Assembly (NCBI GenBank): GCA_000091205.1
Contig: AP006490.2
Reading direction: 5' to 3' (one strand)
Length of the DNA: 64,000 bases
Source of the DNA: Cyanidioschyzon merolae
Lineage: Eukaryota
The position numbers and the translations under genes are program-made. Below the pieces are notes generated by a model, which was given only the letters and a program-made list of their open reading frames with translations, searched no databases and was not told the origin of the DNA. Positions 1 through 64,000 of the stretch are shown here, in pieces; position 1 is the first letter of the stretch; the number at the start of each line of letters is the position of its first letter.

Positions 1-2712
1 GAGTAGGCGCTGAAGAACGTGTTCGACGGTTTCCTGGATGTATGCAAAAGATGCATGCACATATTTCCCCCAGAAAGGAAAGGTTTTCCAGCGCGTCGCC
101 GGGAAACCCGGACTCCCTATGCCCTGCAGTATACGCGTGATCTGCAGGGCGGTGCACGGAATGCGCGGTGGTGTGCATAGGTCCTGTTCCGCGTGCATTT
201 CCTGTCCACTTCGATATAGCGAATGCAGTAGGGCGCGAATGTCGGCCATCAAGAGTGCGTGGTCGTTGGCCAGACCGGTATGCGCAGACACTGGAGTACG
301 AGGCGATGAGATGGCAACGCAGGCAGGCGGCAGCTGCCCAGTGCGAAAGTAGTGATCCACCCATTCGCGAAAATGCGCTTCTATCTGGCTAGAACAAGCC
401 TCAGTTCGTCCAAGTTGCAGCACGGCGCGCGCTAGAAGTTCCATCTGTTCGAGACGTTCGAGGAACGCGCGCTGGTGCGCGAGGCGCTCCGCCACCAGCG
501 CATCCGTCCAGGCTCGGACTTGCGTGGCAAGCGGCGGCGGCGGCGGCTGACCAGAATGACATACCACGAGACATTCGCCAATTGTTTGCATCGTGATGAT
601 GCCTTGGTACTGTAGACGGCTGCAGCGGTCGAGCACCTCAAAGGGCGACATAGAGAGCGCCTGTGAGACAGCGTCGAGACGAACGTTACAGATGCTCGGG
701 TGGCGCAAGCGATGCGGAGCCTCGGCTGCGGAAAGGCGCACCAGCTCCTGGCAGAAGCTCCGAATATCCTCTGGCAAACAGGATACAGCTTGATGCAATG
801 TGATGCGTAGCGTTGTGGGCACGCGTTGGCGTGCTCTCCACGGCGCTGCGCCTACCGTGGAAAGCGCCTCCCCGGCAATGACAGTGAATCGAATGATGAG
901 TTGTTCCAGGATCGTTGCTGGAATGTCCAAGGTATTCTGTAGTGTAGCGAGGTCGAGGAGCGTAAAGCGCTCCGCAGCGCCTTCATTGCCAGGATGAGAG
1001 GATTCCGAGGTAACAACGACGCTCGCAACGAGACTGCGTACAAGTTTGCGAATCAGGGCCGGCTCTACCTGCTCGGCGAGAGCGAGCGCGCGCAAACGCT
1101 CTGTATCGGCTGCATCGTAGAACAGGTGACTGAAGGCGCTCGAGCGGTCTTTGCCAGCACAACTTGTCTGCTGCAAAAGGTCCTCGATGCTGTTCGGAAT
1201 GCTCCAGTGGACTGTGCAGCAAGCGGCGGGTGCGAGCGTTCGCAATGCGGACGAGCTGGTGGCAACAACCACGCGACAATGATGCTGGCGAAATGCTTCT
1301 TCAACTTTGCGGCGCTGTTCGGGGTTGAGTCCCGCGTGATAGCTGCGGGCGTCTATCAAGTGGTTTTGGAGCCAGGCTGCAAGTGCATCTGCATCGCGCT
1401 GTCGCGAAACGTAGATGAGCACAGGACCTGTCCACTGTTCGTCTTTGCTGAGCATTCGAACGAGCGTGCGGTATCGATCAACGGGTGTCGAAAAGCTAAA
1501 GTGCAGCTTCGAAGGCACCAAGTCGCTCTTTGGAGGTAGCGCCTCAACCAATGCTCCGGATACGACGGTGGCAAGGCAGGCTCGTACTGCTGGTGTTGGC
1601 GTTGCGGTCTGTGCGAGCAGGACGCATCCAGTATCGGCGGCGAGATGTTGTTTCAGCAGCGGTTGGATCTGCCAATAGGACGGCCTGAACATGGCGCTCC
1701 ACGGGAGCAGCAGGTGCGCTTCGTCAAGCACGACCGCGCTCGGATGCAGATGCTCAACAAACGACTGCACCTGGGGCTGGCAGAGGCGTTCCGGCGTGCA
1801 GAAGAGCACTTTGTACGCACCTATTTGCGTTGCCTCTAGAGACTGGAAGCCGCATGCGGTCTTGAAGCCATTGTTGGTGATCTCAGCGGCAGGCAACTGG
1901 GACGGCAAGTTTTCGAGTGCCTCGCGGATAAGTGATCGAAAGGGCTCGCACACCAGAACAGTTCCGCTGGTGAGCGCAGCGTAGAGCTCGTAAATCATGG
2001 ACCTACGGCTTCCAGGCCGTATACCCAAGAGTACGGACTCGCCGCGGAGCAGGTGTTGCAGAGCCTCGGACTGCTCGCTCCGCAGCTCGAGTCCAGGCAT
2101 GAGCTCTGGGACCGGACTCCGAAAATCGGAAGATTCAGAGACTTGATAGAGGGCTGGTGCGCGCTCGCACTGTCGCAGCATCGATATATCACATGAAGGC
2201 TGCGGGGCGGACTCGAGTAACCAGCTGGTTGCCGCTTGACACTGGAGTCGATGGACGTGTTCCCATAGAAAGAACGAGCAGCGAGGACGCTGCCCACAAA
2301 CGTAGTACGCTCGTTGGATCCGGCCGCCGTAGCCCCGCGAGACACGCCGTATGCACGGTTGGTTATGTTCGCGGCAAACCGGTGGATCCAATGGAACTTG
2401 TTGTCCATCGGGTTGCCAGGGACAATCGGCGACATCCTCCGCAGTGAGTGTGGCCCGTTCTGGATCCGCAAGCGAGTCATCAACGCATGTAGCTTGCCGA
2501 AGCGGGTGACTCCACCTGGAGCGGCCCGCCCACAAGCCAGTTCGATGCTCACCGCGACGACGTCGCTGTGCGAAACCGGCTCGAGCATCATTCGGTCGCG
2601 CCAAAGCTCGCTTTCTCTTCTTCTTCGTTTGGAATCGACCGAAAGTCGGGGGCGGTGCTGTCACTCGGACCGCTGGAGTGGTGACGACTTGAGGGCCCGG
2701 CGCCGGCTCCAT
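1..2712 (-). CDS. RecQ-family DNA helicase-like protein with N-terminal GRF-type zinc finger; partial (the gene continues past the 5' edge of the window); Walker A and arginine-finger motifs degenerate
   Basis: Manual translation of the minus strand from an ATG at 2710-2712 gives one open frame of more than 900 aa that leaves the window at position 1, which is why it is missing from the ORF track. A GRF zinc-finger-like block is present: 'PVCREHNQPCIRRVSRGYGGRIQRAYYVCGQRPRCSFFLWEHV'. RecQ helicase motifs are recognisable: motif 0/I region 'FRSPVPELMPGLELRSEQSEALQHLLRGESVLLGIRPGSRRSMIYEL' (RecQ consensus ...MPTGGGKSLCYQ), motif Ia 'TVLVCEPFRSLIRE', DEAH box 'AVVLDEAHLLLPWSAMFRPSYWQI', then 'LLAQTATPTP', 'YHAGL' and 'VVVATSSSALRTL...TVHWSIPNSIEDLLQQTSCAGKD'. 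The Walker A lysine is replaced by arginine and the glycines are lost (PGSRRS versus GGGKS). Motif VI reads SCAGKD versus GRAGRDG. Confidence 0.6.
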   Translation of the reverse strand, partial: MEPAPGPQVVTTPAVRVTAPPPTFGRFQTKKKRKRALARPNDARAGFAQRRRRGEHRTGLWAGRSRWSHPLRQATCVDDSLADPERATLTAEDVADCPWQPDGQQVPLDPPVCREHNQPCIRRVSRGYGGRIQRAYYVCGQRPRCSFFLWEHVHRLQCQAATSWLLESAPQPSCDISMLRQCERAPALYQVSESSDFRSPVPELMPGLELRSEQSEALQHLLRGESVLLGIRPGSRRSMIYELYAALTSGTVLVCEPFRSLIREALENLPSQLPAAEITNNGFKTACGFQSLEATQIGAYKVLFCTPERLCQPQVQSFVEHLHPSAVVLDEAHLLLPWSAMFRPSYWQIQPLLKQHLAADTGCVLLAQTATPTPAVRACLATVVSGALVEALPPKSDLVPSKLHFSFSTPVDRYRTLVRMLSKDEQWTGPVLIYVSRQRDADALAAWLQNHLIDARSYHAGLNPEQRRKVEEAFRQHHCRVVVATSSSALRTLAPAACCTVHWSIPNSIEDLLQQTSCAGKDRSSAFSHLFYDAADTERLRALALAEQVEPALIRKLVRSLVASVVVTSESSHPGNEGAAERFTLLDLATLQNTLDIPATILEQLIIRFTVIAGEALSTVGAAPWRARQRVPTTLRITLHQAVSCLPEDIRSFCQELVRLSAAEAPHRLRHPSICNVRLDAVSQALSMSPFEVLDRCSRLQYQGIITMQTIGECLVVCHSGQPPPPPLATQVRAWTDALVAERLAHQRAFLERLEQMELLARAVLQLGRTEACSSQIEAHFREWVDHYFRTGQLPPACVAISSPRTPVSAHTGLANDHALLMADIRALLHSLYRSGQEMHAEQDLCTPPRIPCTALQITRILQGIGSPGFPATRWKTFPFWGKYVHASFAYIQETVEHVLQRLL

Positions 2713-3710
2713 GCGCGATCAGGTGCGAGGAGCCAGGCTCTATTGCTGGAAGTGGCGCTCGTGCGTTGTCAGCACGCCCTCGATCTGGAAATGCGATTTC
2801 GAAAGTGTGTCCGAAGCCTTTTGCACTTGCCAAGCTCGTGGACGAACGAAGGTCAACAGGAGGAGAGAATCCCCAGTCTCTGTGTTCTGACGGATCAGAG
2901 CGGACACGTTCCACTATTCTCTTGACTCTGGATTGATACAGTGGCCTCGAGCAAATCCTGTTTTCAAGGCCACTCAGCGCCGCATGCGGCAGTCTGGCAC
3001 AGAGCAGCCAAACGGGCACGCGTCGCCGTCACCGCAGCAGTAACGGGAACTTTGGTCACGAGTTTCCCCCGGAGACTGGAAACAGCCTCGAACCCGTGTT
3101 TGTTTGGTGAGCGGTAAGCACCAGAGAAATAAGACGCGCGCAGCAGTCCGCCCCGTGTCCGTAGCTGCTCTGTTTGACGCGCGTCACAGGGACTCGGAGC
3201 GCTCTACCGACCACAGCTAGCGACCAACGAGCAGCGAGGCTCCTCGCTGGCCGCAGCGAACAGTTGCCTAAAGCGATGCGTTATCGGTGCGTGCAGGCGC
3301 CGAGATGAAGAGCGCTCCAGCCCCAACGAAGTCACGCGCGGAACCAACAGGCCGTGTAAAGAAGTCGCTCAACACACACACACACGTTCTTGGTCTACGA
3401 CGGCCAGTTTCTTGCCCTATTGATTCCTTAAGCGTTCTCCAGGCGTTTCCCGATAACCCAAGACTAGTGGCAAACTATACACTACTGGGCCCGAAACCGA
3501 GTTCGAGAGTCATGCAACCGTCTGACCGAATCGCGAGCTTCGGCAACGCCGGGTGTCGCGAAGACTTGTGGACAAAGCGGGGGATGTGCTGATTCCTAAT
3601 TGAGGGTGTTTTTGGCGCCAATTTTCATGAGGCGCCTTGGGAGCGCTCCCGAGATGTGCGCTCCTTCTTTCGGATTGCATCTTTCCTGCTCTACAAGACG
3701 TTTCCATGGA

Positions 3711-3958
3711 CCATGGATCCCAGACTGCTCACTTGGTAGCAGCATTTGGAGAAGCATCCTTCATTCTGCACGCTAGCTTCAAGTTCTATTCCTTGAAGTC
3801 CCAGTCGAAGATACCGGACGTTCCTCACGTTCAACAGTCGTGCGCAACGTGCCAGCCACGGGCGTTCGCCATAGCGCCTGTGGCGCCACTGCGTTCATAG
3901 GACGGAGACAGAACGGCATTGTAGTACCACTGGGGGCGTCGGCTCGAGGTTCGGATTC
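3711..3958 (+). repeat. Dispersed ~245-bp repeat family, copy 1 of 3 in window
   Basis: Shares conserved blocks with 19930-20165 and 29705-29945: 'ccatggatcccagaYtgc', 'ctWccttcaagYtcYatt', 'ggagacagaacggNtttgt' and 'ctgggggcgtYggctcgagg'. Overall identity between copies is roughly 65-75% by eye. Confidence 0.6.
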
Positions 3959-4865
3959 CTATCGCATTAGATTCGCAGAAATCTCGGCGATGCTGTGCTA
4001 ATCCGTGAGCGATCACGCGGCTGTGCTGCTCGCACGTCGCGCGATATGCGTGATCTTGGATAGCGCGCTCCAGTGGTGCACTGCAACGTCATGCTCTGCC
4101 GAACAGAGACTTTGTGTTCAGTCGTCTCAAATCAGAGCATTCTACGGCATACGAACACGAGTATCGGTTGCGGTGCTATACAGAACCTATGACCGTCTTT
4201 GGACCAGGTGCGACTGCTGTGGAAAACAAGCGCCTCTTGGATGGAGTTTCGCAACACTCCCAATAGTGCGGTGGACTCGAAGCATCCGTTCGAACGGCAG
4301 GGTTGCATCTGGAGCGACCTTCGATCGAAGTCATGTTCCACGCGTATCTGCGTGCTCGGCTCCGGTTTGGTGCCTCTGTTCCGTGCAGAGGCACCTGAAG
4401 CGATTGGGACGCGAGACTCGGTGCGCGACCAACGTATGTGCCACGGGCGAACAGCCGCGACTTTGTTTCTGGAATGTTTAGCAGGATCCGGTATGCGATA
4501 CAGAGAAAACGAAAGCCTCCTTGATGATGTATTGGCGACGCTTTGAGGCGTAACGCGGATCTACGAACTGGTGCGCACCAGCAACCCCATTCTAGAGCAG
4601 TCGCTTTGCCTTGATCGCTGACATGAGCTCAGAGCCATGCATCTGCGGCATGGGAACCAACGATCATGCTCCTTAGAAAATTATCTTGCTTGTGGTTTGG
4701 ATAGCGGCCTCAGCATATTTCCATAAAAGTTCCCAGAAGGCCCAGCGCGTGCTCCTACGGGTTTTTCGCTGCCGATGCGATTCGGCCGCCACGTCGCACG
4801 TTGGGTTGCATCCCGTCGCGCGAGGCTTCCGAGCCTCCTGCAAAAGAAACTATTGCAGGAGCTAG

Positions 4866-5950
4866 ATATACTCAGTAGTATCGAAGCATGGAACACCGCA
4901 ATGTTTGACCATTTGCCCAGAAAAATCGTTGTCTATGGAGGTGTGTATGGCGCTCCAGCCTTGATGCGTTGCAGACCCGTACCACACCAGTGCGTTTTCC
5001 TCCTCGCTACTGATTGTTTTCATCGAAAGTGTGCGGCTTTTCAGCGCAATGTCTACGGTGACTAGAAAGCGATTCCGTCGGATATTCGCGGCGTGCGAAG
5101 CCGCCGGACGCTGCGGCAGCAAGAGACATTTCCCGATCTCGGACGAGTCGCTCAAGTCTCTATTCGGAACTCGCCTGCAAGCGCTGGTGCTGGTGGAGTC
5201 ATGCCCTAGCAAGCCTCTGAGTTTCGATTGCCTCGCCATCTGGCGTGCAGTCAACTTGCCCTACACCGTCTCGTGTGTCCGGGTGTGTTTCACGCTCTGC
5301 GACTCTGCTAGGCTCACGGAGCGCTCTTGCTTGTGATGCGTTGATCTAGTGCGGGACGCATCGACGGGCGTCGTGCAGCATCGATTGCTGAACGCGTTGT
5401 ACGCTGGCGTCGAATGAGCGGGAGTGCACCCTCTGGGAGCTGCGGTGCGTCGATTGCCGCAGACTACCACGAGACGAGGCGACGCATCGGTCATGACCTG
5501 GTCCAGTGGCTCGAGCGAGCAGGCGAAAGCACGTGTCGTGCATCCGTACAACCGAGACGATTGGCAATGCCGTCGCTGCCTCATGTACGCCAGCCAGGGA
5601 TTGTCAATGGCAGCTATATCGACTCTCTTGTGATCTCTGCGTGAAAGACGCATACGAAGCGTTCCAGCGTGTTTGCTACGGTGCTTCGAGCATCAGGATA
5701 GGTTCTGAGGCTGTCACTACGTTTCATCGTATGCCTGCTTGCAACCATCATACCCGAATGCGGATCACACCGAGCGGTGGAAAATTCTGAACAGCATCCT
5801 TTGCTTTCCGTACAAGTGTTTGGCGGCGGCTTATTGATTTAAGGGTTCAGCGACGGTCATGATGTTCTTAAACCTGGGATACACGCGCAGCACCAAAGCT
5901 CTTTCAGCATCTACCATCATCGGTTGAAAATGAGTCCCGATGCTGGGCTC
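4866..5950 (+). repeat. R1: ~1.08-kb direct repeat, near-identical to 13998-15080
   Basis: The ORF track shows near-identical peptide sets in both copies, for example 4775..5065 versus 13937..14197, 4862..5254 versus 13958..14386 and 5506..5790 versus 14638..14922. The nucleotide alignment is collinear from 'atatactcagtagtatcgaagcatgg' to 'catcatcggttgaaaatga' with only scattered substitutions, about 98% identity. No gag/pol-like coding content was found. Confidence 0.85.
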
Positions 5951-7019
5951 AGGCCAAAGCATCACGAGCTTCTTGCACTTCATACAGATTGTGATTCCGT
6001 AGGTCTCCCACTGCACTCTAACCTGCTCTCGAGTTCCTCGCTGGAAACCAGAAGTCTCGAACGGGCTCAACCAATGCTCATTGCGAGGCTTTTCGGATGC
6101 ATCTTACATCTTCGCAGAGACCAACGCCTTAAGAGCCATCTCTTTTACGCGAAGAGCTGGCATGGACGCCGCCCCTATACTCCGTATCCGTGTTTCCTCT
6201 GGATTCAGACGCACTGGGTGAATCGTGAGGCAAAAGCTCGAATTTCCTATCTGACCATTTTCTTCAATGCATCAACCTTTCGTCAAAGGCCAGGTTCATG
6301 GACCGAATCGCGCCTTTCCCGCTAACTACCGCACACGAGAAGACAAACATCCGAGCAGCTCAGGCCTGGTGATATCTCCAAAGAACGATCTGTCGAAGAA
6401 CAATGTCCCGAATGCGAACGACTCGCCAATGGATCGGTGAGCGTCAGAATAGCGGTTGACAAGCATGAAGACAACATTCACTGGACGGAATGAGGGAAAC
6501 CGGCTGGCTCGAAGAGCACATCAGCGCCAGTCCCCGTCGCATATTCCTCGACTTCTGTTGCGTGATGGATATTGGCCTTGTCCTAAAGCGCTACGGAACA
6601 ATCCAGCAAGCAGGTGCAGCGAACTGCTCCGACGAAGGACTCGCATGTTCAGCGATTCTGTCCGTTTGGCGACTGGTAGACGACCCAACGAGAGAGCATT
6701 GCCACCAAGGCTGATGCTCCCGGAATGCTCGCGTGTCTCTTCTTGACGTACAGCGGGTTACCTGTCTTTGAGCACCCATCTACCGGTCTACAGTTTCCTA
6801 GAAATAATGCCTCATTGAATGGGATGAGCACCCATTCCTCTCGTGATGAACGTTCGTATTTCCATCCGAAATTGGCAGGGTGTCGTGCAACGCGCGGCGG
6901 TCGCTCATAAAAGTGTGCGTGTTCCTTCGTGTACCAATGTTGCTTCTTCACCGTTCGCGTCTGCAGCACGAAAACTGGACATACTGTCTCTTATTGGTCG
7001 CGTCTCCGATACAACTTGA

Positions 7020-7110
7020 ACGGTATGGATAGACGAGGAGAGAATCTTGCAAATCGAGGGTCATGCATACTGTCTGAGATGCACGATGTTCAGGATACGG
7101 GCCTCGAGGG
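7020..7110 (+). repeat. Short conserved motif pair shared with 16025-16110; possible distal part of a longer R unit
   Basis: 'atggatagacgaggagagaatctt' and 'gatgttcaggatacgggcc' match 'atggttagacgaggacagaatcgt' and 'tattgttcaggatacgaacc' at the same spacing. Both sit about 1 kb downstream of the respective R copy, with a divergent middle. Confidence 0.4.
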
Positions 7111-7505
7111 AGGTCGTTCGTCTTCCTGGTGCATGTGGAATGTCTGACTGACTGACTTGTACAAATAAGACCGCTTTCTTTGTAGACGAGCAATGACCAC
7201 AGCATGCCGCTCCTCGACCCGTCTCCAGTTCCCATTACACAATTCTGATTTTGAATACCTGCGAGGAAAACAAAGAAAAATTAAAAGTACTTATTGGTAA
7301 AGGTGCGCAACAACGCACTGCCCAAGAGATAACGTCGCGCAACGGCCAACGGACTGGACTTGGGTTCCTCAAACAACCTGACCTTGGATACGGGGAGCCG
7401 ACTCGGCGTTTCGCGAGCCTGACGCCCGGTCCCAGCCGTGCGGTAGCGAACGTGTGTTCCGGGGGAGGCCCCTGTTCGCCGTGGGTGTCGTCGTCGACGG
7501 ACACC

Positions 7506-9149
7506 ATGCCGTCGGTGGACACCAGCTCGGACGCTGACGGAAAGTCAACGCCTATTCAGGTCGCACGTGGCCTTTATAACTTTCTGCGAGTGGTTGGCGG
7601 GACGAATTACGAGCGGTCGGCGCTGGTAACAGATTTAAGTATTGGACTTGCGCTTCTGATCCAACGCAAAGAACGGGAACGAGAGCAAGAGCGAGAATCG
7701 TGGTTGGCAAGTCTCGAGAGAGAGCAAGTGCAGCTCGAGGCAGCGGAACTCAAGCGACTGCACCACTTTGCCCGACTAGCGCACGGTGCCTACAGCGCCA
7801 ACGACGAGGAGCTCTTCAAGCATACACCGGTGTACGCGAAGACGCTCTTGAAAGCGCGGTGGTCCAGCAGTCAAGAAGAGCCAGCCTATTACATTGCAAT
7901 CGACGAAGCCTTCCGTTCGATCGTGCTAGCTATCCGCGGAACCGATACGTTCTCTGATGTCTTCACGGATTTGAGTTTACATCCAACGCCGTTCCTGGGG
8001 GGCACTGCGCACGCTGGAATGACCCGTGCTGCTCTGCGACTCTACGATGAGGTCAGGGAAATGTTGCGGACAGCGCGCACAAACTATCCAGAGTACGACC
8101 TGGTTTTTACGGGGCATTCGCTAGGTGGAGGCGTTGCCTCTATCCTCACGATGAAACTCTTATGGGAAGACGATCCGCTGCTCCGCCTCTTCGAACAGCA
8201 CAACCGACCGAAGCTTCTTGCATATTCATACGGAACGCCTGCCTGTGTATCCCTCGAACTGGCGAGGAAAATTCAGGGGAGTCCTCCCGACCTGCGAGAC
8301 GCATTGACCACCGTGGTGCTCGGAGACGATCTCGTTCCACGGGCATCCGCCGCGAGTATGGATCGTATCGTGCGGGAGCTTGCTGCATTTAACTGGCGAG
8401 AACAGATCGCGAACGAGTTTAGCGAATATGTGAATACGAGCAGCCTTGCGCGCTGGTCACAGCATGTTATCCGTTGGTCTATCCCGCGGGACCAGGTGCA
8501 GCGCTTTGTCACTGAGATCGGGCAACGGCTGAGCAAAGCATCCTCGTCGATCAAAGGTGCGCGCCTCGGAAATACGTTTGGCCTTGTAGCAGCGGTAGCC
8601 GGCAGTGCCTCTGGCTGGATGAACTGGTATGGGAACCTTTTCCAGAAAGAGCAGCCGCAGGAGCGAGAAGCAGTGAATAGGGCTGAACCTCGACTTGCCG
8701 AACCGGTAGCGCTTCCGCAGTTCTACCCGCCAGGCGGTTGCATCTGGCACCTCCATGAGGTGTCACTGCGAGCGGGGGATCAGCGAGGGCTCCCTGAAGG
8801 CGCCGCCTCAGAACATGGAAGGGTGCGCCAACAGCTCGTCCAAGACATCTCGAATATTAGTCGTGAGGTATGGAACGAATTGCCGACGCTCAAGCAGCCC
8901 AACGAGTCTCCCGAGGCTCCCGGCAACGACTGGGATCGCTCCAATGCGCCCGAGGATGCTGCTGAGAGCATTGGTGCGGAGCCTCAGCGTCTACTGCTTC
9001 TCCGAACATCACCAGACGCTTTTCATGACATCGTGCTCAGCCGTCGCTGCTTCAATGATCATCTCATGCGCAATATTCGGCGCGCACTGGCAAGACTCTA
9101 TGAACAGCAGTACAGGCAGCCACGGCTCGGCGAGCATGGATCCAGTTAA
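7506..9149 (+). CDS. Class-3 (fungal-type) lipase / sn1-specific diacylglycerol lipase-like alpha/beta hydrolase
   Basis: ORF 7251..9149 has a TTG start; the first in-frame ATG is at 7506. The nucleophile elbow 'FTGHSLGGGVASIL' (GHSLGG) and an 'AIRGTDTFSDVFTDL' Lipase_3-like block are present. The region downstream of the catalytic Ser carries a conserved Asp. Confidence 0.7.
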   Translation: MPSVDTSSDADGKSTPIQVARGLYNFLRVVGGTNYERSALVTDLSIGLALLIQRKEREREQERESWLASLEREQVQLEAAELKRLHHFARLAHGAYSANDEELFKHTPVYAKTLLKARWSSSQEEPAYYIAIDEAFRSIVLAIRGTDTFSDVFTDLSLHPTPFLGGTAHAGMTRAALRLYDEVREMLRTARTNYPEYDLVFTGHSLGGGVASILTMKLLWEDDPLLRLFEQHNRPKLLAYSYGTPACVSLELARKIQGSPPDLRDALTTVVLGDDLVPRASAASMDRIVRELAAFNWREQIANEFSEYVNTSSLARWSQHVIRWSIPRDQVQRFVTEIGQRLSKASSSIKGARLGNTFGLVAAVAGSASGWMNWYGNLFQKEQPQEREAVNRAEPRLAEPVALPQFYPPGGCIWHLHEVSLRAGDQRGLPEGAASEHGRVRQQLVQDISNISREVWNELPTLKQPNESPEAPGNDWDRSNAPEDAAESIGAEPQRLLLLRTSPDAFHDIVLSRRCFNDHLMRNIRRALARLYEQQYRQPRLGEHGSS

Positions 9150-9737
9150 AACGAGGGTCTGTGCAGAGCCGCATCGCGACGCGGAAAAAACTGTATTCTA
9201 AGAGAATTGGCACCTGGAAAGGTGCGGTGTCAACGTATGAACCGGATGAGCAGAGTTCCCGTGGCGCCAAGGGTGCTCGGGTTCAAGTCAGGATCAGCGT
9301 GGATATCGTCTGTTTTCTGGATGGAAACTCTGGATTCGGTCTCGCAGAACATCGATGCATCCGCGGCGGAAGAGAGGCATCGTTGCTGGTCACCGGCAGC
9401 AGTCCTGGGTCCGCGGCAGTCTGGTGCGAGCCGTTTGATCCTGCAGCATAAAAATCGAAGCAGATATAGCTGCGCGCTGTGAAAGGTCTTTCCGCATAGG
9501 CAACGGGTTCGAGTCCACGCGAGGAAACGCAAGCGCTGACATCGTCCAGCGGCAACGCCCTCAAAGCACGTCTTGACAAAACGGCTCGCAAAATGGCCCA
9601 CTTTATTCGGCGGACGATCGCTGCGACACAGCTCCGCACGCTTCCGCATGCAACTCCAAAGGCGCTGCACAGTTCCAGCTCTTCAAACGCAAAGCCGCTG
9701 GATGCCTTTCATTTGACCCGCACGGGCGGTCGAACAA

Positions 9738-10709
9738 CTACGGACATGCCTCAGCGAAGAGCTGCATCTCAAACTGCATCGCCGGTGCATACGCTATTTC
9801 ATTCAACTGCTGAACCAAACGCTCTAACGTTTCAGAGGTCGCACTGCACCATTGCTCCGCGTACAAGTCAAGGAGAAGCTCAAAGCTTTCCGCCAATTCT
9901 TGAAATTTTGGGCTGGAATACGTGGCCACCCATGTTGCGCGGGCGCTCTTCCTAGGGTCATGGTCATCTGCGGCCTGTATATGGACCGACAGCTTTCTCC
10001 CAATGAACGCATAGAGCGACATGCACGGTACCATAGCGGCTACGAGCAGCAAGCGTGCTCGTCGCCAGGATGCTTCCACTGGAGCGATTCCGCCTTGCTC
10101 CTCATGGAATGCACCACTAGCGTGTATGAGCTCCTCTAAAAGTCCACGACTGTGACGCATGAGGAGTCGAAGATATCCCTGGCAGACTTTATGCAGTGCA
10201 GGGGCGCTGTTCTGCCTATTTGTCGACGAGACTGAGCGCGTCGCAGTCGCAGTCGGAGCCGCAGCCGCAGCCACCAGCTGCTGTGCCCCGTGTTTGGCGG
10301 CGACCTGTTCTTGGGCAGAAACGCTTCCACGCTCGGCGGCTATGGCGTGGCTTAACTCGGCGAGCACCTGGTGCTCCCAGCCTGTTTCGGCGGTGAAGCA
10401 GAGCAGACCCAGGCACCGCCAGTAGCCTGCTAGGAACTCAGTGTCAACGGAGAGGAAGCTAGCCAAGTTCGATTCCGATAAAGTACCTTGGGCCAATTCG
10501 CGAAGCCACGACGTCTGGAGTGCTTGCTCGATTACCGCAGAGTTTGACTGCCACAAAAGCTCGCTAGCGCAGGTCATAAAAAGCCTCTGGAATAGCAGGC
10601 AGCGAGGCGCGTTTCTTCCGGTTCGAGACGCTCCGACAAGGCCTTTCGAGAGCAAGAGAGGTTTAGACGGTTTTTGCTCGTGCGACGTGACGTTAGATAC
10701 ACGTTGCAT
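9738..10709 (-). CDS. TenA/THI-4 family (thiaminase II / heme-oxygenase-like fold) protein with ~60-aa N-terminal extension
   Basis: ORF 9738..10724 has a GTG start; the first ATG is at 10709. 'LAQGTLSESNLASFLSVDTEFLAGYWRCLG' matches the TenA 'L..G.L....F..Y..QD..FL..Y.R' block. The C-terminal 'VPCMSLYAFIGRKL' matches the TenA 'PC..Y..IG' motif. Confidence 0.5.
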   Translation of the reverse strand: MQRVSNVTSHEQKPSKPLLLSKGLVGASRTGRNAPRCLLFQRLFMTCASELLWQSNSAVIEQALQTSWLRELAQGTLSESNLASFLSVDTEFLAGYWRCLGLLCFTAETGWEHQVLAELSHAIAAERGSVSAQEQVAAKHGAQQLVAAAAAPTATATRSVSSTNRQNSAPALHKVCQGYLRLLMRHSRGLLEELIHASGAFHEEQGGIAPVEASWRRARLLLVAAMVPCMSLYAFIGRKLSVHIQAADDHDPRKSARATWVATYSSPKFQELAESFELLLDLYAEQWCSATSETLERLVQQLNEIAYAPAMQFEMQLFAEACP

Positions 10710-11185
10710 GCAAGCTGTGGTCACCGTTCACGCCGACTGAATACCGCAACCCCATGCTTCAGTTGCGCTTCCCCGGTTCAAGTGTTAAGGTCGATAGGCC
10801 GTGGAGTGGTTGCGTTTTTATTGGCTCGGAATCTCCGCTGCAAGCAAGCTATTCAACTATTTGGCGCTGCGTCTGGTGTTTTTCTTGAAATGCCCAGTCT
10901 CGTACTCTACCCGTATGAGAATAAAACGGAACTGGTCCAGTAAGCAGAGTTGGGCATACGCTCGAGATTTTGAATGTGTGCCCGGCATGTTCAAAACAAG
11001 TCCATGCGGGATATTCTCTGACTGCATTCGTTACCCCGCTCGTCTCACAAGCTGTGCATACGTCGGTCTCTCATGTGCTTCCAGCTCCGTCGTCGTTATT
11101 GGAGTAAATCTGATGGCAGCGTTTTAGTTCGGACGTCGCTGCATCCGACTGTAGTCTATGCATTACACGCGCCAGCGGGCGTTGC

Positions 11186-11545
11186 GATCCACGCCTCATT
11201 TGCCATGCTCAGCTTCTTTATAGACAGTCCCGATGCAGTCGCCAAAGCGGTGACACTTGATTATGGTTAGCTGCGCTCACATGCTCACCATACAAGCCGT
11301 CTCTCAGCGAGCGGCCTCTGTGGCGCCTGAACGCTTACTCCATCACGCGGTAGATGTCGGTTTCTGGGTCAGAAGGCCCGCCTCGATGCTCGAATCTGTT
11401 TTTCGCTGCCAATGGCTTGCCCTCCGTCACGGGCTTCTTCGTTGCGATCCACTCGGCGAGTACTCTGTCCGTTGCACGCTCGTACACACACTGTCCTACT
11501 CGATAGAGGATTTCCAGGACATGGTGCTGTCGATGATGAAATAAG
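11186..11545 (+). repeat. Y-family repeat, 5'-truncated or diverged copy (Y3)
   Basis: Shares the left-end block 'tcatttgcca..cagcttc.tta.ag...gcggtgacacttg' with 20716-20790 and 58690-58750. It also shares the internal block encoding '...YSVRCTLVHTLSYSIEDFQDMVLSMMK', compare 'DYAVRCTWGHTLIRSTEDLWNAMLSIMK' in Y1. Confidence 0.55.
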
Positions 11546-12498
11546 TATCGAGTGGAAAATCCAGACTGGAGAACAAGTAGAGAAATCCTGATGCGTGTGC
11601 GCTCCCTTCGTGCAACGCAATGGTGCACGCTGCACTAGAAGCAATTGCTTCGACGAATTGAACCAAAGTCCAAGGCCTTTTCCCATGCAAGCTGAAGAGA
11701 CGGGAGCTTCTGCTTGCGTGTCGCGTGCCAGGCACCATGTTGCTGTCGAATGCCGTTTCCTAGAAAGTTCCAGTGAGAGAGAGGGGCGTGTTGGTATTTC
11801 CCACGGAATCGATTCCTCTAGTTGATAGCTTCAGCATACTTGTGGGATGCGCTTATGGACAAGTCGTCAAGGAATTACATCAAGTTTTGTTGCTCGTCGT
11901 ACCAGCAGCACGAATCGCCGCGCCGTCGACTTGCCCCGACACAGCAACATCAAAAACTTGAAGAATATGCGATTTGAGCGTCCCATACCCAAGGAAACGA
12001 GAAACGTGGAGGCTTGTACATATTCGTTGGACCACGATATCGACTACAATATGAATACTGGTTCGAGGGCATCCCCAATTATCTTGATTTCGGTGGCGTC
12101 TTCAATGCCATCAGCAGCGCCTCTAAGCAGCCACACCGAGAACACGACCGAGACTCCCGGAACGACGTATGAATCCGTAAGCCCATGGTGCTGCACTTTG
12201 ATGTCGAGCATCTATATTTTGAACAAGATCGAAAAAGTTTGAAATGATGGAACAGAACGAACAAGACAGTACCCTAAATTTACCGTACACGGATGTGCAA
12301 CACTCCTGCACCATGCGTGTGACGCCACGCAACGCCACGCGTGGCTACGCTACCCGCGACGCGCCAGCGAGGTTGCACGTGCTGTTGCAGCGGGCGCTTG
12401 CGTTGAGCGCGTTTCCCTCTTTTTCTTCAGCCGTTACTCTGCAAGTTTCTGTTCCGTGAACGTTTCCTTTTGAATCATTGGGCACTCTTGCGTTCGCC

Positions 12499-13998
12499 AT
12501 GGACGGATTGTGGGCACGGAAGGACGGCGGAAACGGTCTTGTGGACGAGCAGGGACTCCGTGCACCACTCTCGGGTGGACTCGGTTGGGAGTCCAGGATG
12601 CGTTCCCGCTGGAATGACTGGCTGCGCAAGCTCGACGTTTACCCCAAGACTGTCGAGGACGTGCGCTTACGTTCTGTGACAGGAGGCATCATCGCTTTAT
12701 TTTCGTACATTTGCATCGGTATTCTGGTCGTTTCAGAGTTTCTGCGGTGGTTGCAGCCCCAGCTCCACTCTAACGTGCTCGTGGACGCGCGCTCGATTCT
12801 CGATACCGAGCCAATCACGGTAGATCTGGGCATAGATCTCCTCGCTGTCGGTTGTGACGAGTTTAGCCTTGACGCGCTCACTGCGAACGGCGCGCAGCTC
12901 CCCAACAGTGTTGTGGAGCTGCGTAAACGCCCATTGGATGCGAGCGGTCAACCTGTGATATTTCCCCGAGGTGCATTCGGACGCAGTCGTCTGCGGAACG
13001 AGCGAGGTGGCGTAGCGCCAGCACCTCAGGCGCTAACGGAAGACCCGCCAAACACACAGCAACTCGAAGGGCGAGTATCCCAGGAAGTACGCGCGCAACT
13101 GAAACAGTATCGCGAAGAGGCGATAGCTTTCCGTGATCGCCTTGCAGCGTTGAACAAGACCGGTGTTGCGTATTGTGGCTCCTGTTATGGTGCTGTGCCT
13201 CAAACAGATCAAGTCGGGGAGGCGAATCAAATAACGTCCGGAGTATGCTGCAACACCTGTGATGAAATTCGCGTCCTGTACGAGGAACGGAACTGGGCAT
13301 TCGATCAAGTGCTTCGAACGGCGGAGCAGTGTGCTGAAAAACGCTACTTGACGCTGCTTCACGAAGCCGGTCGTGTTCAGTCTGGTGGCTGTCGAGTGTC
13401 CGCACGTTTACAGCTACCACGGGTGGCGGGCAACTTTCACTTTGCTCCGGGCAAGGGCCATACGCACCGTATGGGCCATCATGTTCATTCGGTAGATGAT
13501 CAGTTGCTCCACCGCACCTATAATTTCTCGCACCGTATTCGGCATTTGCGGTTTGGTCCGCTGTTCCCGCACCAGCAGAATCCACTTGACGGCGCGATGC
13601 GGATTCTGGAGCAACCGCCGCCGGGGTCACCTTTTGGCAACATGGTGCTGTATTATTGCAAGCTTATACCGACAACATACCGTCGAGACCGCCAGCGCGG
13701 CGACGCACTTCGATCGATGGAGTACGCAGCCGCAGACCTGACACAATCATCGGAACAGGATCGGGTGGGAATCACGCATAGTACGGGTGCATTGCCAGGA
13801 ATATTCTTTTTTTACGAACCTCAGCCTTTGCAAATCGCGTACTTTGAAGGTCGGATGTACGGTTTGCTGCATTTCATCGTCCAGCTATGTGCCATTGTTG
13901 GAGGCGTTTTTACCGTAAGCAGTATGATCGATCGTTTTGTATTTGGGGCGGGAACCTTCATTCGGGCGCAGAAGCGCCGGCTCGGCAAGCTTGGGTAA
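12499..13998 (+). CDS. ERGIC3 / Erv46-like ER-Golgi vesicle transporter (ERGIC_N plus COPII-coated ERV domains)
   Basis: 'LRKLDVYPKTVEDVRLRSVTGGIIALFSYICIGILVVSEF' is the ERGIC_N and TM1 region. 'CGSCYGAVPQ...CCNTCDEIRVLYEERNWAF' is the Erv46 cysteine-loop signature. The C-terminal TM and tail 'IDRFVFGAGTFIRAQKRRLGKLG*' resemble the human ERGIC3 tail 'IDSLIYHSARAIQKKIDLGKTT'. ORF start 12478 is TTG; the first ATG is 12499. The stop codon at 13996-13998 overlaps the first base of repeat R2. Confidence 0.7.
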   Translation: MDGLWARKDGGNGLVDEQGLRAPLSGGLGWESRMRSRWNDWLRKLDVYPKTVEDVRLRSVTGGIIALFSYICIGILVVSEFLRWLQPQLHSNVLVDARSILDTEPITVDLGIDLLAVGCDEFSLDALTANGAQLPNSVVELRKRPLDASGQPVIFPRGAFGRSRLRNERGGVAPAPQALTEDPPNTQQLEGRVSQEVRAQLKQYREEAIAFRDRLAALNKTGVAYCGSCYGAVPQTDQVGEANQITSGVCCNTCDEIRVLYEERNWAFDQVLRTAEQCAEKRYLTLLHEAGRVQSGGCRVSARLQLPRVAGNFHFAPGKGHTHRMGHHVHSVDDQLLHRTYNFSHRIRHLRFGPLFPHQQNPLDGAMRILEQPPPGSPFGNMVLYYCKLIPTTYRRDRQRGDALRSMEYAAADLTQSSEQDRVGITHSTGALPGIFFFYEPQPLQIAYFEGRMYGLLHFIVQLCAIVGGVFTVSSMIDRFVFGAGTFIRAQKRRLGKLG

Positions 13999-15080
13999 TA
14001 TACTCAGTAGTATCGAAGCATGGAACACCGCAATGTTTGACCATTTGCCCAGAAAAATCGTTGTCTATGGAGGTGTGTATGGCGCTCCAGCCTTGATGCG
14101 TTGCAGACCCGTACCACACCAGTGCGTTTTCCTCCTCGCTACTGATTGTTTTCATCGAAAGTGTGCGGCTTTTCAGCGCAATGTCTACGGTGACTAGAAA
14201 GCGATTCCGTCGGATATTCGCGGCGTGCAAAGCCGCCGGACGCTGCGGCAGCAAGAGACATTTCCCGATCTCGGACGAGTCGCTCAAGTCTCTATTCGGA
14301 ACTCGCCTGCAAGCGCTGGTGCTGGTGGAATTATGCCCTAGCAAGCCTCTGACTTTCGCTTGCCTCGCCATCTGGCGTGCAGTCAACTTGCCCTACACCG
14401 TCTCTTGTGTCCGGGTGTGTTTCACGCTCTGCGACTCTGCTAGGCTCACGGAGCGCTCTTGCTTGTGATGCGTTGATCTAGTGCGGGACGCATCGACGGG
14501 CGTCGTGCAGCATCGATTGCTGAACGCGTTGTACGCTGACGTCGAATGAGCGGGAGTGCACCCTCTGGGAGCTGCGGTGCGTCGATTGCCGCAGACTACC
14601 ACGAGACGAGGCGACGCATCGGTCATGACCTGGTCCAGTGGCTCGAGCGAGCAGGCGAAAGCACGTGTCGTGCATCCGTACAACCGAGACGATTGGCAAT
14701 GCCGTCGCTGCCTCATGTACGCCAGCCAGGGATTGTCAATGGCAGCTATATCGACTGTCTTGTGATCTCTGCGTGAAAGACGCATACGAAGCGTTCCAGC
14801 GTGTTTGCTACGGTGCTTCGAGCATCAGGATAGGTTCTGAGGCTGTCACTACATTTCATCGTATGCCTGCTTGCAACCATCATACCCGAATGCGGATCAC
14901 ACCGAGCGGTGGAAAATTCTGAACAGCATCCTTTGCTTTCCGTACAAGTGTTTGGCGGCGGCTTATTGATTTAAGGGTTCAGCGACGGTCATGATGTTCT
15001 TAAACCTGGGATACACGCGCACCACCAAAGCTCTTTCAGCATCTACCATCATCGGTTGAAAATGAATCCGGATGTTCGAT
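13998..15080 (+). repeat. R2: ~1.08-kb direct repeat, near-identical to 4866-5950
   Basis: See R1. Identity decays after about 15070, where 'aatgaatccggatgttcgattt' stands against 'aatgagtcccgatgctgggctc' in R1. Confidence 0.85.
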
Positions 15081-16024
15081 TTGGTACTTTTTCGCACCTG
15101 TGCGGTCGATGCTCCTCGCGACGAGGCAACGCGGCGACGCTTTGCGGCATTCGGGGAAGCGTGTCTGCAATTCTGTGAACCTAGGATCCGGCCGTGTCAC
15201 ATCTTCTGTCATGAGTATCGGATGTGATGTCCCGTGGAGGTATCATCGCAGAATTTCAGACGACTACGGACAACTGGCACCTTTTGCGCCTACAACTCCT
15301 GCGAATAATTGCTTGACGAGGTGCGTCGAAACGAGGTGCGCTAGGCAAGCCCTGAACGAGTAGCAAGCCACGTGATCTCCAGTGGCGTCCAGAATGTTTC
15401 CCGTTCGCGAACCAGAACCGCATTTCTATGGATCGATCAGCGTCGAATGGCGATCGATAACAAAGAGAACGCCTTTCACGGCGCCGAACCTGGAGCATAG
15501 GTTGGTACGAAATGCAGCGCAACGCTGATTTCACGTACGAACTCGCTGAGCGTTTTTGCGTGATGCACAGTGACCTTTTCAAAGGGCAGGAGAGAAGCGT
15601 ATGTGAGATTGAAGGCATAAAAAGTGCTTTGACGAGGCAGGAGCTGTTGAATGCTGGCGCCTATTCGGCGATTTGTCGCCCATAAAACCATGCCATCGAC
15701 GCTGGTGCTGTTGTTGCCGGTACGCCCCCTTGTCTCTGTTTTATGATGTGCGGTTCGCCGCTCTTCGCATGCCCATATACATGTCTACCAGCTCCCGCGA
15801 ATAAAACCCCATCGAGTGAGACGAGCACCCGTACCTTCGATAACCATAAGCATTTGTTATCCGTTCCGCAAGCGACAATGTGCAGGTCAACGCGGAACGG
15901 TGCCCTACCGAACCGCATCTCTGCTGTTGTCCGTCCGTGTCTCTTCATAGGTGTTGATTTCAATTGTATTGAAACTTCATTTGCTGGGGCTCCTCTCGTC
16001 GTTTTGCTTTCAGAATACATGGAT

Positions 16025-16110
16025 GCGCATGGTTAGACGAGGACAGAATCGTATAGACCTAGTTTGTACATTTTCGTTTCGGGTGCATATTGTTCAGGAT
16101 ACGAACCACG
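16025..16110 (+). repeat. Short conserved motif pair shared with 7020-7110
   Basis: See 7020-7110. Confidence 0.4.
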
Positions 16111-16289
16111 AGAAGCGTGGTTCATCCACCTTCTCACCATACAATGACTGCGTTGTGAGTATGCGCTGGTAGAGCCCGCGTTGCAGCTCGGGACCCCTGT
16201 GCTGAAGCGCAATTCCCTTTTCAGCAGGCGCTGCATACGGTCAGTATAAAAAGTCCCATGACTGTGGAGGATATGTTAATACACCCACT

Positions 16290-17410
16290 AGCAGACGACT
16301 CCCAGTCTTTTTTCACCAGCCGTCTGGTATCGGTTTCAGTTTCTCCCTGCACACTTCGACCCTGCGATGGTGCTTCACAAAAATCTCTCGCCTCAGCTCC
16401 GCATACCGTCTGATACGAATGGCGGCGTTGAGGTCTCGGTGCTCGAACCTCTTGCATGCGTCGACGCTGGTTGAACTCACTATTGCAAGGATTCCTGGAA
16501 TTCGCGCCCGATGTACCACTACAGCGTCGTCACCCTCCCGTCGGGAAAGCACCTTTTCTCTCTTATCTCCCGTCTTTCTCCTCTTCATCATCACTTGCTC
16601 CTCTCCGCTCGGTTACCGGTGAGAGCAGATTTCTTTTCGTTCTTTTTCGGCAGCCGGCGGCACTTGCCCCGCCCGGATCCTCGACTTGCATTTCCTTGCC
16701 AGTTCTTTCGATATTTTATTTCTTGAAATAAACGCGTTTCTTTACGCCCTTACGAGAAGACCTTCCCAGGGAGAGAGGGATCTGTGGATCAAAGGCGAAA
16801 TATGCCCCTGGTTTGTCTCCGTGGTCTGAGCGCTTCAACGATTCGCACAGCGGGGCGTTCATTACGTTTCGGGATGCAAAACGCTCCATCGATGGGGTCG
16901 GACAACGCAACGTACCCAGGAATGAAAAGCAGCTCGACGTCTATAGAATCGGGGAAACAGCGAACGCAAGGGTAATGGTGAGATACCACGTTGTCCACTG
17001 GAGGGACGTCATCAGACGCCAGAGCAAAGTCCTCAATGGTTCGGCAATGTGGTTGTTGCTGTTGGACGAACCCTCTCTACGAGCGACACTGAGGCGGCCA
17101 AATGAACCCACTACTGCCAGAACAGATGCTAAGGTCGTTGTTCTCTTCGAGCTCGATTGTATATACAACGAGCTCTCCGCTCCGCCAATGCCCATATACG
17201 TTCCCAACGGTTCGTCCGAAGCAACTCTCATCGGCTGGAAAAGCAAACCGACGTTCCTGCGCCTCATAGAGATTGTGACGTCCCTTGAATCCTTGTCGTT
17301 GCGATTTCGGTGGAAGATGGCCGTGCGTGAACAAGCACTGTTTTGTGCCAGTATCCTAGTGTTTAGCGGACCACCCGAGCAAGCAGTCGAATTCCAGAGA
17401 CCCGTGTGAT
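16290..17410 (+). repeat. A/B repeat family, copy A: two small ORFs (93 aa on the minus strand, ~195 aa on the plus strand) with a conserved spacer; unknown element or paralogous gene pair
   Basis: ORF 16813..17409 (TTG start) is about 45% identical at protein level to ORF 54620..55183 (minus strand). Compare 'MSPWSERFNDSHSGAFITFRDAKRSIDGV' with 'MAPYAGRFSDSARKAIITFHDTKCSLDGV', 'VVVLFELDCIYNE' with 'ILVLFDFDRIYNG', and 'SLSLRFRWKMAVRE' with 'ALSLQFRWKVAVNE'. Upstream spacer 16620-16740 matches 53815-53920 ('ttcgttctttttcggcagccggcg..ac.tgccc'). The minus-strand ORF 16313..16594 has a degenerate, stop-containing homolog around 53560-53760. Confidence 0.45.
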
Positions 17411-18682
17411 GGCTGTCATCGTCGCTTTTGCTTTCCGAAAAGTGATCAATGGGTCGTTTTCTAGCATTTGCCGCAAGCACTCTTTGAGAATACCGGTTTC
17501 TGGTGCGGATCGCATATATTTGTTTCTTTCAGTGTTCCTCAACCATCAGACGACTATGGTGTGACTAACCTGAAGGAGGAATGCAGCCATCCTTGCACTG
17601 TTCAGTAAAGATTCTATCCTACGGGCAACACGTCCACGCTCTGTACGGTACATTCCACTGGCATTTCGACCTCCTACTATACACCACTGCTGGTGTGGTA
17701 CAAAACTGAGTTCAAAGACCATAAGCGCCACAGTACAATGAGGCAACGCGAGGGATCGGGAACTGCGTTCCCGGCGCGTGGATCATTATTCTAAGTTCGC
17801 TTACGTTTCGAATGGCTGACGAGTATGGACGCTCTCGTAAACACTTTGGTCATTTCGGATACTCCGCAAGCAATCAAGGGAGAGCTCTATCGATGTTGTC
17901 CAACTTTTACGGTAACGAGTAACACCCCGATCAGGATGACGCTTCACTTGCTAGCGGTTGCAAATGGGTCCACGACGTCGCTACCAGAGCGGACCTCAAT
18001 GATTTTCTGGCTCGCCGGCGCGCCAGAAACGTTGGAACAACGTATGCTCAGTAATGCACCGCCGCGCATGCGTATTCTTGCTGGTAGGTGCTTCAGGCAT
18101 GGCGGTTCCGATCATGTTCGCCCGAGCTGTGACGCAAGCGCGTGCTCCTGATGCGGTAAATCTTCGGTCCATGAATCTATCCGGGATCAACAGATGTGTC
18201 GTGAAACGCTCTTCGGTAGCGAGGCCGGACCCAGCGAAGCATGCCGAGCGCCCAGGACGCTCTACTTGTCCAGACCAGTGCGGCCGCTGTTCCGCGGTTT
18301 GGATGTGAGAGCCCGGCCGGATCTTCCCCGCACAGCAGACAATCCATTCAGATCCACAGACGGTTTCGTGTAAGCACCGTGCGACGCGTGGAGCAGGCGA
18401 AAGCTCCCATCGACACCGATTCGTGGGTTGATCGTTGCGACGACGGCTCGTTTTTCAGAACGTCTGCTTGAGCGATCAGGCGAGAAGTGTCAGGGTCGGT
18501 GAGACGTGGTCTCGATCACGCTGAGGTCCCATACGCAGCGCATAGCATCTATTCCTGAATCCATCATCACATTACGGGGCATCGTCGCAGAGCTATAGGC
18601 ACCACGGTTCCGAGTTCAACACACATCTCTAAGCGTGCATAACAGGATCAATCCCAACAATACAGCGCACCTCTGCCAACTT

Positions 18683-19777
18683 CTAAGCTCCAGGGTTCAC
18701 GGAACTCGCGGCATTTGCGCGATCACCGCTGGGACGTGCCCATTCGACGGAGAGAATTAAGTGATCGTAACCGAAACCATTCAGTTTGGCGATGCAACGT
18801 TCCGCTGCTGAGCGTTCCGCGAACGCTGCGAACGCGAAACCCTTCGGCGCGCCGGTGTACTTATCGCGTGCCAGATAGATGCGCACAACTCGCCCAAATG
18901 GCTCAAGCAGCTGCCGCAAGTCATCTTCTGTGGCACCCTCCGTCAAGTTACTGATGCGGATGGAGTTTTCCTCGCGACGTCCATAGAGGGAATCTCCCTC
19001 ACGCAATCGCGCCGATGCTCCTGACCGCATCGATGGCGGCACATATCGAGTTGCACCGCTGCTCGTGGCACTCGCCGCCATGCTGCCGCCCGACCCTGCG
19101 CTGGGAGCCCCAACTGCCCCAGTCGCGCCGAGTATGCCATCTGGAGCTGTTGAGGCGGCGCTACCAGGAAGACCGAGTCCATCGGCGGCCCCTTGTAAGC
19201 CCTTATAGGGGCAACGAAGTGTCCAGTGATCACCAACGCGCCCACATATACGGCAAACTACAATAGACTTGTTGGTCATGAGGTCTTCGCCACTACCGCT
19301 TCCGCCGCCGCCGCCGCCGCTCGCCGAAGACGGTGCCGCACCCAAACTTGGCACCGCCTCGCCACTTTCCTCGTCATCGCTGACCTCGGTGTTACGCGTG
19401 TTCCACTCGATGGGAATGTCTTCGTTTGCCTGTGTGGTGGTGTTTGCGTTCTCGGTAGCGGCGACCCCAAACTTGCGCCAGCAGCGCCGCCGCTCTGCAA
19501 CTGCAGCGCACACCCGCCGTCGCTCAAGACGACGACGAACGCGCCGAGTCCGCTGAACAACGTATCCTTCGTCGTTGACGTAGTAATCCACGATCGTAAC
19601 AATGCCGTCTGCGTCGGGTTCGCTCACTCGTGGCGGTGGTAGGCCACCGCCGCCCTTATCGAGTTGCGTGGTAAGCGCGCGCCCCAGGGACGCGACCGCA
19701 TCGGGAGAGTCGTTTTCGGTCTCATCCCAAGCGTCCTCTGACGTCGTTGGCTCAACAGTTGCAACGCGTAAGCTCAT
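18683..19777 (-). CDS. Eukaryotic translation initiation factor 3 subunit G (eIF3g / TIF35-like): zinc knuckle plus C-terminal RRM
   Basis: ATG start at 19775-19777. 'CRICGRVGDHWTLRCPYK' is the eIF3g CCHC-type knuckle. The C-terminal RRM carries RNP-2 'IRISNL' and RNP-1 'KGFAFAAF'. A Gly/Ser-rich linker lies between them. Confidence 0.75.
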   Translation of the reverse strand: MSLRVATVEPTTSEDAWDETENDSPDAVASLGRALTTQLDKGGGGLPPPRVSEPDADGIVTIVDYYVNDEGYVVQRTRRVRRRLERRRVCAAVAERRRCWRKFGVAATENANTTTQANEDIPIEWNTRNTEVSDDEESGEAVPSLGAAPSSASGGGGGGSGSGEDLMTNKSIVVCRICGRVGDHWTLRCPYKGLQGAADGLGLPGSAASTAPDGILGATGAVGAPSAGSGGSMAASATSSGATRYVPPSMRSGASARLREGDSLYGRREENSIRISNLTEGATEDDLRQLLEPFGRVVRIYLARDKYTGAPKGFAFAAFAERSAAERCIAKLNGFGYDHLILSVEWARPSGDRANAASSVNPGA

Positions 19778-19929
19778 CTGGGGAGTTCCTCGCGTCTGTC
19801 CGCGGCGAAAAATACCAGGCGTGCACGCCGTAAGCTAAGCGCTAGCAGGTACGCTTGCAAGCGGCGGATGCGCGTGTCGCGGCGTGGCTGCCGGTGATTT
19901 TCTTTCGATGGAAAAATATCTCTATGAAC

Positions 19930-20165
19930 CATGGATCCCAGATTGCGTGATGGATATTTGCATACGGGAATGTTTCGTTTATGCTGCTATCTACCTTCAA
20001 GTTCCATTACCTATACTTCCTCTCGGATGTGCTGGTCGTTTCGTACGTTCTATCGTGCGCCCAGTACCTGCCTTGAGCGCTCACAATAACGCCTATAGCG
20101 CAAGTGCGGATGCTGCTCAGAGACAGAACGGGTTTGTCATGCCCGTTTGGGCGTCGGATGCAGGT
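19930..20165 (+). repeat. Dispersed ~245-bp repeat family, copy 2
   Basis: See 3711-3958. Confidence 0.6.
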
Positions 20166-20715
20166 CAGGATATGGACCTGTTTCCATGACAAGTGCAGCT
20201 GCCTTCTCGTGGCATTATCGCAGGAACGGAGAATCTCCCGTACACATCCCGATGCGAATGATTTCCATCGTGCACTGCCGCTGCAGATTAAACGTGTCAA
20301 CGAAAGCGCGAACATTTGCTTCAACTCCTCAAACGTTGCACCAGTGAAAGACCGAGCCTGCTTATCACACATGCAATGGAAACCGGGCTGGCTCTGTCAA
20401 ACAGATATGAGCTTCGCCCGCTGTACCTCTTTGCGAACAAAATGGAAGGGGCGCCCACCGAACGAACTCGGGCATACATACTCAAGTTTGGGTCTCTTCC
20501 CCATGCCATCAACACCAGCAAATTCGGGCGTTTTCTCCGACTGCTCTCTTTGCCCCTCTTATCTCCGTCTCTGAAGATGCACATCCCTACGGTGCCTCTG
20601 GCTCTGTTGTCAGCAGTCGAAGGATGTTGATGGCAGCGTTCAGGTGCCAATTTCGCCGCTCGCGGCTGGTGTCGACGCGTCTGATCCGCCGATGGAAGTT
20701 GCGAACTACACGTCA

Positions 20716-21800
20716 TTTGCCACTTTCAGCTTCGTTACATAGAGCCTCGGTGCGCATTTCGCAGCGGTGACACTTGGATGTGGTCGGTTGTTCCTATGGG
20801 TCCACGGTGCCTCCTGTTTCTCCGTAGGTCGCTATGTGTCCCGTGAACGCTTGCTTCGTCGATTGGTATATGCCCTTGACGTCTACCCAGGGCTCTGGTT
20901 GATGTTAAATCCGCTTCTGCACCTGGTGCCGATGCTACGGACCCTGGCTTCTTCTGGGCCACTTGGTCGGCGATTACGCTGTCCGCTGCACATGGGGGCA
21001 CACGCTGATCCGCTCAACAGAGGATCTGTGGAACGCGATGCTGTCCATTATGAAACAGGTGCCGGAAAGAGACCCCAGCCAGGAGCTCAAGCCGCAAAGT
21101 ATCGATCCGTCTATGCATCCTCCGTGCATAGCGATTGCGCACGCTCTACTGGAGGCGGTCGCTGCGAGGACTGAATTCCGAGTCCGAGACCTTTTCTCCA
21201 TCCACACAATAGAGACGGGAGCCTCTGCGAGTATATCCGATGAGAGGAACCGCGCTGCTGGTGTCGAATGCAACAATGTCGATGACCGCAAGCAGAGTAG
21301 GATATGTCTCCAGAACGGAATCGAATATTCGACGTGAGAAGCTACGGGATATGTCTGCAGAAGCTTGTGCCGTCGTCGCCACGGGAGGACGCCAAGTTGT
21401 TTGCGCTGGAAATCTGGCGGCGCGCGTTGCCGCACTCCACGGATTGCCCTGAAACAGAACGATCGAGGCTTTGAAGAATGCGTGATTCTCGTAAACTAGA
21501 CGTAGGAGAAAGGAGTGGCGTAGAGGCTTCTGGGTGTCATCTGGATCCTGATATCTGGTATTTCACGCGACCTTGTTTGATGGCGTCGCGAAACATCTTG
21601 ATTCCGGTGACGTTACCAAATCCAGCGGCCAAGCGTGGAAGGAGCCACTCGGAAAACACGACCTAAAATCCTTAAACTACCTACGAATTCGTACATCCTT
21701 ATCGGTTCACTTGGAATATCGAGGCTGTACCAATAAAAAATTTCGGAAAAGAATCGAACTGCAAGAACAGAGTGAGCAATGTAGCGTTCCATTTCAATCT
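20716..21800 (+). repeat. Y-family repeat, full-length copy Y1 (~1085 bp). Positions 20915-21800 form the left arm of an inverted repeat.
   Basis: The left end 'tcatttgccactttcagcttcgttacatagagcc...gcagcggtgacacttgg' matches Y3 and Y5. The right end '...caatgtagcgttccatttcaatctgac' matches Y5's '...cagagtcccattttaacctgaac'. Positions 20915-21800 are the reverse complement of 23218-24085 at about 97-98% identity. The identical peptides 'MRDSRKLDVGERSG...' at 21478..21666 (plus) and 23348..23536 (minus) show this, as do 20974..21435 (minus) versus 23474..24040 (plus). Confidence 0.85.
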
Positions 21801-22283
21801 GACATAGATATATCGTCCCAGGCGCCGAGCACTACGAGAGCGATGCAATCGAAGGCTGCTCACGGGCACGCGATCCATCGTATCCCTCAGATTTCGACTC
21901 GATGCAAGGCATCTCAGCGTGAACAACAGCGCCCGTGCCTCGGGGGCGCTGTTTCCGATCGGCGTGATGCGCACCACGATTTTGGGAGCGCCGCCCCAAA
22001 AGAAGTTGCAAACGCCGCCACCAACATCGGGATTGGGGCGAGCGCCGTCGCAGGAACACCACAAATGCGCCTCTGCGCGCATTTCACCATCATCTAGATC
22101 GCCAGATTTGGATGCTTTACTAAACCGGAGATCAGAGCATAGACACCGAAGCGCAGTGGACATGATCGTAATAAATAAATCTGCATTGTCGCTTTCCGCA
22201 GAGAAAACGAACAAGCTTCTCAGCGTCACCACGCGGTCTTCATTGCGCAAACGAACGTAACGAGCCTCGTGTATAAAGTAGAA

Positions 22284-22955
22284 ATGGCGGTCTCCAGGGT
22301 GCTTATTGTGGCTTGCCTGACCTTTCTAGCAGCGTTTGCATCGCTTGCTCAGGCATATGAATACAAGCAGCAGTGCCAGGTAGAGCAGGTGTGTGCGCAA
22401 TATGTGAACCAATGCCAGCAGTATGAGAATGTATGCCTTCAGCCATATCAGAAGTGCAAGCAGTACGAGCAGATTTGCGTGCAGCAGCAGCAGCAGTGCA
22501 AGAACTATCAGACTGTGGAGAAGCCAGTGAAGGTCTGTGTCCAATACGAGAAGGAATGCATCCAGTTTGCATACAAGGAGCAGTGCAAGCAGCAGGAGCA
22601 GGTGGTTCAGCAGCAGTACTGGTATCGTCGCTGGTACAAGCAGGAAGTGCCGGTGAAGCAGGTGTGTCAGAAGCAGCAGTACTGCGTCCAGTATCAGGAG
22701 AACAAAAACAAATGTGCGCAATATGGAACACAGTACCAGAAGATTCAGGAGTGCGTGCAGTACGAGAACCAATGCGTCCAATATGGACAAGGCAAGTGTC
22801 TTCAGTATGAACAGGCTTGTCAGCAGTACGGGCAGAAGTGCGCGAACTATCAGCAAGTGTGCAAACAGTACCAAAAGGTGCTCGTCTGCAAGAAATATCA
22901 GCAGGAATACAAGAAGCAGTATCAGCAGCAGTACTACGCGCAGGGATACTACTGA
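22284..22955 (+). CDS. Secreted cysteine/glutamine/tyrosine-rich tandem-repeat protein (novel; signal peptide plus about 20 'C-x-Q-Y-x-x-x-C'-like units)
   Basis: ORF 22269..22955 has a GTG start; the first ATG at 22284 gives 'MAVSRVLIVACLTFLAAFASLAQA|YEYKQQ...', a signal-peptide-like N-terminus with an AXA cleavage context. The mature part is repeats such as 'CAQYVNQCQQYENVCLQPYQKCKQYEQICVQQQQQCKNYQ...CVQYENQCVQYGQGKCLQYEQACQQYGQKCANYQQVCKQYQ', with about 24 Cys and almost only Q, Y, K, E, V and C. No hydrophobic segment follows the signal peptide. It lies in the 1.4-kb spacer between the inverted Y arms. A TATAAA sits at 22273-22278. Confidence 0.6.
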   Translation: MAVSRVLIVACLTFLAAFASLAQAYEYKQQCQVEQVCAQYVNQCQQYENVCLQPYQKCKQYEQICVQQQQQCKNYQTVEKPVKVCVQYEKECIQFAYKEQCKQQEQVVQQQYWYRRWYKQEVPVKQVCQKQQYCVQYQENKNKCAQYGTQYQKIQECVQYENQCVQYGQGKCLQYEQACQQYGQKCANYQQVCKQYQKVLVCKKYQQEYKKQYQQQYYAQGYY

Positions 22956-23217
22956 AGGAGCTTTGCGATGGACGTGGTGGCTGGTCATCTCTATGTGAGC
23001 GGACAGAGGACAGAGTCCGCGGAGTGACGTGGGAGTGCTAATGGACAGTATATCTGATGGAAGTGTACAAGGACGTTCATTGTAGTGCCTTGAACAATTA
23101 TAAATTCTGAATTTCGTCATCATTTCAAAGCGCCCTTGTCTGAGTTGCCATCTGCTGCCCTGGCCCGTGGATTGTCGCATCGCTTTCATGGCGCGTCTGC
23201 TTCTCTGTGACGTCAGA

Positions 23218-24130
23218 TTGAAATGGAACGCTACATTGCTCACTCTGTTCTTGCAGTTCGATTCTTTTCCGAAATTTTTATTGGTACAGCCTCGATATTC
23301 CAAGTGAACCGATAAGGATGTACGAATTCGTAGGTAGTTTAAGGATTTTAGGTCGTGTTTTCCGAGTGGCTCCTTCCACGCTTGGCCGCTGGATTTGGTA
23401 ACGTCACCGGAATCAAGATGTTTCGCGACGCCATCAAACAAGGTCGCGTGAAATACCAGATATCAGGATCCAGATGACACCCAGAAGCCTCTACGCCACT
23501 CCTTTCTCCTACGTCTGGTTTACGAGAATCACGCATTCTTCAAAGCCTCGATCGTTCTGTTTCAGGGCAATCCGTGGGGTCCGGCAACGCGCGCCGCCAG
23601 ATTTCCAGCGCAAACAACTTGGCGTCCTCCCGTGGCGACGACGGCACAAGCTTCTGCAGACATATCCCGGAGCTTCTCATGTCGAATATTCGATTCCGTT
23701 CTGGAGACATATCCTACTCTGCTTGCGGTCATCGACATTGTTGCATTCGACACCAGCAGCGCGGTTCCTCTCATCGGATATACTCGCAGAGGCTCCCGTC
23801 TCTATTGTGTGGATGGAGAAAAGGCCTTGGACTCGGAATTCAGTCCTCGCAGCGACCGCCTCCAGTAGAGCGTGCGCAATCGCTATGCACGGAGGATGCA
23901 TAGACGGATCGATACTTTGCGACTTGAGCTCCTGGCTCGGGTCTCTTTCCGGCACCTGTGTCATAATGGACAGCATCGCGTTCCACAGATCCTCTGTTGA
24001 GCGGATCAGCGTGTGCTCCCATGTGCAGCGGGCAGCGTAATCGCCGACCAAGTGGCCCAGAAGAAGCCAGGGTCCATAGCATCGGCACCAGGTGCAGAAA
24101 CAAACTCGACATTCTTGCACAAAGCGCACA
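23218..24130 (-). repeat. Y-family repeat copy Y2 (inverted relative to Y1); right arm of the inverted repeat
   Basis: It is the reverse complement of 20915-21800. The inner boundary '...ctgtgacgtc|agattgaaatggaac' mirrors Y1's end 'gttccatttcaatctgac'. Homology to the first 200 bp of Y1 beyond 24085 is weak and diverged. Confidence 0.8.
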
Positions 24131-24594
24131 CCTCGTAGCGTTCAACCCCTGGCGCATTGGATCGATGCGTGCGCCGAAAGCGCTTGTCACGCTCGAATTT
24201 GATGTCACAGGAAACGGCAGCGTTCCGGAGCCGAAATCGGCGCAGCAGCGCGCAGACGCGCGCGCGCCATCACTGCCTATGCGATCTGCGCGCCGACTAC
24301 GATGTCCCAGCAGTTTCGGCGCGCAAAAGCGCTTTCTTGGCTTTGGGCGGTGGGTACTCAAGCCAAACCAGCCGCGCGAGGGTCTACGGAAACGCCGGTG
24401 GTGTTGTGTGTGTGTGCAGGGCTTTCGTGCTCGCTCATTTTCCAACTGAACTTGGCTCAATTACGTGTAGTGTACAAAGTTATCTAGGATTCGATCGTGC
24501 GGGAGTGCTTTCAGAGTTTCACGAACACGCAGCTCTTCGGCGGAGCAGCCAAAGCCATTCAAGTGCTGTCGGAATATCGTGAAGCTTTTACCGG

Positions 24595-27393
24595 ATGAGT
24601 GCTTGTCTGAGCCGCGCTGATCCCCCGAAAACGGACGAGAAGCCGGCACAGACACCGCCTCGTCTCCTGGCAGTACAGGCGGTGCTCGATAGTCGATCCT
24701 GCTTCTCGGAAACTGCCAGCGCCCGCGTTCATCTGGAGCTACAACCGTGTGCGCTGGCGCCTAGCGAATCGGTTGCGTGCCTTCCGTCGCTTTTTCCATG
24801 CACGATGGACCAGTCCGAGGAAGCCCCGCTTCCGGGTCGGCGCTTCATCTTGCAGGGTGACTGGGCGCTGTCGCCGATCACCCCTGCCGTTCGACAGCCG
24901 CCCATGGAGCGTCGAGCGCCCGGCACCATGCTGCCGGAGGGCTTTAGTGAGGCGGCGACCAGCACCCACGGCATGAGCATGGGAACTTACTACTCGATGA
25001 GATTGGGTTCACCCGTTCCACGTGGAGGGCGGATGCGGACGACACGCCCGTGGCCTGGGATGGCGCTGAGTCCCGCACACGGCTACGCCTTGCAAACCCT
25101 AGCTCCAAGCTCAGCGTTGCTTGATGAATACAGGCGCCAGGCACTGGGGCTGAATACTGAGCCCCACTCTGAGCAGGACGTCATTGATACTGACCCATTT
25201 TCACCAAGCGATGCCGATTTGGCCATGGAAGCCGGTGTTTCCGTCACACCGATGCGTCCAGGCGCGAGTTCACCGCCGATGTCGAGCCCAGTGTACGCCG
25301 GCGTTGGCCTAGCGTTTGCGGTCGATGGAGGATCTCCTGCACTGGGGCCCGGGTCATGTGTAGGCGCGTTCGGGGCCGGAGTGATGACAGGCTGTTCCCT
25401 CATGCAGCCAGCCGCCTGGTCGAATAGTGCAGCAGCGCTGACGCCACTCACCGCACGCCTGCGGGAACAGTCCAGAGTCGCGGCGGATCTCGATCCGGAT
25501 TTCGCTCAGGTTGCCCTGGCTACCAACGACCAACGTTTGCGTATCAAACGATATCGGCAGATCTACGGCGGTATTCAGTCACCAACTACATCGGCAGCTG
25601 GGGTATCACAACCTGATCCACGCGTGTCGTTGAACGTGCCTTTGGAATCTAGTCAGGTCGTCTCGAAAGCAACGCACGCGCAGCGCATAGCAACGGGCAT
25701 TTCCGTTCCGAGCGCCACCTCCGGCTGCTGGGATCCTGATTTCGCTGCAAAGAAGCAACAAGCGGATCCATATGTTAGGCCCCTATCTTGCGAGTCTGCG
25801 CGACCTCCGCGAGAATGCAGTCAGGCGACTACCTCCACCTCGATCGCTAATGCATACTGTCGATTCGAGCACCCCGTTTACTTGGACGCAACGGACTTGA
25901 ACGATGAGGATGCTACCCATTCAGAGGCTTTCAACGAAAGCAACGAGAACATTCGCCTGGAGGCTAGCTTCAGCAGTGAGACCCCAGCGGGTGCCCTGCA
26001 GACGTCGTCTACCCGTGACGAGATGCACAGCCGCGCGCATCTATCCGCTCATGCCGCTGGTGATATGGGTCCTCCTTATGGTATCCCTGTACTGCAAGTA
26101 CTTCAGGAGCGCCAGTTGCCGAACTACATAGAGACAGCGCACGGCAACGAATCGATGCATTCACGCGACCCGAGCCTTCACCAGCAACCAAAAGGATCAT
26201 CAAATCGAAAACGTTCGCGGCACGAAACAGACCCTATGGCGTACCAAGCGGGTACGAGGCATCCTGATGGAGGGTATTGCCCCAGTAGGCCATACTGCTC
26301 GATGCAGAAGACGGAATCGGCCCACACATCAGCATCATCCTCATCGGATGACCTGGTCATGTCGCAGAACACATCCAAAACGCTATCACAGGATCGTTCG
26401 TGTGTACGCTGTTTCGAATCCGGCCTCGAGCGGAAACGCGTTCTCTTCGCCGTACACCCAACCGGTGTCGATGAACGCTCCCTGCCGTCGACCTCGATAG
26501 CAACAGACACAGTGCGAGAAAACCGTCAGTCTTTATTTCCCTCGCCCCATGAAGTACAAGACGGGCACTTTGCGCCTACCGAGGATAACGGTATGCGACC
26601 GTTGCCTTTTGCGGCGAGCGGCAGCGAACGGAGCGCTCTTGCGCCGCCGCCGGTCTCTGTACCCGACGCTAGAGTCATATGTCCCGCATACGAGTCCGTT
26701 TCAGCAGCGCAGTCGCTCGCTTCAGCCGACCAGCATTGCCTCGATCACCATCGAGATACTTTCAGCATCAATCAAACAATCAACTGCTGGTCAAGCGGCA
26801 GAACACGCTATGCACCGGAACCACAGACCCACGCGATGGTGTCCCTCGACGGAACCCAAGCCGAGCATACCGTGGACCCCTATCTACCCTCAGAGGTGCA
26901 TCCTGGAGCTACTGCTAGTGCTGCTGCGCTGGTGCTTGACCCAGCCGCAGCTGCTGAGCTACAACGAGCATCCCGTCGGTTACAAACACCTCGCACCAAC
27001 ACGTTACGAATCGCATCCAAGCGGTGTCGTTGCCGTCGTTCCCGATGTCTCAAGAAATATTGCGACTGTTTCGCCGCAGGTAGTTTCTGCGGCCCTGAGT
27101 GCGAGTGTGAGGGCTGCGGCAACCATCAAGACAACCAGGAACAGGTCGAACGGGCTCGTCAAAGTGCGTCGCAGCGCTCGAGTACCTCCGGTGAGGCACT
27201 AAACGGTGAACCCAGTGCCTCGGAGCGTTCGTCACGAGGCTGTCGCTGCAAGCGCACCGGATGTCTGAAGCGATACTGCGAGTGTTTCCAGGCCGGACGG
27301 GAGTGTACGGCACAGTGCGCCTGTGAAGGCTGTCTGAACTGTCGCGGGCTCAGTGAACACTTGCTGGTTGAAATTCGACGGCGGCTTGCTTGA
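24595..27393 (+). CDS. Tesmin/TSO1-like CXC (CRC) domain protein, LIN54-like (DREAM-complex DNA-binding subunit homolog)
   Basis: ATG at 24595. Two CXC modules are present: 'CRCRRSRCLKKYCDCFAAGSFCGPECECEGCGN' and 'CRCKRTGCLKRYCECFQAGRECTAQCACEGC'. They are separated by a short linker near the C-terminus, and the long N-terminus is low-complexity, S/P/A-rich. Confidence 0.7.
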   Translation: MSACLSRADPPKTDEKPAQTPPRLLAVQAVLDSRSCFSETASARVHLELQPCALAPSESVACLPSLFPCTMDQSEEAPLPGRRFILQGDWALSPITPAVRQPPMERRAPGTMLPEGFSEAATSTHGMSMGTYYSMRLGSPVPRGGRMRTTRPWPGMALSPAHGYALQTLAPSSALLDEYRRQALGLNTEPHSEQDVIDTDPFSPSDADLAMEAGVSVTPMRPGASSPPMSSPVYAGVGLAFAVDGGSPALGPGSCVGAFGAGVMTGCSLMQPAAWSNSAAALTPLTARLREQSRVAADLDPDFAQVALATNDQRLRIKRYRQIYGGIQSPTTSAAGVSQPDPRVSLNVPLESSQVVSKATHAQRIATGISVPSATSGCWDPDFAAKKQQADPYVRPLSCESARPPRECSQATTSTSIANAYCRFEHPVYLDATDLNDEDATHSEAFNESNENIRLEASFSSETPAGALQTSSTRDEMHSRAHLSAHAAGDMGPPYGIPVLQVLQERQLPNYIETAHGNESMHSRDPSLHQQPKGSSNRKRSRHETDPMAYQAGTRHPDGGYCPSRPYCSMQKTESAHTSASSSSDDLVMSQNTSKTLSQDRSCVRCFESGLERKRVLFAVHPTGVDERSLPSTSIATDTVRENRQSLFPSPHEVQDGHFAPTEDNGMRPLPFAASGSERSALAPPPVSVPDARVICPAYESVSAAQSLASADQHCLDHHRDTFSINQTINCWSSGRTRYAPEPQTHAMVSLDGTQAEHTVDPYLPSEVHPGATASAAALVLDPAAAAELQRASRRLQTPRTNTLRIASKRCRCRRSRCLKKYCDCFAAGSFCGPECECEGCGNHQDNQEQVERARQSASQRSSTSGEALNGEPSASERSSRGCRCKRTGCLKRYCECFQAGRECTAQCACEGCLNCRGLSEHLLVEIRRRLA

Positions 27394-27747
27394 GTGTCGC
27401 ACGCTGCGGCTCATCCACGGTATCGAGAATCACCAGTGTTGATGCTCGCAACTGCTCTTGTCCTGCAAACCATAAATGTGCACAGCACTGACCCCCAATA
27501 TCGACTGGTGGAAAGCTGGTGTGGCGGCTGTAGCAGGGGTAACGCGTGCGCCTGCGGATCCGGCATCGCTCCCGGTAACTGCGTAGCTGGTTCAGCGTCT
27601 ACCTGACAATGCCTAAACAGAAAAAGGTACTCTCCAGGCGATGAAGCGCGCTGGCTGCATCACATCAAATGCTCCTGTAGATCCATTTCAACTCATCCGG
27701 CACGAGCCAGTTTTCCGTGTACTAGTTGTGTCGAACGCGAGTCGCGG

Positions 27748-28767
27748 CTACGGTGAGCGCGCCGGCTCGTTGAGCGCATACCAGCATGCGTTGTTCTCCC
27801 AACGGCTGGTGAGCATTTCCATTTGAGTGAGCGCAAGCAGTACCAGCTTCAGTCTGGTGCGCTCCGTTTCCCACTGATGCAAGAGCGCATCGGCAGAGAG
27901 CCAGGTGTCCCCGTTCGATGCCCAGAGGTCGCGGAGGCGTTGCCACCAGGTAGCCAGTTCGTTCACCGATACTTGTCGTTGAACAAATTGGGAAACTTTT
28001 TCCCGGTACAAGGACTCCAAAGCATCGCCGTTGAGTTTTCGACCCGGCTTGGCGCTATCCGATGACGTAAGCGCCGAGATCGGGCTCTCGTCAGGCGCCA
28101 GCTGCAGTTGTGCCAGCGTACTAGAAGCTAGATGCAAGTCCTCCACAGTGGGTGTCTTGGGCGCTACCTCCTGCCACAAGGATAAACGGTGCTCATCGGC
28201 CGCGTCACTCGCTGCACGCTCCTGTGGCGAAGGCGTCGTTACTGCCTGGCGACGTTCCGACAACGGGGTGGCTACAGGCGCCGCCTCAATATCCAATGCA
28301 CGCGCAATCAGTTCGAGGAAGCGTTCATTCTGCTGAACCAGAGACGTTACCGTATCACTCAGCGCCGACGCGGTAGGCAGACGTTCCGCCAACCACCGAG
28401 CACTCTCCAGGCCACGGCAGAGGTGCACAGCTTGACGAAAGAGGTCAGCGGCGGGCGCAACGGCCTCTGCTGGGTCGCGCGTATGCGTATCCAGCGCTGG
28501 CGCGTCCCAGAACGACTTGAGTTGCGCAATGTCGCGTTCGAGACGGCGACACTCGTGAACCCATTCGTCCCAGTAACCCTTTGATGGAGACACGGGTTCC
28601 CTATCAACGTCCGCTGGCATGTATTCGTGAACGAGAATGCAACGGCACTGTCGAAGCGTACTGCGACACAAGCCCCTACAAAGCGGATCGTATCGTGTCG
28701 GTTCCGTTCGGCTGAGCGGCAATTTCAAATCGCTCGTGGAATAGTCCGTTTTGTCGCTATTCATCAA
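27748..28767 (-). CDS. Hypothetical protein (339 aa), predicted alpha-helical, no recognised domain
   Basis: Uninterrupted ORF that is convergent with the CXC gene. Its composition looks coding. No motif was recognised. Confidence 0.35.
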   Translation of the reverse strand: MMNSDKTDYSTSDLKLPLSRTEPTRYDPLCRGLCRSTLRQCRCILVHEYMPADVDREPVSPSKGYWDEWVHECRRLERDIAQLKSFWDAPALDTHTRDPAEAVAPAADLFRQAVHLCRGLESARWLAERLPTASALSDTVTSLVQQNERFLELIARALDIEAAPVATPLSERRQAVTTPSPQERAASDAADEHRLSLWQEVAPKTPTVEDLHLASSTLAQLQLAPDESPISALTSSDSAKPGRKLNGDALESLYREKVSQFVQRQVSVNELATWWQRLRDLWASNGDTWLSADALLHQWETERTRLKLVLLALTQMEMLTSRWENNACWYALNEPARSP

Positions 28768-29704
28768 CGATGCTCGGGATCTGCCTCATGGTCTACCTGA
28801 TCGATCCGCGGGCAGCGATGCTGTCAGTCAGGTGCCAAACGATGGCTGCTCGCCTCCGGGCGCTTCTTCGTGGCACGCACTCCAGGCAAATACGCCCGAT
28901 AGCAACACGGGCATGATTGATGTAGCGAGCTTGCGCAATTGCTGTCTTTGGTGTAAGTTTTTCGGAAACAAGGTAGCGTCGAATCAGCTTCCGCGAAGAG
29001 ACATTGGATCGACGCGGATCCAAGTGTCGGGAGGCTGGCGCAGATCATACACTCGATCGTGGGACGTCATGCAGAGATCATCGAAAGGTGCAATCCCGCT
29101 CGGTGATGGTTAGCCTGGTGGCGCGATGTTATCCATGACCCGCGCATCAGCCAGAGAACATCGTGGTGCCTGGTCGGCCGCACCACTGGCCATTCGCAGG
29201 CGGTGGACTGCCCGTCCTCGAAGCGCATCACTGGAACAGCAGGTGCCTCAGCATTGCTCGCAACGAACAAGTTTTGTGCGCCCGCGAGCGGCTCTGCACC
29301 CGAAGACCTACACAAACGCCCAACGGACCCGGGAGGCGTACGATGCTGCACGCGAGGGCCAGTGTCTGATACCCTGCCTAGATCGTCAGTAGTTTGGCCT
29401 TCGGAAAGCCCGTGTACCATCCATACAATGCTGTACGCGACCGTTGATGTCTTGATCGTCCATGCGCTGCCAGGCGCGTTCAACCTGCAGCAGCAGCAGC
29501 ACCAGCAGCAGCGAATCCCTGTATCGAGGTCGGATGCAGCGGCGCCATCTGCGTAGACATGAAAGTGACTGTACCGTACCAAAATATATATATGTATTCA
29601 TTTCTGTACTGGATGCAAACGGAGCCTTCGGAACGTTCGTCATCGCTCTTGACTCGCAGCTGCCGGAATCCATTCCATCTCGCTTGACGAAGCGCTGACA
29701 TTGA

Positions 29705-29945
29705 CTATGGATCCTAGATGGCGGGATGGATATTGGCATTCGGGAATCACGCATCAGGCTGCACCCTACCTTCAAGCTCCATTTCCCGTACTTTCCTTGA
29801 ATGTGCTGATCGTTACGTTCATTCTATCTTACGCCAACTGCCTACCGTGAGCACCTGCAATAATGCCGAAACAGCTGATGCGTAGGCGGCATGGAGACAG
29901 AACGGTTTGTCACACCGCTGGGGGCGTTGGCTCGAGGCATGGTTC
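29705..29945 (+). repeat. Dispersed ~245-bp repeat family, copy 3
   Basis: See 3711-3958. Confidence 0.6.
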
Positions 29946-30678
29946 ACCGGTCACGGGATCCGGAATTCATCATTATTTTGGGCGCCAGGAAACTGCCCAG
30001 ACAGACGCAGTGTCTGCGGCAGCGCAATGCGATACGCTAATGGACCACCGCGACCAGGGCGACGCCCAGACGCACCATACCTGCTCCCCGTCCCAGAATA
30101 AACTGCGTTATGGACAAGCTGCTCAGGTCTCGCCACTGCAGCCGGTATTTGGGGGTGCATGAAGCACGAGCCCCGCAGACTCGTCCGGCTCGCGGGAGCT
30201 TCGGCCTAGAAAGTAACCTTTCGAATACACGGAAAACATTTCCACCTTTCAACGCTTGCCGAACAAGAGCAAAGAAGTTCATGATCGAGTTCCATTTTTC
30301 CCTTGGTTTCTCTTTTCGTTCTGGAATCTGTTGCGACGATGCTTCGTCATGAATTCGACGTCGTAGAGAGCGAATGCCAGACCAGATGCTTCTCTGTAAA
30401 GAAGATTGCTTTCGGGAATATCATAGACTTCGGTGGCTTTACCATGAACATATCCGGAAAGGATCCTGAAAAACTCTTCAAATCCCCTTGAATACACCTG
30501 CGCAGGCTGCAACCTCGTCTCGGGTCGATCCAGGGTACTTGCCGGAACTCCGTTCCACTCGCTGTACCGTTTTCGTTCGGACGGCTGCACACGACTACCG
30601 CAACCGGCTGTATCTGATTTCATAAGCTCACGTGCGCACCGAAGGGTTTGCGCGGCTTGAACATGATAACACCCCTGG

Positions 30679-33600
30679 ATGAGCTTGCTTAGGATAGGCG
30701 ACGAGGCGTACTGGCTTCGAGTCGAGGATCCCGAAGTGGACACCACGCCCCCCGAGACCTGCAGTACCACGCACGAGGCGTTGCTCTTCCGCGGCTCCAG
30801 CGCGACTCCGTTGGCCAGACTAGTTGCCTGTGGCCCACGAACTGGTTCCGGGTTCTTGGAGACGCTCCGAGGCCAACGCATCGCGCTGCTGGTTCAGCGA
30901 AGCACCCTGTTTCCAGCTCGCATCGTCGCGGCTGTCTGGGTTCACACGCCGTGTGCACCTCTGGTCTGTGGTCCGCAGCTATGGATCGTGCACGAAGACG
31001 GTGAGCTCTGCCGCTACGCGGATTCTGGCTGCAGCTTGGGCGTCTATAGACTCTTGCCGCGTGCTCCAGCGGCCGACACACAACCGGAGGGCATACGCGC
31101 AGTCGCCGTCCAGCCACTGTGCGGGACTTGCACCTATGTCGTTGCTTGGGTAAGCACTCGAAACCGTCTCTGGGCTGGGCGTATTAGGCTGAACGTTTCA
31201 GACGACCTGATTCGAAGTGGGAAGCTCACGATAGCGAGCGAACCCTTGAACAGCGAAGAAGATGCCGTGGACGTGCACCCGCTTCGAACACTGCCACCGG
31301 CATTCGCTGGGGCATCGAGTCTCGAGCTGTGCTGGTTAGCGGACGGTAAGCGACTGAGCATTTGCAGCAACACCGGCGAGTGGTGGATTGATTCGATCAG
31401 CTTTGATGAGAACGTTGATGTCGCAATGACGGGAAACCTAGTCGTCGCCACGGAGAAGGTGCGCGACGCAACGACGAGCGCTGCGACTCGACGCTTGACG
31501 AGTGATCGATTGCGACTGGGGAGCGCTTCGCCAGACGGGCGCTACTGTATCTGGAACACCGCTGATGGTCGTCATTTGCTTCTGGTTGAATCAAGCACTA
31601 CCAAAGTATCTGTACAGCGCAGTTTGTACCGTATACAGCAACCAGCCGGTCGCTGGAACGTGATTCGAACGGATGGACTTTGGTTGCCGTCACTCGGAGG
31701 GCATCCGAATGCCCACTGCTGCACTTTTTTGCGTCACGCGTTGATGCAGCAACCCGACACGAATACGCACTGGTGGTGCTGGAGCTTCCTATCGCTTCCG
31801 AGTGGCGTCTCGCTGTCGATCATGGTGCGCTCCAGGCTCACCAGGGACTGGAACGGCCCTGGTGAACTCGTGAGTATTCCAGAGCCAGATGGAAGCACAT
31901 TGTTGTGGATCCAGGAGAACGGTGCTCGCTCCCTTGCCCGGCTCCAGAGCGTTGCAACCTGCCAGCGTCCTCTCATCGAGTGGGGCGTCAACGCACCGGG
32001 CGTTTTGCTATACGAAGCGTTCGCGACGCGCTCCGTGATCCCAACGCAAGGCCAAACAGAGGCCGTTGCCGGGCTTCGACCCAATTCAGAGTGCGCTTCG
32101 TCTAGTCTGGAGCCCTGTCATGGCTCAACGCTGACGCTGGCGGATCTCGAGTGCCTGGAGGATGCGGCATCGCAGCCGACGAGCAAAGCCCCAAGCCATA
32201 TCTTGGTGCTGGAGGAACTGCGAGCACAGCGTCTCCTCGTGGATGCGGCAGAGCAGTGCGTTACATGGGCTTTTCATACCATGGTGAACGATACGTCTCG
32301 TGCGACTCGTTTGCTCGAAGCGGCTCGGTGGGCACTCGCAGCGGCCTGTTGGGATAATTGGCATCAAATGGACAACTGGCTTCGAGGCTCCCCCGAGAGT
32401 GCATGCCGCAGTGATAACACATTGGAGCGCGTTCCCAGCGCGTACGGCAAGCGCTTAGCACGTGCATGCTACTGGTGGCATCGAGTGGTGCAGTGGCTTC
32501 GTTTTCGGAATCGGCTGGCGACACTGATGCCGCTCTCGGCTCATCAGTTGCAACAACCTGGAATGCTCAGACAGGTCATCGGAAGTATCGTGCGTTATGC
32601 CGCTGCCACTGCGCTGAGTGGTGGCCAAGGCGTGCCGGCAACCGCAACGACAAGAACATCAACAACAAGTACAACAGCAGCACACCAAGTCTCGATTGAA
32701 GAGCGCATCTCGGCGCTCTACGATCTGATCGAGGAAAGCCTCCAGCTGACTGTGTGCTTGTCGCGAGCGGATATCACAACGGCTTTCGCAGTGGCCTTGT
32801 TGCGCCATGGCGCGGCTTACCATCGAGATGGATGTCTCCAACGCGCCGAACAATGGATTCGGGCGCTTTTTCTGCCAGCGAGTCTTGCGGGCGAGAAGTG
32901 TACCCCTATCCAGCAGGCGCTCTCAGAACGAATGGCTCCCTTCCTGCGGTACGCAGCAGCCAGTGCGATAGCTTTCCAAATTGGTCTCGACCGGCTTGCG
33001 TACGAGCTAGCACTGACGGAGCCTGATCCCGGTAGACGGATCCGAGCGCTTTGTGGCCTCTCGGATGCAACAGCGGCCGCACAGGCGCTGCAAGTGTTCG
33101 TCGGCTTCTATCCACGCCTGTCGATCGAGTATCTGCTGATTATTTTGGATTGGTATCTGGAAAGGGACGCAAGTCTCCACGAGCTATCAAAGACGCTACA
33201 GGCGTATCCGATGTTACAGGACATCATCCTCACTGAACTGAACCAACGCGGCGACAAAATCACCTACGCGCAAGTGCTCAGGTTACTGGGGCGGCGAGCG
33301 AGGCGTGTCACCGAAGCGCCGCCCCTCGATGATCGCATCGCGTTCGAGCACAAGGAGCCATCGCCAGGCGCGAATAGATCACGATTCTGGAGTCTGGCCC
33401 AGTGGCTGGACTGGGGCAGTGTCGGAGTCGGCGATCAAGCGCCCGAGATGTCGCAGGGTCAGTTGCTGCCTCGCTTGCGGGCTGATCTGACACAAACATT
33501 GCAGGCGATGCCACGCGCAACAACATTGGCACCGATCCTGGAAGAATGCTTGGCTGCGGACTGGGTGCGGATCCCAGCGAAACTGTTGATCGCTGCATTG

Positions 33601-34203
33601 CTTCTTGATATCATGCAGCCAGCGACGACGAATGTGCATCGAACACGTTCCGAGCTTGCGTCCAGGTGCCTCAAGGTGGAGGCGCGATGGGCCCAACACG
33701 TTGCGCTTGTGCTCTTGAAAAAAAGGGCCTTGCCGTATGCCGCCGACTCCTCTGAGGCATTGGAACCTGAGTACCTACGTGCCCGATGGATGACGTACCT
33801 GACGCATTTGGCGAATCTGGCGACGCGGAACCGGCGAGTTGCCGCTTCAACGCCTTTCATGGGGGCATCAGCGAGCGTGCTGCGCTCGGCTGCGAGCGGC
33901 TTCCATCGACATCGTGCAGGGCATTCGGGCATGCCGCGCGATGCGTTCACTGCCGCCGCCGAATCGACTGGGCTGCCGTGGGGGCGCCCTGCATCGCCCT
34001 TGGCCGACTGGGATCGCCAGCTGCTTCTGGATATGTGCCTGACCATTTGGTCGTCACGGGTCTCCGGAGCCGAGCGAGAGACTCTGCGGCAATGTATTCG
34101 TGATGTCCAAGCGAGTCTCGAAGACGAGGCGCTACGGCAAACGTACGCCGAGCGATGGCAGCGACTGGAACACATCGAATCGGTGGCTCCGGGCCAGTCG
34201 TAG
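30679..34203 (+). CDS. Large hypothetical protein (1174 aa). The N-terminal ~450 aa look beta-propeller-like and the C-terminal ~700 aa look alpha-solenoid-like.
   Basis: ATG start at 30679 and a single 3.5-kb ORF. The N-terminal part has repeated hydrophobic/Trp/Asp patterns such as 'LELCWLADGKRLSICSNTGEWWID' and 'DGRYCIWNTADGRHLLLVESS'. The C-terminal part is Leu/Ala-rich and helical. A poly-Thr/Ser linker is present: 'ATATTRTSTTSTTAA'. No specific family was recognised. Confidence 0.45.
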   Translation: MSLLRIGDEAYWLRVEDPEVDTTPPETCSTTHEALLFRGSSATPLARLVACGPRTGSGFLETLRGQRIALLVQRSTLFPARIVAAVWVHTPCAPLVCGPQLWIVHEDGELCRYADSGCSLGVYRLLPRAPAADTQPEGIRAVAVQPLCGTCTYVVAWVSTRNRLWAGRIRLNVSDDLIRSGKLTIASEPLNSEEDAVDVHPLRTLPPAFAGASSLELCWLADGKRLSICSNTGEWWIDSISFDENVDVAMTGNLVVATEKVRDATTSAATRRLTSDRLRLGSASPDGRYCIWNTADGRHLLLVESSTTKVSVQRSLYRIQQPAGRWNVIRTDGLWLPSLGGHPNAHCCTFLRHALMQQPDTNTHWWCWSFLSLPSGVSLSIMVRSRLTRDWNGPGELVSIPEPDGSTLLWIQENGARSLARLQSVATCQRPLIEWGVNAPGVLLYEAFATRSVIPTQGQTEAVAGLRPNSECASSSLEPCHGSTLTLADLECLEDAASQPTSKAPSHILVLEELRAQRLLVDAAEQCVTWAFHTMVNDTSRATRLLEAARWALAAACWDNWHQMDNWLRGSPESACRSDNTLERVPSAYGKRLARACYWWHRVVQWLRFRNRLATLMPLSAHQLQQPGMLRQVIGSIVRYAAATALSGGQGVPATATTRTSTTSTTAAHQVSIEERISALYDLIEESLQLTVCLSRADITTAFAVALLRHGAAYHRDGCLQRAEQWIRALFLPASLAGEKCTPIQQALSERMAPFLRYAAASAIAFQIGLDRLAYELALTEPDPGRRIRALCGLSDATAAAQALQVFVGFYPRLSIEYLLIILDWYLERDASLHELSKTLQAYPMLQDIILTELNQRGDKITYAQVLRLLGRRARRVTEAPPLDDRIAFEHKEPSPGANRSRFWSLAQWLDWGSVGVGDQAPEMSQGQLLPRLRADLTQTLQAMPRATTLAPILEECLAADWVRIPAKLLIAALLLDIMQPATTNVHRTRSELASRCLKVEARWAQHVALVLLKKRALPYAADSSEALEPEYLRARWMTYLTHLANLATRNRRVAASTPFMGASASVLRSAASGFHRHRAGHSGMPRDAFTAAAESTGLPWGRPASPLADWDRQLLLDMCLTIWSSRVSGAERETLRQCIRDVQASLEDEALRQTYAERWQRLEHIESVAPGQS

Positions 34204-34637
34204 CGTCTTGCTGGCGAAATGATGCACAGGGCCGTCGTTCGCGTCCATATCCGTCATCGACTTGGGGCGATTGCGCGTTGCAAACGGTCCCCAGGGGCTT
34301 GGGCTCGTCTTAGATGCGGTGCTCGATGCAGGCAAATGCACTCGTCGATGCTGATGATGTCGTTGTCGGTGAGGGCGCGCATGTTCGCAAGACAACATAA
34401 CAGCGGATCCACAATCAGGTCATGATGTGCGTGCAGCTGGCCGTGATCGGGATATCGGCGACTGCTCATTTGCTTACAGAGACCAGCTCTTCTTGCGCTT
34501 GGCGCTCTTCGTCTCAGAGCGGCGTCCGTGAACCCATGATCCTATCGTTCGACTCTTGGTGATCGATAGGCTCCCTCATGCGGAGATACCAGATCGTGTT
34601 GGTCGCAAGCAGCGAACGAAGTATTTATTCCACAAGC

Positions 34638-36890
34638 TCAAAAGCGACCCTGGCTAATGTCGACTGGTGAGATGTCATTTGACGTTTTCTGTGCAAATGG
34701 GCCGCAGCCAGCTGTTTCCAGAAGCGACTCAGGGAAGAGCAAGTTATCCCAGCGTTGACGCATTGGTTCATACATGACCCGACAGATTGGTGTGAACGCT
34801 GCCTCTGGGCATTCCAGCGAATGCGACGATAAGTTCGATACTGACCCAGATCCACGCCTGGCAGGCATTTGGTGCGACTGGGGCCCTGCTACCACAGACG
34901 GTGAACACTGAGTCGGATGAACATGTGATACGAGTGTCTCCGGACACGGCGTGCATGGTACCGCTCTGCAGCAAGGGAGTTTCTCGCGCAGCTGCTTACA
35001 GCAGCTGCGCAACGCCTCTGCACCCACAGATAGTTGCTGCTGTGCAAGCAACGCAACATACCGCCTGCGCTCATCGTAGCCGCGTTCCCCCAGGGCTTCG
35101 ATCAAACATGCACTGGCGATAACGTCCGAGGAAAATTGCAAAATCGATAGATCTTGAAGGCAGTGATCAGCGTAACTCTCCGCGAGAGCCAGGAGTTGAT
35201 CGGGTGCGGGCCATGTGCCGCTGCGCACAGGTGTGAAACATGCATGCGGCGACTCCTGCTCGGGTATCTCCATATTTTCGGTCCGAGGACTGAGCGACGC
35301 CTCTATCAGTTGTGCTGGGAGACGTGTGCTCGTAGGCTGAGCGGGGTTCTCGATTGCGGGATCTGTTGTCGATGACCGAATCGCACCGGTAAGACATCGG
35401 GCTCTAACTGGTGTAGTCGCCTCCTCTACGCGCGAGTAATATCGGTTTTGTTCATTCCAAAGTTGGTCATTGGTGTCCTGGTACAAACGATAGAGCAGAT
35501 AGAGACAGCTGTAAATAGTTGGGCATTGGAGTTCCCAATGGAGCCAGTCCAAAACTTGCGGTTCAATGCTGCGAATGCGTCGCCAGATTGCCTGTGAGTC
35601 GCTTTCAGTTGAAACGGCGCCAGCTTGCTCCGCGTCCGATGCCTCGGGCTTGCGGCCTGGAAGCGCCTGCAGCTGGCACGGCAACTTGCTCGTGATAGGA
35701 CTTCTCCAGCTTCCCTGACGCAGAGGCGTTATCGTGGAGAAACTCCGCCAAGCAGCCGGCTCGAAGCACAAAAGCTTCGCCTGGAAAGACTTCAGCTGCT
35801 CGATTCTGCTGGTGCGTTGGTGTGCAGGCGCAGCGACCCCCGGGCAGTTGCCAGGCAATGAACTCGAGCGGTCGCTGGTCGAAGGCACACCACTCAGGTC
35901 TCCTGTGTCCTGCTCCAGGTGCAAGCTCTGGCTGAGCGACTTCAGCTGCCAGCCTGTGCGCTCTGGGTGCGGTGACGTCGTCGATGTTTTGCGCAGGAGC
36001 CACTCGAGGACGCGAACGACTGAAGCGCTCTCGTCTTTGATAGGGTATCGTTCCTGAACTTTTCCGGCGATTAAAAGGCAGCTGGCTGCGTGCTCGAGCC
36101 ATGCAGACAGGGTCACGTTTCCTCTGATGCAATCGAAGAAATGAACAGCGAGGCCTGCCGTCTCCCGCCGAAACTGCATCTCTGCGGCAGCAGCGAAAAG
36201 CCACCAAATAATGACGGATCGCGCTCCGCGCTCTTCTGCGGAAGACGCAAGTTGGTTACGCATGCTACGCTTCTCGCAGGCAGAGCGGCTTATGCGTGTT
36301 TCAGAAGGCACTGATCTGCATGCCATATGTGCATTCTCATGCGAATGGTGCCGTGCCTCCAAAAACATGTGCTGAGCTCGTTGTAGGAGCGAGCTTCCCG
36401 ACACATCCGCTGGGCCTATGCAGAACCAGTCGGATTCCAGTGCGCGTTTGACTGCACGAGCAGGGTTCGCACCTCCGTGCACAGATGCCGCGCGAGAACC
36501 ACATCCACTGGATCGTACACGTGAACGAGTTTTCGCTGGTGCAGGATTCGTTCCGGTTTCTTGCAGTTCTGTCCCACAAGCAAGTCTTCCAGCCTGATAA
36601 CGGTCTTCATGAGGGCCTTGACCAGGCATCAACGAGTCTCGCACGCGTCGCTCAGGTACCGGCCAGCAAGGATAGTCGATTCGGAACCCGGCTAAGGATG
36701 TCGCTGGGGTAGCGAGATGGCTCTGGACGGATACGATGCGTCCGCTCGGCTGTTGCCGTCCAGCGCTGGTAGTGCGCCCTCTGCGGCTCGTAAGCTTCAG
36801 CGGCGCCATTACAGGGGCGAGATCCGTCCGACGGCAGATACCCCTGCGCGGTCGCCCCGCTGGCGGTCTTCGTGCCGGCGATGTTCCCAT
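34638..36890 (-). CDS. Cyclin-like protein (750 aa) with long low-complexity N-terminus and an insertion between the cyclin-box halves
   Basis: ATG at 36888-36890. The cyclin N-box is 'RNQLASSAEERGARSVIIWWLFAAAAEMQFRRETAGLAVHFFDCIRGNVTLSAWLEHAASCLLIAGKVQE'. The second fold reads 'IEPQVLDWLHWELQCPTIYSCLYLLYRL ... QDLSILQFSSDVIASACLIEAL'. Confidence 0.5.
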   Translation of the reverse strand: MGTSPARRPPAGRPRRGICRRTDLAPVMAPLKLTSRRGRTTSAGRQQPSGRIVSVQSHLATPATSLAGFRIDYPCWPVPERRVRDSLMPGQGPHEDRYQAGRLACGTELQETGTNPAPAKTRSRVRSSGCGSRAASVHGGANPARAVKRALESDWFCIGPADVSGSSLLQRAQHMFLEARHHSHENAHMACRSVPSETRISRSACEKRSMRNQLASSAEERGARSVIIWWLFAAAAEMQFRRETAGLAVHFFDCIRGNVTLSAWLEHAASCLLIAGKVQERYPIKDESASVVRVLEWLLRKTSTTSPHPERTGWQLKSLSQSLHLEQDTGDLSGVPSTSDRSSSLPGNCPGVAAPAHQRTSRIEQLKSFQAKLLCFEPAAWRSFSTITPLRQGSWRSPITSKLPCQLQALPGRKPEASDAEQAGAVSTESDSQAIWRRIRSIEPQVLDWLHWELQCPTIYSCLYLLYRLYQDTNDQLWNEQNRYYSRVEEATTPVRARCLTGAIRSSTTDPAIENPAQPTSTRLPAQLIEASLSPRTENMEIPEQESPHACFTPVRSGTWPAPDQLLALAESYADHCLQDLSILQFSSDVIASACLIEALGERGYDERRRYVALLAQQQLSVGAEALRSCCKQLREKLPCCRAVPCTPCPETLVSHVHPTQCSPSVVAGPQSHQMPARRGSGSVSNLSSHSLECPEAAFTPICRVMYEPMRQRWDNLLFPESLLETAGCGPFAQKTSNDISPVDISQGRF

Positions 36891-37321
36891 CTCAGAGCCG
36901 CCCTTTGCGTCCGTTCAGAGAGCGAACACCCCAACTGGCGGCCGAATCGAACGCCACAGTCCAGCAGAGGCACGCTCTCTTTCCGCCCCAGTGCCGCGAA
37001 ACGCCCTCTGCTCGCTGACGTGTCACGCGAAAAGAAACTACGCGGCGAACGATCCCTCGACGTATCACAGGAACAGTTATTTAATAGCGTTATCGCTCAA
37101 GTCCGGACACTTTTACGCTGCGCTCTCTGGAGCGTACGGACAACCACCGAAGAACTAAGCCCGCAGACAAACCACTAGCCAATTTCGACACAACAACGGA
37201 AGATGTCGTCTATTATTCAAAAGAGTGCCTACCCGGGAGTCGTCGGATACACTGAACAAGGACAAGTCCGAAAGCATCCATTGACGCTCGCGTCGACACT
37301 TGCGTGCACAGTCAAAAGTTC

Positions 37322-37366
37322 AGCGTTACACGCATAACACGCATAACACGCATAACACGCACAACA
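37322..37366. repeat. Microsatellite, 9-bp unit (ACGCATAAC), about 4-5 copies
   Basis: 'acgcataacacgcataacacgcataacacgcacaacacgcg' lies in the divergent intergenic region between the cyclin-like gene and gyrB. Confidence 0.8.
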
Positions 37367-37622
37367 CGCGTACCTGATGCAGACTGTGCGTGTCCTAGCG
37401 TCGTGCGTGTTCGCGCCGCTCAGCGCTGACGCCTTGCCCGCTGATCGCGGAAAGGCAGCGGCATCTGCGGGGCGCCTCCGCAAGATCGCGACGCGCCACC
37501 GACGCGATCCTTGCAAGGCGAGTTTCGCTTGGCACCGCCGGTGTACCAACCTTCCCGTAGGGAATTCCCCTAGGGCATTCCCTTCCGAGCGATTCACGCG
37601 CCTCTCCAACTGCCGACGATAG

Positions 37623-40115
<2,493 letters not shown>

Positions 40116-40317
40116 GCTTGCCCATACTCCAGCACGACATGTAAACGCTATGTTTCGTCTCGAGCAGCCTCGTTTACCAGCAGAGGAATCGCTGGGAACA
40201 CCAAATGCCGCGCCCGCGGTTTGCTTCCTCGTGTCCGATGCGCTATGCACGGGATGGCCTCTTGCAACCGCAGCCCGTTCGCCCGCACGCACTTGCCTCG
40301 CATCATCCCGTGCTAGT

Positions 40318-43300
40318 CTAAGTTCCCTCTTCGATCGGTGCCGGTATCGTTTCGAATAAACGTCCCGGCGGGCGCGCAATCAGCCGACCATCTTTTGCGT
40401 AGAGGAAAACAGCACTCAAATCATCACGCAGTCGAACGCGAACATGCACGGATTGAGGATCGTTCACGTCGCCGGAGCCGCCACCAGTCCACGCCTGCAG
40501 GACACCCAGGGCGCGTGACATCGCATGCGTGCTCCCGATGACGTGTCCGAATGCGTGCGCACTCGGTGCCCGCGATGCGTGCACATCGTGTGTCTGCACT
40601 GCTTCGGCTGCGTGGCGATCGAGCGACGGCGATGCCAAATCGATTTGGCGTTCTTCGCCCTGGAGATAGAGTATGACCTGCACATCGTGGGGCGCATGCA
40701 CCCCCGGTCCTGGCGCTGGTGGCCGACCCACATCGAGGCACGCTTGAATCCAGCCGATCGCTTGCACCGAGCCAGGGCGAAAGCAGGCCGCTGCCTCAAC
40801 CATGCTCGGCAACGGTGTCGATGCCTCGGCGTCATGATGACGCAGCGCCCAGGCGATCCAAACCACTGTATCCGCGTTGGCGGTGCGCGTGCCCCAGAGT
40901 TGGCCACAAGTCATACCCGCGAGCAAAAGACCGCGGACGAGGCCTCTCGGTAGATGGAGCTCGAATCGCTTGGCGAGATGCGGCATCGCCGAGATCGTCG
41001 CCTGTTCCGGGCGCTCGCCTCCGTACAGACTGCCACTGGTGTGTCCAGGCTCGACAACGTGCAGGTTTTCGAGAACGTCTGGGAGTCGTCGGTACAAGGA
41101 CAGTAGCCGTTGCTGTTCTGCATTCGTTACCGTGACCGACGACGTGCGGTACTCCTGCCGCTCAAATGGCGTGGTGGTCTCCACCGAAATCACATTGCCA
41201 TACCGGTCGAATGCGGCAACCGTCTTCGGTCGTGTGTGCTCCAGCACCTGCTCCGTTCCGTCGTCATCCCTGCCACCTGGCTGATCACCAGCGACATGGG
41301 CAGGGCGTAGACGCACGGGCACCAGCGACTGGAGCTCTAGTTCCAGACGGCGCCAGTCAGTCTCGGGAAGCGCGGGCCACAGCCAAGGTGTCGCGGAGCC
41401 CGCGCTCTCCTCGTCCGCCGACCGCTGAGGCCACACCAGCTGCAGGACACGCTCTGGCGCCCGGTCCAAGGCGTGGAGCAGGAGCAGGAAGCGCGCCGAC
41501 GCGATCCACACGGGCACATGCTCAAGCCAATCCGCGTAGCCACTCCAGATCGAAAGCTCGCTGGAGCGCGCAGTCTGAGTACGGTCGCGGATCTCCGGCA
41601 GCGCCATTAGCGCCTGCAGCGGCATGGCCGCCGCACCGGCACGCACAGGAATTTTGGCATACTCGGTGCCTGCCAAGAGCGTCTTCAACGGGTCCATGGA
41701 TGCGGTTTGTGCGAGCACGATGCCCCGCGGTAGCTCTTCAGTTGGCTGTGAACGGAGCATGGTTAAAACGTGCTCAGCGCATTTCCACTTGGCGAGTTGC
41801 GCTCGCCGGGTTTGGCCAGCCCACGTAGTCCGATGGACAATCTTCACAAACAGTCGCCCTGTCGACGTCTCCCATATCCAGATAACACCGTTCGCATGTG
41901 GCCTGTACGCAGTGCGATCATCCACGATCCAGAGGCGTTGCCGCCACAAGTCGCCGCCGCACCCCACGAGCAGAGGTATCGTATCGGAAGCCGATGTCGT
42001 AGTCGTCGCCGCCTGCAGCGTCTCGCTTTCCACCGTCTCCATGACGTAGAGCTGAAGCGCTTTGCGAATGCGTTCACGAAGGAGCGCGAGTGCCTGGTTA
42101 TGCATAAGCATCCGGCGCGATTCCTCGGTCACGATCGACACGACGCCCATGGCGCAGGCGTGCCCAAAAGCAGACCACTCGCCGTAGGCTAGATCAAAGA
42201 CCACGACCAGTCCATGGTGAGACGGGTACAGACTCGACGCTCCCGGTGCTGTATACGCCCGAAATTTTTGCGCTGCGTATTGCGCGGCATCATGGTCGTC
42301 GTAGTCGCCCCAACGGAGCTGGACATCAATCCAATAGATTTTGGCTGCCGCGTCGCTACCTGGCGGCCGCAGCGACGATCGCCCTTGACCGCCCGCATTG
42401 GATTCGAAGGCGACGGCCTCGTCCACGGGCAAGGCGTCACCGGACACGAGAATCGGTTGCTCGAAATCGATTCTAATATCCGCGCTGCTCCAGTGCATGC
42501 GATAAGACTTGCGCGGATGGATTCGTTCCTTCTGCACCGTGACCGCAACACGCGCCTCGCGCGAGCGCGCCCCCAGCTCTGTATCCAATGCTTTGCACAA
42601 ATCAAGTACCAGACTTTCATGAATACGCTGCCAGAGATGGCCTCGGAACACCTGCAAAAGGCTGATTTTGAGCGTCGAAAGCTTGCCGTACATGAAGATC
42701 CCCGTCAGATCGAGCTGGGCGCGGAAGCCCATGTACACCCGGCTGCGATTGATGGTCGGCGACCACCAGAGCGTGAATCGGCGATTGGGTATCTGGACAA
42801 GTCCAGATCGCTGCGCCCGCGTCAACGGCCTGCCCGCGAGTTTGTGCTCAAAGCCGTGGTCGCCCCAGACGATGCCTCGCCAATCTCGATACCCAGTTGC
42901 CGCAAAGAGCGTATGCGACAGGATTGCCGGCACGCCACCCAAAGCATGCGTAACCTGACTCCGGTAGTCGTCCAGCTCCCAAAGGCGTCCGTCGTGCATG
43001 AAATCTAGCCACCAGAGGGCGTTCTTCCGCCCGGTAACGTGCACGCGCAAGAGACTTCGCACACGATAGCCGTGATCGAGCGTCCACAACGCTCCTTGCG
43101 GGTGATAGCGTGCAGCCAAACGTGGCAGACCGCGATGCAGCCATGCTGGTGGCAGCAGTCGCCGATCGAGGTGTGCCCCAAATGCCTGCGCTCGTTCTTG
43201 AAGCTCGCGCTCCAGCAACTCCGCGTCAGCGATCTCATCGAGCCAGCTTGGTATGAAGGACCACAGCGACGGCACCGGGTCGTGGCCTATGTTCATCATT

Positions 43301-46300
43301 TCGAGGCCGCCGAGGCTGCGCGGAGCGTAGAACACCACCGGTGGGAAGCGCACCGGCATCTTCGAGTTCAGACCCAGCTTGATCCTGTTCTGTACGCGCT
43401 CTTGGGCATGCTGGACAAATTGCCGTACGGTTGGATCATTCGCTGCGACTTGGCGATACATGCCGGCAAAGTGGAGTGCTAACGCATTCCACCGGGCTGC
43501 CACGCGCGTAAATGGGGCATGTATGGTCGCCATCAACAGGCGCTGAACATCCAGCGCCCATCGCTGCAGCGCGTGCGGCGAGACGCGAACATACGCCACG
43601 GTGCGCCCGCTGGGCAATGACCAACGCATCCCTGCAGTTGCTGCTGCTTCTGATGCGGGTCGAGCGCTGCCCATGCCAGCAGGCAGGATTCTGTCAAAAC
43701 CGCTTGCGAGCATTCGCACCTCGAATCCAAACATTTCGAAGAAAAGACTGGGATTCTCGGGCCCTGACACGACGCTTACCGCAGTCTGGGATTCGGGCAT
43801 CTCGACGAGTGGTCGGAGCGCACTCACGCCCGGGCCAATGCGATCGCGAATCGCATCAAAGAGGGCTCGACCCAGCAGACAGTCGAAGGGGCGCAGGCGC
43901 ATGCGCACTGCACTCGGCCAGCACCGTCGACTGGGGTACAGCGCCGCGTCGAGAAGTGTCTCCCGCTCCGGATGGCGTTCGTAACGCTGCTCGAGACGCG
44001 TAACAGCCACACGCGCAGTCTCTTCGGGAACCCGAATCAGCGCATACAGTCGATCGAGAATTCGTTCGTAGGCAAGCAGCCGCATCGACGGGCAACTACG
44101 GGCGTCGTTGCGTCGCACGTCATGGTCGCCAGCGAGTTCGGCAGGCGGCCAGCTCGGCAGGCTCAGCAGGTCCGCGTCCATATCTGGTGCGCGAAACGCT
44201 AGATCTACCGCCGCCAGACCATAGAGCTGTTGCAGGAAACCTGAAAACTCCCAACCAGGCAGGATGCCAACCGACTGCGTATAACGCATGTCTTTGAACG
44301 TAATCGTTGCATTACAGCGGGCAATTAGATAATCAACGATTTCGGGTGCGAGCAACTGTCGCAGCAATCGATCCAGAACCAGCAAATCCGCGCGCTGAAA
44401 TAGCCCTGGCAATGGCGTTTGTATGAGGACCAGGAAGCTCTTGTTTGGTGCTGTTCCGAGTGTCCACAGATGAGGTATAGCATCCAAGCGTTCGACGAAA
44501 CGGAGGACGTGAACGGGCGGCAACTCATCGTCGCATGGCTGGACATGGGCCGGAAAAAGGCGCGTCTCCGTGGCCTTGTACCAGAGCCATTGATCGAGGA
44601 AAGCGTCCACCAGTCGCTCAAAGGAATCGATCCGATACACAGGCGTCAGGTCCGCGTCATCGTAGAAGCGGAGTTCCACCTGGTGACGCATTTGCACCGC
44701 CTGCAGTCGCTGCCGGATTCTATACAGCATCGCTGCAGGCGCTGCCTCTGCCTCTGTGACAAGTTCGCCGAGCCCCGGGGGACAGTGCTCGCCCTCCGTT
44801 TCCGGGCGGAGACGCTCGATCGCGAGTTGCAGTAATGCGGGAGCTAGCCCGGAATCCGCGTTATCTGCGGCGAACCAAGGCAATTGCCAAGGGCATGAGT
44901 CGGCAACACCTGCTTTCTCCAGGTACGTTGCGAATCTGTACAATATCGATGCTGCTTCGGTCGGCAACAGAAAGGGACCGTGCTCCAAATACTGCCGCTG
45001 ATGCGCCTGCTCATGGTGAACGGCAAGACGAGCAAGTCGCCCGTACATCTGGCGAACAAGTGCCTTATCCATGGAACGACCGCTTCGAAACGCAATCGCG
45101 AAGCGTCGAGCACCCTCTATCCACCATTGCGCCCGCTGCTGCACGTAATCCCGTACGAGTCTGTCGATTTCAGGGGGCATGTCTCGTACGTGCCACGGGA
45201 TATTGGCCTTCCAGCAGCGCCACGCCTGGTGCATATGCTGGAGAACACGCCTCGTATATAGTGGTTGACGCGCTGCTGGCAACAGTTGCCGAAGACGCGC
45301 TATAGTCTCCTGACGTAGCGCCACATCAAACTGCGACTCGAGTCGTTGCTTTGTGACGGTGCGTTGCGCCATGCGCAGCGGCTCGCGTCCTTCAAAATGG
45401 CGATTCAGCAGGTTACCCAACCACTGTTCGAGCAAGGGCATCAGGCCTCGAAGTAGGTGCACCCATTGCCGCCAGAGGGGTTGCCAGCAGGCCTTGCCGG
45501 GACCCGACCATCCGAAACGCTGATACATAAGATGCTTGAGGTCCTTGGTCGCATGGATTTGGCGCATAACCCGGTACTTGTAACGATAGAGACCTGTCAG
45601 TTCACCGATATGTGATTCGATGTACGTGATGCTGTCGGCGAGTTGAATGGCATCCGCGCCGAGACCCGCCCGATACCGCAGATGCACATCCACAATCAGC
45701 TTCACCATACGCATCCATTCGCGCATCAAATGAAACGCATTCCCGAAGCGAGACTGCTTTCGTTCTTTGGTCGTCAGCGTACGCAACGGCACGATCTGAA
45801 AATTGTAGTCCATGCTCAGAAAGAAGAATCGTTTTCGTCTCAAAAGTAGCAAAAACATCGATCGTGCAGCGTCGCACAGCCAGATGCCGACCTCCAACCA
45901 ATCCATACTGGTGCGATAAAAAAATCCCGATTGCCGCAACGTCCTCAGCAGATCCGGCCGTCGGTGCTGCTTCTCAGCTTCATCGCCAGCGTCTCCAGAG
46001 GCCGACTGGATCGCCAAAGTCGATTGCTTGCGCCCGCGACCACGTTCTTTTCGCAGGTAGCGAAGACGCTGTGCTTCTGCTTGTCGACAGCGTCGTTTCA
46101 ACAAGCTGTGGACTGCGGCAGTACTTTTCGGGCGCATGTAATGGACGCGCTCCAGTTGCCAGTACAACTCGCGTTCCATGTCGATATCCTGCATCCGCTT
46201 CCGTTTTCGAACACATCTGCCCTTATATGGACGCGGTGCATAGAGCAAATCGAGCCAGGCTCCGACGCGTTCGCCGCACGCGTCCAGATCGAAATCGCCC

Positions 46301-47506
46301 AGCGCCGGATGAGCGCGGTAGCGCGTACGCTGAGCGCTGGCGCCTTCGCTGGTGTCTGGGATGATGCGCTCGCCAGCGCCTTGTGCACTGCTGTGCAGGA
46401 GCGGTGCTAGCGTAGGCTGCCAGCTCCACGCACTCGGCCAGAGCGGGTGCGGTGGTGGTGTTGGCGGCCACATGAGCGGCCGCGGCGCATGGTGGTGCCA
46501 CAGCGGTTGCTCTGGGTTCGGGGTGCGTTCATCGAATGCGTCGTACAGGTACGGATAAGCCTGGTGCAGTTCTGGAGCGCGACGTTGACCAGGCAGGATG
46601 GAATGCATACCGAGCTCCGTGAAATCGTCCCAGTCCTCCTGGAGCAGATGCGCGCCCTCGCTGTGCAAAGAGCCGGCGTGTAGGCTCTTACGTCGAAGGT
46701 TTGCACGCTCATGCTCGAGTCGATGCACTCGTCGCAATGTCAAGCGATTTCGCAGATAGAACTGACTTGGATCCAGATCGTTCGGGTGTGGCGCCCACGG
46801 CAAACTCATCCGGTAGAGCGCAGCACGCGCCTCCGGTGTGTGCAAATTCGCGGCGAGCTGTTGGATTCGCTCGTATTCAGCTGCCGCGTCTGCATCGTTA
46901 GCAAATGGTGTCGGCAGCGTTCGATGGTAGACAAACTCGCGGAAGCTCGGTGACGGCTCATCGTCGTCGAACGCCGGCACTTGCAAACGTACGAAGGAAC
47001 GCGTCAGATCTCGCTGCCGCTTTCCGCTGCTTGTCGAGGCGACGTGTGCCTCATGACGACGACGGTCGAGGTAGGCGCACCAACGCGCCCATTGGGCCCG
47101 ATGAACGACCTCGGGGACTCGACGTGAACCCTCGATAAAAGCCAACGCACCAGTGTGATGGAAAATCACGGGTACAAACCGCGTTGGCTCCCAAGGGGCC
47201 GGCATGTGTTCCAGCCATTTGTACACCGCGTGCGGAAGGTAGCGGAGCGCGTTCAGTGTCAGTGCATCTGTGTTCCGGGAGATATGTCGGTCTCGGTTAC
47301 CACGGTGGGCACTGTTTTCCAGGTCATTTTCGCTTCGCTCCAACTCGATCCGTGCAAGACTCGCTAGTTTGCGGAAAATATCGGGGGAGGTATACGGTTT
47401 GAAAAATGGCTGATCCGCTCCGAAAGCACGGCGTGGCCGCTTTCGCTTCAGGTCCAGCGTCTGATCTGCCTCTTCGTCGCGTCCGAAAAACGCACGTTTG
47501 GGCATG
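40318..47506 (-). CDS. PRP8: Pre-mRNA-processing-splicing factor 8 (PRP8), intron-less and unusually divergent
   Basis: ORF 40318..47514 (2398 aa as listed) has a TTG start; the first ATG is at 47504-47506 ('MPKRAFF...'), giving about 2390 aa. PRP8 landmarks include 'LRYLPHAVYKWLEHMPAPWE' (compare [20 protein letters not shown]), the RT-like and thumb region, the endonuclease-like region, the RNase H-like region and the C-terminal Jab1/MPN region. Length is normal, so there is no intein. Many normally invariant blocks are substituted, estimated at roughly 50% identity to the canonical PRP8 against more than 60% typical for most eukaryotes. Confidence 0.9.
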
Positions 47507-48749
47507 AGATACAACGACTCGTACGAGGAAGGATGTGCTCGTGGATTACTTGCGACGAAACACGGAGTTCAGCGTGCTCGCTCTCAGCCTGAACTAGCAC
47601 TCTCCGCGTGTTTCCGCGGCGCTAAAACAATGCTCCAGACTAACGACTGATCATAATCATTATCAACCAGACGGCAATCCTTCGAACCGAACAGCGACAA
47701 AGTCGTTGACGCTCCAACAGGTCCTGGGAACGGCAGCAACTGCCGAGTGCTTTGCGCGACTTTGGAAGGCGCGACGCGTTCACAGAAACCGGCGCTGTAG
47801 CGTGCACCCCTCGCTCCAAGAAGAAAGTGTCAACTGCGACGCCTGGTTTGTGCGCAACCTTTTCGAGGTTCTGCACCACGAAAGAGTGCGTCTTATGCTG
47901 TTCAGAGGAAACTAGTTGCAGCAGCAGCCGCGGCAGTCGTCGGACGACAGGGTTTACAAAAAAGACGGAACTGCGACTTGTGTGCGACGCCCGCTGCCGC
48001 TCCGGTGGTGCTCAGAAAGTCGATGCGCGAGGTTGGTTCACGACGCTGCGGGGTCTGCAGGTGCTAGGCGATCTCGTATGCCGAAGAGCACCACGTCGGA
48101 TAGTAGTGCTGTCTCCAGCTGGCTCTCGCGTGGTTACCGACACACCAAGCCACTTTTTTAACGGATATGGTGTAGGCACCAGGTGACAGCGTAAACACTC
48201 GTTCGTTTGAACAGGAACACCAGCAGCACAGCTGCGCTGTGCTGTCAGGGAACCCAAGTTCCGCTCCCGTGGTGGTGCTTATCTTCATAGGTTTCCGACA
48301 CCCGTGTCAGTTAGAAATGGACCGCTGGACTACTCGCTGTGTGCCTGGTTTTCGATCTTGCGAATCTTTACTAGATATACAAGCACGACATTCACAGTGC
48401 GGCAATAATGGTATAGGAATTCATAGCTAGTTCTTCAGGATTCTTGGTCATGGTTTCCGAATGGGTTCTTCGACGTTTTGTTGCAGGAATTGCTCACGTT
48501 ACCGAAAACACGATGATTCGCGACGCCATCCAACAAGGTCTCTGACCATGATCGATATCATGATCCAATGTAAAGGTACAAGTCACAATTCTTCTCTTTT
48601 TCTCATGTGCAGTATGCTCGAATCACGCATGCCTCAACTCGTCGATGTTTGCGATACAAGGCAACTCGTAGGCACAGCAATTTGCACCGCTCGACTGACG
48701 CACGGGAAAAGCAATCGACTTCGCCCGGTGACGATTTATTCACAAGCTC

Positions 48750-49100
48750 AGGCCGAAAGTTCACTGTAATCGCCACGTTCGATGATCGATTCGGTTCGGA
48801 ATACGAATCCTCCAGTCTTTATGGCCATCGAGCGAGCCGCATTCGAGAGCAGCAGCGTGATGCCTCTCACGGAATGTGCTCCCAGAGGCTTCCGTGTCTT
48901 CTGTTTGCATAGAAAGTGAGGCCCTGTGCTCGGACTTGCGTCATCGCAGCGAACACGTCCGGTAGAGTGCGTAGCGCCGCTTTGCATGCAGGAAGCATAG
49001 ACGGATTCAAAATTATCGACTTGTTCTCCAGCCTTGACTTTCCTTTCGGTCCGTGCCACATTATCAACAACATCGCATTCCATAAATCCATGATCAAATG
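48750..49100 (-). repeat. Y-family repeat fragment (Y4)
   Basis: The reverse complement of 48870-49100 aligns to Y1 21030-21160. Compare 'gatttatggaatgcgatgttgttgataatg...aatccgtctatgcttcctgcatgc' with 'gatctgtggaacgcgatgctgtccattatg...gatccgtctatgcatcctccgtgc'. The ORF 48748..49215 peptide 'ITLLLSNAARSMAI' matches Y5's 'VTLLLSNAVSSMAT'. Confidence 0.5.
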
Positions 49101-50389
49101 GAATTACTGGTGCTTGCTTGTGTAGAAGATCCCGAACTAGCCGAGAGGTTATGCCCCAGCGAAGATCGCCATCGTCAGGGACGGCACCAAGCGCGAAAAC
49201 GGAAAAGGGCATCATGTGAAGCCTGATCTACCTCTTGAAGGGCATGGACAGAGCGGTGAAGCAAACGATCATGCGCTGCTAGGTAGCATTCGAAAGAGAA
49301 GATGTGGTCGAAGTCTTGGAACACTTGACCGCAGTCACATGTAACCGTTGCAAAGGGCGCAACGAAGCTTTTTACAAACAAGATCGACATAGCCCAGGAT
49401 GCGCGTAGATTGCAACTGGCGCATGTACAAGACCTGCGTTGGCAACAGCCGGGACTTACGAACTCTGGACTTGCACACTGCGAGCAGCATTCTGCGACTG
49501 CTGACGACGGAGCATGAGCGAGGTGAAAACCCAGCGTATTGAAAGCTGAGCATAAGAGAGAGGAGGCGGAAAGCGTCGCGGAAGCAAGGCCTGCAAAGCT
49601 TGTGTTGATGAAACTTGGAAAATGCCCAAGCATGCGCCTGCACGCCAGTCTCAGCAGAGTGCACCATTAGCATTTCATTCTGAATCCAGCGTACGGCATC
49701 CCGCAGCGCGTTAGCGCTCGTTGCACATGGCGATGAATGACGGCCATCGCTGTTCATTGTCAAAAGACTAGATCCGCGCGCTGCGTCGCAACCAGTCGGT
49801 CCCTGGGCCGCACCTATGGTGCGACGATGCATACCCTGAGCTTTCAGTGCACACAGATAGGCTCTAGATCCCCGCACGGTATCGGTGATGGATAAGCAGC
49901 GACGCAAAACGCTCGGAATACGAAGGATGAAGCTTTGCCTGCCTCGCATTCCAAATACTTCCCATCATGTGGACGCAGTTGAGCGTTTTTTGGACAGCGA
50001 CCAACGTCACCAGGAACCCGGTATGCTGTAGAACTGAGTGTGAGCAGGGTGCATTACGTGTCAGCTACCTGCGATGTTCAGACCGCGTGAGAGCCGTCCA
50101 GAGCAGCGCACCTGCGTATCGTACGATACTCGTTGCCGATCCCAAATGCTATGCAAATGCTGTAGATATGAAGCATGCGGTTCACTTCCATAGCGACATG
50201 TCGTATGGAAAAAGATGACGTCTGCACGCTGGTTTTTCCTCATATACTGCAGTGCCCTCAAATCGTTCACCTTGCACAAAGGCGTACCGATCTGAACGCC
50301 CCAGGCGAGCAGATCGAGCTCGACGCTGCCCAGCAGCTAATGATTCCCGTTTCAGACATGGTTCGCATTCCGCTGAAGCGGGTGTGTGG

Positions 50390-52165
50390 ATGCTGTGCGA
50401 TCCCTCGTGTTGGGTGACGCGCTGCAACACGCCCGGTATTCGAAAACAAAGCGTACTCTTCGTACAGCCTTGGTTGGCTCGGGCTGAGCGGCGGTACGCG
50501 TCGCTGCAGACGGCGTGCGTCGCTGGACTCCCGGTTGCGACTGTGGCACTGCGGAGGCGGCTTTCACTGTGCGCTGGCCAGCGAACTAGCGTATTTTGGT
50601 GCAACGCACAGCGCATCAACATGTCCCGTAAGCTCAAGTCCGTAGCGACTGCCTCCACCGTCGAACCGGAACGAGTTCGCGTGGCCAACACGAAGCCGGT
50701 CTACCCAGACAGGCGCTACGTGCTCTATTGGGTACAGGCGTCGCCGCGGATTCTCGAAAATCACGCTCTGGAATATGCTATTGAACGAGCGAACGCTTTG
50801 AACAAACCATTGGTCGCGTGCTTTGGTGTGACGGATAAGTATCCCGAGGCGAATCTTCGCCACTACCGTTTCCTACTCGAAGGACTCTCTGAACTCTGGG
50901 AGGATCTGCGCAAGAAGCGAGGCGTGGCGTTTCATGTCTTGTACGGCCCACCGGATGAGGTGGCTGCACAATGTGCTCGCGGAGCTGCCTGTGAGGTCGT
51001 CACGGACCTCGGTTACATGCGCATCCAGAGGCAGTGGCGAGAGCGGCTCGCCCAGGCCCTGGACTGCCGCTTGACGCTCGTGGAATCCGAAGCCGTGGTA
51101 CCAGTAGAGCTTGCCTCAGAGAAACACGAGTTTGCAGCTCGCACGCTACGTCCACGAATCTGGGCTTACATTCAAAGGTTTTGCGTGCCGCAAGCGCCGC
51201 AAACATTGCACCACTCGCAGCTGGAAATACCAGTTGATCACGGACCGTATTCGGAGCTGTTCGAAGAGTGCCCTATTGACGACAGCGAAGCGCCAGAACG
51301 CATTGATGCGGCACTAGAGCGTCTCGAGTCGCTAGATCGATCGGTGCCGGCAGTCTCACGTTACTTTCGGGGCGGTACCAGTGAGGCTCTGCGGCGTTTG
51401 GAGATTTTCTGCAGTACAAAGTTGTCCTTTTATGGCGAAGGGCGCAACCAGCCCCAGAGTGACCATACGAGCTGCCTGTCTGCGTACTTGCATTTCGGTC
51501 AGATATCTCCTATCACCATAGCATTGGCGGTTTGGTCACGAAAAGAGACTCCCCGAGAGTCCCGTGATGCCTTCATTGAAGAGTTGATTGTGCGGCGCGA
51601 GTTATCGTTCAATCACTGTTGGTATCGTCCGGATGACTACGATAAACTGGATAGTCTGCCCGAGTGGGTCCATCGAACGTACGCGGAACACCGCGATGAT
51701 CCACGCGAGCACTTGTACGATCTCGCGAGTCTCGAGCAAGCGCAAACGCATGATCCGTACTGGAACGCTGCACAAAAGGAAATGGTTCTCACGGGCCGCA
51801 TGCACGGCATGATGCGCATGTACTGGGCTAAGAAAGTGATCGAATGGACGCCATCCTGGGAATGTGCCTTTGACTGGCTGATTTATCTCAACAACAAGTA
51901 CGAGCTGGATGGTCGTGATGCGAACTCATTTGTTGGGGTGCTGTGGTCCTTCGGTTTACATGATCGAGCGCATGCCGAGCGAGCGATTTTTGGCAAGCTT
52001 CGCTGGATGTCGCGAGATGGCCTCGAACGCAAGTTTCCCATGCATGCGTACCTTGAGCGGATACGGGCCCTCGACAATGGCGCTTCGTGGGAGGATGCGG
52101 TATCTAGTGCAGCCTCGGCGACGAAAGATGATGGAAAGAAGCGCATCAAGCGGCCCCGTCGGTAG
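50390..52165 (+). CDS. Class II CPD (deoxyribodipyrimidine) photolyase
   Basis: ORF 50252..52165 has a GTG start. Candidate ATG starts are 50390 and 50621 ('MSRKLKS...'). Class II signatures are 'PVYPDRRYVLYWVQASPRILENHALEYAIERANALNKPLVACFGV', 'FRGGTSEALRRLEIF', 'SAYLHFGQISP', 'EELIVRRELSFNHCWYRPDDYD', 'DPYWNAAQKEMVLTGRMHGMMRMYWAKKVIEW' and 'LNNKYELDGRDANSFVGVLWSFGLHDRA'. Confidence 0.85.
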   Translation: MLCDPSCWVTRCNTPGIRKQSVLFVQPWLARAERRYASLQTACVAGLPVATVALRRRLSLCAGQRTSVFWCNAQRINMSRKLKSVATASTVEPERVRVANTKPVYPDRRYVLYWVQASPRILENHALEYAIERANALNKPLVACFGVTDKYPEANLRHYRFLLEGLSELWEDLRKKRGVAFHVLYGPPDEVAAQCARGAACEVVTDLGYMRIQRQWRERLAQALDCRLTLVESEAVVPVELASEKHEFAARTLRPRIWAYIQRFCVPQAPQTLHHSQLEIPVDHGPYSELFEECPIDDSEAPERIDAALERLESLDRSVPAVSRYFRGGTSEALRRLEIFCSTKLSFYGEGRNQPQSDHTSCLSAYLHFGQISPITIALAVWSRKETPRESRDAFIEELIVRRELSFNHCWYRPDDYDKLDSLPEWVHRTYAEHRDDPREHLYDLASLEQAQTHDPYWNAAQKEMVLTGRMHGMMRMYWAKKVIEWTPSWECAFDWLIYLNNKYELDGRDANSFVGVLWSFGLHDRAHAERAIFGKLRWMSRDGLERKFPMHAYLERIRALDNGASWEDAVSSAASATKDDGKKRIKRPRR

Positions 52166-52569
52166 GGTGCTCGAAGCGCTCGCTGACTCGCGTCGCGCTG
52201 CGGGTGATGATGCCTGCCCCCAGCGTTTGCTTCGAAGCCCTACGTAATGGAAGTGTATCACAGCAAAAGTCGTCAAGCGGAATGGGAAACGCACCAAGCG
52301 CCGTGAGATATGAAAACGTCTTCATCGTGCGGCATCAGGGAATCGAGCTTGACTCGCTCGGAAGCAGGGATCCTGATGGTTACCAGGCTACTGCACACAC
52401 GACTTGCGCTGAGGGCACCTAATCGGAATCTCGTTCTGCAGCACTAGATGCCAGATGAGGCACCTGCGTGTTTCTCAGGACGTCAAGCGTGTAGCTGTGC
52501 ACTCCACTTGAGCGTCACAGCCTCGGGAACGGTTACCGTACCCATGCGGAAAATGTTTCGGGGGTCGGT

Positions 52570-53480
52570 TCATCGACGCTGCTGACGCGGGCACGCGCCG
52601 ACGACAAAGTCGTTCTTCGGCACCTCCTGCATCGCAGGATCCGCTGCCTTGTTTTCTCCATGCCTCACCGAGGGTGGCGACGAAGACTGAACGCGACGAT
52701 CTACCTTCAAGCGCCGATAGTGTACACATATGGCTACTCCATCGGTTTCGATCATACCAGTATACCTTTTGCTTGCTCGTTTTGACACGTTGGAAATCGA
52801 AGATATATTCTTCAAGTGCGTCTCACGGCTTTCGGCGGCGAATTCTATCTTCCATACATCGAACTCCGATCTGATCTCCTTCATGATGCGGTAGAGGATT
52901 CTGGAGTCGATAGCCACAAATTGTGACTTGATGCTGCACAACGGAACGACACGGAAGTACTTACCCATTAGGGCAGCCTGCCGTTTCTCTGAATCTTCAT
53001 TTTTCCCCCTTCACCTGCCTCCATCTCCGCCTCGCGTTCGAGTTCTCGGTTCAGGAACACGATATAGCGCAGGATGAGGGGATAAAATCTATTTTCATCT
53101 GTTTTCATATATGCTACCTGTTCTGCTGGGTTGACCAGCCCCAAAACTGCACGGTGCTCTTGAATAGGCCCACGGGTTCCAGGAGCGCCATTCTTTCTCC
53201 TGTGTGATGTGCTCTCGTCGACGAATTCGATTTCCTTTTCATTCTTACTATCGTTAGTGATGCCATCGATGATGGTCCATCTTGCCCTGCGAGAGCGGCC
53301 TGGGTACAGCGCAATGATGGAGCGTACAATGAAGCGTTTGAGGTTCACGATCATGTAGTTCCTCCGGTTCTTGAAGTACTTGATCGCCGCGTAGGTGTAA
53401 ATATCCGCGTTACCCCTTATGTTGCGTACCGTCGCAGCGGTATTCGGGCTGGATTTCGTGGGGGCCATATACTTGCTCAT
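52570..53480 (-). CDS. Two abutting hypothetical ORFs (170 aa and 132 aa, different frames) in a low-GC patch; possible frameshifted or degenerate gene
   Basis: ORFs 52968..53480 and 52570..52968 on the minus strand overlap by one base. No domain was recognised. The local AT-richness and the neighbouring degenerate B element suggest repeat or pseudogene context. Confidence 0.25.
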
Positions 53481-53499
53481 TTGTCCTCGATGTATCCCC

Positions 53500-55190
53500 C
53501 GTGCTAAGCACCAGATAGCTGATGAATGTCTTGTCGAAAAATTCTTACGGAACCTCGACTGTTCTGATGTCTATCACGTCGCGATGGATCTCCTTCACCA
53601 AACGCACTAGTCATGAAGAAACCTTCTTAATAATCGATGAGTACGACTCGACAAGGTTTCTGATGCCCTGTTGGAACTTTTGCTTGCACGGATCCTTGAT
53701 ACGTCCGAGAGGAGTGGCTTTCACCACCATCTCGTCGTCCTGTTGTCGTTCGTGCAGCTCGTGACGTCTGACCTCCTCCTTTTGCTTCGTCGTCTTTTCC
53801 TGTTCCTAACTGCTCCGCTGTGTTTTTCGTTTTTTTCCGGCAACCGGCGATACCTGCCCTCCAGCATCCTGCATTTCGTTCTCCATGACATCCCCTTTTT
53901 ATTTTTGTTTTGGAAAACAACTCACTTTGAAAGCTCCTGCTATAAAACGCGAGAAACCACTTGAAAACACTAATTTGAGGGCTAAAACCCCATCGAAATG
54001 AAAGACTGTAACTTTTTATGACTTCAAGGCACATACAACTTGTGCATCAGAACAACAAGTCATTGAATGGTTAAGATCGCGTTTCCCTTCAACGGCGGCA
54101 TACGCGTCGTGTCTCATGCCTGCCAGGTCTCCCAGGTGCGCGTATCGATAAAAGACACGTGTCCGACGCCGCATTCGCACATGCGTGCTCTCACCGGCGC
54201 TCTGCGGCACATGCGGCAGCTGGTAATTTAAGAAAAACGAAAAAGCGGACATTCCCGCGCGGATGATCTGAGCTTACAGACTTTCAATTCTATTGCGTTT
54301 CGCCCCCGCTGCAGTGTATATGAGGACGTCGAAATAACTGTGCAACTTACCGTATATATCGTAGGTAAATTGTCTGCAGGATATATTCATTACTGAACAG
54401 CTCATGGAGGACTGCGTTCATCCTTCAGGTCAGTCGCACAATAATACGCAGATGGTTGATGAACACTGAAAGTAACAAGTAGGTAAGCACCGCACCAAAA
54501 ACTGGTATTCTCAAAGACTGCTAGCGATCAGTGGTAGAGAGCGACTCTTCGCTCACCGTACGGAAAGTTGGAGCGACGATAGAAGCCACTGCGACCGTCT
54601 CTGTTTCTCAACAGCTTGTTCACATTGCCCTGAAAACGCTGGGATACATTCGCAAAAGAAGACTCCATTCATTCACGGCCACCTTCCACCGGAATTGTAA
54701 CGACAGCGCTCCGGGTACCCAGCGATCGGTATGAAGCACAGGGTCGCCGGGTTTGCTTTTCCATTCGTTGAGACTTTCTTCGGACGCAACGGTCGGAGTA
54801 TGTATGGGTATTCGCGAAGCAGGGCCCCCGTTGTAAATACGATCGAAATCGAAGAGAACGAGGATATCTTCATCAGTCTTAGCTGCAGTGGATTCATTTG
54901 ACGGCCTCAGTTTCGCACCTACGGAAGGCGCATACAACAGAACCCTCTTCGTCGGATCATCGAAGACTTTTCTCAGACGTCTGGTGACGTCCTTCGATTC
55001 CACAATGTTGCATTTCACCATTCCCCTTGCATTCGAGTTTTTACTGAATCTTTCGGGATAGAGCTGCTTTCCATTCCTCCGTGCGCTCCTTGATTCAACG
55101 CCATCGAGGGAGCATTTTGTATCGTGAAACGTAATGATCGCTTTCCTTGCCGAATCGCTGAAGCGTCCGGCGTACGGTGCCACACCAGGG
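53500..55190 (+). repeat. A/B repeat family, copy B (rearranged: the ~190-aa ORF is inverted relative to copy A, and the small-ORF homolog contains stops)
   Basis: See copy A. ORF 54620..55183 (minus strand, ATG start) is homologous to 16813..17409. Positions 53815-53920 match 16620-16740 in the same orientation. The homolog of the 93-aa ORF (~53560-53760, minus) reads '...ATPLGRIKDPCKQKFQQGIRNLVESYSSI', compare 'VDACKRFEHRDLNAAIRIRRYAEL', with an upstream in-frame stop. Confidence 0.45.
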
Positions 55191-56670
55191 GCGCATTTCG
55201 TCTTTTTTCCACACGTCCTTCTCTGTCCATGCAGGTTCTCACCTTAGTGCATCAAGAAGTGTGTTCGTTTTGAAGAAATACAATATCCAAGAGATTAGCT
55301 GGGGTGTACACTCCAGAAGGTCGAGATAGAGAGTGGCCAGCGAAGCGCTTCGGCGATAGAAAAGCACGAAGAGGTGGCAGAGCAGCAAACGGCACAGAGA
55401 GAACCTGTTCGAGGAATCTTTGCATTAGTGCGTCCAACCAGAGGCAATCAACGTACGGAGTTCGTGGACCAAGACTTCAACGCCGTCATCCATATCAAAC
55501 GATGCGTGGTGCGGATGACGAGATTCGCGGACCTGATACGATCCAACTTTATGGGCCAGCCGCTCAGGCTCAACGTGTACAAAGAGAAATTGGAATCGAT
55601 AGCAGGGGTCCGGTCTTTAACGACTGGGAGGCGTCTGCACGTCGGTATTCATTTACCCTCCATAACTGTGAAACATTTAGTGTTTCACTGACTCTACAGA
55701 AGACGGCAATGGACTTGGGCCTGTGTCCCCTTAAGGATCGATTGCATTGAAGCATGGGTCTCCGCTTTGCACCAAGGCGACATAGACTGATAGAAATATC
55801 TGGATGAGTTCCCAATCTTTGGTTTTTTCGGGTACTTATCGCATCATGGACAACATCGCGCACCGCAAATCCTCGATTCACTGGAACAGTGAGCGCTTGC
55901 GTGTGCAGCTGACAACGCACTCGCATACGGGATTGTACAGAAGAAGCGCGCCATAGCACGGTGCGACACCGGCGAAGTAGATTGCATCTATCCCTCTGGA
56001 CCCTTCAACGGCATATACCAAGCTATAAACCAAGCGTTTTCGTGCTACAGGGCGACACTGGAATTACGCAATGTGGTAGACGCATAGGAACATCTCATGA
56101 GAGTCAGGTGTCACGGTTGCGAAGCGCTCAGCGAGGCTGTGTACCTAGAACTTGAAACAGGCCTGCGAAGCGTAGGTCGCAACTCTCGCATCTGCACGGA
56201 ATGCACCAACGACTGGCAGAAGCGGTGAAATCGGGACCCGGACACTGCTATCCACAGCCTTTCGACAACGAGCAACGGAACTGGAGGGAAGGAATACCCC
56301 AATACATATAAAAACGTAGATGAAACAGTGGAAAAAGAGACCAGTTGAAGAAAAAGCTCCCAATGACTGGTATTGATGATCGTAGGAAAACCCGTAAACA
56401 CTGGAGTGTATGCCGCAGTCAGCAAAACGGACCCTTTCCAGGGTCGTCTGACATGACAGCATCTGGAGAATCCACGAATGCGCAGCTGCAGCAGAGGCAA
56501 CGGCAGCGGCAGCAGCGGATGGGCGTGCTCTTCACCAAAATCACGCAGCGGCGCGCTTTTCCGGCAGCGCGCTCGAAGCCGCGATGGTGAGAACAAGATT
56601 CACACAGGAACTGCCGCGGAACACAGGAACCAGACGAGTATTTGTTGCGTGACTTGTTCGACAGAAGCCC

Positions 56671-57939
56671 ATGTTCGTTGGTGCACCTTTCTACGGTGTT
56701 GGCAGCTTTGGTCCATTCGACGAAGGACGTTTGCAGAGCCCACAGCGAGGCTTCCGAACGCGCACCCGTCGTGCGGGGCACTGCAGCGTACGCACGCTTG
56801 CGCTTCAGGCGAGCGGACCGCACAGAGCGCGCAGCTCGCGCAAGAAGACGAAACGGAGAGCAAGTCAAACCGAAGGATCCACCGAAGAGTTTGAAATAAC
56901 GGATATACCTCTGAGCAACTTCAGCTTTATTCAAGCGGACGGCAGTGTGGACTGGGAGCGGTTTGAAACCTTCTCCAGCCGCAGCTGGGAGGAGACCCAA
57001 ACGGTAGTTCGGGAGGTACCAGAAGACCTTCCATTAAACGCTGATCCTGACGTGATTCAGGCTAGTGACGAGCAAACGACGGAGCTAGGCGCTGGACCTG
57101 GTCCAGCGGCACTGACGCTGTCACGGGACGAGCTCCAGTCTCCGGGGAAGTATGAGCGGATTACGAGCCTAGGTGCGCTTGGCGTTATCGCACGTGACGG
57201 CCTGGTCGAACCGCTGGATACGGCCGCTCGAGCGTTGCGCGAGCAGGAACTCGTCTATGTGACGTTCAGTGTCTCGCTTGAGCGAGACGGGGATGCATTT
57301 GTGCGAGGTCGTGTCCGCACTCGCTTTCGGAATGAGAGCTGTGATCGATGTGCAACTCGCTTGGAGATGGAGGTCCGCAGTTCGTTTGACGTTTGGATGG
57401 CGTCTCGTGAGGACGCCGTTCCCAACGCCGAAGCCGGCGATCCGCGCATCGAGGAAGCCATCGAGCCTTTCCATGCTGGTATTGAGGCGGTCGACTTTAC
57501 CAAGCATGTCCGGGAAGCCATATGGTTGGGCATTCCCTCTCGGGTGCTTTGCGCAGACCAGCAGTTATGTCGGACGCGGATGCAGCAGATAGGTTGGCAG
57601 TTTTCCGGCAACAGTGGGGACGCCACCATCCAAAACTTTGGGCCTGACGACCTGGTGACTCGAAACCAGCAGCGGTCGCCATCGGTAATCCCTCAGAAAG
57701 ATGCCCGGAAAAGTTCAAAGAAAAAAGAGATCCAACCAGGACAGCGACAACCGCAGACTACAACTCAGGCGATGGCTGTCGACACACGAACACTGCGGAG
57801 CCTGGCAGCGCGCAACCCAGAAGCTGCCAAAAAGCTCTCCGAAATACGAGAGCGCCTGCTCTCCGGTGAAAATGAACAGCAGACGCCGCCCAGATCGCCG
57901 TCGTCGGAGGGCCCTCATGAGTCACACCCTAGAATATGA
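56671..57939 (+). CDS. DUF177 (YceD-like) family protein with N-terminal organelle-presequence-like extension and long basic C-terminal tail
   Basis: ATG at 56671. The core is 'GVIARDGLVEPLDTAARALREQELVYVTFSVSLERDGDAFVRGRVRTRFRNESCDRCATRLEMEVRSSFDVWM...EEAIEPFHAGIEAVDFTKHVREAIWLGIPSRVLCADQQLC', which follows the DUF177 pattern of a C.RC motif and a later LC...LC motif. The N-terminus 'MFVGAPFYGVGSFGPF...RTRTRRAG' is Phe- and Arg-rich. Confidence 0.55.
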   Translation: MFVGAPFYGVGSFGPFDEGRLQSPQRGFRTRTRRAGHCSVRTLALQASGPHRARSSRKKTKRRASQTEGSTEEFEITDIPLSNFSFIQADGSVDWERFETFSSRSWEETQTVVREVPEDLPLNADPDVIQASDEQTTELGAGPGPAALTLSRDELQSPGKYERITSLGALGVIARDGLVEPLDTAARALREQELVYVTFSVSLERDGDAFVRGRVRTRFRNESCDRCATRLEMEVRSSFDVWMASREDAVPNAEAGDPRIEEAIEPFHAGIEAVDFTKHVREAIWLGIPSRVLCADQQLCRTRMQQIGWQFSGNSGDATIQNFGPDDLVTRNQQRSPSVIPQKDARKSSKKKEIQPGQRQPQTTTQAMAVDTRTLRSLAARNPEAAKKLSEIRERLLSGENEQQTPPRSPSSEGPHESHPRI

Positions 57940-58689
57940 GTGCATTTCGCTGCCGACACCGACCCGTCACCACCCTTCCATGGACCGTTTCGATTGCGAG
58001 TAGTGGAGAGCACCTGTTTCATCAATACAGCAGCGGTTACCTTGTCGAGATGTACCAGACCTGCAATAGATCAGTTTGCGAGCAGGCAACTCGGATCATT
58101 TATCAATCTACCTCTGTGAACGGAACTCTGAGGTGAATATTTGAGAGCACCTGCTCGGTTATTCGTTGCGAACACACGGGCTCAGTTTCGCGACGCTACC
58201 AGGCGCGTCGGCACGAACGCACCAGCAGCCACTGGTGCTGCGAGTCGCTGGAACGGGTGCAATTGCCGTTATTCAATAACCATAAACGAATGCCAAGCGT
58301 TTCAGGATCCACGCAAGGAGCTTTCCCTAGAGCAACGCATGTTGTACATGAAAACCGGAAATATAAGCGCTCCCTTTGGACCATGGTCTTCATTTTACTC
58401 GTGCTAGACTAGATCGGGACATGTCCGATACCTCGGGCCTATGATCTCGTATTGGGGTCTCTTGTTATTGTCATCAAAACTGGCCTTTTGGGGCTTTTTC
58501 TGTGACTGCTTCCGTTTTCACGATCTCTTAGCTCCGGATTTCTAAACGCAGGTCACTCCTGTCGCATTAGGTCCGCAATCTCTAACCAACGGGTGTTGAA
58601 GGCAGTTGTCAAGTCCCGATTACGCCACTTCAGGCTACCATCAACGCTTTTTTAACGCACGTGGAGGGTATAGTTGGGATCTCTGAACC

Positions 58690-59775
58690 GCTTGCCATTT
58701 CCTTTTTCTCTGGATACAGCGTCAAAGCGCCTTTCGCAGCGGTGACACGTGACCGTGTTCAGATGTTCCCGCATATCCATTGTAGCTCCGGCTTCGGTCG
58801 CCGTCCTGTGGCGCGTCAACGCTTGCTTCATCGTTCTGCGAATGCGCTTGACGAGTACGGAACGCAACCCTGGATGACCTGTTTCGTTTCCGCGCCCGAT
58901 ACCGTGCCCGAGAATCATCGGGGTCTGCTGGGCGAGCCTATCGCCGCGTACGCTACCCGCTGCACACGCTAGTGTATGCAGTTCGATTCGATTCAGGATT
59001 TGTGGGACGTGATGTTGTTCACAATGAAATCTGTACTAGGAAGAGAACTCCGGCTGGAGCATTCGTCTGGAAATTTCGATACGTCTACGCAATCTATTCG
59101 CGCACAACGGCAACGAACTCTCCACTGAAAACAAACCCTACAATGACGAAAACCGTGGCCCCAAATCCTTCTCCTCGGCAACAACAGAAGAGGTGGGAGC
59201 CTCTGGGGACGTGTCCCCGGACAGGTGTCACGTTACTGCTGTCGAATGCAGTTTCGTCGATGGCCACAAATCAGAAGAGGATTTGTCTTCTGAACGAGGT
59301 CGATAATTATTTGATTCGAGAATTTTTGTGAACTTTCGGCATGAGCTCGTAAAAAAGACGTCAAGCATTTCTACTCGTCAATGCAGTGGCTTGAATTGCC
59401 GCACCCACCAGTTGCCTTGGAAGAGAAACATTGAAATCCTGAAAAATGCATGATTTGAGCACACTACGCCAAAGACAAGGAGAAGAGCCGAGGATTCCGC
59501 ATGTGAATAGGATGACGATGTCTGCTGTTTTATGAACAGCTATTCGAGGGCGTCACGAATCATCCTCTTTCTGCTGAAGCAACGATATCCAGCGGCAAAG
59601 CGTCTTAGGGGCCAACCCGAACGCACAACCGAGAATCCTAAAATACTCATGAATCCGTAGGCCCTTGTTCCTGCTATTCGAACATCGAGGCTGTGCATGA
59701 AAAAAAAAACTACGCAAAAGAATCGAAAGACATGAAAACAGCGATCCGTTCAGAGTCCCATTTTAACCTGAACCC
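58690..59775 (+). repeat. Y-family repeat, full-length diverged copy Y5 (~1085 bp)
   Basis: Three blocks match Y1. The left-end block is '...cctttcgcagcggtgacacgtga'. The internal blocks 58940-59060 match 20960-21060 and 59200-59330 match 21240-21330. The right-end block 59630-59775 matches 21660-21800, including 'catcgaggctgt.ca..aaaaaaa...gaaaagaatcgaa'. Confidence 0.6.
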
Positions 59776-60481
59776 AGTTTTGTGCACCCAATATTCAAGA
59801 GGATCACGATCTCTTCCGACGATTGATGAGCTGCCTCTCCGGGACAGCATGCTTGCATACGAAAGCACGGAAATGTACACATATTCATATTTTCATGCGC
59901 GTGCATACACACGATGAATCCACCGCCCTCTCCGCAAACCTAGTACAGACAGCACGACATTTGACCTGGTGCATTTTGCCTTCGACGAAGAGACCGCTGG
60001 AGCTTACCGGGGCATTCTAGACTCCCGTAGCGCACGGCGTCTGATGCACCCGAGTTCTCAACAACGGGTCGGTGCGATCAAGACCTTGTTCCTTTTGGCA
60101 CGTTCCAGATACCGCATGCTCTGAAAACACGGTATGATGCGCCTGTAAAAACGAGGGAGCCAGTTGGCTGCACGACGCTGCCGATGCATATAACAGCGCT
60201 CCGCAAAAATTATCTTTCGGGACAGTAGATCTTTGGCTGGCGACGGAGCCAACGCTATACGCAGATAAGCGCCGCATCGCAGCGCTCCGTCCACCGCAGG
60301 CTCTATCCATTGCAGAGTGTTCCGCGCCGTGTCTTCCGAGCCACAGAGTCTGTCCAGAAGCGTCTCTGAGCACAGATCATACGTCTGCGATATGCGGGTG
60401 CAGCAGCACGGCAACGATACCAGTGCAGCCGTGTCGCACTTCACAGCTAGAAACGTCAAGTATCCCATCTACTGCCGCTCT

Positions 60482-61558
60482 CTACAACGCAGTGTATCCC
60501 AGCACTCGACGGGCGAACTCGTAGACCCAAAGAGTGATCATCGTGTGCGGCCCTAATCGGACGTATGCTGGTACCCAGCCTTTCAAGAAGGCGAAGGCGC
60601 CTTCTTTTCTCCATATCTGTACCGCGCAGTCTAGCATGCCACGATAAGCACCACGACGCGAGCCCTGTTGCGTCGTTTTAATCACGTCGAATGCAGAACT
60701 CGAAGTTGTCGAGAAAAATCCAGCCATCATTGCCGAACTCAGAAAAACACGGGTATCTGTTGCGGGCCATCCGCTTATGTCCGCGATCTTTGTCTTCACG
60801 ACATCATAAAGTCCGACCTGAGTCGCGGTTATGGTCGCTGCTCGCACAGCAGTGGCACTAGCGCCATTCCAGAGGCCCCAGATGACGCCAAATCTGGAGG
60901 AGCCGGCGTGTGCTCGCCCTTCTGCGGCCATTTCTTGAAGTACTTGCCATGTGTTGCGACACGGATACCGTCCAGACTGCATACGTACCTTGGCAGCTTC
61001 GAACGGCGTTCCGACTAGTGCTCCGAGAGCACCGGAAGTAGCACCAGCGGCCAGTTTGACGAGGACCGGCGCAGAAGGTACCGAAGAGGCCTCGGGTACC
61101 GAGCCGGCATCTGCTGACGTGTACCTGAGGCGTCTTTCAAAGACGCCCGCATACCAGTCACGAATCGGCTGATAGAGACCTAAACGCACGCCAGAGTAGG
61201 TCAGTGCTCGCCAGAACGCGGCCTCCAGACCCGACCACAGAGCTAAAGGGCCCTCTTCCCGAATGATGCGGTAACCGGCGTGGAGCATCCCACGATACCG
61301 CTTTGTTGCCCGATGTGCCTCCACCGTTGAGGCGTCGCTGTGTTCACTACTATCCAATCTTTGCAGCTGTAGGCGCGCTTTAATCAAGTCAAAAGGAGCG
61401 GAAACGCAGGTTGCCGTTCCAGCCGCGAGCGATCCCACTGCAAGCTGCGCGAAGAGTCCCGGTTTGGAGCGCTGTTGATGCACCGCTTCGGTGCTCTGGC
61501 GAGCAACCGTACCATTTGAAGCCTCTGGAGCTTTCGTGGACGGAACCGTGCTTTGCAT
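60482..61558 (-). CDS. Mitochondrial carrier family (SLC25) protein
   Basis: ATG at 61556-61558. Three tandem carrier repeats carry the signatures 'PFDLIKARLQ', 'PFEAAKVRMQ' and 'AFDVIKTTQQ' (Px[DE]xx[KR]x[KR]xQ). Six predicted TM helices. Confidence 0.85.
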   Translation of the reverse strand: MQSTVPSTKAPEASNGTVARQSTEAVHQQRSKPGLFAQLAVGSLAAGTATCVSAPFDLIKARLQLQRLDSSEHSDASTVEAHRATKRYRGMLHAGYRIIREEGPLALWSGLEAAFWRALTYSGVRLGLYQPIRDWYAGVFERRLRYTSADAGSVPEASSVPSAPVLVKLAAGATSGALGALVGTPFEAAKVRMQSGRYPCRNTWQVLQEMAAEGRAHAGSSRFGVIWGLWNGASATAVRAATITATQVGLYDVVKTKIADISGWPATDTRVFLSSAMMAGFFSTTSSSAFDVIKTTQQGSRRGAYRGMLDCAVQIWRKEGAFAFLKGWVPAYVRLGPHTMITLWVYEFARRVLGYTAL

Positions 61559-64000
61559 AAGGTATTGGGGCCAGTGTGCTATTCGAGGCTGGGGATTTCA
61601 CCGTGAGCTGTGATACTCGTCTCCTGGAAAAGGTACCAGAGCGTAAACGATACGTTCGCGCGAGCACCGCAGCCTCGCCTGTTTTTGACGAATTATACAA
61701 AATACCGCTCCCTGAATCAAAGGAAAAAGTCGCCGGATAAATACACCGAAGCAGTGCCTTTAAATATCAAGAGTAAAGGAAAAGATCAGCTTGCTTTTCA
61801 GACCATGAGACTCGAAAACTGGTGTTCCGTACGTTGCGGCGAAGCGAAACGCAGTGGCACCGCACGCGCACGGACTGCGGGGCGAACTTCCGCGGAGTAC
61901 GTGCGCACCATGCCCAGAGCCAGTTGTAGACTTGATCAATCCAAGGCGTTTTTTCACGAAGCAGGCTGAAAATTTTCTCCTGATGCTATCCTTAATTTGA
62001 TTTGTGGCAGCGTGCTTGCATATAGCGGTTGCATCCAAGTGGTGCACAACACGGTTTATGTTTCCTTGGGTTGCGGAGCTGCGCTGGCGTTGTGGCGCGC
62101 TCGGTTGCTTTCCTCAGCACGAAACTTCGAGAAACAACTCAAAACGCCGTATTGTCAGATGAAAAAAAAAAGCAGCAACATGGGCTTGTCGAGCGCCTGG
62201 ATTGAGTCCGCTCTGTCATTTTCGTCGCTGTGTTTAGACGATGCAGGGCCGAACGTCATTGGAGTGAGAAGAGCCCTCCGACGATGACATTGCGACTGAT
62301 GCCGCGAACTTGTGTGCGACATCGCCTACTCCGCTCCCGAGCGCGCCATAAAATCCTGAATTTCTTTGGAATTTGTGCTTGTGAATTGCACGTGGGTAAA
62401 AGCGCTGTGTCGAGGCCCAGGTTTTCCACAGCGGAGGTGCAGTGCAGGCACACCCAGGACCCGTTGTTGCTTGCGAAGCCACGCGCAGAGCATTCGGTCC
62501 ACTCCAGATGCCGGCACGTTTGCACTCTGCTGAATGCAGTAGGAGGAAGGCGCAGCTGACTCGGCTCTTGTCATGCAAAGAAACGATTCTTGGGGTGTCT
62601 CTGAGAGACGGACACGCATGCTCTGTTCTGCGTATCTTGCAGTGTGGTGTCTGATGCTCTGGACAGCGCATGATGCAGTATCTCTACCAGAATGCCTTTA
62701 TCGCCTTTCGTCGTTTTGTCGCAGGTATCCAACAGAAGGAATGTATCCTGTAGATTGTGGACAGGTGGAGGACGGACTTTTGTCTGACGCAGCTGGCTTG
62801 CAAAAAACCGTCTTAGTTGTACTATTCAGTAACTCTGAGCTCAGCAGGTGAACGCGCCGCCTTGCTCGTTGTCCTCGTTCTGAAAATGTCAAATTCGAAA
62901 CGTAACTTGTTTAATTCTGTCTCCGGGACTGTTTCCTCGTAACTCCAGTCCGATTCGTTTTTCTCAAAGGAATACGACAAAAGAACTTGCAGGATGGAAA
63001 GTTTTTGGACTGTTGATTCGAATCGTGATGACGAGCCGCGGATGCACAAAGGAACAGGTGCGCTTCCCAGGAGACGATTGTACCTTAAACAGCATGGAAT
63101 CGACTTGGAACTAGGAACGGAAACGCATACGACGCAAGGGACAGGTGTTCATCCCGCTCGATTATTGGTCATTTGGGAGAATTCTGCGACCGATATACGC
63201 GTATCCGAAGCGACAGAGACCTTGTCCCGTCAAGAGGAGACAAGCGAGCGTGATGCCAATATCAGCGCTGGTGGTCATTGAAACGGGTGGTCGCCTACCA
63301 GTCGCCAGATGGACAGAATCATTCTACACCGCATGCTTCGTCGAAGCACCTCTTGGACTCTTCTCAGCCGATTCCTCTGCCCTTGCCTCAGACAGTGTCG
63401 CTTTCCATCACTCAAAAGAAGTGAAGGAGCGCGCAGCTGACCCTGGCTTTAGGACGCTCTTCGTGTCAGTCTTTTCTGCCCCTGATGGAATCCAGTCGAA
63501 TGCGATTTGTCCGTCGTTACGCGCCGTTTTGGTGCCCAGGGATCAATCGGCATTTCGTTCGCATCCGTAACACCGTTCTTCGATCAGTGGCTCTCTATTG
63601 TCGGGAGCCCTGGGCTGCCCTGCTACCTCTCTACCCAACCGCGGGAGCCAGTGGAGAGCAGCGCTTCGGTCCATGGGCTTGCTCGCGACAGAGAAAGGAA
63701 CAAAAGTACCTGAGGAATCGTCAATAGGTGCATATACGGAAAAGGCGAGTTTCAGGCGCAGCATCAATCCATTGCGTCTAAATTCCGGGGAAAGAGATTG
63801 CGTAGCGTTTAGCGAACACATCCATGATAACACGCAGGTAAAGGAGATGACAAAGACATCGATGAACTCTGTGAGCAGCGATGGAGCATGAGCGCGACCT
63901 TGCGTCGAGCCGTGGCAGAACTCGTTTAAGGTTTCTCGGTTACCGGGAGAAAATACAAAAAATTTACAGGTTCGATGGAGATCACCAGAATATCAATCTG

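Follow-up and report, generated by a model that had tools for sequence, protein, structure and literature searches.

A RecQ4-family protein of Cyanidioschyzon merolae with degenerate ATPase motifs and a retained GRF zinc finger: a probable pseudo-helicase

The window, the 64,000-nucleotide stretch of C. merolae DNA analysed here, begins within a gene for a RecQ-like protein in which several helicase motifs depart from their consensus, raising the question of whether the gene still specifies an enzyme and, if not, why it persists. On translation, the minus strand from 2712 to 1 is an uninterrupted 904-codon reading frame, open to the window edge, and the probability of 904 stop-free codons arising by chance, calculated here from base composition, is estimated at ~1e-14. 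An in-frame TGA lies three codons 5' of the ATG at 2712-2710, which is therefore the first possible start. The translation is identical, without mismatches, to BAM79823.1, a protein of 921 aa from C. merolae 10D, over residues 1-904; the database names that protein "probable ATP-dependent DNA helicase RecQ", and a full-length version of the gene is present in L001. A RecQ-fold protein on the minus strand from 2712 to the edge, as the preliminary description had proposed, is thus borne out by both the open frame and this identity; the gene is missing from the supplied list of open reading frames for the reason given there, namely that the list drops frames crossing the window edge.

The unusual residues are not technical in origin. 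Besides the 10D reference protein, six metagenome contigs, each from a different JGI sample, carry them and add five distinct haplotypes of the gene; ordinary SNP-level variation surrounds the changed residues in these independent assemblies. Nothing was found to favour an error of sequencing or assembly, the probability of which is negligible, and an artefact was rejected as an explanation. Features of the protein are collected in Table 1.

Table 1. Features of the RecQ4-family gene at the window edge, in order along the protein
Feature	Position	Strand	Details
RecQ4-family CDS	1..2712	-	residues 1-904 of 921; last 17 codons and stop past the window edge
Predicted disordered N-terminus	2398..2712	-	residues 1-105; pLDDT <50
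Conserved basic motif KKKRKRALARPNDARAGFAQRRRRGE	2548-2625	-	residues 30-55, within the disordered N-terminus
GRF-type zinc finger	2260..2382	-	residues 111-151; ligands C113, H116, C139, C145, plus FFLW 147-150
RecA-like domain 1	1513..2100	-	residues 205-400; Pfam DEAD covers 213-374
Degenerate Walker A / motif I, GIRPGSRRS	1999..2025	-	residues 230-238; G236R, K237R
DEAH box, retained	1714-1725	-	residues 330-333; VVLDEAH = 327-333
Partly degenerate aromatic-rich loop HLLLPWSAMFRPSY	1675..1716	-	residues 333-346
Motif III TAT, retained	1600-1608	-	residues 369-371
RecA-like domain 2	1078..1512	-	residues 401-545; Pfam Helicase_C covers 414-515
Degenerate motif V and next strand ATSSSALRTLAPAACCT	1213..1263	-	residues 484-500; orthologous form ATVAFGMGIHKPDIRGV
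Degenerate motif VI, QQTSCAGKDR	1144..1173	-	residues 514-523; G517S, R518C, R521K, G523R
Post-core alpha/beta region	163..1077	-	residues 546-850; corresponds to the RecQ4-specific post-core domain of human RecQL4
RecQ4-family C-terminal signature ITRILQGIGSPGFPATRWKTFPFWGKYVHASFAYI	40..144	-	residues 857-891

Family membership and orthology

Sequence and predicted fold place the protein in the RecQ4 (RECQL4) family through its descent and structure, though probably not as an enzyme. Its RecQ-type SF2 core comprises two RecA-like domains, for which the Pfam DEAD and Helicase_C profiles score 45.5 and 37.8 bits, respectively, both over threshold, compared with 75-80 and 70 bits in orthologues, and phmmer matches it to E. 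coli RecQ at 1e-31 and to human RECQL4 at 9e-29. The AlphaFold model keeps the fold (mean pLDDT 80, mostly >90 in the core and mostly >85 in the post-core region), and its top Foldseek match is human RecQL4 (5LST) over 672 aligned columns (target-normalised TM 0.66, E=1.5e-24), whereas other RecQ structures align well over only ~365 columns. Pfam found no match in the protein to RecQ_Zn_bind, RQC or HRDC (PF16124, PF09382, PF00570), in contrast to the bacterial and BLM-type relatives, which carry RecQ-Ct/HRDC domains; the absence of RQC and HRDC follows from membership of the RecQ4/RECQL4 family. The RecQ4-specific C-terminal motif is present as GIGSP..FWGKY, conforming to the pattern ..RI.HGI.SP..P......FW.KY.. 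expected at the far C-terminus of this family, and the C-terminal signature is 39% identical to residues 1245-1280 of a bird RecQ4 (BLASTP, E=8e-4) and 60-62% identical to its cyanidiophyte orthologues; across 37 relatives its consensus is 'ARILHG..SP.FPA..W.....WG', with W881 invariant. A library of 1.84 billion representatives gave GRF-plus-helicase proteins as its top matches, and for the few that carry a name from their source, JGI's name is 'ATP-dependent DNA helicase Q4'.

Syntenic orthologues in Cyanidiococcus and another cyanidiophyte are ~46% identical to the C. merolae protein and have kept every motif, including GSGKS, AFGMGIHKPD and GRAGRDG. The loss is therefore specific to the C. 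merolae lineage, and a check of these orthologues for the substitutions found canonical motifs, so the changes are not common to them. The conserved neighbours are a convergent proteasome subunit and an M17 peptidase downstream, and lipase, TENA, ERGIC and eIF3g genes upstream; with gene order shared on both sides with the intact orthologues, the locus is the positional orthologue. The alternative raised in the preliminary description, a lineage-specific divergent RecQ paralogue accompanied by a separate intact RecQ4 elsewhere in the genome, gives way to this gene order, which makes the gene an orthologue of the intact genes of its sister cyanidiophytes. An additional copy elsewhere would be compatible with a comparison that covered this locus, but a 5.8-billion-cluster collection holds three clusters of the subfamily, one per lineage, and the representative library yielded one more full-length relative, P0099, leaving a paralogue very improbable.

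Catalytic motifs of the helicase core

Motif positions were set by phmmer alignments to 1OYW (E. coli RecQ), 4TMU (C. sakazakii RecQ) and 5LST (RECQL4). The Walker A segment GSRRS aligns on PTGGGKS of E. coli RecQ and PTGAGKS of human RECQL4, the orthologues reading PPGSGKS and PPASGKS, and of 226 RecQ-family sequences aligned, 225 have the lysine, the C. merolae protein being the sole exception. SCAGKDR of motif VI aligns on GRAGRDG, with the longer QQTSCAGKDR on QETGRAGRDG, and no other aligned sequence covering the motif has lost either of its arginines. The altered residues thus occupy the true Walker A and motif VI sites, disposing of the possibility that they lie outside them. The earlier reading of these two motifs stands in its main points with adjustments: the catalytic lysine has indeed become arginine, but the glycines of the P-loop are not all gone, G234 surviving, and in motif VI both arginines are replaced, the first by cysteine and the second by lysine.

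Two further elements are degenerate, neither of which the preliminary description had mentioned. Motif V, which reads ATSSSALRTLAP, has changed from AFGMGI.KPD to SSSALRTLAPA, against a recognisable A-F/L-G-x-G motif in every other aligned sequence covering it, and the aromatic-rich loop, HCL(V/L)EWGH.FRPAY in the orthologues, carries C334L and has lost its G and H, with W338, F342, R343 and Y346 kept. Overall, of the 61 columns that do not vary among eight other RecQs, 24 are altered here, compared with 0-6 of ~40 for any other sequence. Motif 0 Gln214 is retained in RecA-like domain 1, as are motif III and the DEAH box, which the preliminary description had correctly read as intact.

As residues of Walker A, motif V, motif VI and the aromatic-rich loop have been replaced, the protein is most likely unable to hydrolyse ATP or to unwind DNA. 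Lys-to-Arg in Walker A is a standard ATPase-dead substitution in P-loop NTPases, although such variants can still bind nucleotide; given the retained Gln214, DEAH box and motif III, binding without hydrolysis may occur here. These same intact elements, together with the four residues kept in the aromatic-rich loop and a core that folds confidently and is 50-67% identical to its orthologues, could also be accommodated by a still-active, non-canonical helicase or ATPase in which Arg237 stands in for the Walker A lysine and the motif VI arginines are compensated elsewhere. However, the lysine change, itself found in no other of the 226 sequences, does not stand alone: the neighbouring glycine, the glycine loop of motif V and the two arginines of motif VI have gone as well. 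The clustering of changes in the catalytic motifs of a rate-accelerated core is indicative of relaxed constraint, making residual activity of this kind unlikely. The protein keeps the fold of an enzyme family while lacking its key catalytic residues, as a pseudoenzyme does.

The GRF zinc finger and the N-terminus

Upstream of the core, the string PPVCREHNQPC...YYVCGQRPRCSFFLWE (residues 110-151) contains the GRF signatures R134-A-Y-Y-V-C139 and C145-S-F-F-L-W150. The Pfam Zn_ribbon_GRF profile (PF06839) scores 22.2 bits, just under its 25.9-bit cut-off, but the N-terminal zf-GRF proposed earlier is supported by several other observations: the CHCC ligands are intact here and nearly invariant across the 37 relatives, the Zf-GRF structure of APE2 (5U6Z) is matched by phmmer over residues 107-151 (E=1.3e-4), the aligned site in relatives scores 44-52 bits with Pfam, and AlphaFold models strands at 121-126, 132-138 and 148-150 with pLDDT 81-86. 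The finger is 66-68% identical to that of the orthologues and its rate is not accelerated. Pfam places a GRF finger at the same position upstream of the helicase in 33 of the 37 selected relatives; on these annotations, the combination of GRF finger and helicase is the common architecture of the non-animal RecQ4 relatives examined and no novelty of C. merolae. No paper mentioning RecQ4 together with GRF was found in the literature searched.

The basic motif within the disordered N-terminus is invariant in the cyanidiophyte orthologues and recurs in a subgroup of GRF-RecQ4 proteins as '..IARP+DAMPGY..'. Neither the C. merolae protein nor the orthologues from the other cyanidiophytes match Drc1-Sld2, the Pfam Sld2-homology domain, which was found in only 5 of the 37 relatives scanned and hence is not universal in the RecQ4 family. 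Given the lack of a detectable Sld2-homology domain, a role in replication initiation like that of animal RecQ4 would be conjectural.

In both animal RECQL4 (5LST) and the C. merolae protein, a basic region and then a zinc module, which binds nucleic acid in animals and may do so here, precede the RecQ-type SF2 core, which is followed by the RecQ4-specific domain and C-terminal GIGSP..FW.KY. The zinc module of animal RecQ4 is a zinc knuckle (PMC4757822), of CCHC type in RECQL4, in contrast to the GRF finger of C. merolae; in non-animal RecQ4 proteins the GRF finger takes the position of the animal zinc knuckle. The C. merolae protein also differs from animal RECQL4 in its lack of a detectable Sld2-homology domain and in its degenerate Walker A, V and VI motifs, with which it probably has no ATPase activity. 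Non-animal GRF-RecQ4 proteins, such as P0124 and the Cyanidiococcus yangmingshanensis orthologue KAK4532671.1, share its order of GRF finger, core and C-terminal motif but, unlike it, all keep GxGKS, AFGxG and GRxGR, and some add Sld2 and SAP domains absent from C. merolae (P0124: Drc1-Sld2, GRF, SAP and helicase). The finger of APE2 is a single-stranded DNA-binding module; it and the C. merolae finger are both CHCC GRF zinc ribbons, coupled to a nuclease in APE2 and to what appears to be a dead helicase here.

Selection and the proposed role

If the catalytic residues are gone, the gene could be a unitary pseudogene in early decay, its frame open only for lack of time. Polymorphism was assessed in a small sample of seven sequences (six distinct haplotypes, 23 segregating sites), in all of which the 920/921-codon frame is intact, the sole indel being one in-frame codon in a poly-Pro run. 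Segregating sites comprised 12 synonymous and 11 nonsynonymous changes, a significant under-representation of the latter (one-sided binomial p=0.0046), with pN/pS at 0.31, a value uncalibrated by neighbouring genes, in which polymorphisms are too few. Several features would suit decay: the number of catalytic residues lost, a pN/pS that is not especially low, the location of three of the 11 nonsynonymous variants (A497G, C498W, N507S) in or beside the former motif V stretch, and the finding that the window and L001 differ about as densely in the gene (16 substitutions per 2712 bp) as in the intergenic sequence upstream of it (13 per 2174 bp).

Against this, the core has changed at no fewer than 24 positions that are invariant elsewhere, which places the relaxation far back in time, yet neither a stop codon nor a frameshift has arisen. 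Compared with the orthologues, pN is 0.36, far under a saturated pS of 0.74-0.77, although saturation of dS prevents a long-branch dN/dS estimate. In Tajima relative-rate tests with the full-length P0099 as outgroup, RecA-like domain 2 showed the strongest lineage-specific acceleration (unique changes 28 vs 6, p=2e-4, and 27 vs 4, p=3e-5), whereas regions outside the core did not evolve significantly faster than in the intact orthologues (56 vs 38, p=0.08, and 53 vs 44, p=0.42). Acceleration is confined to the helicase core, with the N-terminus, GRF finger and C-terminal regions evolving at the pace of the orthologues; the best conserved blocks relative to the orthologues are the GRF finger, RecA-like domain 2 and the C-terminal motif. 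The gene is under purifying selection and is not a decaying pseudogene, although the power of these tests is modest, and early decay is regarded as decidedly improbable.

The C. merolae RecQ4 orthologue is therefore probably a selectively maintained pseudo-helicase that binds or anneals DNA, or serves as a scaffold, without the use of ATP. The preliminary description had suggested a pseudo-helicase dead in catalysis but with its DNA-binding modules kept, and that suggestion gains support from the placement of the substitutions at the true motif sites, their uniqueness, the canonical motifs of the syntenic orthologues, the purifying selection and the core-only acceleration. Under this proposal, RecQ4 would have turned into a pseudo-helicase in the C. 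merolae lineage alone, with the Gly-Lys of Walker A, the glycine loop of motif V, the two arginines of motif VI and some of the aromatic-rich loop replaced, while selection would preserve the fold of RecQ4 along with its GRF finger, basic N-terminal motif and family C-terminal motif. The GRF finger and basic N-terminus may engage single-stranded DNA, the dead core and C-terminal domains may form a structural or interaction platform, and the cellular role could be that of an ATP-independent factor in replication or repair.

Inactive helicase cassettes can serve as platforms, as in the C-terminal cassette of Brr2, an SF2 fold that likewise works without catalysis as a regulatory or interaction module, although Brr2 belongs to a different helicase family and its cassette is an internal duplication beside an active one. 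Within the RecQ4 family, a catalytically dead allele of S. cerevisiae Hrq1, K318A, is reported to be dominant-negative, the inactive protein binding DNA with cellular consequences (PMC13586618). A DNA-binding, dead RecQ4-family protein is therefore not automatically harmless; Hrq1 K318A is, however, a deleterious laboratory allele in a protein of other domain layout, whereas the C. merolae form is natural and selected. A precedent comes from the mouse: Recql4 K525A knock-ins, devoid of ATP-dependent helicase activity, show a normal phenotype, but pathogenic, disease-like effects follow from truncations, leaving the purpose of RecQ4 helicase activity unsettled (PMC6636780). The mouse allele and the C. 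merolae gene both specify RecQ4 proteins without the Walker A lysine, the mouse allele being physiologically sufficient, and the harm done by mouse truncations of the helicase and C-terminal domains is paralleled by retention of the whole 921-aa frame here. The difference is that K525A is an engineered single substitution, whereas the loss in C. merolae is natural, species-fixed, multi-motif (24 core positions) and under selection.

The database annotation of the gene is probably wrong on catalysis. The natural loss of ATPase motifs with the rest of the protein under selection would lend independent support to a main job for RecQ4 that does without ATP hydrolysis, and it singles out the parts that matter, namely the GRF finger and basic N-terminus ahead of the core and the post-core domain and C-terminal motif after it. 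C. merolae is a haploid alga in which gene targeting by homologous recombination is routine. A stronger version, tentative and rather doubtful at present, is that C. merolae lacks any catalytically competent RecQ4, with selection keeping an ATP-independent function such as binding of single-stranded DNA or forks, strand annealing or scaffolding at replication origins, which would be borne by the GRF finger, the basic N-terminus, the dead core and the C-terminal domain. If true, evolution would have fixed in this alga, by natural means, what the helicase-dead mouse allele represents by design, an argument for a conserved and non-catalytic core role of RecQ4 throughout the eukaryotes.

Gene model and membership of the RecQ4 subfamily

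The minus strand from position 2712 to the window edge encodes 904 stop-free codons, and the ATG at 2712-2710 is the earliest possible start because it is preceded, at a distance of three codons, by an in-frame TGA. The translation is identical across 904/904 residues to the strain 10D protein BAM79823.1 (XP_005536109.1; UniProt M1VGK9; 921 aa), annotated as a "probable ATP-dependent DNA helicase RecQ", of which the window covers residues 1-904, the final 17 codons and the stop lying beyond the edge. The gene is absent from the ORF listing, which leaves out ORFs running off an end, as the preliminary description had pointed out. Antisense ORFs within the gene (e.g. 994-1539 and 2314-2925, both plus strand) were rejected as chance ORFs, given the strong homology of the gene on the opposite strand and the GC-rich DNA. 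An I132M polymorphism inside the GRF zinc finger creates an internal ATG. On many metagenome contigs automatic callers placed the start there, so that P0080 and further members of the C. merolae protein cluster, 789-791 aa long, look truncated at the N-terminus; the 789-aa variants, which start at this Met132, were therefore rejected as truncated genes.

The protein belongs to the RecQ4 subfamily and is not a generic RecQ or BLM-type helicase, because of its C-terminal match, the relatives recovered by profile search and its best structural match. The extreme C-terminus, ITRILQGIGSPGFPATRWKTFPFWGKY, aligned with the bird RecQ4 C-terminus in a pairwise comparison (E=8e-4). When a profile was searched against 1.84 billion representative proteins, cyanidiophyte sequences came first and were followed by a series of 900-1500-aa proteins, several of which aligned from the N-terminal basic motif or the GRF finger across the helicase, with others extending to the C-terminus; those few that bear source names are labelled "ATP-dependent DNA helicase Q4". 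For an AlphaFold model based on 37 relatives (mean pLDDT 80, pTM 0.78), the top Foldseek match was human RecQL4 (5LST), over 672 columns and including the post-core domain, whereas other RecQ structures superposed well over the ~365-residue core only. A literature search on the C. merolae RecQ4 protein found nothing.

In the surrounding window, genes lie in both orientations, ORFs are long and single-exon, and GC content is 50-62%; the remaining ORFs are of ordinary eukaryotic type (eIF3g, an ERGIC/ERV protein, cyclin, Prp8, organelle-type gyrase B, photolyase). The gyrase B is presumably organelle-targeted, as expected in a plastid-bearing alga. The Prp8 Pfam scores are fairly weak for so conserved a protein (RRM_4 52 bits, PRO8NT 79 bits), which fits the reduced and divergent spliceosome that has been described in C. 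merolae. No Pfam match at E<=0.001 was found for the 1174-codon ORF at 30679-34203 (+), and scanning the window for tRNAs and Rfam families gave no hits. The metagenome contig L001 ends exactly at the start of the first copy of the direct repeat (table), as assemblies typically do when they break at a dispersed repeat.

Features of the RecQ4 gene, its product (residue numbers) and the window (nucleotide positions)
Feature	Location	Observation
RecQ4/proteasome-subunit 3' overlap	L001 4898-4935 (also L004, L005, L002, L003); just past window position 1	38 nt between the called ends of convergent genes, in all three cyanidiophyte lineages (prokaryotic-style gene calls)
Motif 0	214	Gln214 kept
Walker A	234-237	G236R, K237R; G234 survives
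Walker B	330-333	DEAH kept
Aromatic-rich loop		HLLLPWSAMFRPSY; C334, G, H lost; W338, F342, R343, Y346 kept
Motif III	369-371	TAT kept
Motif V		ATSSSALRTLAP in place of ATVAFGMGIHKP
Motif VI	517-523	G517S, R518C, R521K, G523R
Poly-proline run	721-725	Length differs among strains, 4-6 Pro in sequences read
(GT)n microsatellite	~3374-3387	5' intergenic region of RecQ4 gene; 2-bp indel, window vs contig L001
Direct repeat	4866-5942 / 13998-15074	1077 bp, 98.9% identity, intergenic DNA
Inverted repeat	20915-21803 / 23212-24099	889 bp, 98.4% identity (self-BLAST); flanks ~1.4 kb overlapping mechanical ORFs 22269-22955 (+) and 22326-23441 (-)
DNA gyrase B gene	37650-40115 (+)	Nuclear, bacterial-type; Pfam HATPase_c, DNA_gyraseB, Toprim, DNA_gyraseB_C
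Prp8	40318-47514 (-)	Single 2398-codon ORF

Catalytic motifs and lineage specificity

In the protein, Pfam matched DEAD (residues 213-374, 45.5 bits) and Helicase_C (414-515, 37.8 bits), and RecQ_Zn_bind, RQC and HRDC gave no Pfam match; the DEAH box described earlier is retained (table). Comparison by phmmer with all PDB chains matched E. coli RecQ (1e-31), human RECQL4 (5LST; 9e-29) and BLM (~1e-28), and because these alignments set GSRRS opposite GGGKS/GAGKS and SCAGKDR opposite GRAGRDG, the altered residues sit at the true motif positions and are not misplaced. The substitution of the P-loop lysine by arginine, as first described, is thus upheld, as is the arginine loss in motif VI, while the claim that the P-loop glycines are gone holds only in part, one of them being retained (table). 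Independent assemblies exclude sequencing error as the source of the degenerate motifs, an explanation that can be given practically no weight.

In a collection of 5.8 billion clusters, the subfamily comprised only three: that of C. merolae, with 55 members at at least 90% identity, that of P0002, a cyanidiophyte protein from a JGI metagenome, and that of P0003/P0098, from Cyanidiococcus yangmingshanensis (KAK4532671.1). P0002 and P0003/P0098 are 46% identical to the C. merolae protein and 65% identical to each other. The cyanidiophyte RecQ4 genes are positional orthologues and not paralogues, because gene order is conserved on both sides, with a proteasome subunit converging on the RecQ4 3' end, an M17 peptidase next beyond it, and upstream neighbours (lipase, TENA-like, ERGIC, eIF3g) ordered as in the window at 7251-19777. 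The alternative in the preliminary description, that the gene is a lineage-specific divergent RecQ paralogue, is disfavoured by this synteny and is very improbable.

The substitutions are not conserved in these syntenic orthologues, both of which keep canonical motifs (PPGSGKS/PPASGKS, HCL.EWGH.FRPAY, ATVAFGMGIHKPD and QQTGRAGRDG). Of 227 RecQ-family sequences aligned with hmmalign, 226 had a residue in the Walker A lysine column, which was lysine in 225 of them, the sole exception being C. merolae; both motif VI arginines were kept by every other sequence covering the motif. In a nine-sequence alignment, 24 of the 61 columns invariant in eight other RecQs (the two orthologues, bird RecQ4, bacterial RecQs and BLM-like proteins) were changed in C. 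merolae; the leave-one-out control for every other sequence gave 0-6 changes in ~40 invariant columns. On the aligned sequences, only the C. merolae lineage has lost the motifs. From what is known of SF2 and P-loop enzymes, the lysine-to-arginine change in Walker A, combined with loss of the neighbouring glycine, the motif V loop and both motif VI arginines, would be expected to prevent the protein from hydrolysing ATP and from coupling hydrolysis to translocation. That the protein is instead an active but unorthodox ATPase is unlikely, since the motif losses are both unique and clustered.

Selection on the gene

Six metagenome contigs from six samples, together with the window, provided six distinct haplotypes, all with the 920/921-codon frame intact and with a single CCG codon in the poly-proline run as the sole indel. 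There were 12 synonymous and 11 nonsynonymous segregating sites (pN/pS 0.305), a deficit of nonsynonymous changes relative to neutral expectation (p=0.0046, one-sided binomial test); polymorphisms in the neighbouring proteasome subunit (1 synonymous, 7 nonsynonymous), 231-aa ORF (2 and 1) and M17 peptidase (6 and 3) were too few to calibrate pN/pS. Three of the 11 nonsynonymous variants (A497G, C498W and N507S) lie in or adjoin the former motif V, a post hoc observation that fits local relaxation.

Relative-rate comparisons of the core, with bird RecQ4, bacterial RecQs or BLM-like proteins as outgroups, gave 38-51 changes unique to C. merolae versus 7-19 unique to an orthologue (p 1e-2 to 4e-8), and the two orthologues did not differ from each other. 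Region by region, with the more distant full-length protein P0099 as outgroup (33-38% identity), RecA2 (residues 401-545) had 28 C. merolae-unique versus 6 orthologue-unique changes against P0002 (p 2e-4) and 27 versus 4 against P0098 (p 3e-5), and all non-core regions had 56 versus 38 (p 0.08) and 53 versus 44 (p 0.42), respectively. The rate acceleration is confined to the helicase core. Conservation nevertheless stayed highest in three blocks: the GRF finger (66-68% identity), RecA2 (65-67%) and the motif at the C-terminus (60-62%). Between C. merolae and the orthologues, synonymous substitution had reached saturation (pS 0.74-0.80; pN 0.36), so long-branch dN/dS is unusable and dN alone can be compared; in the core, dN between C. 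merolae and an orthologue was ~3 times that between the two orthologues, against 1.7 times outside the core.

The relaxation of catalytic constraint is old, and the frame, fold and non-catalytic modules stayed under selection, which is the signature of a pseudo-enzyme and not of a decaying gene. A young pseudogene is quite improbable given these selection tests. The protein is probably a naturally helicase-dead RecQ4 kept by selection in a single lineage, and the first reading of a dead pseudo-helicase that keeps its DNA-binding modules appears well founded on the motif loss, its lineage specificity and the selection tests.

Retained modules and proposed role

The N-terminal GRF finger proposed in the preliminary description is present: although its Pfam score (Zn_ribbon_GRF, residues 111-151, 22.2 bits) falls below the cut-off of 25.9, the CHCC ligands (C113, H116, C139 and C145) and the FFLW signature are intact, phmmer against the PDB matched the APE2 Zf-GRF structure 5U6Z (E=1.3e-4), and the AlphaFold model folds it as a three-stranded module. 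The Zf-GRF of APE2 binds ssDNA. A scan of 37 relatives, picked mainly because a regex had flagged a pattern resembling GRF, placed a Pfam GRF match ahead of the helicase in 33; 5 also have Drc1-Sld2 and 6 a SAP domain. The GRF finger is thus common among the non-animal RecQ4 relatives examined and not peculiar to the C. merolae gene, and it is probably ancestral within that non-animal family. Some non-animal RecQ4 proteins (P0124, P0163 and P0208) carry Drc1-Sld2, GRF and SAP ahead of the helicase, in the order Sld2-GRF-SAP-helicase in P0124. Many relatives have an NFVRLNL+K-type basic motif before the finger, in place of which cyanidiophytes and one subgroup of relatives have ..IARP+DA.PGY... 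No paper treating RecQ4 together with GRF was found in the literature searched. In animal RecQ4, the position of the finger is held by a basic "upstream region" and an ssDNA- and RNA-binding CCHC zinc knuckle (PMC4757822).

With catalysis apparently lost and the non-catalytic modules remaining, a possible function is ATP-independent DNA binding, annealing or scaffolding in replication or repair. The basic disordered N-terminus with its conserved motif, the GRF finger as a putative ssDNA-binding module like that of APE2, and the RecQ4-specific post-core and C-terminal domains would all remain available, and the dead two-lobed core, predicted to be structurally intact, may still grip DNA. Pfam detected no Sld2 homology in the C. 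merolae protein, so there is no direct support for a part in replication initiation of the kind played by the Sld2 domain in animals.

The nearest experimental parallel comes from mice: knock-in animals with Recql4 K525A, which is without ATP-dependent helicase activity, have normal physiology, whereas truncations that delete the helicase and C-terminal domains match null alleles in severity (PMC6636780). A dead RecQ4-family protein is not automatically innocuous, since catalytically dead yeast Hrq1 is reported to be dominant-negative through DNA binding (PMC13586618), and the cellular context must have accommodated the dead RecQ4 of C. merolae. On this sequence-level reading of a single lineage, C. 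merolae RecQ4 corroborates, from evolution, the dispensability of the RecQ4 ATPase, and because C. merolae is a genetically tractable alga, the reading of its RecQ4 as helicase-dead is testable.

Follow-up and report, generated by a model that had tools for sequence, protein, structure and literature searches.

The two near-identical direct repeats bracketing the lipase-TenA-ERGIC3 genes in the window analyzed here (64,000 nucleotides of chromosome 8 of Cyanidioschyzon merolae 10D) are not free-standing: each consists of the first ~1.08 kb, here called R, of an interspersed repeat of ~2.46 kb, named U here. Judging from the sequence comparisons, their likeness is probably best explained by gene conversion (concerted evolution) among three neighboring relics of U lying in the same orientation. 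R1 and R2 are the matching ~1.08-kb ends of two separate old and dead copies, U1 and U2, and a third segment, R3, belongs to a third relic, U3; non-allelic (interlocus) gene conversion would have repeatedly copied the R segment among these three neighbors. The eye-catching bracketing of the three genes would then be a by-product of ordinary genome processes, resulting from the insertion sites of two relics and not from a cassette structure.

In a BLASTN self-comparison, R1 (positions 4866-5942) and R2 (13998-15074) were found to align without gaps over 1077 bp and to differ at 12 positions (98.9% identity), which confirms the near-identical direct repeats described in the initial annotation; their starts had been placed correctly, while their ends (5950 and 15080) had been set some 6-8 bp too far. 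R begins with ATATAC and finishes with GAAAATGA. The left border of R2 is sharp and lies at the TAA stop codon of ERGIC3, where ...GGGTA is followed by ATATACTCAG, so that the first base of the repeat is the last base of the stop codon, as had been reported, and the 3' UTR of ERGIC3 must lie within repeat sequence, as had also been proposed.

U1 is a full-length relic (4866-7327, minus strand, this being the strand of the Fanzor-like pseudo-ORF described below; nhmmer profile match 4867-7327) with an A-rich stretch near 7270-7290 at its far end. U2 (13998-16156, minus strand; nhmmer match 13999-16156) carries internal deletions and is shortened at its far end. The window also contains part of a fourth copy, U4 (62656-64000, plus strand), which is inverted with respect to U1 and the remainder of which, including the segment equivalent to R, lies beyond the window. 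The end-to-end alignment between U1 (2458 bp) and U4 (2457 bp; contig L034, 6444-8900) shows 58.6% identity over 2527 columns (E 1.9e-127) and begins exactly at the left border of R. Positions 5985-7324 of U1 match positions 64000-62660 of U4 with 58.8% identity, and the continuation of U4 (L034, 6444-7559), which starts with the same terminus, shows ~59% identity with R1 and R2 (59.4%, E 7e-67, in the case of R2). Since the terminus TATACT.A.TA.T.TCGAA is shared by four unrelated left flanks, the left border of R corresponds to the end of the element; its right border varies from copy to copy (1077 vs 914 bp). Since U1 and U4 have practically the same length and align from end to end, R replaces sequence and adds no length. 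The second short motif pointed out beyond each repeat does exist (7080-7127 vs 16084-16131, 71% identity), but is merely the best-kept patch of a longer alignment (6406-7127 vs 15405-16131, 57.5% over 739 columns, E 2e-26), and the unit, for which a length of about 2.2 kb with a diverged middle had been suggested, is ~2.46 kb long and diverged throughout its 3' 1.4 kb. No TIRs, TSDs, LTR-type TG..CA ends or Helitron-type ends fitting U were observed by eye in three or four flanks. Despite its A-rich end, U was not classified as a retroposon, since it shows neither TSDs nor a 5' truncation pattern.

The identity between the copies changes abruptly within the unit. In the U1-U2 pair, it amounts to 97-100% over positions 1-1077 and subsequently to ~43-61%, or some 50-60% for the remaining 1.4 kb; when U1 or U2 is compared with U3, it amounts to 97-99% up to ~914 and then to ~32-61%. 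Beyond the border of R, the copies remain collinear and homologous in the four-way alignment, each with its own deletions, and the tail of U3 just past its R part is homologous to positions 15186-15405 of U2 (z = 15.9). Compared with the R parts of the three other copies, U4 gives a flat profile (56-64%), with overall identities of 60.0-60.5% over 880 aligned positions, as compared with 51-58% against the B parts, and its remaining 1.4 kb falls within the ~32-64% spread of the other pairs. The persistence of collinear homology past the high-identity tract, the step located inside the unit at 1077 (U1-U2) or ~914 (pairs involving U3), and the uniform divergence of the non-exchanging member U4, tract included, are all in line with what is expected of gene conversion. 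The initial annotation had proposed either recent duplication or gene conversion: since a single collinear 2.46-kb unit is ~99% identical in one part and ~55% identical in the other instead of showing uniform identity, the latter fits, whereas a plain recent (segmental) duplication does not. RIP-like hypermutation of the diverged half was also considered and discarded (ts/tv ~1, no bias).

The conversion domain would begin at the terminus of the element itself, where homology starts, and would end where indels and divergence exhaust the usable homology, that is after 1077 bp in U1/U2 and 914 bp in U3. From this pattern we infer both the mechanism and its persistence over time. The fact that C. 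merolae recombines direct repeats efficiently (PMC13353863) also speaks for conversion. On the other side, the long-term homogenization of a non-coding relic for no selective reason would be somewhat unusual, and conversion by itself does not account for the retention of the R half alone in the domain, all of the remaining ~1.4 kb having been left out of it. As in other cases of concerted evolution of linked repeats, neighboring paralogs are near-identical over a bounded tract, identity drops abruptly inside a collinear unit, and a more distant family member (here U4) is not homogenized. What differs is that conversion is deduced here from the pattern, that it would concern a decayed non-coding relic and not a gene under selection, and that the three copies are 9-14 kb apart, with a tract anchored at the terminus of an element. 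The sharp 99%-to-55% step would offer a naturally occurring record of ectopic gene conversion in a species which is engineered by homologous recombination.

The initial annotation counted two copies of the repeat. There are at least three near-identical ones, plus the ~59% copy at the right end of the window. R3, the third ~99% copy, is located ~8.9 kb to the left of the window and was seen in environmental contigs only; it shows 97-99% identity with R1 in these contigs. R1, R2, and R3 occupy three consecutive intergenic gaps in one orientation, 13.7 and 9.1 kb apart, and their gene contexts differ: R2 lies 3' of ERGIC3, R1 between the divergent helicase and lipase genes, and R3 0.9 kb 3' of a 248-aa gene. 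When metagenome contigs were scanned for exact 26-mers, four stretches turned up, all inside these three contexts, and no further copy was found either in a scan of viral contigs or in ~95 kb of C. merolae DNA. The refuting case of a high-copy dispersed element was borne out as regards the family, which is dispersed, but the ~99% version was found only in three adjacent intergenic gaps in the contigs and the ~95 kb searched. At positions 129 and 759 of R, the 10D copies are alike and differ from most environmental copies, a weak indication given that short-read contigs may mix copies or strains. Likewise, 7 of the 12 differences between R1 and R2 segregate in environmental ERGIC3-linked copies, which is also weak because reads of three ~99% copies may be mixed. 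The R1 of contig L029 carries a 38-nt divergent patch; reading it as an unconverted remnant was rejected, since at this place the sequence of U4 is similar to R rather than to the patch. The idea that the left flank of R1 is a relic of the 3' end of ERGIC3 found no significant support (z = -0.8).

R contains a decayed Fanzor1/TnpB-like ORF on the minus strand. In R1, it covers the C-terminal nuclease half (5063-6085; phmmer, tblastn) and in R2 it was identified at 14171-14728, with a further N-terminal fragment on the R2 side at 15084-15419 (both on the minus strand; tblastn and translation). The ORF shows 36% identity over 103 aa (E 4e-15) with the published CMe-1 protein; phmmer returned 24 matches, the best distant ones at 1.7e-13, and tblastn aligned P0272 (513-684) and P0260 (2-342) with the pseudo-ORF in R1. 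Another protein, P0262, is 93% identical to CMe-1. The family member P0260 gave a sub-threshold match to PF07282 (E 0.011), the only one among the curated TnpB/Cas12f models, and no sequence in PDB or NCBIfam matched the Fanzor-like family. Going by its sequence, the ORF is a pseudogene: 6 of 408 codons are stops in R1, and the RuvC-I Asp and RuvC-II Glu have been lost (GxDPG to RVYPR and PVDEF to PVDAS), NRD alone being kept. As the pseudo-ORF of U4 is equally decayed, R does not seem to be a visibly younger subfamily. The repeats were originally said to lack TG..CA termini, target-site duplications and any gag, pol, or transposase-like ORF; inspection of the flanks by eye bears out the first two points, gag and pol are likewise absent, and the statement on transposase-like ORFs needs correcting in view of this ORF. 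Since TG..CA termini and TSDs are absent and the interior consists of three host genes in ancestral synteny, with no gag or pol between R1 and R2, an LTR retrotransposon or a pair of solo LTRs was ruled out.

CMe-1A, a Fanzor1-bearing element of C. merolae with a 3169-bp consensus (Bao and Jurka, 2013, PMC3627910), is probably of one class with an interspersed element described by Nozaki et al. (2007, PMC1955436), which is 3.2 kb long, occurs in 253 copies and contains a truncated ORF of the WSV486 type. Like U, CMe-1A is interspersed, has no TIRs and no detectable TSDs, and occurs as highly diverged copies with a truncated Fanzor1-like ORF, but it is ~3.2 kb long, as compared with ~2.46 kb in the case of U. 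U1, U2, and R show no nucleotide match to the CMe-1A consensus at E <= 1e-4 and that of U4 is no more than marginal (56% over 430 nt, E 1e-5), whereas other segments of the window match it at 71-81%; true CMe-1A and TE-N2 fragments are present in the window. U as CMe-1A was thus ruled out at the nucleotide level, and because of these poor matches and its shorter length, U seems to form a family of Fanzor1 relics of its own, more divergent and set apart here by the comparison with CMe-1A only; it may carry another Repbase name. The intergenic DNA of the "unusually simple" C. merolae genome is thus shown to harbor several families of old interspersed repeats, including at least one family of Fanzor1 relics, U, which appears to be distinct from CMe-1A.

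Several explanations other than gene conversion were considered. Parts of the relics may have been overwritten recently by non-homologous copying, in one or two events of, for instance, template switching or microhomology-mediated break-induced replication, with no ongoing concerted evolution. R1 and R2 have diverged by 1.1%, a value of the same order as the 0.6-1% by which environmental strains differ from 10D in unique DNA, which would fit a fairly recent event, and the borders are sharp. However, such events would have had to start exactly at the terminus in three copies and to land in register each time, and every environmental strain sampled already has R at these sites, which makes this explanation unlikely.

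It is also quite improbable that R is a young non-autonomous derivative comprising one terminal ~1.08 kb of U, recently transposed to three nearby sites. There is a precedent in C. merolae, TE-N2_CMe, a one-end derivative consisting of the terminal 635 bp of CMe-1A (Bao and Jurka, 2013, PMC3627910), and the copies of R are ~99% alike and have a sharp left terminus in common in three unrelated flanks, one of them stopping earlier on the opposite side (914 vs 1077 bp). Yet all three occupy the R-equivalent slot of a full U with the old remainder in register, R replaces sequence rather than adding to it (U1 and U4 differ by a single base pair in length), the DNA searched contained no R lacking a U remainder, and there are no TSDs or TIRs.

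The possibility that R may be kept alike by a host function (as a terminator or 3' UTR, a promoter, a non-coding RNA, or an origin), selection acting together with conversion, is very doubtful. R2 supplies the whole 3' UTR of ERGIC3, and several contigs which may be transcripts extend from a point ~100-220 bp before the ERGIC3 ATG across R2 as far as 15390-15823. Against this, the three copies differ in their relation to the neighboring genes, variation is evenly spread within R, and the equivalent part of U4 is fully diverged. The ORFs of R have no Pfam matches, tblastx of R against the other repeats favored no frame, and the variable sites are distributed 11/9/8 over the codon phases with a syn:nonsyn ratio of ~1:3 in all six frames; R was therefore not taken to be a living gene and, given the lack of coding constraint, selection on a protein does not explain its identity. 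An RNA gene was rejected as well: R gave no Rfam match (E <= 1) and no tRNA, and no guide RNA (fRNA or omega-RNA) was detected, the terminal 235 nt folding no better than shuffles (z = +0.78).

TnpB and IscB, and presumably Fanzor proteins, can promote homing, whereby the breaks induced by the nuclease are repaired from another copy of the transposon. An active Fanzor encoded elsewhere might likewise cut near the transposon end, with the neighboring copies serving as repair templates, and homogenization would be the footprint of this nuclease-stimulated recombination. Here too, it is the transposon end beside a TnpB-family gene which is kept identical by recombination, and if this were so, the converted tract would always start at the element terminus beside the Fanzor gene. 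It is highly improbable, however: all the U copies seen are pseudogenes which have lost catalytic residues, each of the three copies has flanks of its own, U gave no sign of a guide-RNA-like structure, and nothing ties the conversion to nuclease activity.

An assembly artefact involving a duplicated or collapsed region, which the initial annotation had raised as a possible refutation, has practically no probability: nothing was found in its favor, the 10D genome was finished telomere-to-telomere (PMC1955436), R1 and R2 differ at 12 sites, and all four junctions are crossed independently by environmental contigs from different samples which are ~99% identical to the window (the helicase side-R1 junction by L029, the R1-lipase side junction by L002, L027, and L026, and the ERGIC3-R2-downstream junctions by L008, L009, L022, L024, and L025). 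Short-read contigs often break at the borders of R, which only shows that R is repeated.

The lipase, TenA, and ERGIC3 identities proposed initially are all supported by Pfam. The class-3 lipase gene (7506-9149, plus strand; PF01764 Lipase_3, E 1.3e-22) was annotated with a length of 547 aa in L002 and other contigs, and an exact-protein look-up returned only a 4-kb contig. The TenA/THI-4-like gene (9738-10577, minus strand) has a weak match (PF03070, E 5.5e-5) and a syntenic ortholog in Cyanidiococcus (L011), and the ERGIC3 gene (12499-13998, plus strand; PF07970 and PF13850, COPIIcoated_ERV and ERGIC_N) encodes a protein 100% identical to BAM79826.1 of C. merolae 10D. Exact-protein look-ups of the R ORF, a 101-aa ORF near R1, and the 10D carrier protein returned nothing. 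The ancestral left neighbor of the block is a DEAD/DEAH helicase gene (1-2712, minus strand, running past the left edge, first Met at 2712), which has a tblastx match in Cyanidiococcus and Pfam DEAD and Helicase_C matches on the gene calls of L026 and L029; its ancestral right neighbor is the eIF3g gene (18683-19777, minus strand; Pfam eIF3g and RRM_1), which is also syntenic in Cyanidiococcus. The ancestral order, PNPase-321aa-222aa-248aa, M17-proteasome-helicase, lipase-TenA-ERGIC3, and eIF3g, is the same in Cyanidiococcus and in a third species (L032). The block and its flanking genes therefore show an order common to two related genera, both without the repeats: the corresponding gaps in L011 and L032 (~1.3-2.7 kb) show no similarity to U, R, or A.

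Another repeat pair, inverted, is present in the window (20902-21803 and 23212-24112); no diverged homology, and hence no comparable step, was demonstrated beyond it, and the pair may stem either from conversion or from a recent partial duplication.

The deletion, circularization, or displacement of the lipase-TenA-ERGIC3 block by non-allelic homologous recombination is plausible, and is hinted at only by contig joins which may be assembly chimeras. Besides a 46-kb environmental contig with the order X'-R-lipase..ERGIC3-R-M17..helicase-R, there are contigs in which ERGIC3-R is followed by the M17 side and contigs in which X'-R is linked with the eIF3g side. Recombination among the three R copies may take place in nature, with excision and re-insertion of the block. 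The pop-out of segments between direct repeats by intrachromosomal homologous recombination has been used experimentally in 10D for marker recycling (PMC13353863). There as here, the host recombines homologous DNA efficiently and a segment lies between direct repeats, so that a deletion and a circle are the expected products, but the repeats were engineered terminators and the loss was selected, whereas three conserved host genes are involved here. Three ~99% direct repeats around essential-looking genes provide a concrete site at which to seek structural variation, and 1-kb homology arms or primers designed within 4866-5942 or 13998-15074 would hit three loci.

BLASTN self-comparison of the window aligned R1 (4866-5942) with R2 (13998-15074) over 1077 bp in a single gap-free alignment with 12 mismatches (98.9% identity), which bears out the near-identical direct repeats described in the initial annotation. 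The left border of R is sharp, and the first base of R2 is, as had been claimed, the last base of the TAA stop codon of ERGIC3. The second short motif reported to follow each repeat is real (7080-7127 vs. 16084-16131, 71% identity), but turned out to be the best-kept patch of a longer alignment, weak but significant, between 6406-7127 and 15405-16131 (57.5% over 739 columns, E 2e-26). In sensitive searches, each R copy was found to run on in register into an old repeat showing ~58% identity, and a further, inverted copy (U4, from 62656) continues past the right end of the window. The DNA beyond this end was reached through the carrier protein encoded at 60482-61558, which is identical to BAM79837.1. 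In this DNA (contig L034), the segment 6444-8900 aligns end to end with U1 (4867-7324; 2458 vs. 2457 bp, 58.6%, E 1.9e-127), the alignment beginning exactly at the left R border, and 6444-7532 aligns with R2 (59.4%, E 7e-67). R therefore makes up the initial ~1.08 kb of a repeat family of ~2.46 kb, U, with four copies identified across the ~95 kb of C. merolae DNA covered.

The repeat pair is not an assembly artefact: every junction is spanned by environmental contigs that share ~99% identity with the window. These contigs also contain a third left flank of R (X', on the side of the gene encoding a 248-aa protein) and a third right flank (Y), from which the sequence continues to the 3' end of the M17 peptidase gene. 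Contig L029 physically joins R (positions 1-914), Y, M17, the proteasome subunit, the helicase and the first 187 bp of R1, while L026 overlaps positions 1-1148 of the window; this places a third ~99% copy, R3, in the gap between the 248-aa and M17 genes, about 8.9 kb to the left of the window. R3 was seen only in the environmental relatives, and we infer that it is also present in the sequenced strain 10D. R3, R1, and R2 are direct repeats, with spacings of 13.7 kb (R3 to R1) and 9.1 kb (R1 to R2). When the metagenome collection was scanned for exact 26-mers, four stretches were detected, all of them within the three known contexts. The helicase-side copy of R in L029 differs from all the other R copies by about 20 substitutions within a 38-nt patch, at about 125-167 of the contig (R positions 22-60); this patch is in register, occurs in one contig only and does not resemble U4.

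The sliding identity profile across the U copies is a step function. U1 and U2 show 97-100% identity up to position 1077 and ~43-61% beyond it, and both show 97-99% identity with U3, the unit containing R3, up to ~914 and ~32-61% beyond; the identity between U4 and the other copies is 56-64% in the R part and ~32-64% in the remainder. One terminus is common to the four unrelated left flanks, the far end of the unit is A-rich, and internal deletions particular to each copy occur just past the R border. The copies are old and collinear, the identity step is sharp, R is substituted rather than inserted, the distant member is uniformly diverged, and the outer border is the end of the element, the inner border being variable. 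This five-feature pattern is the product expected of interlocus gene conversion, which would have acted continuously since the U copies were alike, while divergence and indels would gradually have excluded the remainder of the unit from exchange. Homologous recombination is an unlikely cause of a recent overwrite of the R part, given that the partners would have shared just ~58% identity. That R is a young mobile element is also unlikely, because it fills the homologous slot of a full-length U unit and adds no length to it. As regards gene conversion, R positions 129 and 759 are in a state common to both 10D copies, unlike most of the environmental copies, and the differences between R1 and R2 at 1025 and 1073, near the inner border, track the flank. 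In the environmental contigs, the ERGIC3-linked copy is variable at seven of the 12 sites that distinguish R1 from R2. This sharing of variants supports conversion weakly and is given little weight, since short-read contigs can mix the three R copies.

The previous interpretation of the repeat-bracketed block, which invoked recent duplication or gene conversion, was partly right: the structure is best read as a case of a known process, concerted evolution among neighbouring repeats, the repeats here being relics of a class of elements already described, the Fanzor1-bearing transposons of C. merolae. The U family, the three-copy R cluster, and the clean identity step may be modestly new.

A phmmer search of 1.84 billion representative proteins with a 130-aa ORF from the minus strand of R yielded 24 matches. 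These matches have in common the motifs GxDPG, PVDEFRTSYTH, and NRDxNAAxNIRRC, which we take to resemble the split RuvC motifs of TnpB/Fanzor. One match (P0262) is 93% identical to the Fanzor1 protein CMe-1, and the R pseudo-ORF shows 36% identity with the published CMe-1 over 103 aa (E 4e-15). The Fanzor-like gene of R is dead: its 408 codons include six stops, and the Asp of RuvC-I and the Glu of RuvC-II have been lost; the pseudo-ORF of U4 is no more decayed, and no codon-phase bias was detected in the R variation. In C. merolae, about 150 copies of CMe-1A, a 3169-bp element lacking TIRs and with TSDs left undetermined, carry CMe-1, and white spot syndrome virus is also listed with Fanzor1 (Bao and Jurka, 2013; PMC3627910). 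These descriptions probably account for the 3.2-kb element that Nozaki et al. (2007; PMC1955436) reported in 253 copies, its truncated ORF being WSV486-like. The CMe-1A consensus matches the window at 71-81%: copies of its 5' end (TE-N2_CMe part) are located at 3693-3949, 19906-20164, and 29685-30322 (71-80%), a 1.56-kb stretch of the ORF region on the minus strand at 52589-54148 (81%), and a C-terminal piece at 55294-55646. Further C-terminal fragments of CMe-1A lie on the minus strand at 16291-16509 and 16567-16735. A 1-kb inverted repeat pair (16707-17726 vs. 54272-55290, 70%) adjoins CMe-1A fragments. At the DNA level, the consensus did not match U1, U2, or R, and matched U4 only marginally. 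The identity of U with CMe-1A was therefore rejected at this level, and U appears, judging from these alignments, to be a separate, more divergent family of Fanzor1 relics. Searches against curated TnpB models and PDB sequences gave nothing significant for the Fanzor-like family.

The identities of the three bracketed genes were confirmed by Pfam (class-3 lipase, TenA/THI-4 with a weak match, and ERGIC3), and the ERGIC3 protein is 100% identical to BAM79826.1 of C. merolae 10D. Cyanidiococcus yangmingshanensis (L011) and a third related species (L032) have their genes arranged as PNPase-321aa-222aa-248aa-M17 peptidase-proteasome subunit-DEAD helicase-lipase-TenA-ERGIC3-eIF3g-222aa-TCR. From the helicase onwards, the window keeps this arrangement, so the lipase-TenA-ERGIC3 block is ancestral host DNA and not cargo. 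The helicase-lipase and ERGIC3-eIF3g gaps measure 4.5 and 4.7 kb in the window vs. 1.3 kb each in Cyanidiococcus, and no similarity to R or the other repeats was detected in the two related species.

A crossover between R1 and R2 would delete the block or release it as a circle, and C. merolae 10D is known to excise DNA between engineered direct repeats (PMC13353863). Three flank joins differing from those of 10D were found in the contigs: ERGIC3-R-Y on the M17 side (L001 and L014/L026), X'-R-lipase (L012/L026), and X'-R-eIF3g (L015), L026 being Ga0080006_1195404 and L015 Ga0078972_1003379. These joins may be either chimeras or real rearrangements, and are a lead rather than a finding. A 46-kb contig, the end of which falls about 100 bp inside R according to length arithmetic, has the order X'-R-lipase..ERGIC3-R-Y-M17-proteasome-helicase. 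This is the outcome expected if the block were excised and re-inserted at R3, and it is equally the other valid way of traversing a three-copy repeat in an assembly graph. Neither this order nor that of 10D accommodates the X'-R-eIF3g join, so one or both of the two X'-starting contigs (L012/L026 and L015) must be chimeric or derive from another arrangement.

Many JGI/Logan contigs (L008, L009, L010, L016, and L022-L025, covering about 12273-15823) begin between 100 and 220 bp upstream of the start codon of ERGIC3 and extend through R2. Inside R, two of them switch to unrelated sequence: the ribosomal protein S3 gene (L023) and ROK/RsmB genes (L016). These contigs look like transcript assemblies, in which case R2 would be transcribed with ERGIC3.

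Other repeats are present in the window. Family A is a ~1.4-kb interspersed repeat with at least seven copies showing ~58-66% identity (10905-12296, 20421-21804, and 58432-59771; 23212-24112, 48298-49681, and 55711-56439 on the minus strand; and 8355-9294 in L012), in which no ORF and no Pfam, Fanzor, or CMe-1A match was found. Short interspersed repeats (~110-220 bp, 64-80%) in the intergenic DNA beside M17 in L032 (14447-18764) are unrelated to U, A, or R. A second near-identical pair in the window, inverted (20902-21803 and 23212-24112, ~900 bp, about 98%), lies on either side of the conserved 222-aa gene (22269-22955). Its arms are both members of family A, an old family, and end at the family terminus (...CCATTTCAATCTGAC); either conversion or a recent partial duplication may have produced the pair. 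The 222-aa gene contains an internal ~150-bp repeat (22371-22517 vs. 22731-22880, 67%), and its Cyanidiococcus orthologue is likewise internally repeated (L011 15892-16030 vs. 16249-16390). Three family A copies lie directly upstream of gene starts, namely those of ERGIC3, the 222-aa gene, and a 2398-aa gene.

What the first reader, a model, noticed from the sequence alone, without database searches (positions are those of the whole stretch)
20716..24130. ~885-bp inverted repeats (Y-family elements) flank a 1.4-kb spacer with a single secreted Cys/Gln/Tyr-rich protein gene: a composite, transposon-like or invertible cassette
Left arm 20915-21800 and right arm 23218-24085 are reverse complements at about 97-98% identity. 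The arms are two copies of the ~1.1-kb Y repeat that also occurs at three other places in the window. The unique spacer contains one gene, 22284..22955. This architecture resembles a composite transposon or a foldback-type mobile cassette. It would also allow inversion of the spacer by recombination between the arms. Both arms carry an identical ORF start ('MFDGVAKHLDSGDVTKSSGQAWKEPLGKHDLKSLNY...', TTG-initiated) that reads from the arm into the spacer. That is consistent with outward-reading transcription from the Y element.
Basis: seen in the sequence. Interest (0 to 1): 0.65.

Follow-up and report, generated by a model that had tools for sequence, protein, structure and literature searches.

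The report
Inverted repeat pair around a small gene
[quoted passage not shown] The copies appear to be kept alike by recombination, which could also flip the gene, but nothing shows that the unit is a transposon or a genetic switch.

Summary
The window is C. merolae 10D chromosome 8. Arms 20915-21803 and 23212-24099 are reverse complements (889 bp, 98.4%) around a 1408-bp unique spacer. The spacer holds one credible gene, 22284-22955, for a secreted protein with cysteines every 7 residues.

The arms belong to a non-coding dispersed repeat family, Y (about 1.2-1.3 kb, roughly 60-66% identity among four other copies in the window). The inner edge of the repeat is the family's shared 3' end. The right arm is a 5'-truncated copy.

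Environmental Cyanidioschyzon contigs carry the same structure at the same site. The same polymorphisms segregate on both arms within 20-38 bp of the unique flanks. I read this as arm-to-arm gene conversion.

Contigs that cross an arm link the flanks to either spacer end (9 inverted, 4 as in the reference). One contig is an impossible hairpin path, so short-read assemblies cannot settle orientation.

I found no transposase, no target-site duplication, no empty site and no recombinase. Inversion leaves the gene's surroundings unchanged for 889 bp on each side.

Verdict: an ordinary recombination-prone inverted repeat. It is not a composite transposon, and a switch function is unsupported. The TTG-initiated ORFs are artefacts.

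The parts
18683..19777 (-). Left neighbour: eIF3 subunit G gene, transcribed away from the cassette
   Evidence: Pfam eIF3g + RRM_1. The exact sequence equals BAM79827 of C. merolae 10D.
20462..20914 (+). 5' part of the left Y copy, outside the inverted repeat. It has family-level homology only. From about 20606 it is near-identical to a Y copy outside the window.
   Evidence: Homology of 20500-20914 to four other Y copies. Five Logan contigs stop at 20635, and L073 joins a foreign flank at about 20606. No shared 20-mer elsewhere in the window.
20915..21803 (+). Left arm of the inverted repeat (3' 889 bp of Y copy 1)
   Evidence: 98.4% reverse-complement match to 23212-24099. It ends at the Y family 3' terminus ...CCATTTCAAyCTGAC.
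21804..23211 (.). Unique 1408-bp spacer. Its two ends are called spA (21804) and spB (23211) in this report.
   Evidence: No other copy in the window and no internal palindrome. No Rfam match in 19800-24600.
22284..22955 (+). Gene for a 223-aa secreted-type protein rich in Gln/Cys/Tyr, with cysteines spaced 7 residues apart and an internal two-fold repeat
   Evidence: ATG ORF. Homologues of 39-46% identity with a similar layout and invariant cysteines in related cyanidiophytes. The CDS has 0-2 differences per 672 bp among environmental variants, against about 6 per 736 bp in the rest of the spacer. No Pfam or PDB match.
23212..24099 (-). Right arm: a 5'-truncated Y copy in inverted orientation
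   Evidence: There is no Y-family homology in 24100-24650, whereas the left copy's outer flank has it.
24595..27393 (+). Right neighbour: Tesmin/TSO1-like CXC-domain protein gene, transcribed away from the cassette
   Evidence: Pfam TCR. The exact sequence equals BAM79829.
11111..12250 (+). Old Y copy (Y2)
   Evidence: 63-72% blastn matches to Y1. It shares the 3' terminus.
48305..49629 (-). Old Y copy (Y4)
   Evidence: 66.8% over 800 bp to both arms. It shares the 3' terminus.
55756..56400 (-). Old partial Y copy (Y5, 5' part only)
   Evidence: 65% match to 20616-21068.
58650..59780 (+). Old Y copy (Y3)
   Evidence: 63-66% matches to Y1. It shares the 3' terminus.

Best explanation
Two copies of an old, non-coding dispersed repeat (Y) sit in opposite orientation on either side of a 1.4-kb unique segment. 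The left copy is full length and the right copy is 5'-truncated. The segment carries a genuine gene for a lineage-specific secreted cysteine-rich protein.

Because C. merolae recombines homologous DNA readily, the 889 bp that the two copies share are kept nearly identical by gene conversion between the arms. The same recombination can resolve as a crossover and invert the spacer.

The near-identity ends exactly where homology ends: at the Y terminus on the inside and at the truncation point on the outside.

Inversion swaps only which diverging neighbour (eIF3g or the CXC-domain gene) the small gene points towards. The gene keeps its own 480-bp upstream and 256-bp downstream sequence and reads into the same arm sequence in either orientation. 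Flipping is therefore most likely a neutral structural polymorphism, not a switch.

Shown: the anatomy, the non-coding nature of Y, the truncation, gene conservation, and polymorphisms shared between arms.

Inferred: gene conversion as the cause, crossover inversion, and neutrality.
For: - Arm identity is 98.4%, against about 60-66% between Y copies elsewhere.
- The inner boundary coincides with the 3' terminus shared by five Y copies.
- The outer boundary is sharp. Y homology continues only on the left side.
- Y shows no preferred reading frame, no codon periodicity, no Pfam hit and no Rfam hit.
- The structure is present at the same site in all environmental Cyanidioschyzon contigs, which are about 99% identical to 10D.
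- At sites 20-38 bp from the unique flanks, where k-mers phase them, the polymorphisms at 20934 (G/C) and 20952 (T/C) segregate on both arms. 20938T is seen only on the right arm and 20943G only on the left.
- In three samples both arms carry the same outer haplotype, whereas in 10D they differ (sample identities).
- Flank-to-spacer linkage of both kinds is seen from both sides.
- High recombination rates in C. merolae are noted in PMC13062707.
Against: - Orientation evidence comes only from short-read assemblies across an 889-bp repeat. In 10D that repeat has an identical stretch of 237 bp.
- One contig (L075) carries the same flank at both ends, which shows arbitrary graph traversal.
- The linkage counts are skewed towards one spacer end (spB) on both sides. 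That fits assembler bias better than one fixed state or a clean mixture.
- Metagenomes mix strains, so arms from the same sample need not come from one genome.
- The arms differ by 1.6% and the strains by about 1%. A single duplication somewhat older than the strain split could give similar raw numbers.
Confidence: 0.6

Rival explanations
1. A single, fairly recent inverted duplication or insertion of the last 889 bp of Y, with no continuing exchange and a fixed orientation. On this reading, the mixed linkages and shared alleles in metagenome contigs are artefacts of assembly and strain mixing.
For: Arm divergence (1.6%) is of the same order as strain divergence (about 1%). L075 shows that assemblers traverse this repeat arbitrarily. 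Arm alleles in contigs are mosaics of the kind bubble-popping produces.
Against: Alleles 20-38 bp from the unique flank cannot be mis-phased by k-mers of 55 or more, yet 20934 and 20952 are polymorphic on both arms. The copy's boundary falls exactly at the Y family terminus, which is unexpected for a random segmental duplication.
Confidence: 0.2
2. A mobile cassette: a composite or foldback-like transposon in which two Y elements carry the small gene between them.
For: Y is a dispersed family with a defined 3' end and a 5'-truncated member. Another near-identical Y copy seems to exist outside the window. A 437-bp, 99.5% identical fragment of the gene lies next to a guanylate kinase gene in one environmental contig. 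The homologues in a related species lie in a different gene neighbourhood.
Against: The arms are unequal. Y has no transposase or other domain and no terminal inverted repeats, and the arms have no tandem sub-repeats. No target-site duplication is visible at the junctions. A look-up of one exact 70-aa Y ORF found it only at this locus. There is no empty site and no second full copy among about 70 fetched contigs.
Confidence: 0.05
3. A programmed invertible switch that changes expression of the secreted-protein gene or of its neighbours, for example in connection with the wall-less and walled cell forms.
For: Both flank-spacer linkages occur in environmental assemblies. The cargo is a surface- or secreted-type protein, the kind of gene that phase variation usually controls. 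Close Yellowstone relatives of the wall-less 10D are cell-walled (PMC13062707).
Against: No recombinase is encoded in or beside the cassette. By symmetry, the sequence context of the gene is unchanged by inversion for 889 bp on each side, and both neighbours are transcribed away from the cassette. The related species has the gene family without such a repeat.
Confidence: 0.05

Closest known systems
Inversion polymorphisms between long inverted repeats homogenised by gene conversion: the human FLNA-EMD region, sex-chromosome palindromes, and plastid inverted-repeat flip-flop (recalled from general knowledge, not tested here)
   Same: The arms are long and nearly identical, far more alike than related copies elsewhere. 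They flank a unique spacer, share polymorphisms, and need no dedicated recombinase. Both flank-to-spacer linkages are seen in the population, though that evidence is not conclusive.
   Different: This case is much smaller (0.9-kb arms, 1.4-kb spacer). The arms derive from a dispersed repeat rather than a segmental duplication. The inversion itself is not yet demonstrated with long reads.
The 253-copy interspersed repetitive element of C. merolae ('WSV repeats', about 3.2 kb; Nozaki et al. 2007, PMC1955436)
   Same: It is a dispersed repeat family of the same genome with no known function and is reported as transcribed. The whole unit 20606-24099 is about 3.5 kb, close to the reported mean size.
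   Different: That element is defined by a truncated ORF weakly similar to WSSV wsv486. No conserved ORF exists in Y. I had neither the wsv486 sequence nor the genome annotation, so identity is untested. Y is about five times denser in this window than 253 copies per 16.5 Mb would predict.
Composite transposons and foldback elements
   Same: Inverted copies of a repeat flank a cargo gene.
   Different: There is no transposase, the arms are unequal and lack tandem sub-repeats, and Y has no terminal repeats. No target-site duplication was seen and there is no evidence that the unit has moved.
Site-specific invertible switches: Hin/Gin/Fim in bacteria, FLP/FRT of the yeast 2-micron plasmid, and flip-flop mating-type switching in Ogataea yeasts (general knowledge)
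   Same: An inverted repeat flanks a gene-bearing segment that may flip.
   Different: No recombinase is present. No promoter or silencing boundary would be separated from the gene by flipping, and the local context is symmetric.

Membership tests
Inverted-repeat-mediated inversion locus with concerted evolution of the arms | Long inverted arms of very high identity around a unique spacer | tested here: met
   889 bp at 98.4% identity, with a unique 1408-bp spacer.
Inverted-repeat-mediated inversion locus with concerted evolution of the arms | Arms more alike than expected from their age, with polymorphisms shared between them | tested here: met
   Other Y copies are about 60-66% identical. 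Sites 20934 and 20952, which lie 20-38 bp from the unique flanks, are polymorphic on both arms. The outer haplotype is identical on both arms in three samples but differs in 10D. Caveat: the samples are strain mixtures.
Inverted-repeat-mediated inversion locus with concerted evolution of the arms | Both orientations of the spacer exist in the population or in a clone | tested here: inconclusive
   Nine contigs give the inverted linkage and four the reference linkage, seen from both sides. L075 is an impossible hairpin path, and short reads cannot phase across 889 bp.
Composite transposon | Arms are complete mobile elements with a transposase or their own terminal repeats | tested here: not met
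   No Pfam domain in any arm ORF. No conserved frame. No terminal inverted repeats in Y. The right arm is truncated.
Composite transposon | Target-site duplication flanking the unit, plus copies or empty sites elsewhere | tested here: not met
   The junction sequences read show no direct repeat. Every contig has the unit at the same site. Elsewhere there is only a 437-bp gene fragment. The full 10D genome was not available to search.
Foldback element | Symmetric long terminal inverted repeats built of tandem sub-repeats | tested here: not met
   TRF finds no arrays in the arms. The left copy extends beyond the repeat and the right copy does not.
Site-specific invertible switch | A dedicated recombinase encoded in or next to the segment | tested here: not met
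   No recombinase domain in the ORFs of 19000-26000. The neighbours are eIF3g and a CXC-domain protein.
Site-specific invertible switch | Orientation changes which promoter or gene is connected | tested here: not met
   Direct reading of the sequence: the gene keeps its own flanks and reads into identical arm sequence either way, and both neighbours point outward. Expression itself was not testable.
C. merolae 'WSV' interspersed repetitive element (Nozaki 2007) | A truncated ORF weakly similar to WSSV wsv486, about 3.2 kb, about 253 copies | not testable with these tools
   Neither the wsv486 sequence nor the 10D annotation and genome were available. The description comes from PMC1955436.
Non-autonomous retroposon (SINE/LINE-tail type) | Shared 3' end with variable 5' truncation | tested here: met
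   Five copies end at the same motif. The right arm lacks the 5' part.
Non-autonomous retroposon (SINE/LINE-tail type) | Poly(A) or simple-repeat tail and target-site duplications | tested here: not met
   The 3' end is ...CAATCTGAC followed by unrelated sequence with no tail. No flanking direct repeats were seen.

The most novel reading that the evidence does not exclude
The cassette is a true nuclear flip-flop. On this reading, recombination between the arms reversibly inverts the gene for a surface or secreted cysteine-rich protein at appreciable frequency. Orientation then affects expression of that gene or of its neighbours through longer-range effects such as read-through, chromatin or replication direction. 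This would give cell-to-cell heterogeneity, possibly linked to the wall-less and walled forms of Cyanidioschyzon.
Probability: 0.06. Interest if true: 0.7.

Novelty: new member of a known kind. Interest (0 to 1): 0.33.

Why it matters
C. merolae is used as the simplest, repeat-poor model genome and as a chassis for genome engineering, so locus-level recombination behaviour is of practical interest.

- The locus would be a natural reporter of intrachromosomal recombination (conversion versus crossover) in that organism.
- It shows that a non-coding repeat family covers roughly 8-9% of this window. Whether that family is annotated in 10D could not be checked here.
- It exposes a conserved gene for a secreted protein whose product I could not find among the deposited 10D proteins.
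- It is also a caution for metagenome assemblies of these algae, which traverse the repeat arbitrarily.

None of this changes current understanding of how genomes work.

Tried and rejected
- Coding potential of Y. I ran six-frame tblastn between copies and a codon-phase test on a five-copy alignment. No frame stands out, so Y is treated as non-coding.
- Pfam on all arm, spacer and antisense ORFs, PDB sequence search and Rfam: nothing found.
- The TTG ORFs. The 371-aa one found only one JGI-called antisense ORF, so it is rejected as a gene.
- A conserved inverted repeat around homologues in a related cyanidiophyte. L012 and L014 have three clustered paralogues but no long inverted repeat, only a 58-nt, 78% pair.
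- Other sites of the young Y. An exact look-up of a 62-aa arm ORF found nothing. A 70-aa ORF was found only at this locus.
- More spanning contigs. Look-ups of further eIF3g variants gave no new arm-crossing contigs. The metagenome scan gave only three loci, one of them an artefact.
- Structure of the protein. The AlphaFold model had mean pLDDT 64 and pTM 0.27. That is too weak for a fold search, so none was run.
- Locus tags in the literature only suggested that gyrB is CMH166C. I could not establish what BAM79828, the accession numerically between the two neighbours, encodes. Exact look-ups of six candidate ORFs failed.
- The first exact look-up of the gene product used a start three bases too early. 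It was repeated correctly.
Full report
**Identity of the window.** Exact-sequence look-ups place the window on chromosome 8 (739,753 bp) of Cyanidioschyzon merolae 10D. The ORF 18683-19777 (-) is eIF3 subunit G (BAM79827). The ORF 56671-57939 is CMH172C. The ORF 60482-61558 is a mitochondrial carrier. The ORF 24595-27393 is a CXC-domain protein (BAM79829). Pfam hits on the large ORFs fit a plastid-bearing eukaryote with almost no introns: gyrase B, photolyase, YceD, cyclin and lipase. ORF lists made with the bacterial code therefore over-call TTG and GTG starts.

**The observation.** The inverted repeat is real. Gapped alignment gives 20915-21803 against 24099-23212, 889 columns at 98.4% identity. 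The 14 differences are at 20938, 20982, 20997, 21054, 21076, 21092, 21186, 21189, 21334, 21344, 21433, 21436 and 21497, plus a 1-nt indel at 21735. The longest identical stretch is 237 bp. Identity collapses immediately outside 20915/24099 and inside 21803/23212. The 1408-bp spacer is unique in the window and has no palindromic remnant. Independent assemblies break exactly at the arm edges.

**What the arms are.**
- Four further copies of the same family (Y) lie at about 11111-12250 (+), 48305-49629 (-), 55756-56400 (-, partial) and 58650-59780 (+). Their blastn pieces are 63-72% identical to the arms.
- A five-copy alignment shows a uniform 50-70% identity along about 1.3 kb.
- All six reading frames are equally conserved between copies, and mismatches show no three-base periodicity.
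- No arm ORF has a Pfam domain, and nothing matches Rfam.
- The arms have no tandem sub-repeats, and Y has no terminal inverted repeats. Y is therefore a non-coding dispersed repeat.
- All five copies that reach the 3' end stop at the same motif...CCATTTCAAyCTGAC. Beyond it the sequences are unrelated. The inner edge of the inverted repeat is therefore the family's true 3' terminus.
- On the outside, the left copy continues to share family homology for at least 300-450 bp (20462-20914). The sequence beyond the right arm (24100-24650) shares none. The right arm is a 5'-truncated Y copy.
- Nozaki et al. 2007 reported 253 copies of an unexplained 3.2-kb interspersed element defined by a truncated wsv486-like ORF (PMC1955436). 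I could not test whether Y is part of it.

**The gene.**
- 22284-22955 encodes 223 aa with an N-terminal hydrophobic leader ending in AQA. That it is a signal peptide is my inference and was not tool-tested.
- The protein is rich in Gln, Cys and Tyr and has an internal two-fold repeat.
- An exhaustive HMMER search of 1.84 billion representatives found only 11 relatives. The word-indexed search found one, P0030.
- The credible relatives are 39-46% identical and have a leader. About twenty cysteines are invariant, and those in the first block are spaced 7 residues apart.
- In a related cyanidiophyte contig, three paralogues cluster within 10 kb next to unrelated genes, with no long inverted repeat.
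- Among environmental variants, the CDS differs at 0-2 of 672 sites, against about 6 of 736 sites in the rest of the spacer. This suggests purifying selection, though the counts are small.
- There are no Pfam or PDB relatives. The AlphaFold model is weak, with pLDDT 64.
- Neither this product nor its antisense ORF was found under an NCBI accession. The gene may be unannotated in 10D. The identity of BAM79828 remains unresolved.
- The two 'MFDGVAKHL' ORFs start at TTG, have no homologues, and one is simply the antisense frame of the CAG-rich gene. They are artefacts.

**Comparative evidence.** Look-ups of eIF3g and CXC-protein variants fetched about 70 environmental contigs that are about 99% identical to the window. 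They probably come from acidic hot-spring communities such as those described in PMC11662350, but I did not verify the sample origins. All contigs that reach the locus have Y and the repeat at the same position. No empty site was seen.

**Concerted evolution.** Sites within 20-38 bp of the unique flanks are phased by any k-mer of 55 or more.
- 20934 (G/C) and 20952 (T/C) are polymorphic on both the eIF3g-side and the CXC-side arm.
- 20938T occurs only on the CXC side, and 20943G only on the eIF3g side.
- In samples 3300050357, 3300050358 and 3300050360, both arms carry the same eight-site outer haplotype. In 10D the arms differ at three of those sites (samples).
- Polymorphisms shared between paralogous arms are what gene conversion predicts. 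Strain mixing in metagenomes weakens the same-genome argument, but it does not weaken the shared polymorphism itself.

**Orientation.**
- Contigs that cross a whole arm link the eIF3g flank to the 23211 end of the spacer (spB) in L002, L003, L004, L007, L009, L073 and L077. This linkage is inverted relative to 10D. Only L072 links the eIF3g flank to the 21804 end (spA), as in 10D.
- The CXC flank is linked to spA in L015 and L016 (inverted) and to spB in L031, L038 and L069 (as in 10D).
- Both linkages therefore occur from both sides.
- L075 carries the CXC flank at both ends, which is impossible for a real molecule.
- The counts favour spB on both sides, as an assembler bias would.
- I therefore treat inversion polymorphism as suggested but not shown. 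The finished Sanger reference gives one orientation for 10D.

**Mechanism.** The simplest account has two steps.
- Two Y insertions in opposite orientation came to flank the gene. The second was truncated at its 5' end.
- Recombination between them has since homogenised exactly the shared 889 bp and can invert the spacer. High recombination in this alga is noted in PMC13062707.

By symmetry, inversion leaves the gene's own 480-bp upstream and 256-bp downstream sequence unchanged, and also the first 889 bp beyond them. Both neighbours are transcribed outward. A regulatory effect is therefore unlikely.

**Against mobility.** The arms are unequal. There is no transposase, no terminal repeats and no visible target-site duplication. 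There is no second full unit.

**Hints of activity in the family.**
- Five Logan contigs stop at 20635. L073 joins the flank of another gene (P0058, with no NCBI record) to Y at about 20606. That sequence is unique within the window. This implies another near-identical Y copy elsewhere in the genome.
- One contig carries a 437-bp, 99.5% identical fragment of the gene (22618-23054) directly after a guanylate kinase gene.

These hints keep a small probability on the mobile-element reading.

**Verdict.** The finding is real and correctly described. It is best filed as a recombination-prone inverted repeat formed by a dispersed non-coding repeat around a lineage-specific secreted-protein gene. The transposon and outward-reading-ORF interpretations are not supported. 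Invertibility is plausible and testable with long reads or PCR.

Noticed in passing
window 4866-5942 and 13998-15074: A second young repeat pair, this time direct: 1077 bp at 98.9% identity, 9.1 kb apart. It encloses a class-3 lipase gene, another ORF and Y copy Y2. Several metagenome contigs end at about 15119, just past its edge.
   Followed up: partly
window 16265-17684 and 54314-55662: A diverged inverted pair of another repeat family (about 70% over 1.4 kb). No reading frame is preferentially conserved. The right copy abuts the partial Y copy Y5.
   Followed up: partly
window 3703-3956, 19921-20171, 29704-29930: A third small dispersed family of about 250 bp (66-73% identity). One copy lies just upstream of eIF3g, next to the left Y copy.
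   Followed up: no
window 55756-56400 (-) and 58650-59780 (+): Two old Y copies also flank CMH172C (YceD-like) in inverted orientation, with their 5' ends facing the gene. They are not homogenised. Inverted Y pairs are therefore not unique to the finding, and Y orientation in the window looks random.
   Followed up: partly
L074:1217-1653 (JGI 3300050748): A 437-bp, 99.5% identical copy of the 3' half of the cysteine-rich gene plus 99 bp downstream (window 22618-23054). It has no start codon, is preceded by an A10 run, and lies about 40 bp after a guanylate kinase gene. A diverged Y fragment lies about 1 kb away.
   Followed up: partly
window about 20606-20635; L073:1-1150; L006, L044, L045, L047, L048: Five Logan contigs from different runs all stop at 20635. 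L073 joins a different gene's downstream region to Y at about 20606, where identity jumps from about 65% to about 99%. This points to another near-identical Y copy outside the window, or to a structural variant.
   Followed up: partly
L075 (JGI Ga0207433_10076873): This contig consists of CXC-side flank, arm, spacer, arm and the same CXC-side flank again (47 bp at each end). It is a hairpin-path assembly artefact and shows that short-read assemblers traverse this repeat arbitrarily.
   Followed up: yes
window 22284-22955: The 223-aa product was not found under any NCBI accession in three different look-ups. Environmental variants differ by A219P. The gene may be missing from the 10D protein set. 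BAM79828, numerically between the two neighbours, could not be identified.
   Followed up: partly
L012:426-1532 (-), 7729-8901 (+), 10001-10672 (+): A related cyanidiophyte has three clustered paralogues of the cysteine-rich protein. One carries a long Gln/Ala/Pro-rich insert. The neighbouring genes differ from those in the window: signal peptidase, globin and NifU.
   Followed up: partly
L073:1-525 (protein P0058): This 198-aa protein is found on 53 environmental contigs and is 70% identical to a Cyanidiococcus yangmingshanensis protein. No C. merolae 10D entry appeared among the hits.
   Followed up: no

Follow-up and report, generated by a model that had tools for sequence, protein, structure and literature searches.

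The window analyzed in this study is a 64,000-nt stretch of DNA from the hot-spring red alga Cyanidioschyzon merolae, a leading minimal model among algae. Six of six other ORFs from the window were exact C. merolae 10D proteins (CMH159C (eIF3g), CMH162C, CMH164C, CMH165C, CMH172C, and BAM79837). The locus described here lies on chromosome 8 of strain 10D at the position of reference model CMH161C, and its plus-strand ORF is a real, previously unrecognized gene (Table 1). The encoded protein was absent from NCBI, UniRef, and EukProt. Its signal peptide was called by rule, from hydrophobicity and the -3/-1 rule: MAVSR is followed by a 16-residue hydrophobic core and AQA/YEY, which satisfies the -3/-1 rule, and hydrophobicity is otherwise low, residues 1-25 being the sole hydrophobic segment (Kyte-Doolittle 2.21). 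The signal peptide and mature part of about 200 residues proposed in the initial annotation, which was made from the DNA letters, corresponded to a Sec-type N-terminus and a mature protein of 199 aa.

Table 1. Positions of features at the CMH161C locus, numbered within the 64,000-nt window.
Feature	Position	Strand	Basis or remark
Secreted Cys-heptad protein, CDS	22284..22955	+	Single exon, ATG to TGA (stop included), 223 aa
Predicted signal peptide, residues 1-24 (MAVSR / VLIVACLTFLAAFASL / AQA; predicted cut before Y25)	22284..22355	+	Rule-based
N-terminal 10-Cys module (C31-C101), gaps 6,7,7,7,7,7,13,7,9	22374..22586	+	Cys invariant in 9 sequences; AF2 strand
Linker, residues 102-127, motif YWYRRWY	22587..22664	+	Conserved aromatic/basic residues
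C-terminal 10-Cys module (C128-C202), gaps 6,10,13,7,8,7,7,7,9	22665..22889	+	Cys invariant; AF2 strand
Tyr/Gln/Lys-rich C-terminal tail ending YY (KKYQQEYKKQYQQQYYAQGYY)	22890..22952	+	Sequence reading
Leu-rich ORF, antisense: 287 aa with ATG start (371 aa with TTG start at 23441)	22326..23189	-	Mirror-frame artefact
Inverted repeat, left arm	20915..21803	.	889 nt, 14 differences vs right arm
Inverted repeat, right arm	23212..24100	.	889 nt, 14 differences vs left arm
Spacer between arms, unique, 1408 nt (480 nt upstream, CDS, 256 nt downstream)	21804..23211	.	

Cysteine periodicity and the repeat-bounded locus

Six residues (C, Q, Y, K, E, and V) made up 165 of the 199 mature positions (83%), with counts of Q 58, Y 29, K 23, C 20, V 20, and E 15. 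The protein contains 21 Cys in total and 20 after the signal peptide, so that the earlier count of about 24 was too high, while the estimate of about 20 repeat units was accurate: each of 20 units is opened by one of the 20 mature Cys. The units begin with C-x-Q-Y in 11/20 cases and with C-x-(Q/K/N)-(Y/F) in 15/20. The two runs of gaps listed in Table 1 are separated by a gap of 27, and 10 of the 19 gaps are exactly 7. Across 20,000 shuffles of the mature sequence, the count of such gaps never exceeded 6, short of the observed 10, which upheld the claim of even Cys spacing. At the DNA level, where a frame check had been advised, the periodicity was maintained in frame, though degenerate. Five 30-nt copies shared 64-77% identity with spacings that were multiples of 3, and TRF detected a weak 21-nt array within the gene. 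The units are old and do not reflect a recent simple-sequence expansion.

The mature Cys fall into two modules of ten. The halves were alike by hhalign (probability 89-94%), a result that fits internal duplication and plain repeat similarity equally, and their gaps matched in antiparallel order, the N-terminal series 6,7,7,7,7,7,13,7,9 aligning with the reversed C-terminal series 9,7,7,7,8,7,13,10,6. In family alignments, Y112, W113, R116, and W117 of the linker were invariant or nearly so, and the G170-K171-C172 motif was invariant. Across paralogues the linker ranged from about 25 to 100 residues.

The repeat-bounded cassette reported in the initial annotation is real. Its inverted arms are 98.4% identical, and the spacer holds the Cys-heptad gene alone. 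The left arm belongs to a dispersed intergenic repeat, which is non-coding, as similarity among its copies was equal in all frames; ORFs within the arms gave no Pfam matches. In a single-protein scan of metagenome contigs, matches were confined to three C. merolae-type contigs, which carried the same CDS with 1 change in 672 nt and flanks that differed by ~0.6-1%. Two metagenome contigs carried the spacer inverted with respect to the eIF3g flank. The gene was also AT-richer than its surroundings, as claimed (GC 0.495-0.50 vs 0.55-0.64 for neighboring genes), and this lower GC is explained by its Q/K/Y/C codon content.

The coding strand and the gene family

The protein is a member of an undescribed and unnamed cyanidiophycean family (20-Cys heptad, CMR328C-like). 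At least four subfamilies were found across Cyanidioschyzon, Cyanidiococcus, and Cyanidium, with homologue matches at E 5e-41 to 7e-88, and no member was detected in Galdieria. By tblastn the window gene matched paralogues at three other loci (E 1e-39 to 1e-45), and its orthologues were present in Cyanidiococcus-like and Cyanidium genomes. Four homologues had been annotated, namely CMR328C of C. merolae (BAM82536.1 / UniProt M1UWF1), CDCA14G3890 and CDCA14G3897 of Cyanidium caldarium, and CCYA15G3913 of Cyanidiococcus yangmingshanensis (family-profile E 1e-63 to 1e-79). All four were deposited as 'hypothetical protein', and a literature search by paralogue gene identifiers retrieved nothing. 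These annotated paralogues share with the window protein a signal peptide, 10+10 invariant Cys, the linker motif W-x-x-R-W, and an aromatic C-terminus, but they are 38-56% identical to it and, the Cyanidium a/b/3897 group excepted, belong to other subfamilies. Their genes occupy an ancestral cluster beside S26 peptidase, globin, and Rft-1 instead of a site between inverted repeats, and the window locus showed no synteny with the paralogue clusters. A k-mer search of 12 family genes for a shared upstream motif yielded nothing convincing.

Conservation in relatives, another check that had been proposed, was evident from homologues in three genera and from the Cys themselves: all 20 mature Cys were invariant in 9- and 10-sequence alignments, and 12 of 13 extracted family genes encoded exactly 20. 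An equivalent signal-peptide N-terminus was present in 13/13 genes, with no further hydrophobic segment in any. The family linker motif (Y/W)W-x-x-RW and aromatic-rich tail were both found in the window protein, whose tail ends in YY where paralogues end in YW, MW, YWN, or WWG; in par1-type paralogues the tail is expanded into tandem Tyr-rich repeats. Composition across the family ranged over 8-21% Lys, 12-36% Gln, and 6-16% Tyr+Trp. No Pfam family matched the window protein at E <= 1, and the best match among paralogues was the composition-type hit PF01508 (Paramecium_SA, E 0.0011). Neither Somatomedin_B, oocyst-wall repeats, nor other Pfam Cys-rich families rose above the gathering threshold, and no PDB sequence matched the window protein. 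The initial view that this is no described family was thus supported by Pfam, PDB-sequence, and fold searches alike.

The proposal of recent acquisition was contradicted by the four subfamilies common to three genera and by the orthologues in Cyanidiococcus-like and Cyanidium genomes. The accompanying proposal of mobility stood in part, in that the C. merolae gene lies on chromosome 8 whereas the ancestral cluster is on chromosome 18, is flanked by inverted copies of a dispersed repeat, and sits in a segment that is inverted in environmental contigs.

We further determined which strand is under selection. The antisense ORF (22326..23441 from TTG) is a codon-for-codon mirror of the sense frame, and the only codon that closes it is the CTA of the signal peptide. 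Over six gene pairs, pN/pS was 0.22-0.36 in the sense frame and 0.9-1.0 in the mirror frame, so selection acts on the sense frame, in which the third codon position was the most variable. The sense frame had 0 stops among 13 family genes from at least five genomes, whereas the antisense frame carried 1-5 stops in paralogues. That the antisense ORF is an artefact, as first suggested, was supported by these ratios. The opposite reading, in which the minus-strand Leu-rich ORF is a true six-TM membrane protein and the Cys/Gln/Tyr frame its mirror artefact, is in our judgment highly improbable. It draws on the listing of CMH161C in Data Set S8 of Hirooka et al. 2026 (PMC13353863), where the entry has six TM segments and no signal peptide, and on the description of read counting as strand-specific for annotated CDS. 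Against it stand, beyond the pN/pS values and the paralogue stops, the conserved sense aromatic swaps (Y/W/F/H) that become V/P/E in antisense, an antisense start placed in the non-conserved 3' flank, and the annotation of CMR328C, CDCA14G3890, CDCA14G3897, and CCYA15G3913 in the Cys-rich frame. A homology search with the antisense ORF returned a metagenome ORF as its sole match.

The reference model CMH161C / BAM79828.1 is probably this antisense artefact, by elimination. The antisense ORF has six hydrophobic segments, and no other ORF in the interval from CMH159C to CMH162C has several, so the model with about six was assigned to it. Exact-sequence look-ups with each of ten ATG ORFs from 19.8-24.6 kb retrieved no deposited protein. 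More generally, genes rich in Gln, Lys, Glu, Tyr, and Cys give rise to long Leu-rich ORFs on the opposite strand, which can be chosen in error by annotation pipelines. The 2007 gene model, apparently by taking the wrong strand, kept CMH161C out of the secreted-protein count.

Expression of the locus in the walled diploid and predicted structure

The walled diploid stage of C. merolae was first described in 2026, the haploid being wall-less (PMC13353863). In the Data Set S8 entries for this region, CMH161C sits between CMH159C and CMH162C and has TPM values of 980/1120/1197 for the MS1 diploid, as opposed to 1.5/1.3/1.3 for MS1 Ha3 and 0/0.2/0.6 for 10D, both haploid, giving log2FC of 9.9 and 12.0 against the two haploids (FDR 0) (Hirooka et al. 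2026, PMC13353863). Activity at the locus is roughly a thousand-fold higher in walled diploids, whereas wall-less haploids, 10D among them, keep it silent, with a caveat of strand: counts were strand-specific for the annotated CDS according to the published description (PMC13353863), and if CMH161C is antisense the counted reads come from the minus strand, making the evidence for sense-strand expression indirect. Inversion of the segment could switch which gene strand is read and so explain strand-specific counts for an antisense model, although we regard this as the less likely explanation. The locus is among the most strongly diploid-specific in the published data, and the earlier advice to look at sexual stages was apt, given ~1,100 TPM in the diploid and at most 1.5 in the haploids.

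The diploid wall is 50-55% protein, and cellulose synthase is absent from the lineage (PMC13353863). Expression of secreted LOX, FAS1, and RBOH is predominantly diploid, and LOX is present in Cyanidium, Cyanidiococcus, and Cyanidioschyzon but absent from Galdieria (PMC13353863). Within the Cyanidiophyceae, the 20-Cys family had the same taxon distribution as that published for LOX. The wall-protein substrates of LOX have not been identified (Tomo 2018, PMC6508830). Class III peroxidase is absent from C. merolae (PMC13353863), which makes the enzymology of any Tyr cross-linking conjectural.

AF2 modeling with a shallow 9-sequence alignment reached an overall pLDDT of 74, rising to 85-90 in the core, and a pTM of 0.26. 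The model contained a continuous strand over residues 31-104 (pLDDT 76-89), a strand over 125-202 (pLDDT 85-90), and a short low-confidence helix at 112-117. We infer from this model that the two strands of ~75 residues may form one long beta-hairpin laddered by disulfides, the hairpin and its rungs being our reading of the predicted strands. An all-helical model from a 2-sequence alignment was discarded (pLDDT 43). A fold search with the AF2 model returned weak, non-significant matches only, all of them long-hairpin pore formers; aerolysin, lysenin, and anthrax PA have very long two-stranded hairpins resembling the model, but the fold similarity was not significant.

A candidate building block of the diploid wall

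Taken with the expression of the locus, these features suggested that the product of the plus-strand gene is probably a small, secreted, structural component of the diploid-stage cell wall, and the Cys-heptad protein is a strong new candidate building block of that protein-based wall. The initial annotation had named a cross-linkable extracellular or wall protein as one option, which fits the diploid, walled-stage-specific expression of the locus and the high protein content of the wall. In the mechanism we propose, the signal peptide, as read from the sequence, would direct the protein into the ER, and the antiparallel 10-Cys modules would form a single, very long beta-ribbon of two strands, held by as many as ten disulfide rungs, from C31-C202 through C101-C128. 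The grounds for proposing this pairing are the strands predicted by AF2 and the symmetry of the Cys spacing. The mature protein contains no Ser, Asp, or N-x-S/T sequon and would be exported as an unglycosylated rod, which covalent cross-links might then lock into the largely proteinaceous, cellulose-free wall. Such links could arise at Lys through the co-expressed secreted lysyl oxidase (23 putative target Lys in the mature protein; 8-21% Lys in the family), at the Tyr/Trp-rich tail through RBOH-derived oxidants, or through intermolecular disulfides. It is doubtful, though conceivable, that the family goes further and supplies the main load-bearing polymer of a cellulose-free, proton-tight wall, as ~25-nm rods of ten-rung beta-ribbon cross-linked by lysyl oxidase.

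The same secretion and diploid-specific expression would also suit a secreted protein that is not bulk structural, acting as a surface coat or proton barrier, in adhesion or retention of the four daughters in the mother wall, or as a defensive Cys-rich peptide. Other diploid-biased secreted families, such as the TFF-like proteins, have been discussed as acid protection and not as structure (PMC13353863), and the sole fold matches, non-significant as they were, were to long-hairpin pore formers; we hold such a role to be a minority possibility beside the structural one. Much further down in probability comes a metallothionein-like thiol binder that detoxifies metals or metalloids in acid spring water. 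Cys constitutes 10% of the mature protein, the habitat of C. merolae is metal-rich, and metallothioneins and phytochelatin-like peptides likewise combine high Cys with low complexity. However, the CC, CxC, and CxxC clusters and cytosolic location of metallothioneins were not found in the window protein, whose smallest Cys gap is 6; the signal peptide leads to an oxidizing compartment, the even and invariant count of 20 Cys is typical of disulfides, and CMH161C expression, with the medium unchanged, varies with the phase of the life cycle and not with exposure to metals. The metal-binding option raised in the initial annotation is accordingly disfavored by the Cys spacing and the secretory signal. 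Least credible of all is a chance low-complexity ORF or a pseudogene decaying in a wall-less laboratory strain, which was refuted by the conservation and selection tests. Although CMH161C is not expressed in 10D and some metagenome-derived family fragments are frameshifted or short of a heptad, the ORF is intact in 10D and in three environmental contigs, its CDS is less changed than its flanks (1/672 nt vs ~0.6-1%), conservation is deep, and the Cys periodicity is far above chance.

The preferred structural reading has parallels elsewhere. Apicomplexan oocyst-wall proteins, with the Cys-rich COWP/OWP repeats and the Tyr-rich GAM56/GAM82 of Eimeria, are secreted and stage-specific, have periodic Cys and Tyr-rich segments, and build an acid-resistant wall of mainly cross-linked protein. 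The algal protein resembles them in secretion, life-cycle-stage specificity of its locus, periodic Cys with Tyr-rich segments, and a protein-rich wall, but the lineage is unrelated, no Pfam family matched, and the oocyst-wall repeats are six-Cys domains of ~50-65 residues in contrast to a 7-residue Cys period. In keratin-associated proteins and cornified-envelope precursors (SPRR, loricrin, involucrin), disulfides and Gln-Lys cross-links harden a barrier. These proteins are likewise small, rich in Cys, Gln, Lys, and Tyr, and built of short repeats, but they are cytosolic products of animal keratinocytes without a signal peptide and without homology to the algal protein. The substrates of animal LOX, elastin and collagen (cited by Hirooka 2026 and Tomo 2018), are also Lys-rich, secreted, and structural, with a co-expressed secreted LOX; they are not homologous, and are rich in Gly, Pro, and Ala where the algal protein has Cys and Gln. 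By analogy, LOX may act on the Cys-heptad protein.

For a cellulose-free wall of which half is protein and which may not let protons through, the corrected gene model provides a concrete and genetically testable candidate protein, a family to seek in wall proteomes, and candidate substrates for the algal lysyl oxidase. If the proposal were true, the ten-rung beta-ribbon would be a fold without a solved counterpart, and an early-branching red alga would have a matrix chemistry parallel to that of animal elastin and collagen.

Coding strand and product of the window gene

The window gene is almost certainly a real gene of the + strand. At its N-terminus the product had MAVSR followed by a 16-residue hydrophobic core and then AQA/YEY, the only hydrophobic stretch of the protein, which is very probably secreted. 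The mature protein comprised 199 residues (24.6 kDa, pI 8.7), 83% of them C, Q, Y, K, E or V (Q 58, Y 29, K 23, C 20, V 20, E 15), and a sequence scan of it found no Ser, Asp, His, Met or N-glycosylation sequon. The core observation of the initial annotation, a secreted protein of short Cys-Gln-Tyr units, was thus borne out with small numerical corrections, among them its count of about 24 Cys, which was too high. Each unit was opened by one Cys, 15 of the 20 starting C-x-[Q/K/N]-[Y/F], and the Cys gaps were 6,7,7,7,7,7,13,7,9 and 6,10,13,7,8,7,7,7,9 on either side of a 27-residue linker. Ten of the 19 gaps were exactly 7, a number reached in none of 20,000 shuffles (shuffle maximum 6). At the DNA level the periodicity was kept in frame with degenerate copies (30-nt copies 64-77% identical; a weak 21-nt TRF array), indicating an old, selected periodicity and no fresh microsatellite. 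The gene was indeed more AT-rich than its surroundings (GC about 0.50 vs 0.55-0.64 nearby), because of its Gln, Lys, Tyr and Cys codons.

The Leu-rich ORF on the opposite strand mirrored the sense frame exactly, codon for codon (CAG/AAG/GAG read as CTG/CTT/CTC), and was closed by one codon only, the CTA of the signal peptide. In six family gene pairs, pN/pS was 0.22-0.36 in the sense frame, with third positions varying most (0.40-0.58 vs 0.10-0.39 at second positions), whereas the mirror frame gave 0.89-1.02 and no further signal. The paralogues carried 1-5 stops in the antisense frame and none in the sense frame. Selection therefore acts on the product of the Cys/Gln/Tyr frame, and the earlier warning against annotating the antisense ORF was upheld.

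The 223-aa protein was absent from a collection of 15 billion sequences in which the C. merolae proteome is included as NCBI, UniRef and EukProt copies; only metagenome fragments and one Logan contig carried it. In Data Set S8 of Hirooka et al. 2026 (Plant Cell, PMC13353863), the reference model CMH161C (BAM79828.1) sits between CMH159C (eIF3g) and CMH162C (CPP protein), at this locus, and is entered as a "hypothetical protein" that lacks a signal peptide and has six transmembrane segments by Phobius. Of all ATG ORFs with 50 codons or more that lie between these neighbours, more than one hydrophobic segment was found solely in the antisense ORF, which had six. This elimination argues strongly that CMH161C is the antisense artefact, and the reference model is likely to lie on the wrong strand. 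Six other window ORFs matched C. merolae 10D proteins exactly, all encoded on chromosome 8: BAM79827 (eIF3g), BAM79829 (CRC/CPP protein), CMH164C, CMH165C, CMH172C and BAM79837. Nuclear gyrB, a YceD-type gene, photolyase and intron-free PRP8 (2398 codons) also lie in the window, a gene content indicative of a plastid-bearing eukaryote poor in introns. The genes of the six matched ORFs were present on hot-spring metagenome contigs too, one of the metagenomes being Ga0078972, a Yellowstone sample (PMC8986864).

Coordinates of features in the window and on related contigs
Feature	Sequence	Coordinates	Strand	Remark
Window gene CDS	window	22284..22955	+	open ATG to TGA, 223 codons, no interruption
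Leu-rich antisense ORF	window	22326..23189	-	mirror of window gene
CMH162C	window	24595-27393		Tesmin/TSO1 CXC (CPP-type) transcription factor, 932 aa; downstream neighbour of window gene
Left arm	window	20915-21803		inverted repeat
Right arm	window	23212-24100		inverted repeat
Dispersed repeat copies	window	about 11413-12202, 48291-49155, 55806-55982, 58924-59771
Dispersed repeat copies	L013 (related genome)	8364-9109, 18891-19282
Dispersed repeat copy	L017 (related genome)	4129-4430
Near-palindrome	window	21980-22001		TTTTGGGAGCGCCGCCCCAAAA
Logan contig L004	window	22002-23241
Contig with inverted spacer	L010	1-5247
Contig with inverted spacer	L011	1-2859
par1-type member beside CMR328C	L015	1170-2234		354 aa
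par1-type member beside CMR328C	L017	5617-7005		462 aa
P0013 gene	L018	343-840		165 aa

The near-palindrome lies about 280 nt 5' of the start codon. Contig L004 starts exactly at it, which may mark a transcript end or just an assembly-graph break.

Gene family and predicted fold

Among 5.8 billion clustered proteins the search yielded one homologue, P0001 (223 aa, E 5e-41, all Cys aligned), and just a handful more came from 1.84 billion representatives searched with a profile. A second profile search recovered Cyanidium caldarium CDCA14G3890 and CDCA14G3897, Cyanidiococcus yangmingshanensis CCYA15G3913 and C. merolae CMR328C, each deposited as a hypothetical protein. Family members were clustered, three inside 10 kb in a Cyanidiococcus-like genome, four inside 10 kb in Cyanidium and two side by side at the C. 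merolae-type CMR locus (L015-L017). The clusters adjoined S26 peptidase, globin, NifU, Rft-1 and glyoxalase genes, and as the globin is CMR319C, the ancestral cluster is placed on chromosome 18. All 13 genes extracted encoded a signal peptide as well as an aromatic C-terminus; the mature Cys count was exactly 20 in 12 of them and 14 in L012_b, a shorter Cyanidium gene. Lys made up 8-21%, Gln 12-36% and Tyr+Trp 6-16% of residues across the family. A rough NJ tree gave four subfamilies, each common to several genera, with the window gene among par2-type genes of Cyanidiococcus-like lineages and Cyanidium a/b/3897. In par1-type members the tail was lengthened into tandem Tyr-rich repeats (QYYWEPQKTQYYKKNDYKKNVYND) varying in copy number among contigs, and repeat number accounts for the two lengths of the member beside CMR328C.

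Several aberrant forms were also observed. Metagenome ORFs P0007, P0009, P0011, P0012 and P0110 were fragmentary or chimeric forms of the window gene, one without exactly one heptad (QVCKQYQ), one skipping from residue 31 to 101 and others frame-shifted; they may be assembly errors over internal repeats, or true unit-number variants or pseudogene copies. P0006 (196 aa, JGI), in which a par2-type N-terminal 10-Cys module is joined to DPH3/Kti11-like CSL zinc-finger sequence, is a gene model that is probably mis-spliced or chimeric. P0013, encoded directly after a PEBP-family gene on a 1.6-kb contig, had a signal-like N-terminus and CVQYGTQ and CAQYGTQ heptads, and it matched the family profile at E 6e-4. 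It could be distantly related, or a case of convergence outside Cyanidiales.

AlphaFold2 with 9 sequences gave a mean pLDDT of 74, 85-90 across both modules, and a pTM of 0.26. DSSP assigned continuous strands to 31-104 and 125-202 of this model and a short helix to YWYRRW. When the two modules were read antiparallel, their Cys spacings matched (6,7,7,7,7,7,13,7,9 vs 9,7,7,7,8,7,13,10,6), with the lone 13-residue gap of each falling on one common rung. Equal odd spacings are needed for cross-strand disulfides to sit on alternating faces of a flat ladder, and from this match ten intramolecular rungs, C31-C202 to C101-C128, are proposed on a shallow alignment. The disulfides could possibly pair between molecules instead, and for the predicted disulfide-laddered hairpin we regard the chances as even.

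Inverted arms and the orientation of the spacer

The arms differed at 14 positions, their inner 300 nt being identical but for one indel. They are nearly identical members of a dispersed intergenic repeat of about 0.8-0.9 kb whose copies are about 66% identical, and which is non-coding because the copies were equally alike in all six reading frames. No comparable inverted repeat was found at any paralogue locus examined. On L010 and L011, independent contigs from different hot-spring metagenomes, the gene-bearing 1.4-kb spacer was inverted relative to the eIF3g flank, compared with 10D. The arm adjoining the 3' end of the gene there had mostly right-arm variants, so that diagnostic variants moved with the spacer, which favours true inversion via arm-arm recombination over misassembly. 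The arms were mosaics of one another in different populations, suggestive of arm-to-arm recombination and gene conversion. Compared with 10D, the CDS on both contigs had a single nucleotide change, G655C (Ala219Pro), against flank differences of about 0.6-1%. The repeat-bounded cassette of the initial annotation was therefore real, as relocation and flip-flop inversion of an old family member rather than the recent acquisition suggested.

Life-cycle expression and a possible wall role

C. merolae 10D is a haploid without a wall, and mating yields a walled diploid (PMC13353863). The TPM of CMH161C was 980, 1120 and 1197 in walled diploid MS1, 1.5, 1.3 and 1.3 in wall-less haploid MS1 Ha3, and 0, 0.2 and 0.6 in wall-less haploid 10D (PMC13353863, Data Set S8), with log2FC of 9.9 (MS1 vs MS1 Ha3) and 12.0 (MS1 vs 10D) at FDR 0 (PMC13353863). 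These values indicate roughly thousand-fold activation of the locus in the walled phase, and the locus is highly likely to be diploid-specific. CMH162C showed no differential expression between phases in the published table (PMC13353863). Counting was described as strand-specific, using reads sense to each annotated CDS (PMC13353863), so the RNA counted for an antisense CMH161C would be from the - strand. Possibly both strands are transcribed, as would follow if a phase-specific promoter sits in the inverted arms facing each other across the gene, or the strand filter misbehaved at this locus; the phase specificity of the locus is independent of which strand was counted.

Cellulose synthases were lost in Cyanidiophyceae, and protein makes up 50-55% of the "Cyanidium" wall (PMC13353863). 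Secreted fasciclin-domain proteins, lysyl oxidase (LOX) and RBOH are expressed predominantly in the diploid (PMC13353863). LOX is found in Cyanidium, Cyanidiococcus and Cyanidioschyzon and is absent from Galdieria (PMC13353863), and the 20-Cys heptad family had the identical taxon distribution. Of the roles initially suggested, metal binding was unsupported and the structural or wall reading fared best; the window protein is probably a structural wall component. LOX was proposed to cross-link wall proteins, its substrate not being identified (Tomo et al. 2018, PMC6508830), and we tentatively consider the window protein a possible candidate for that substrate.
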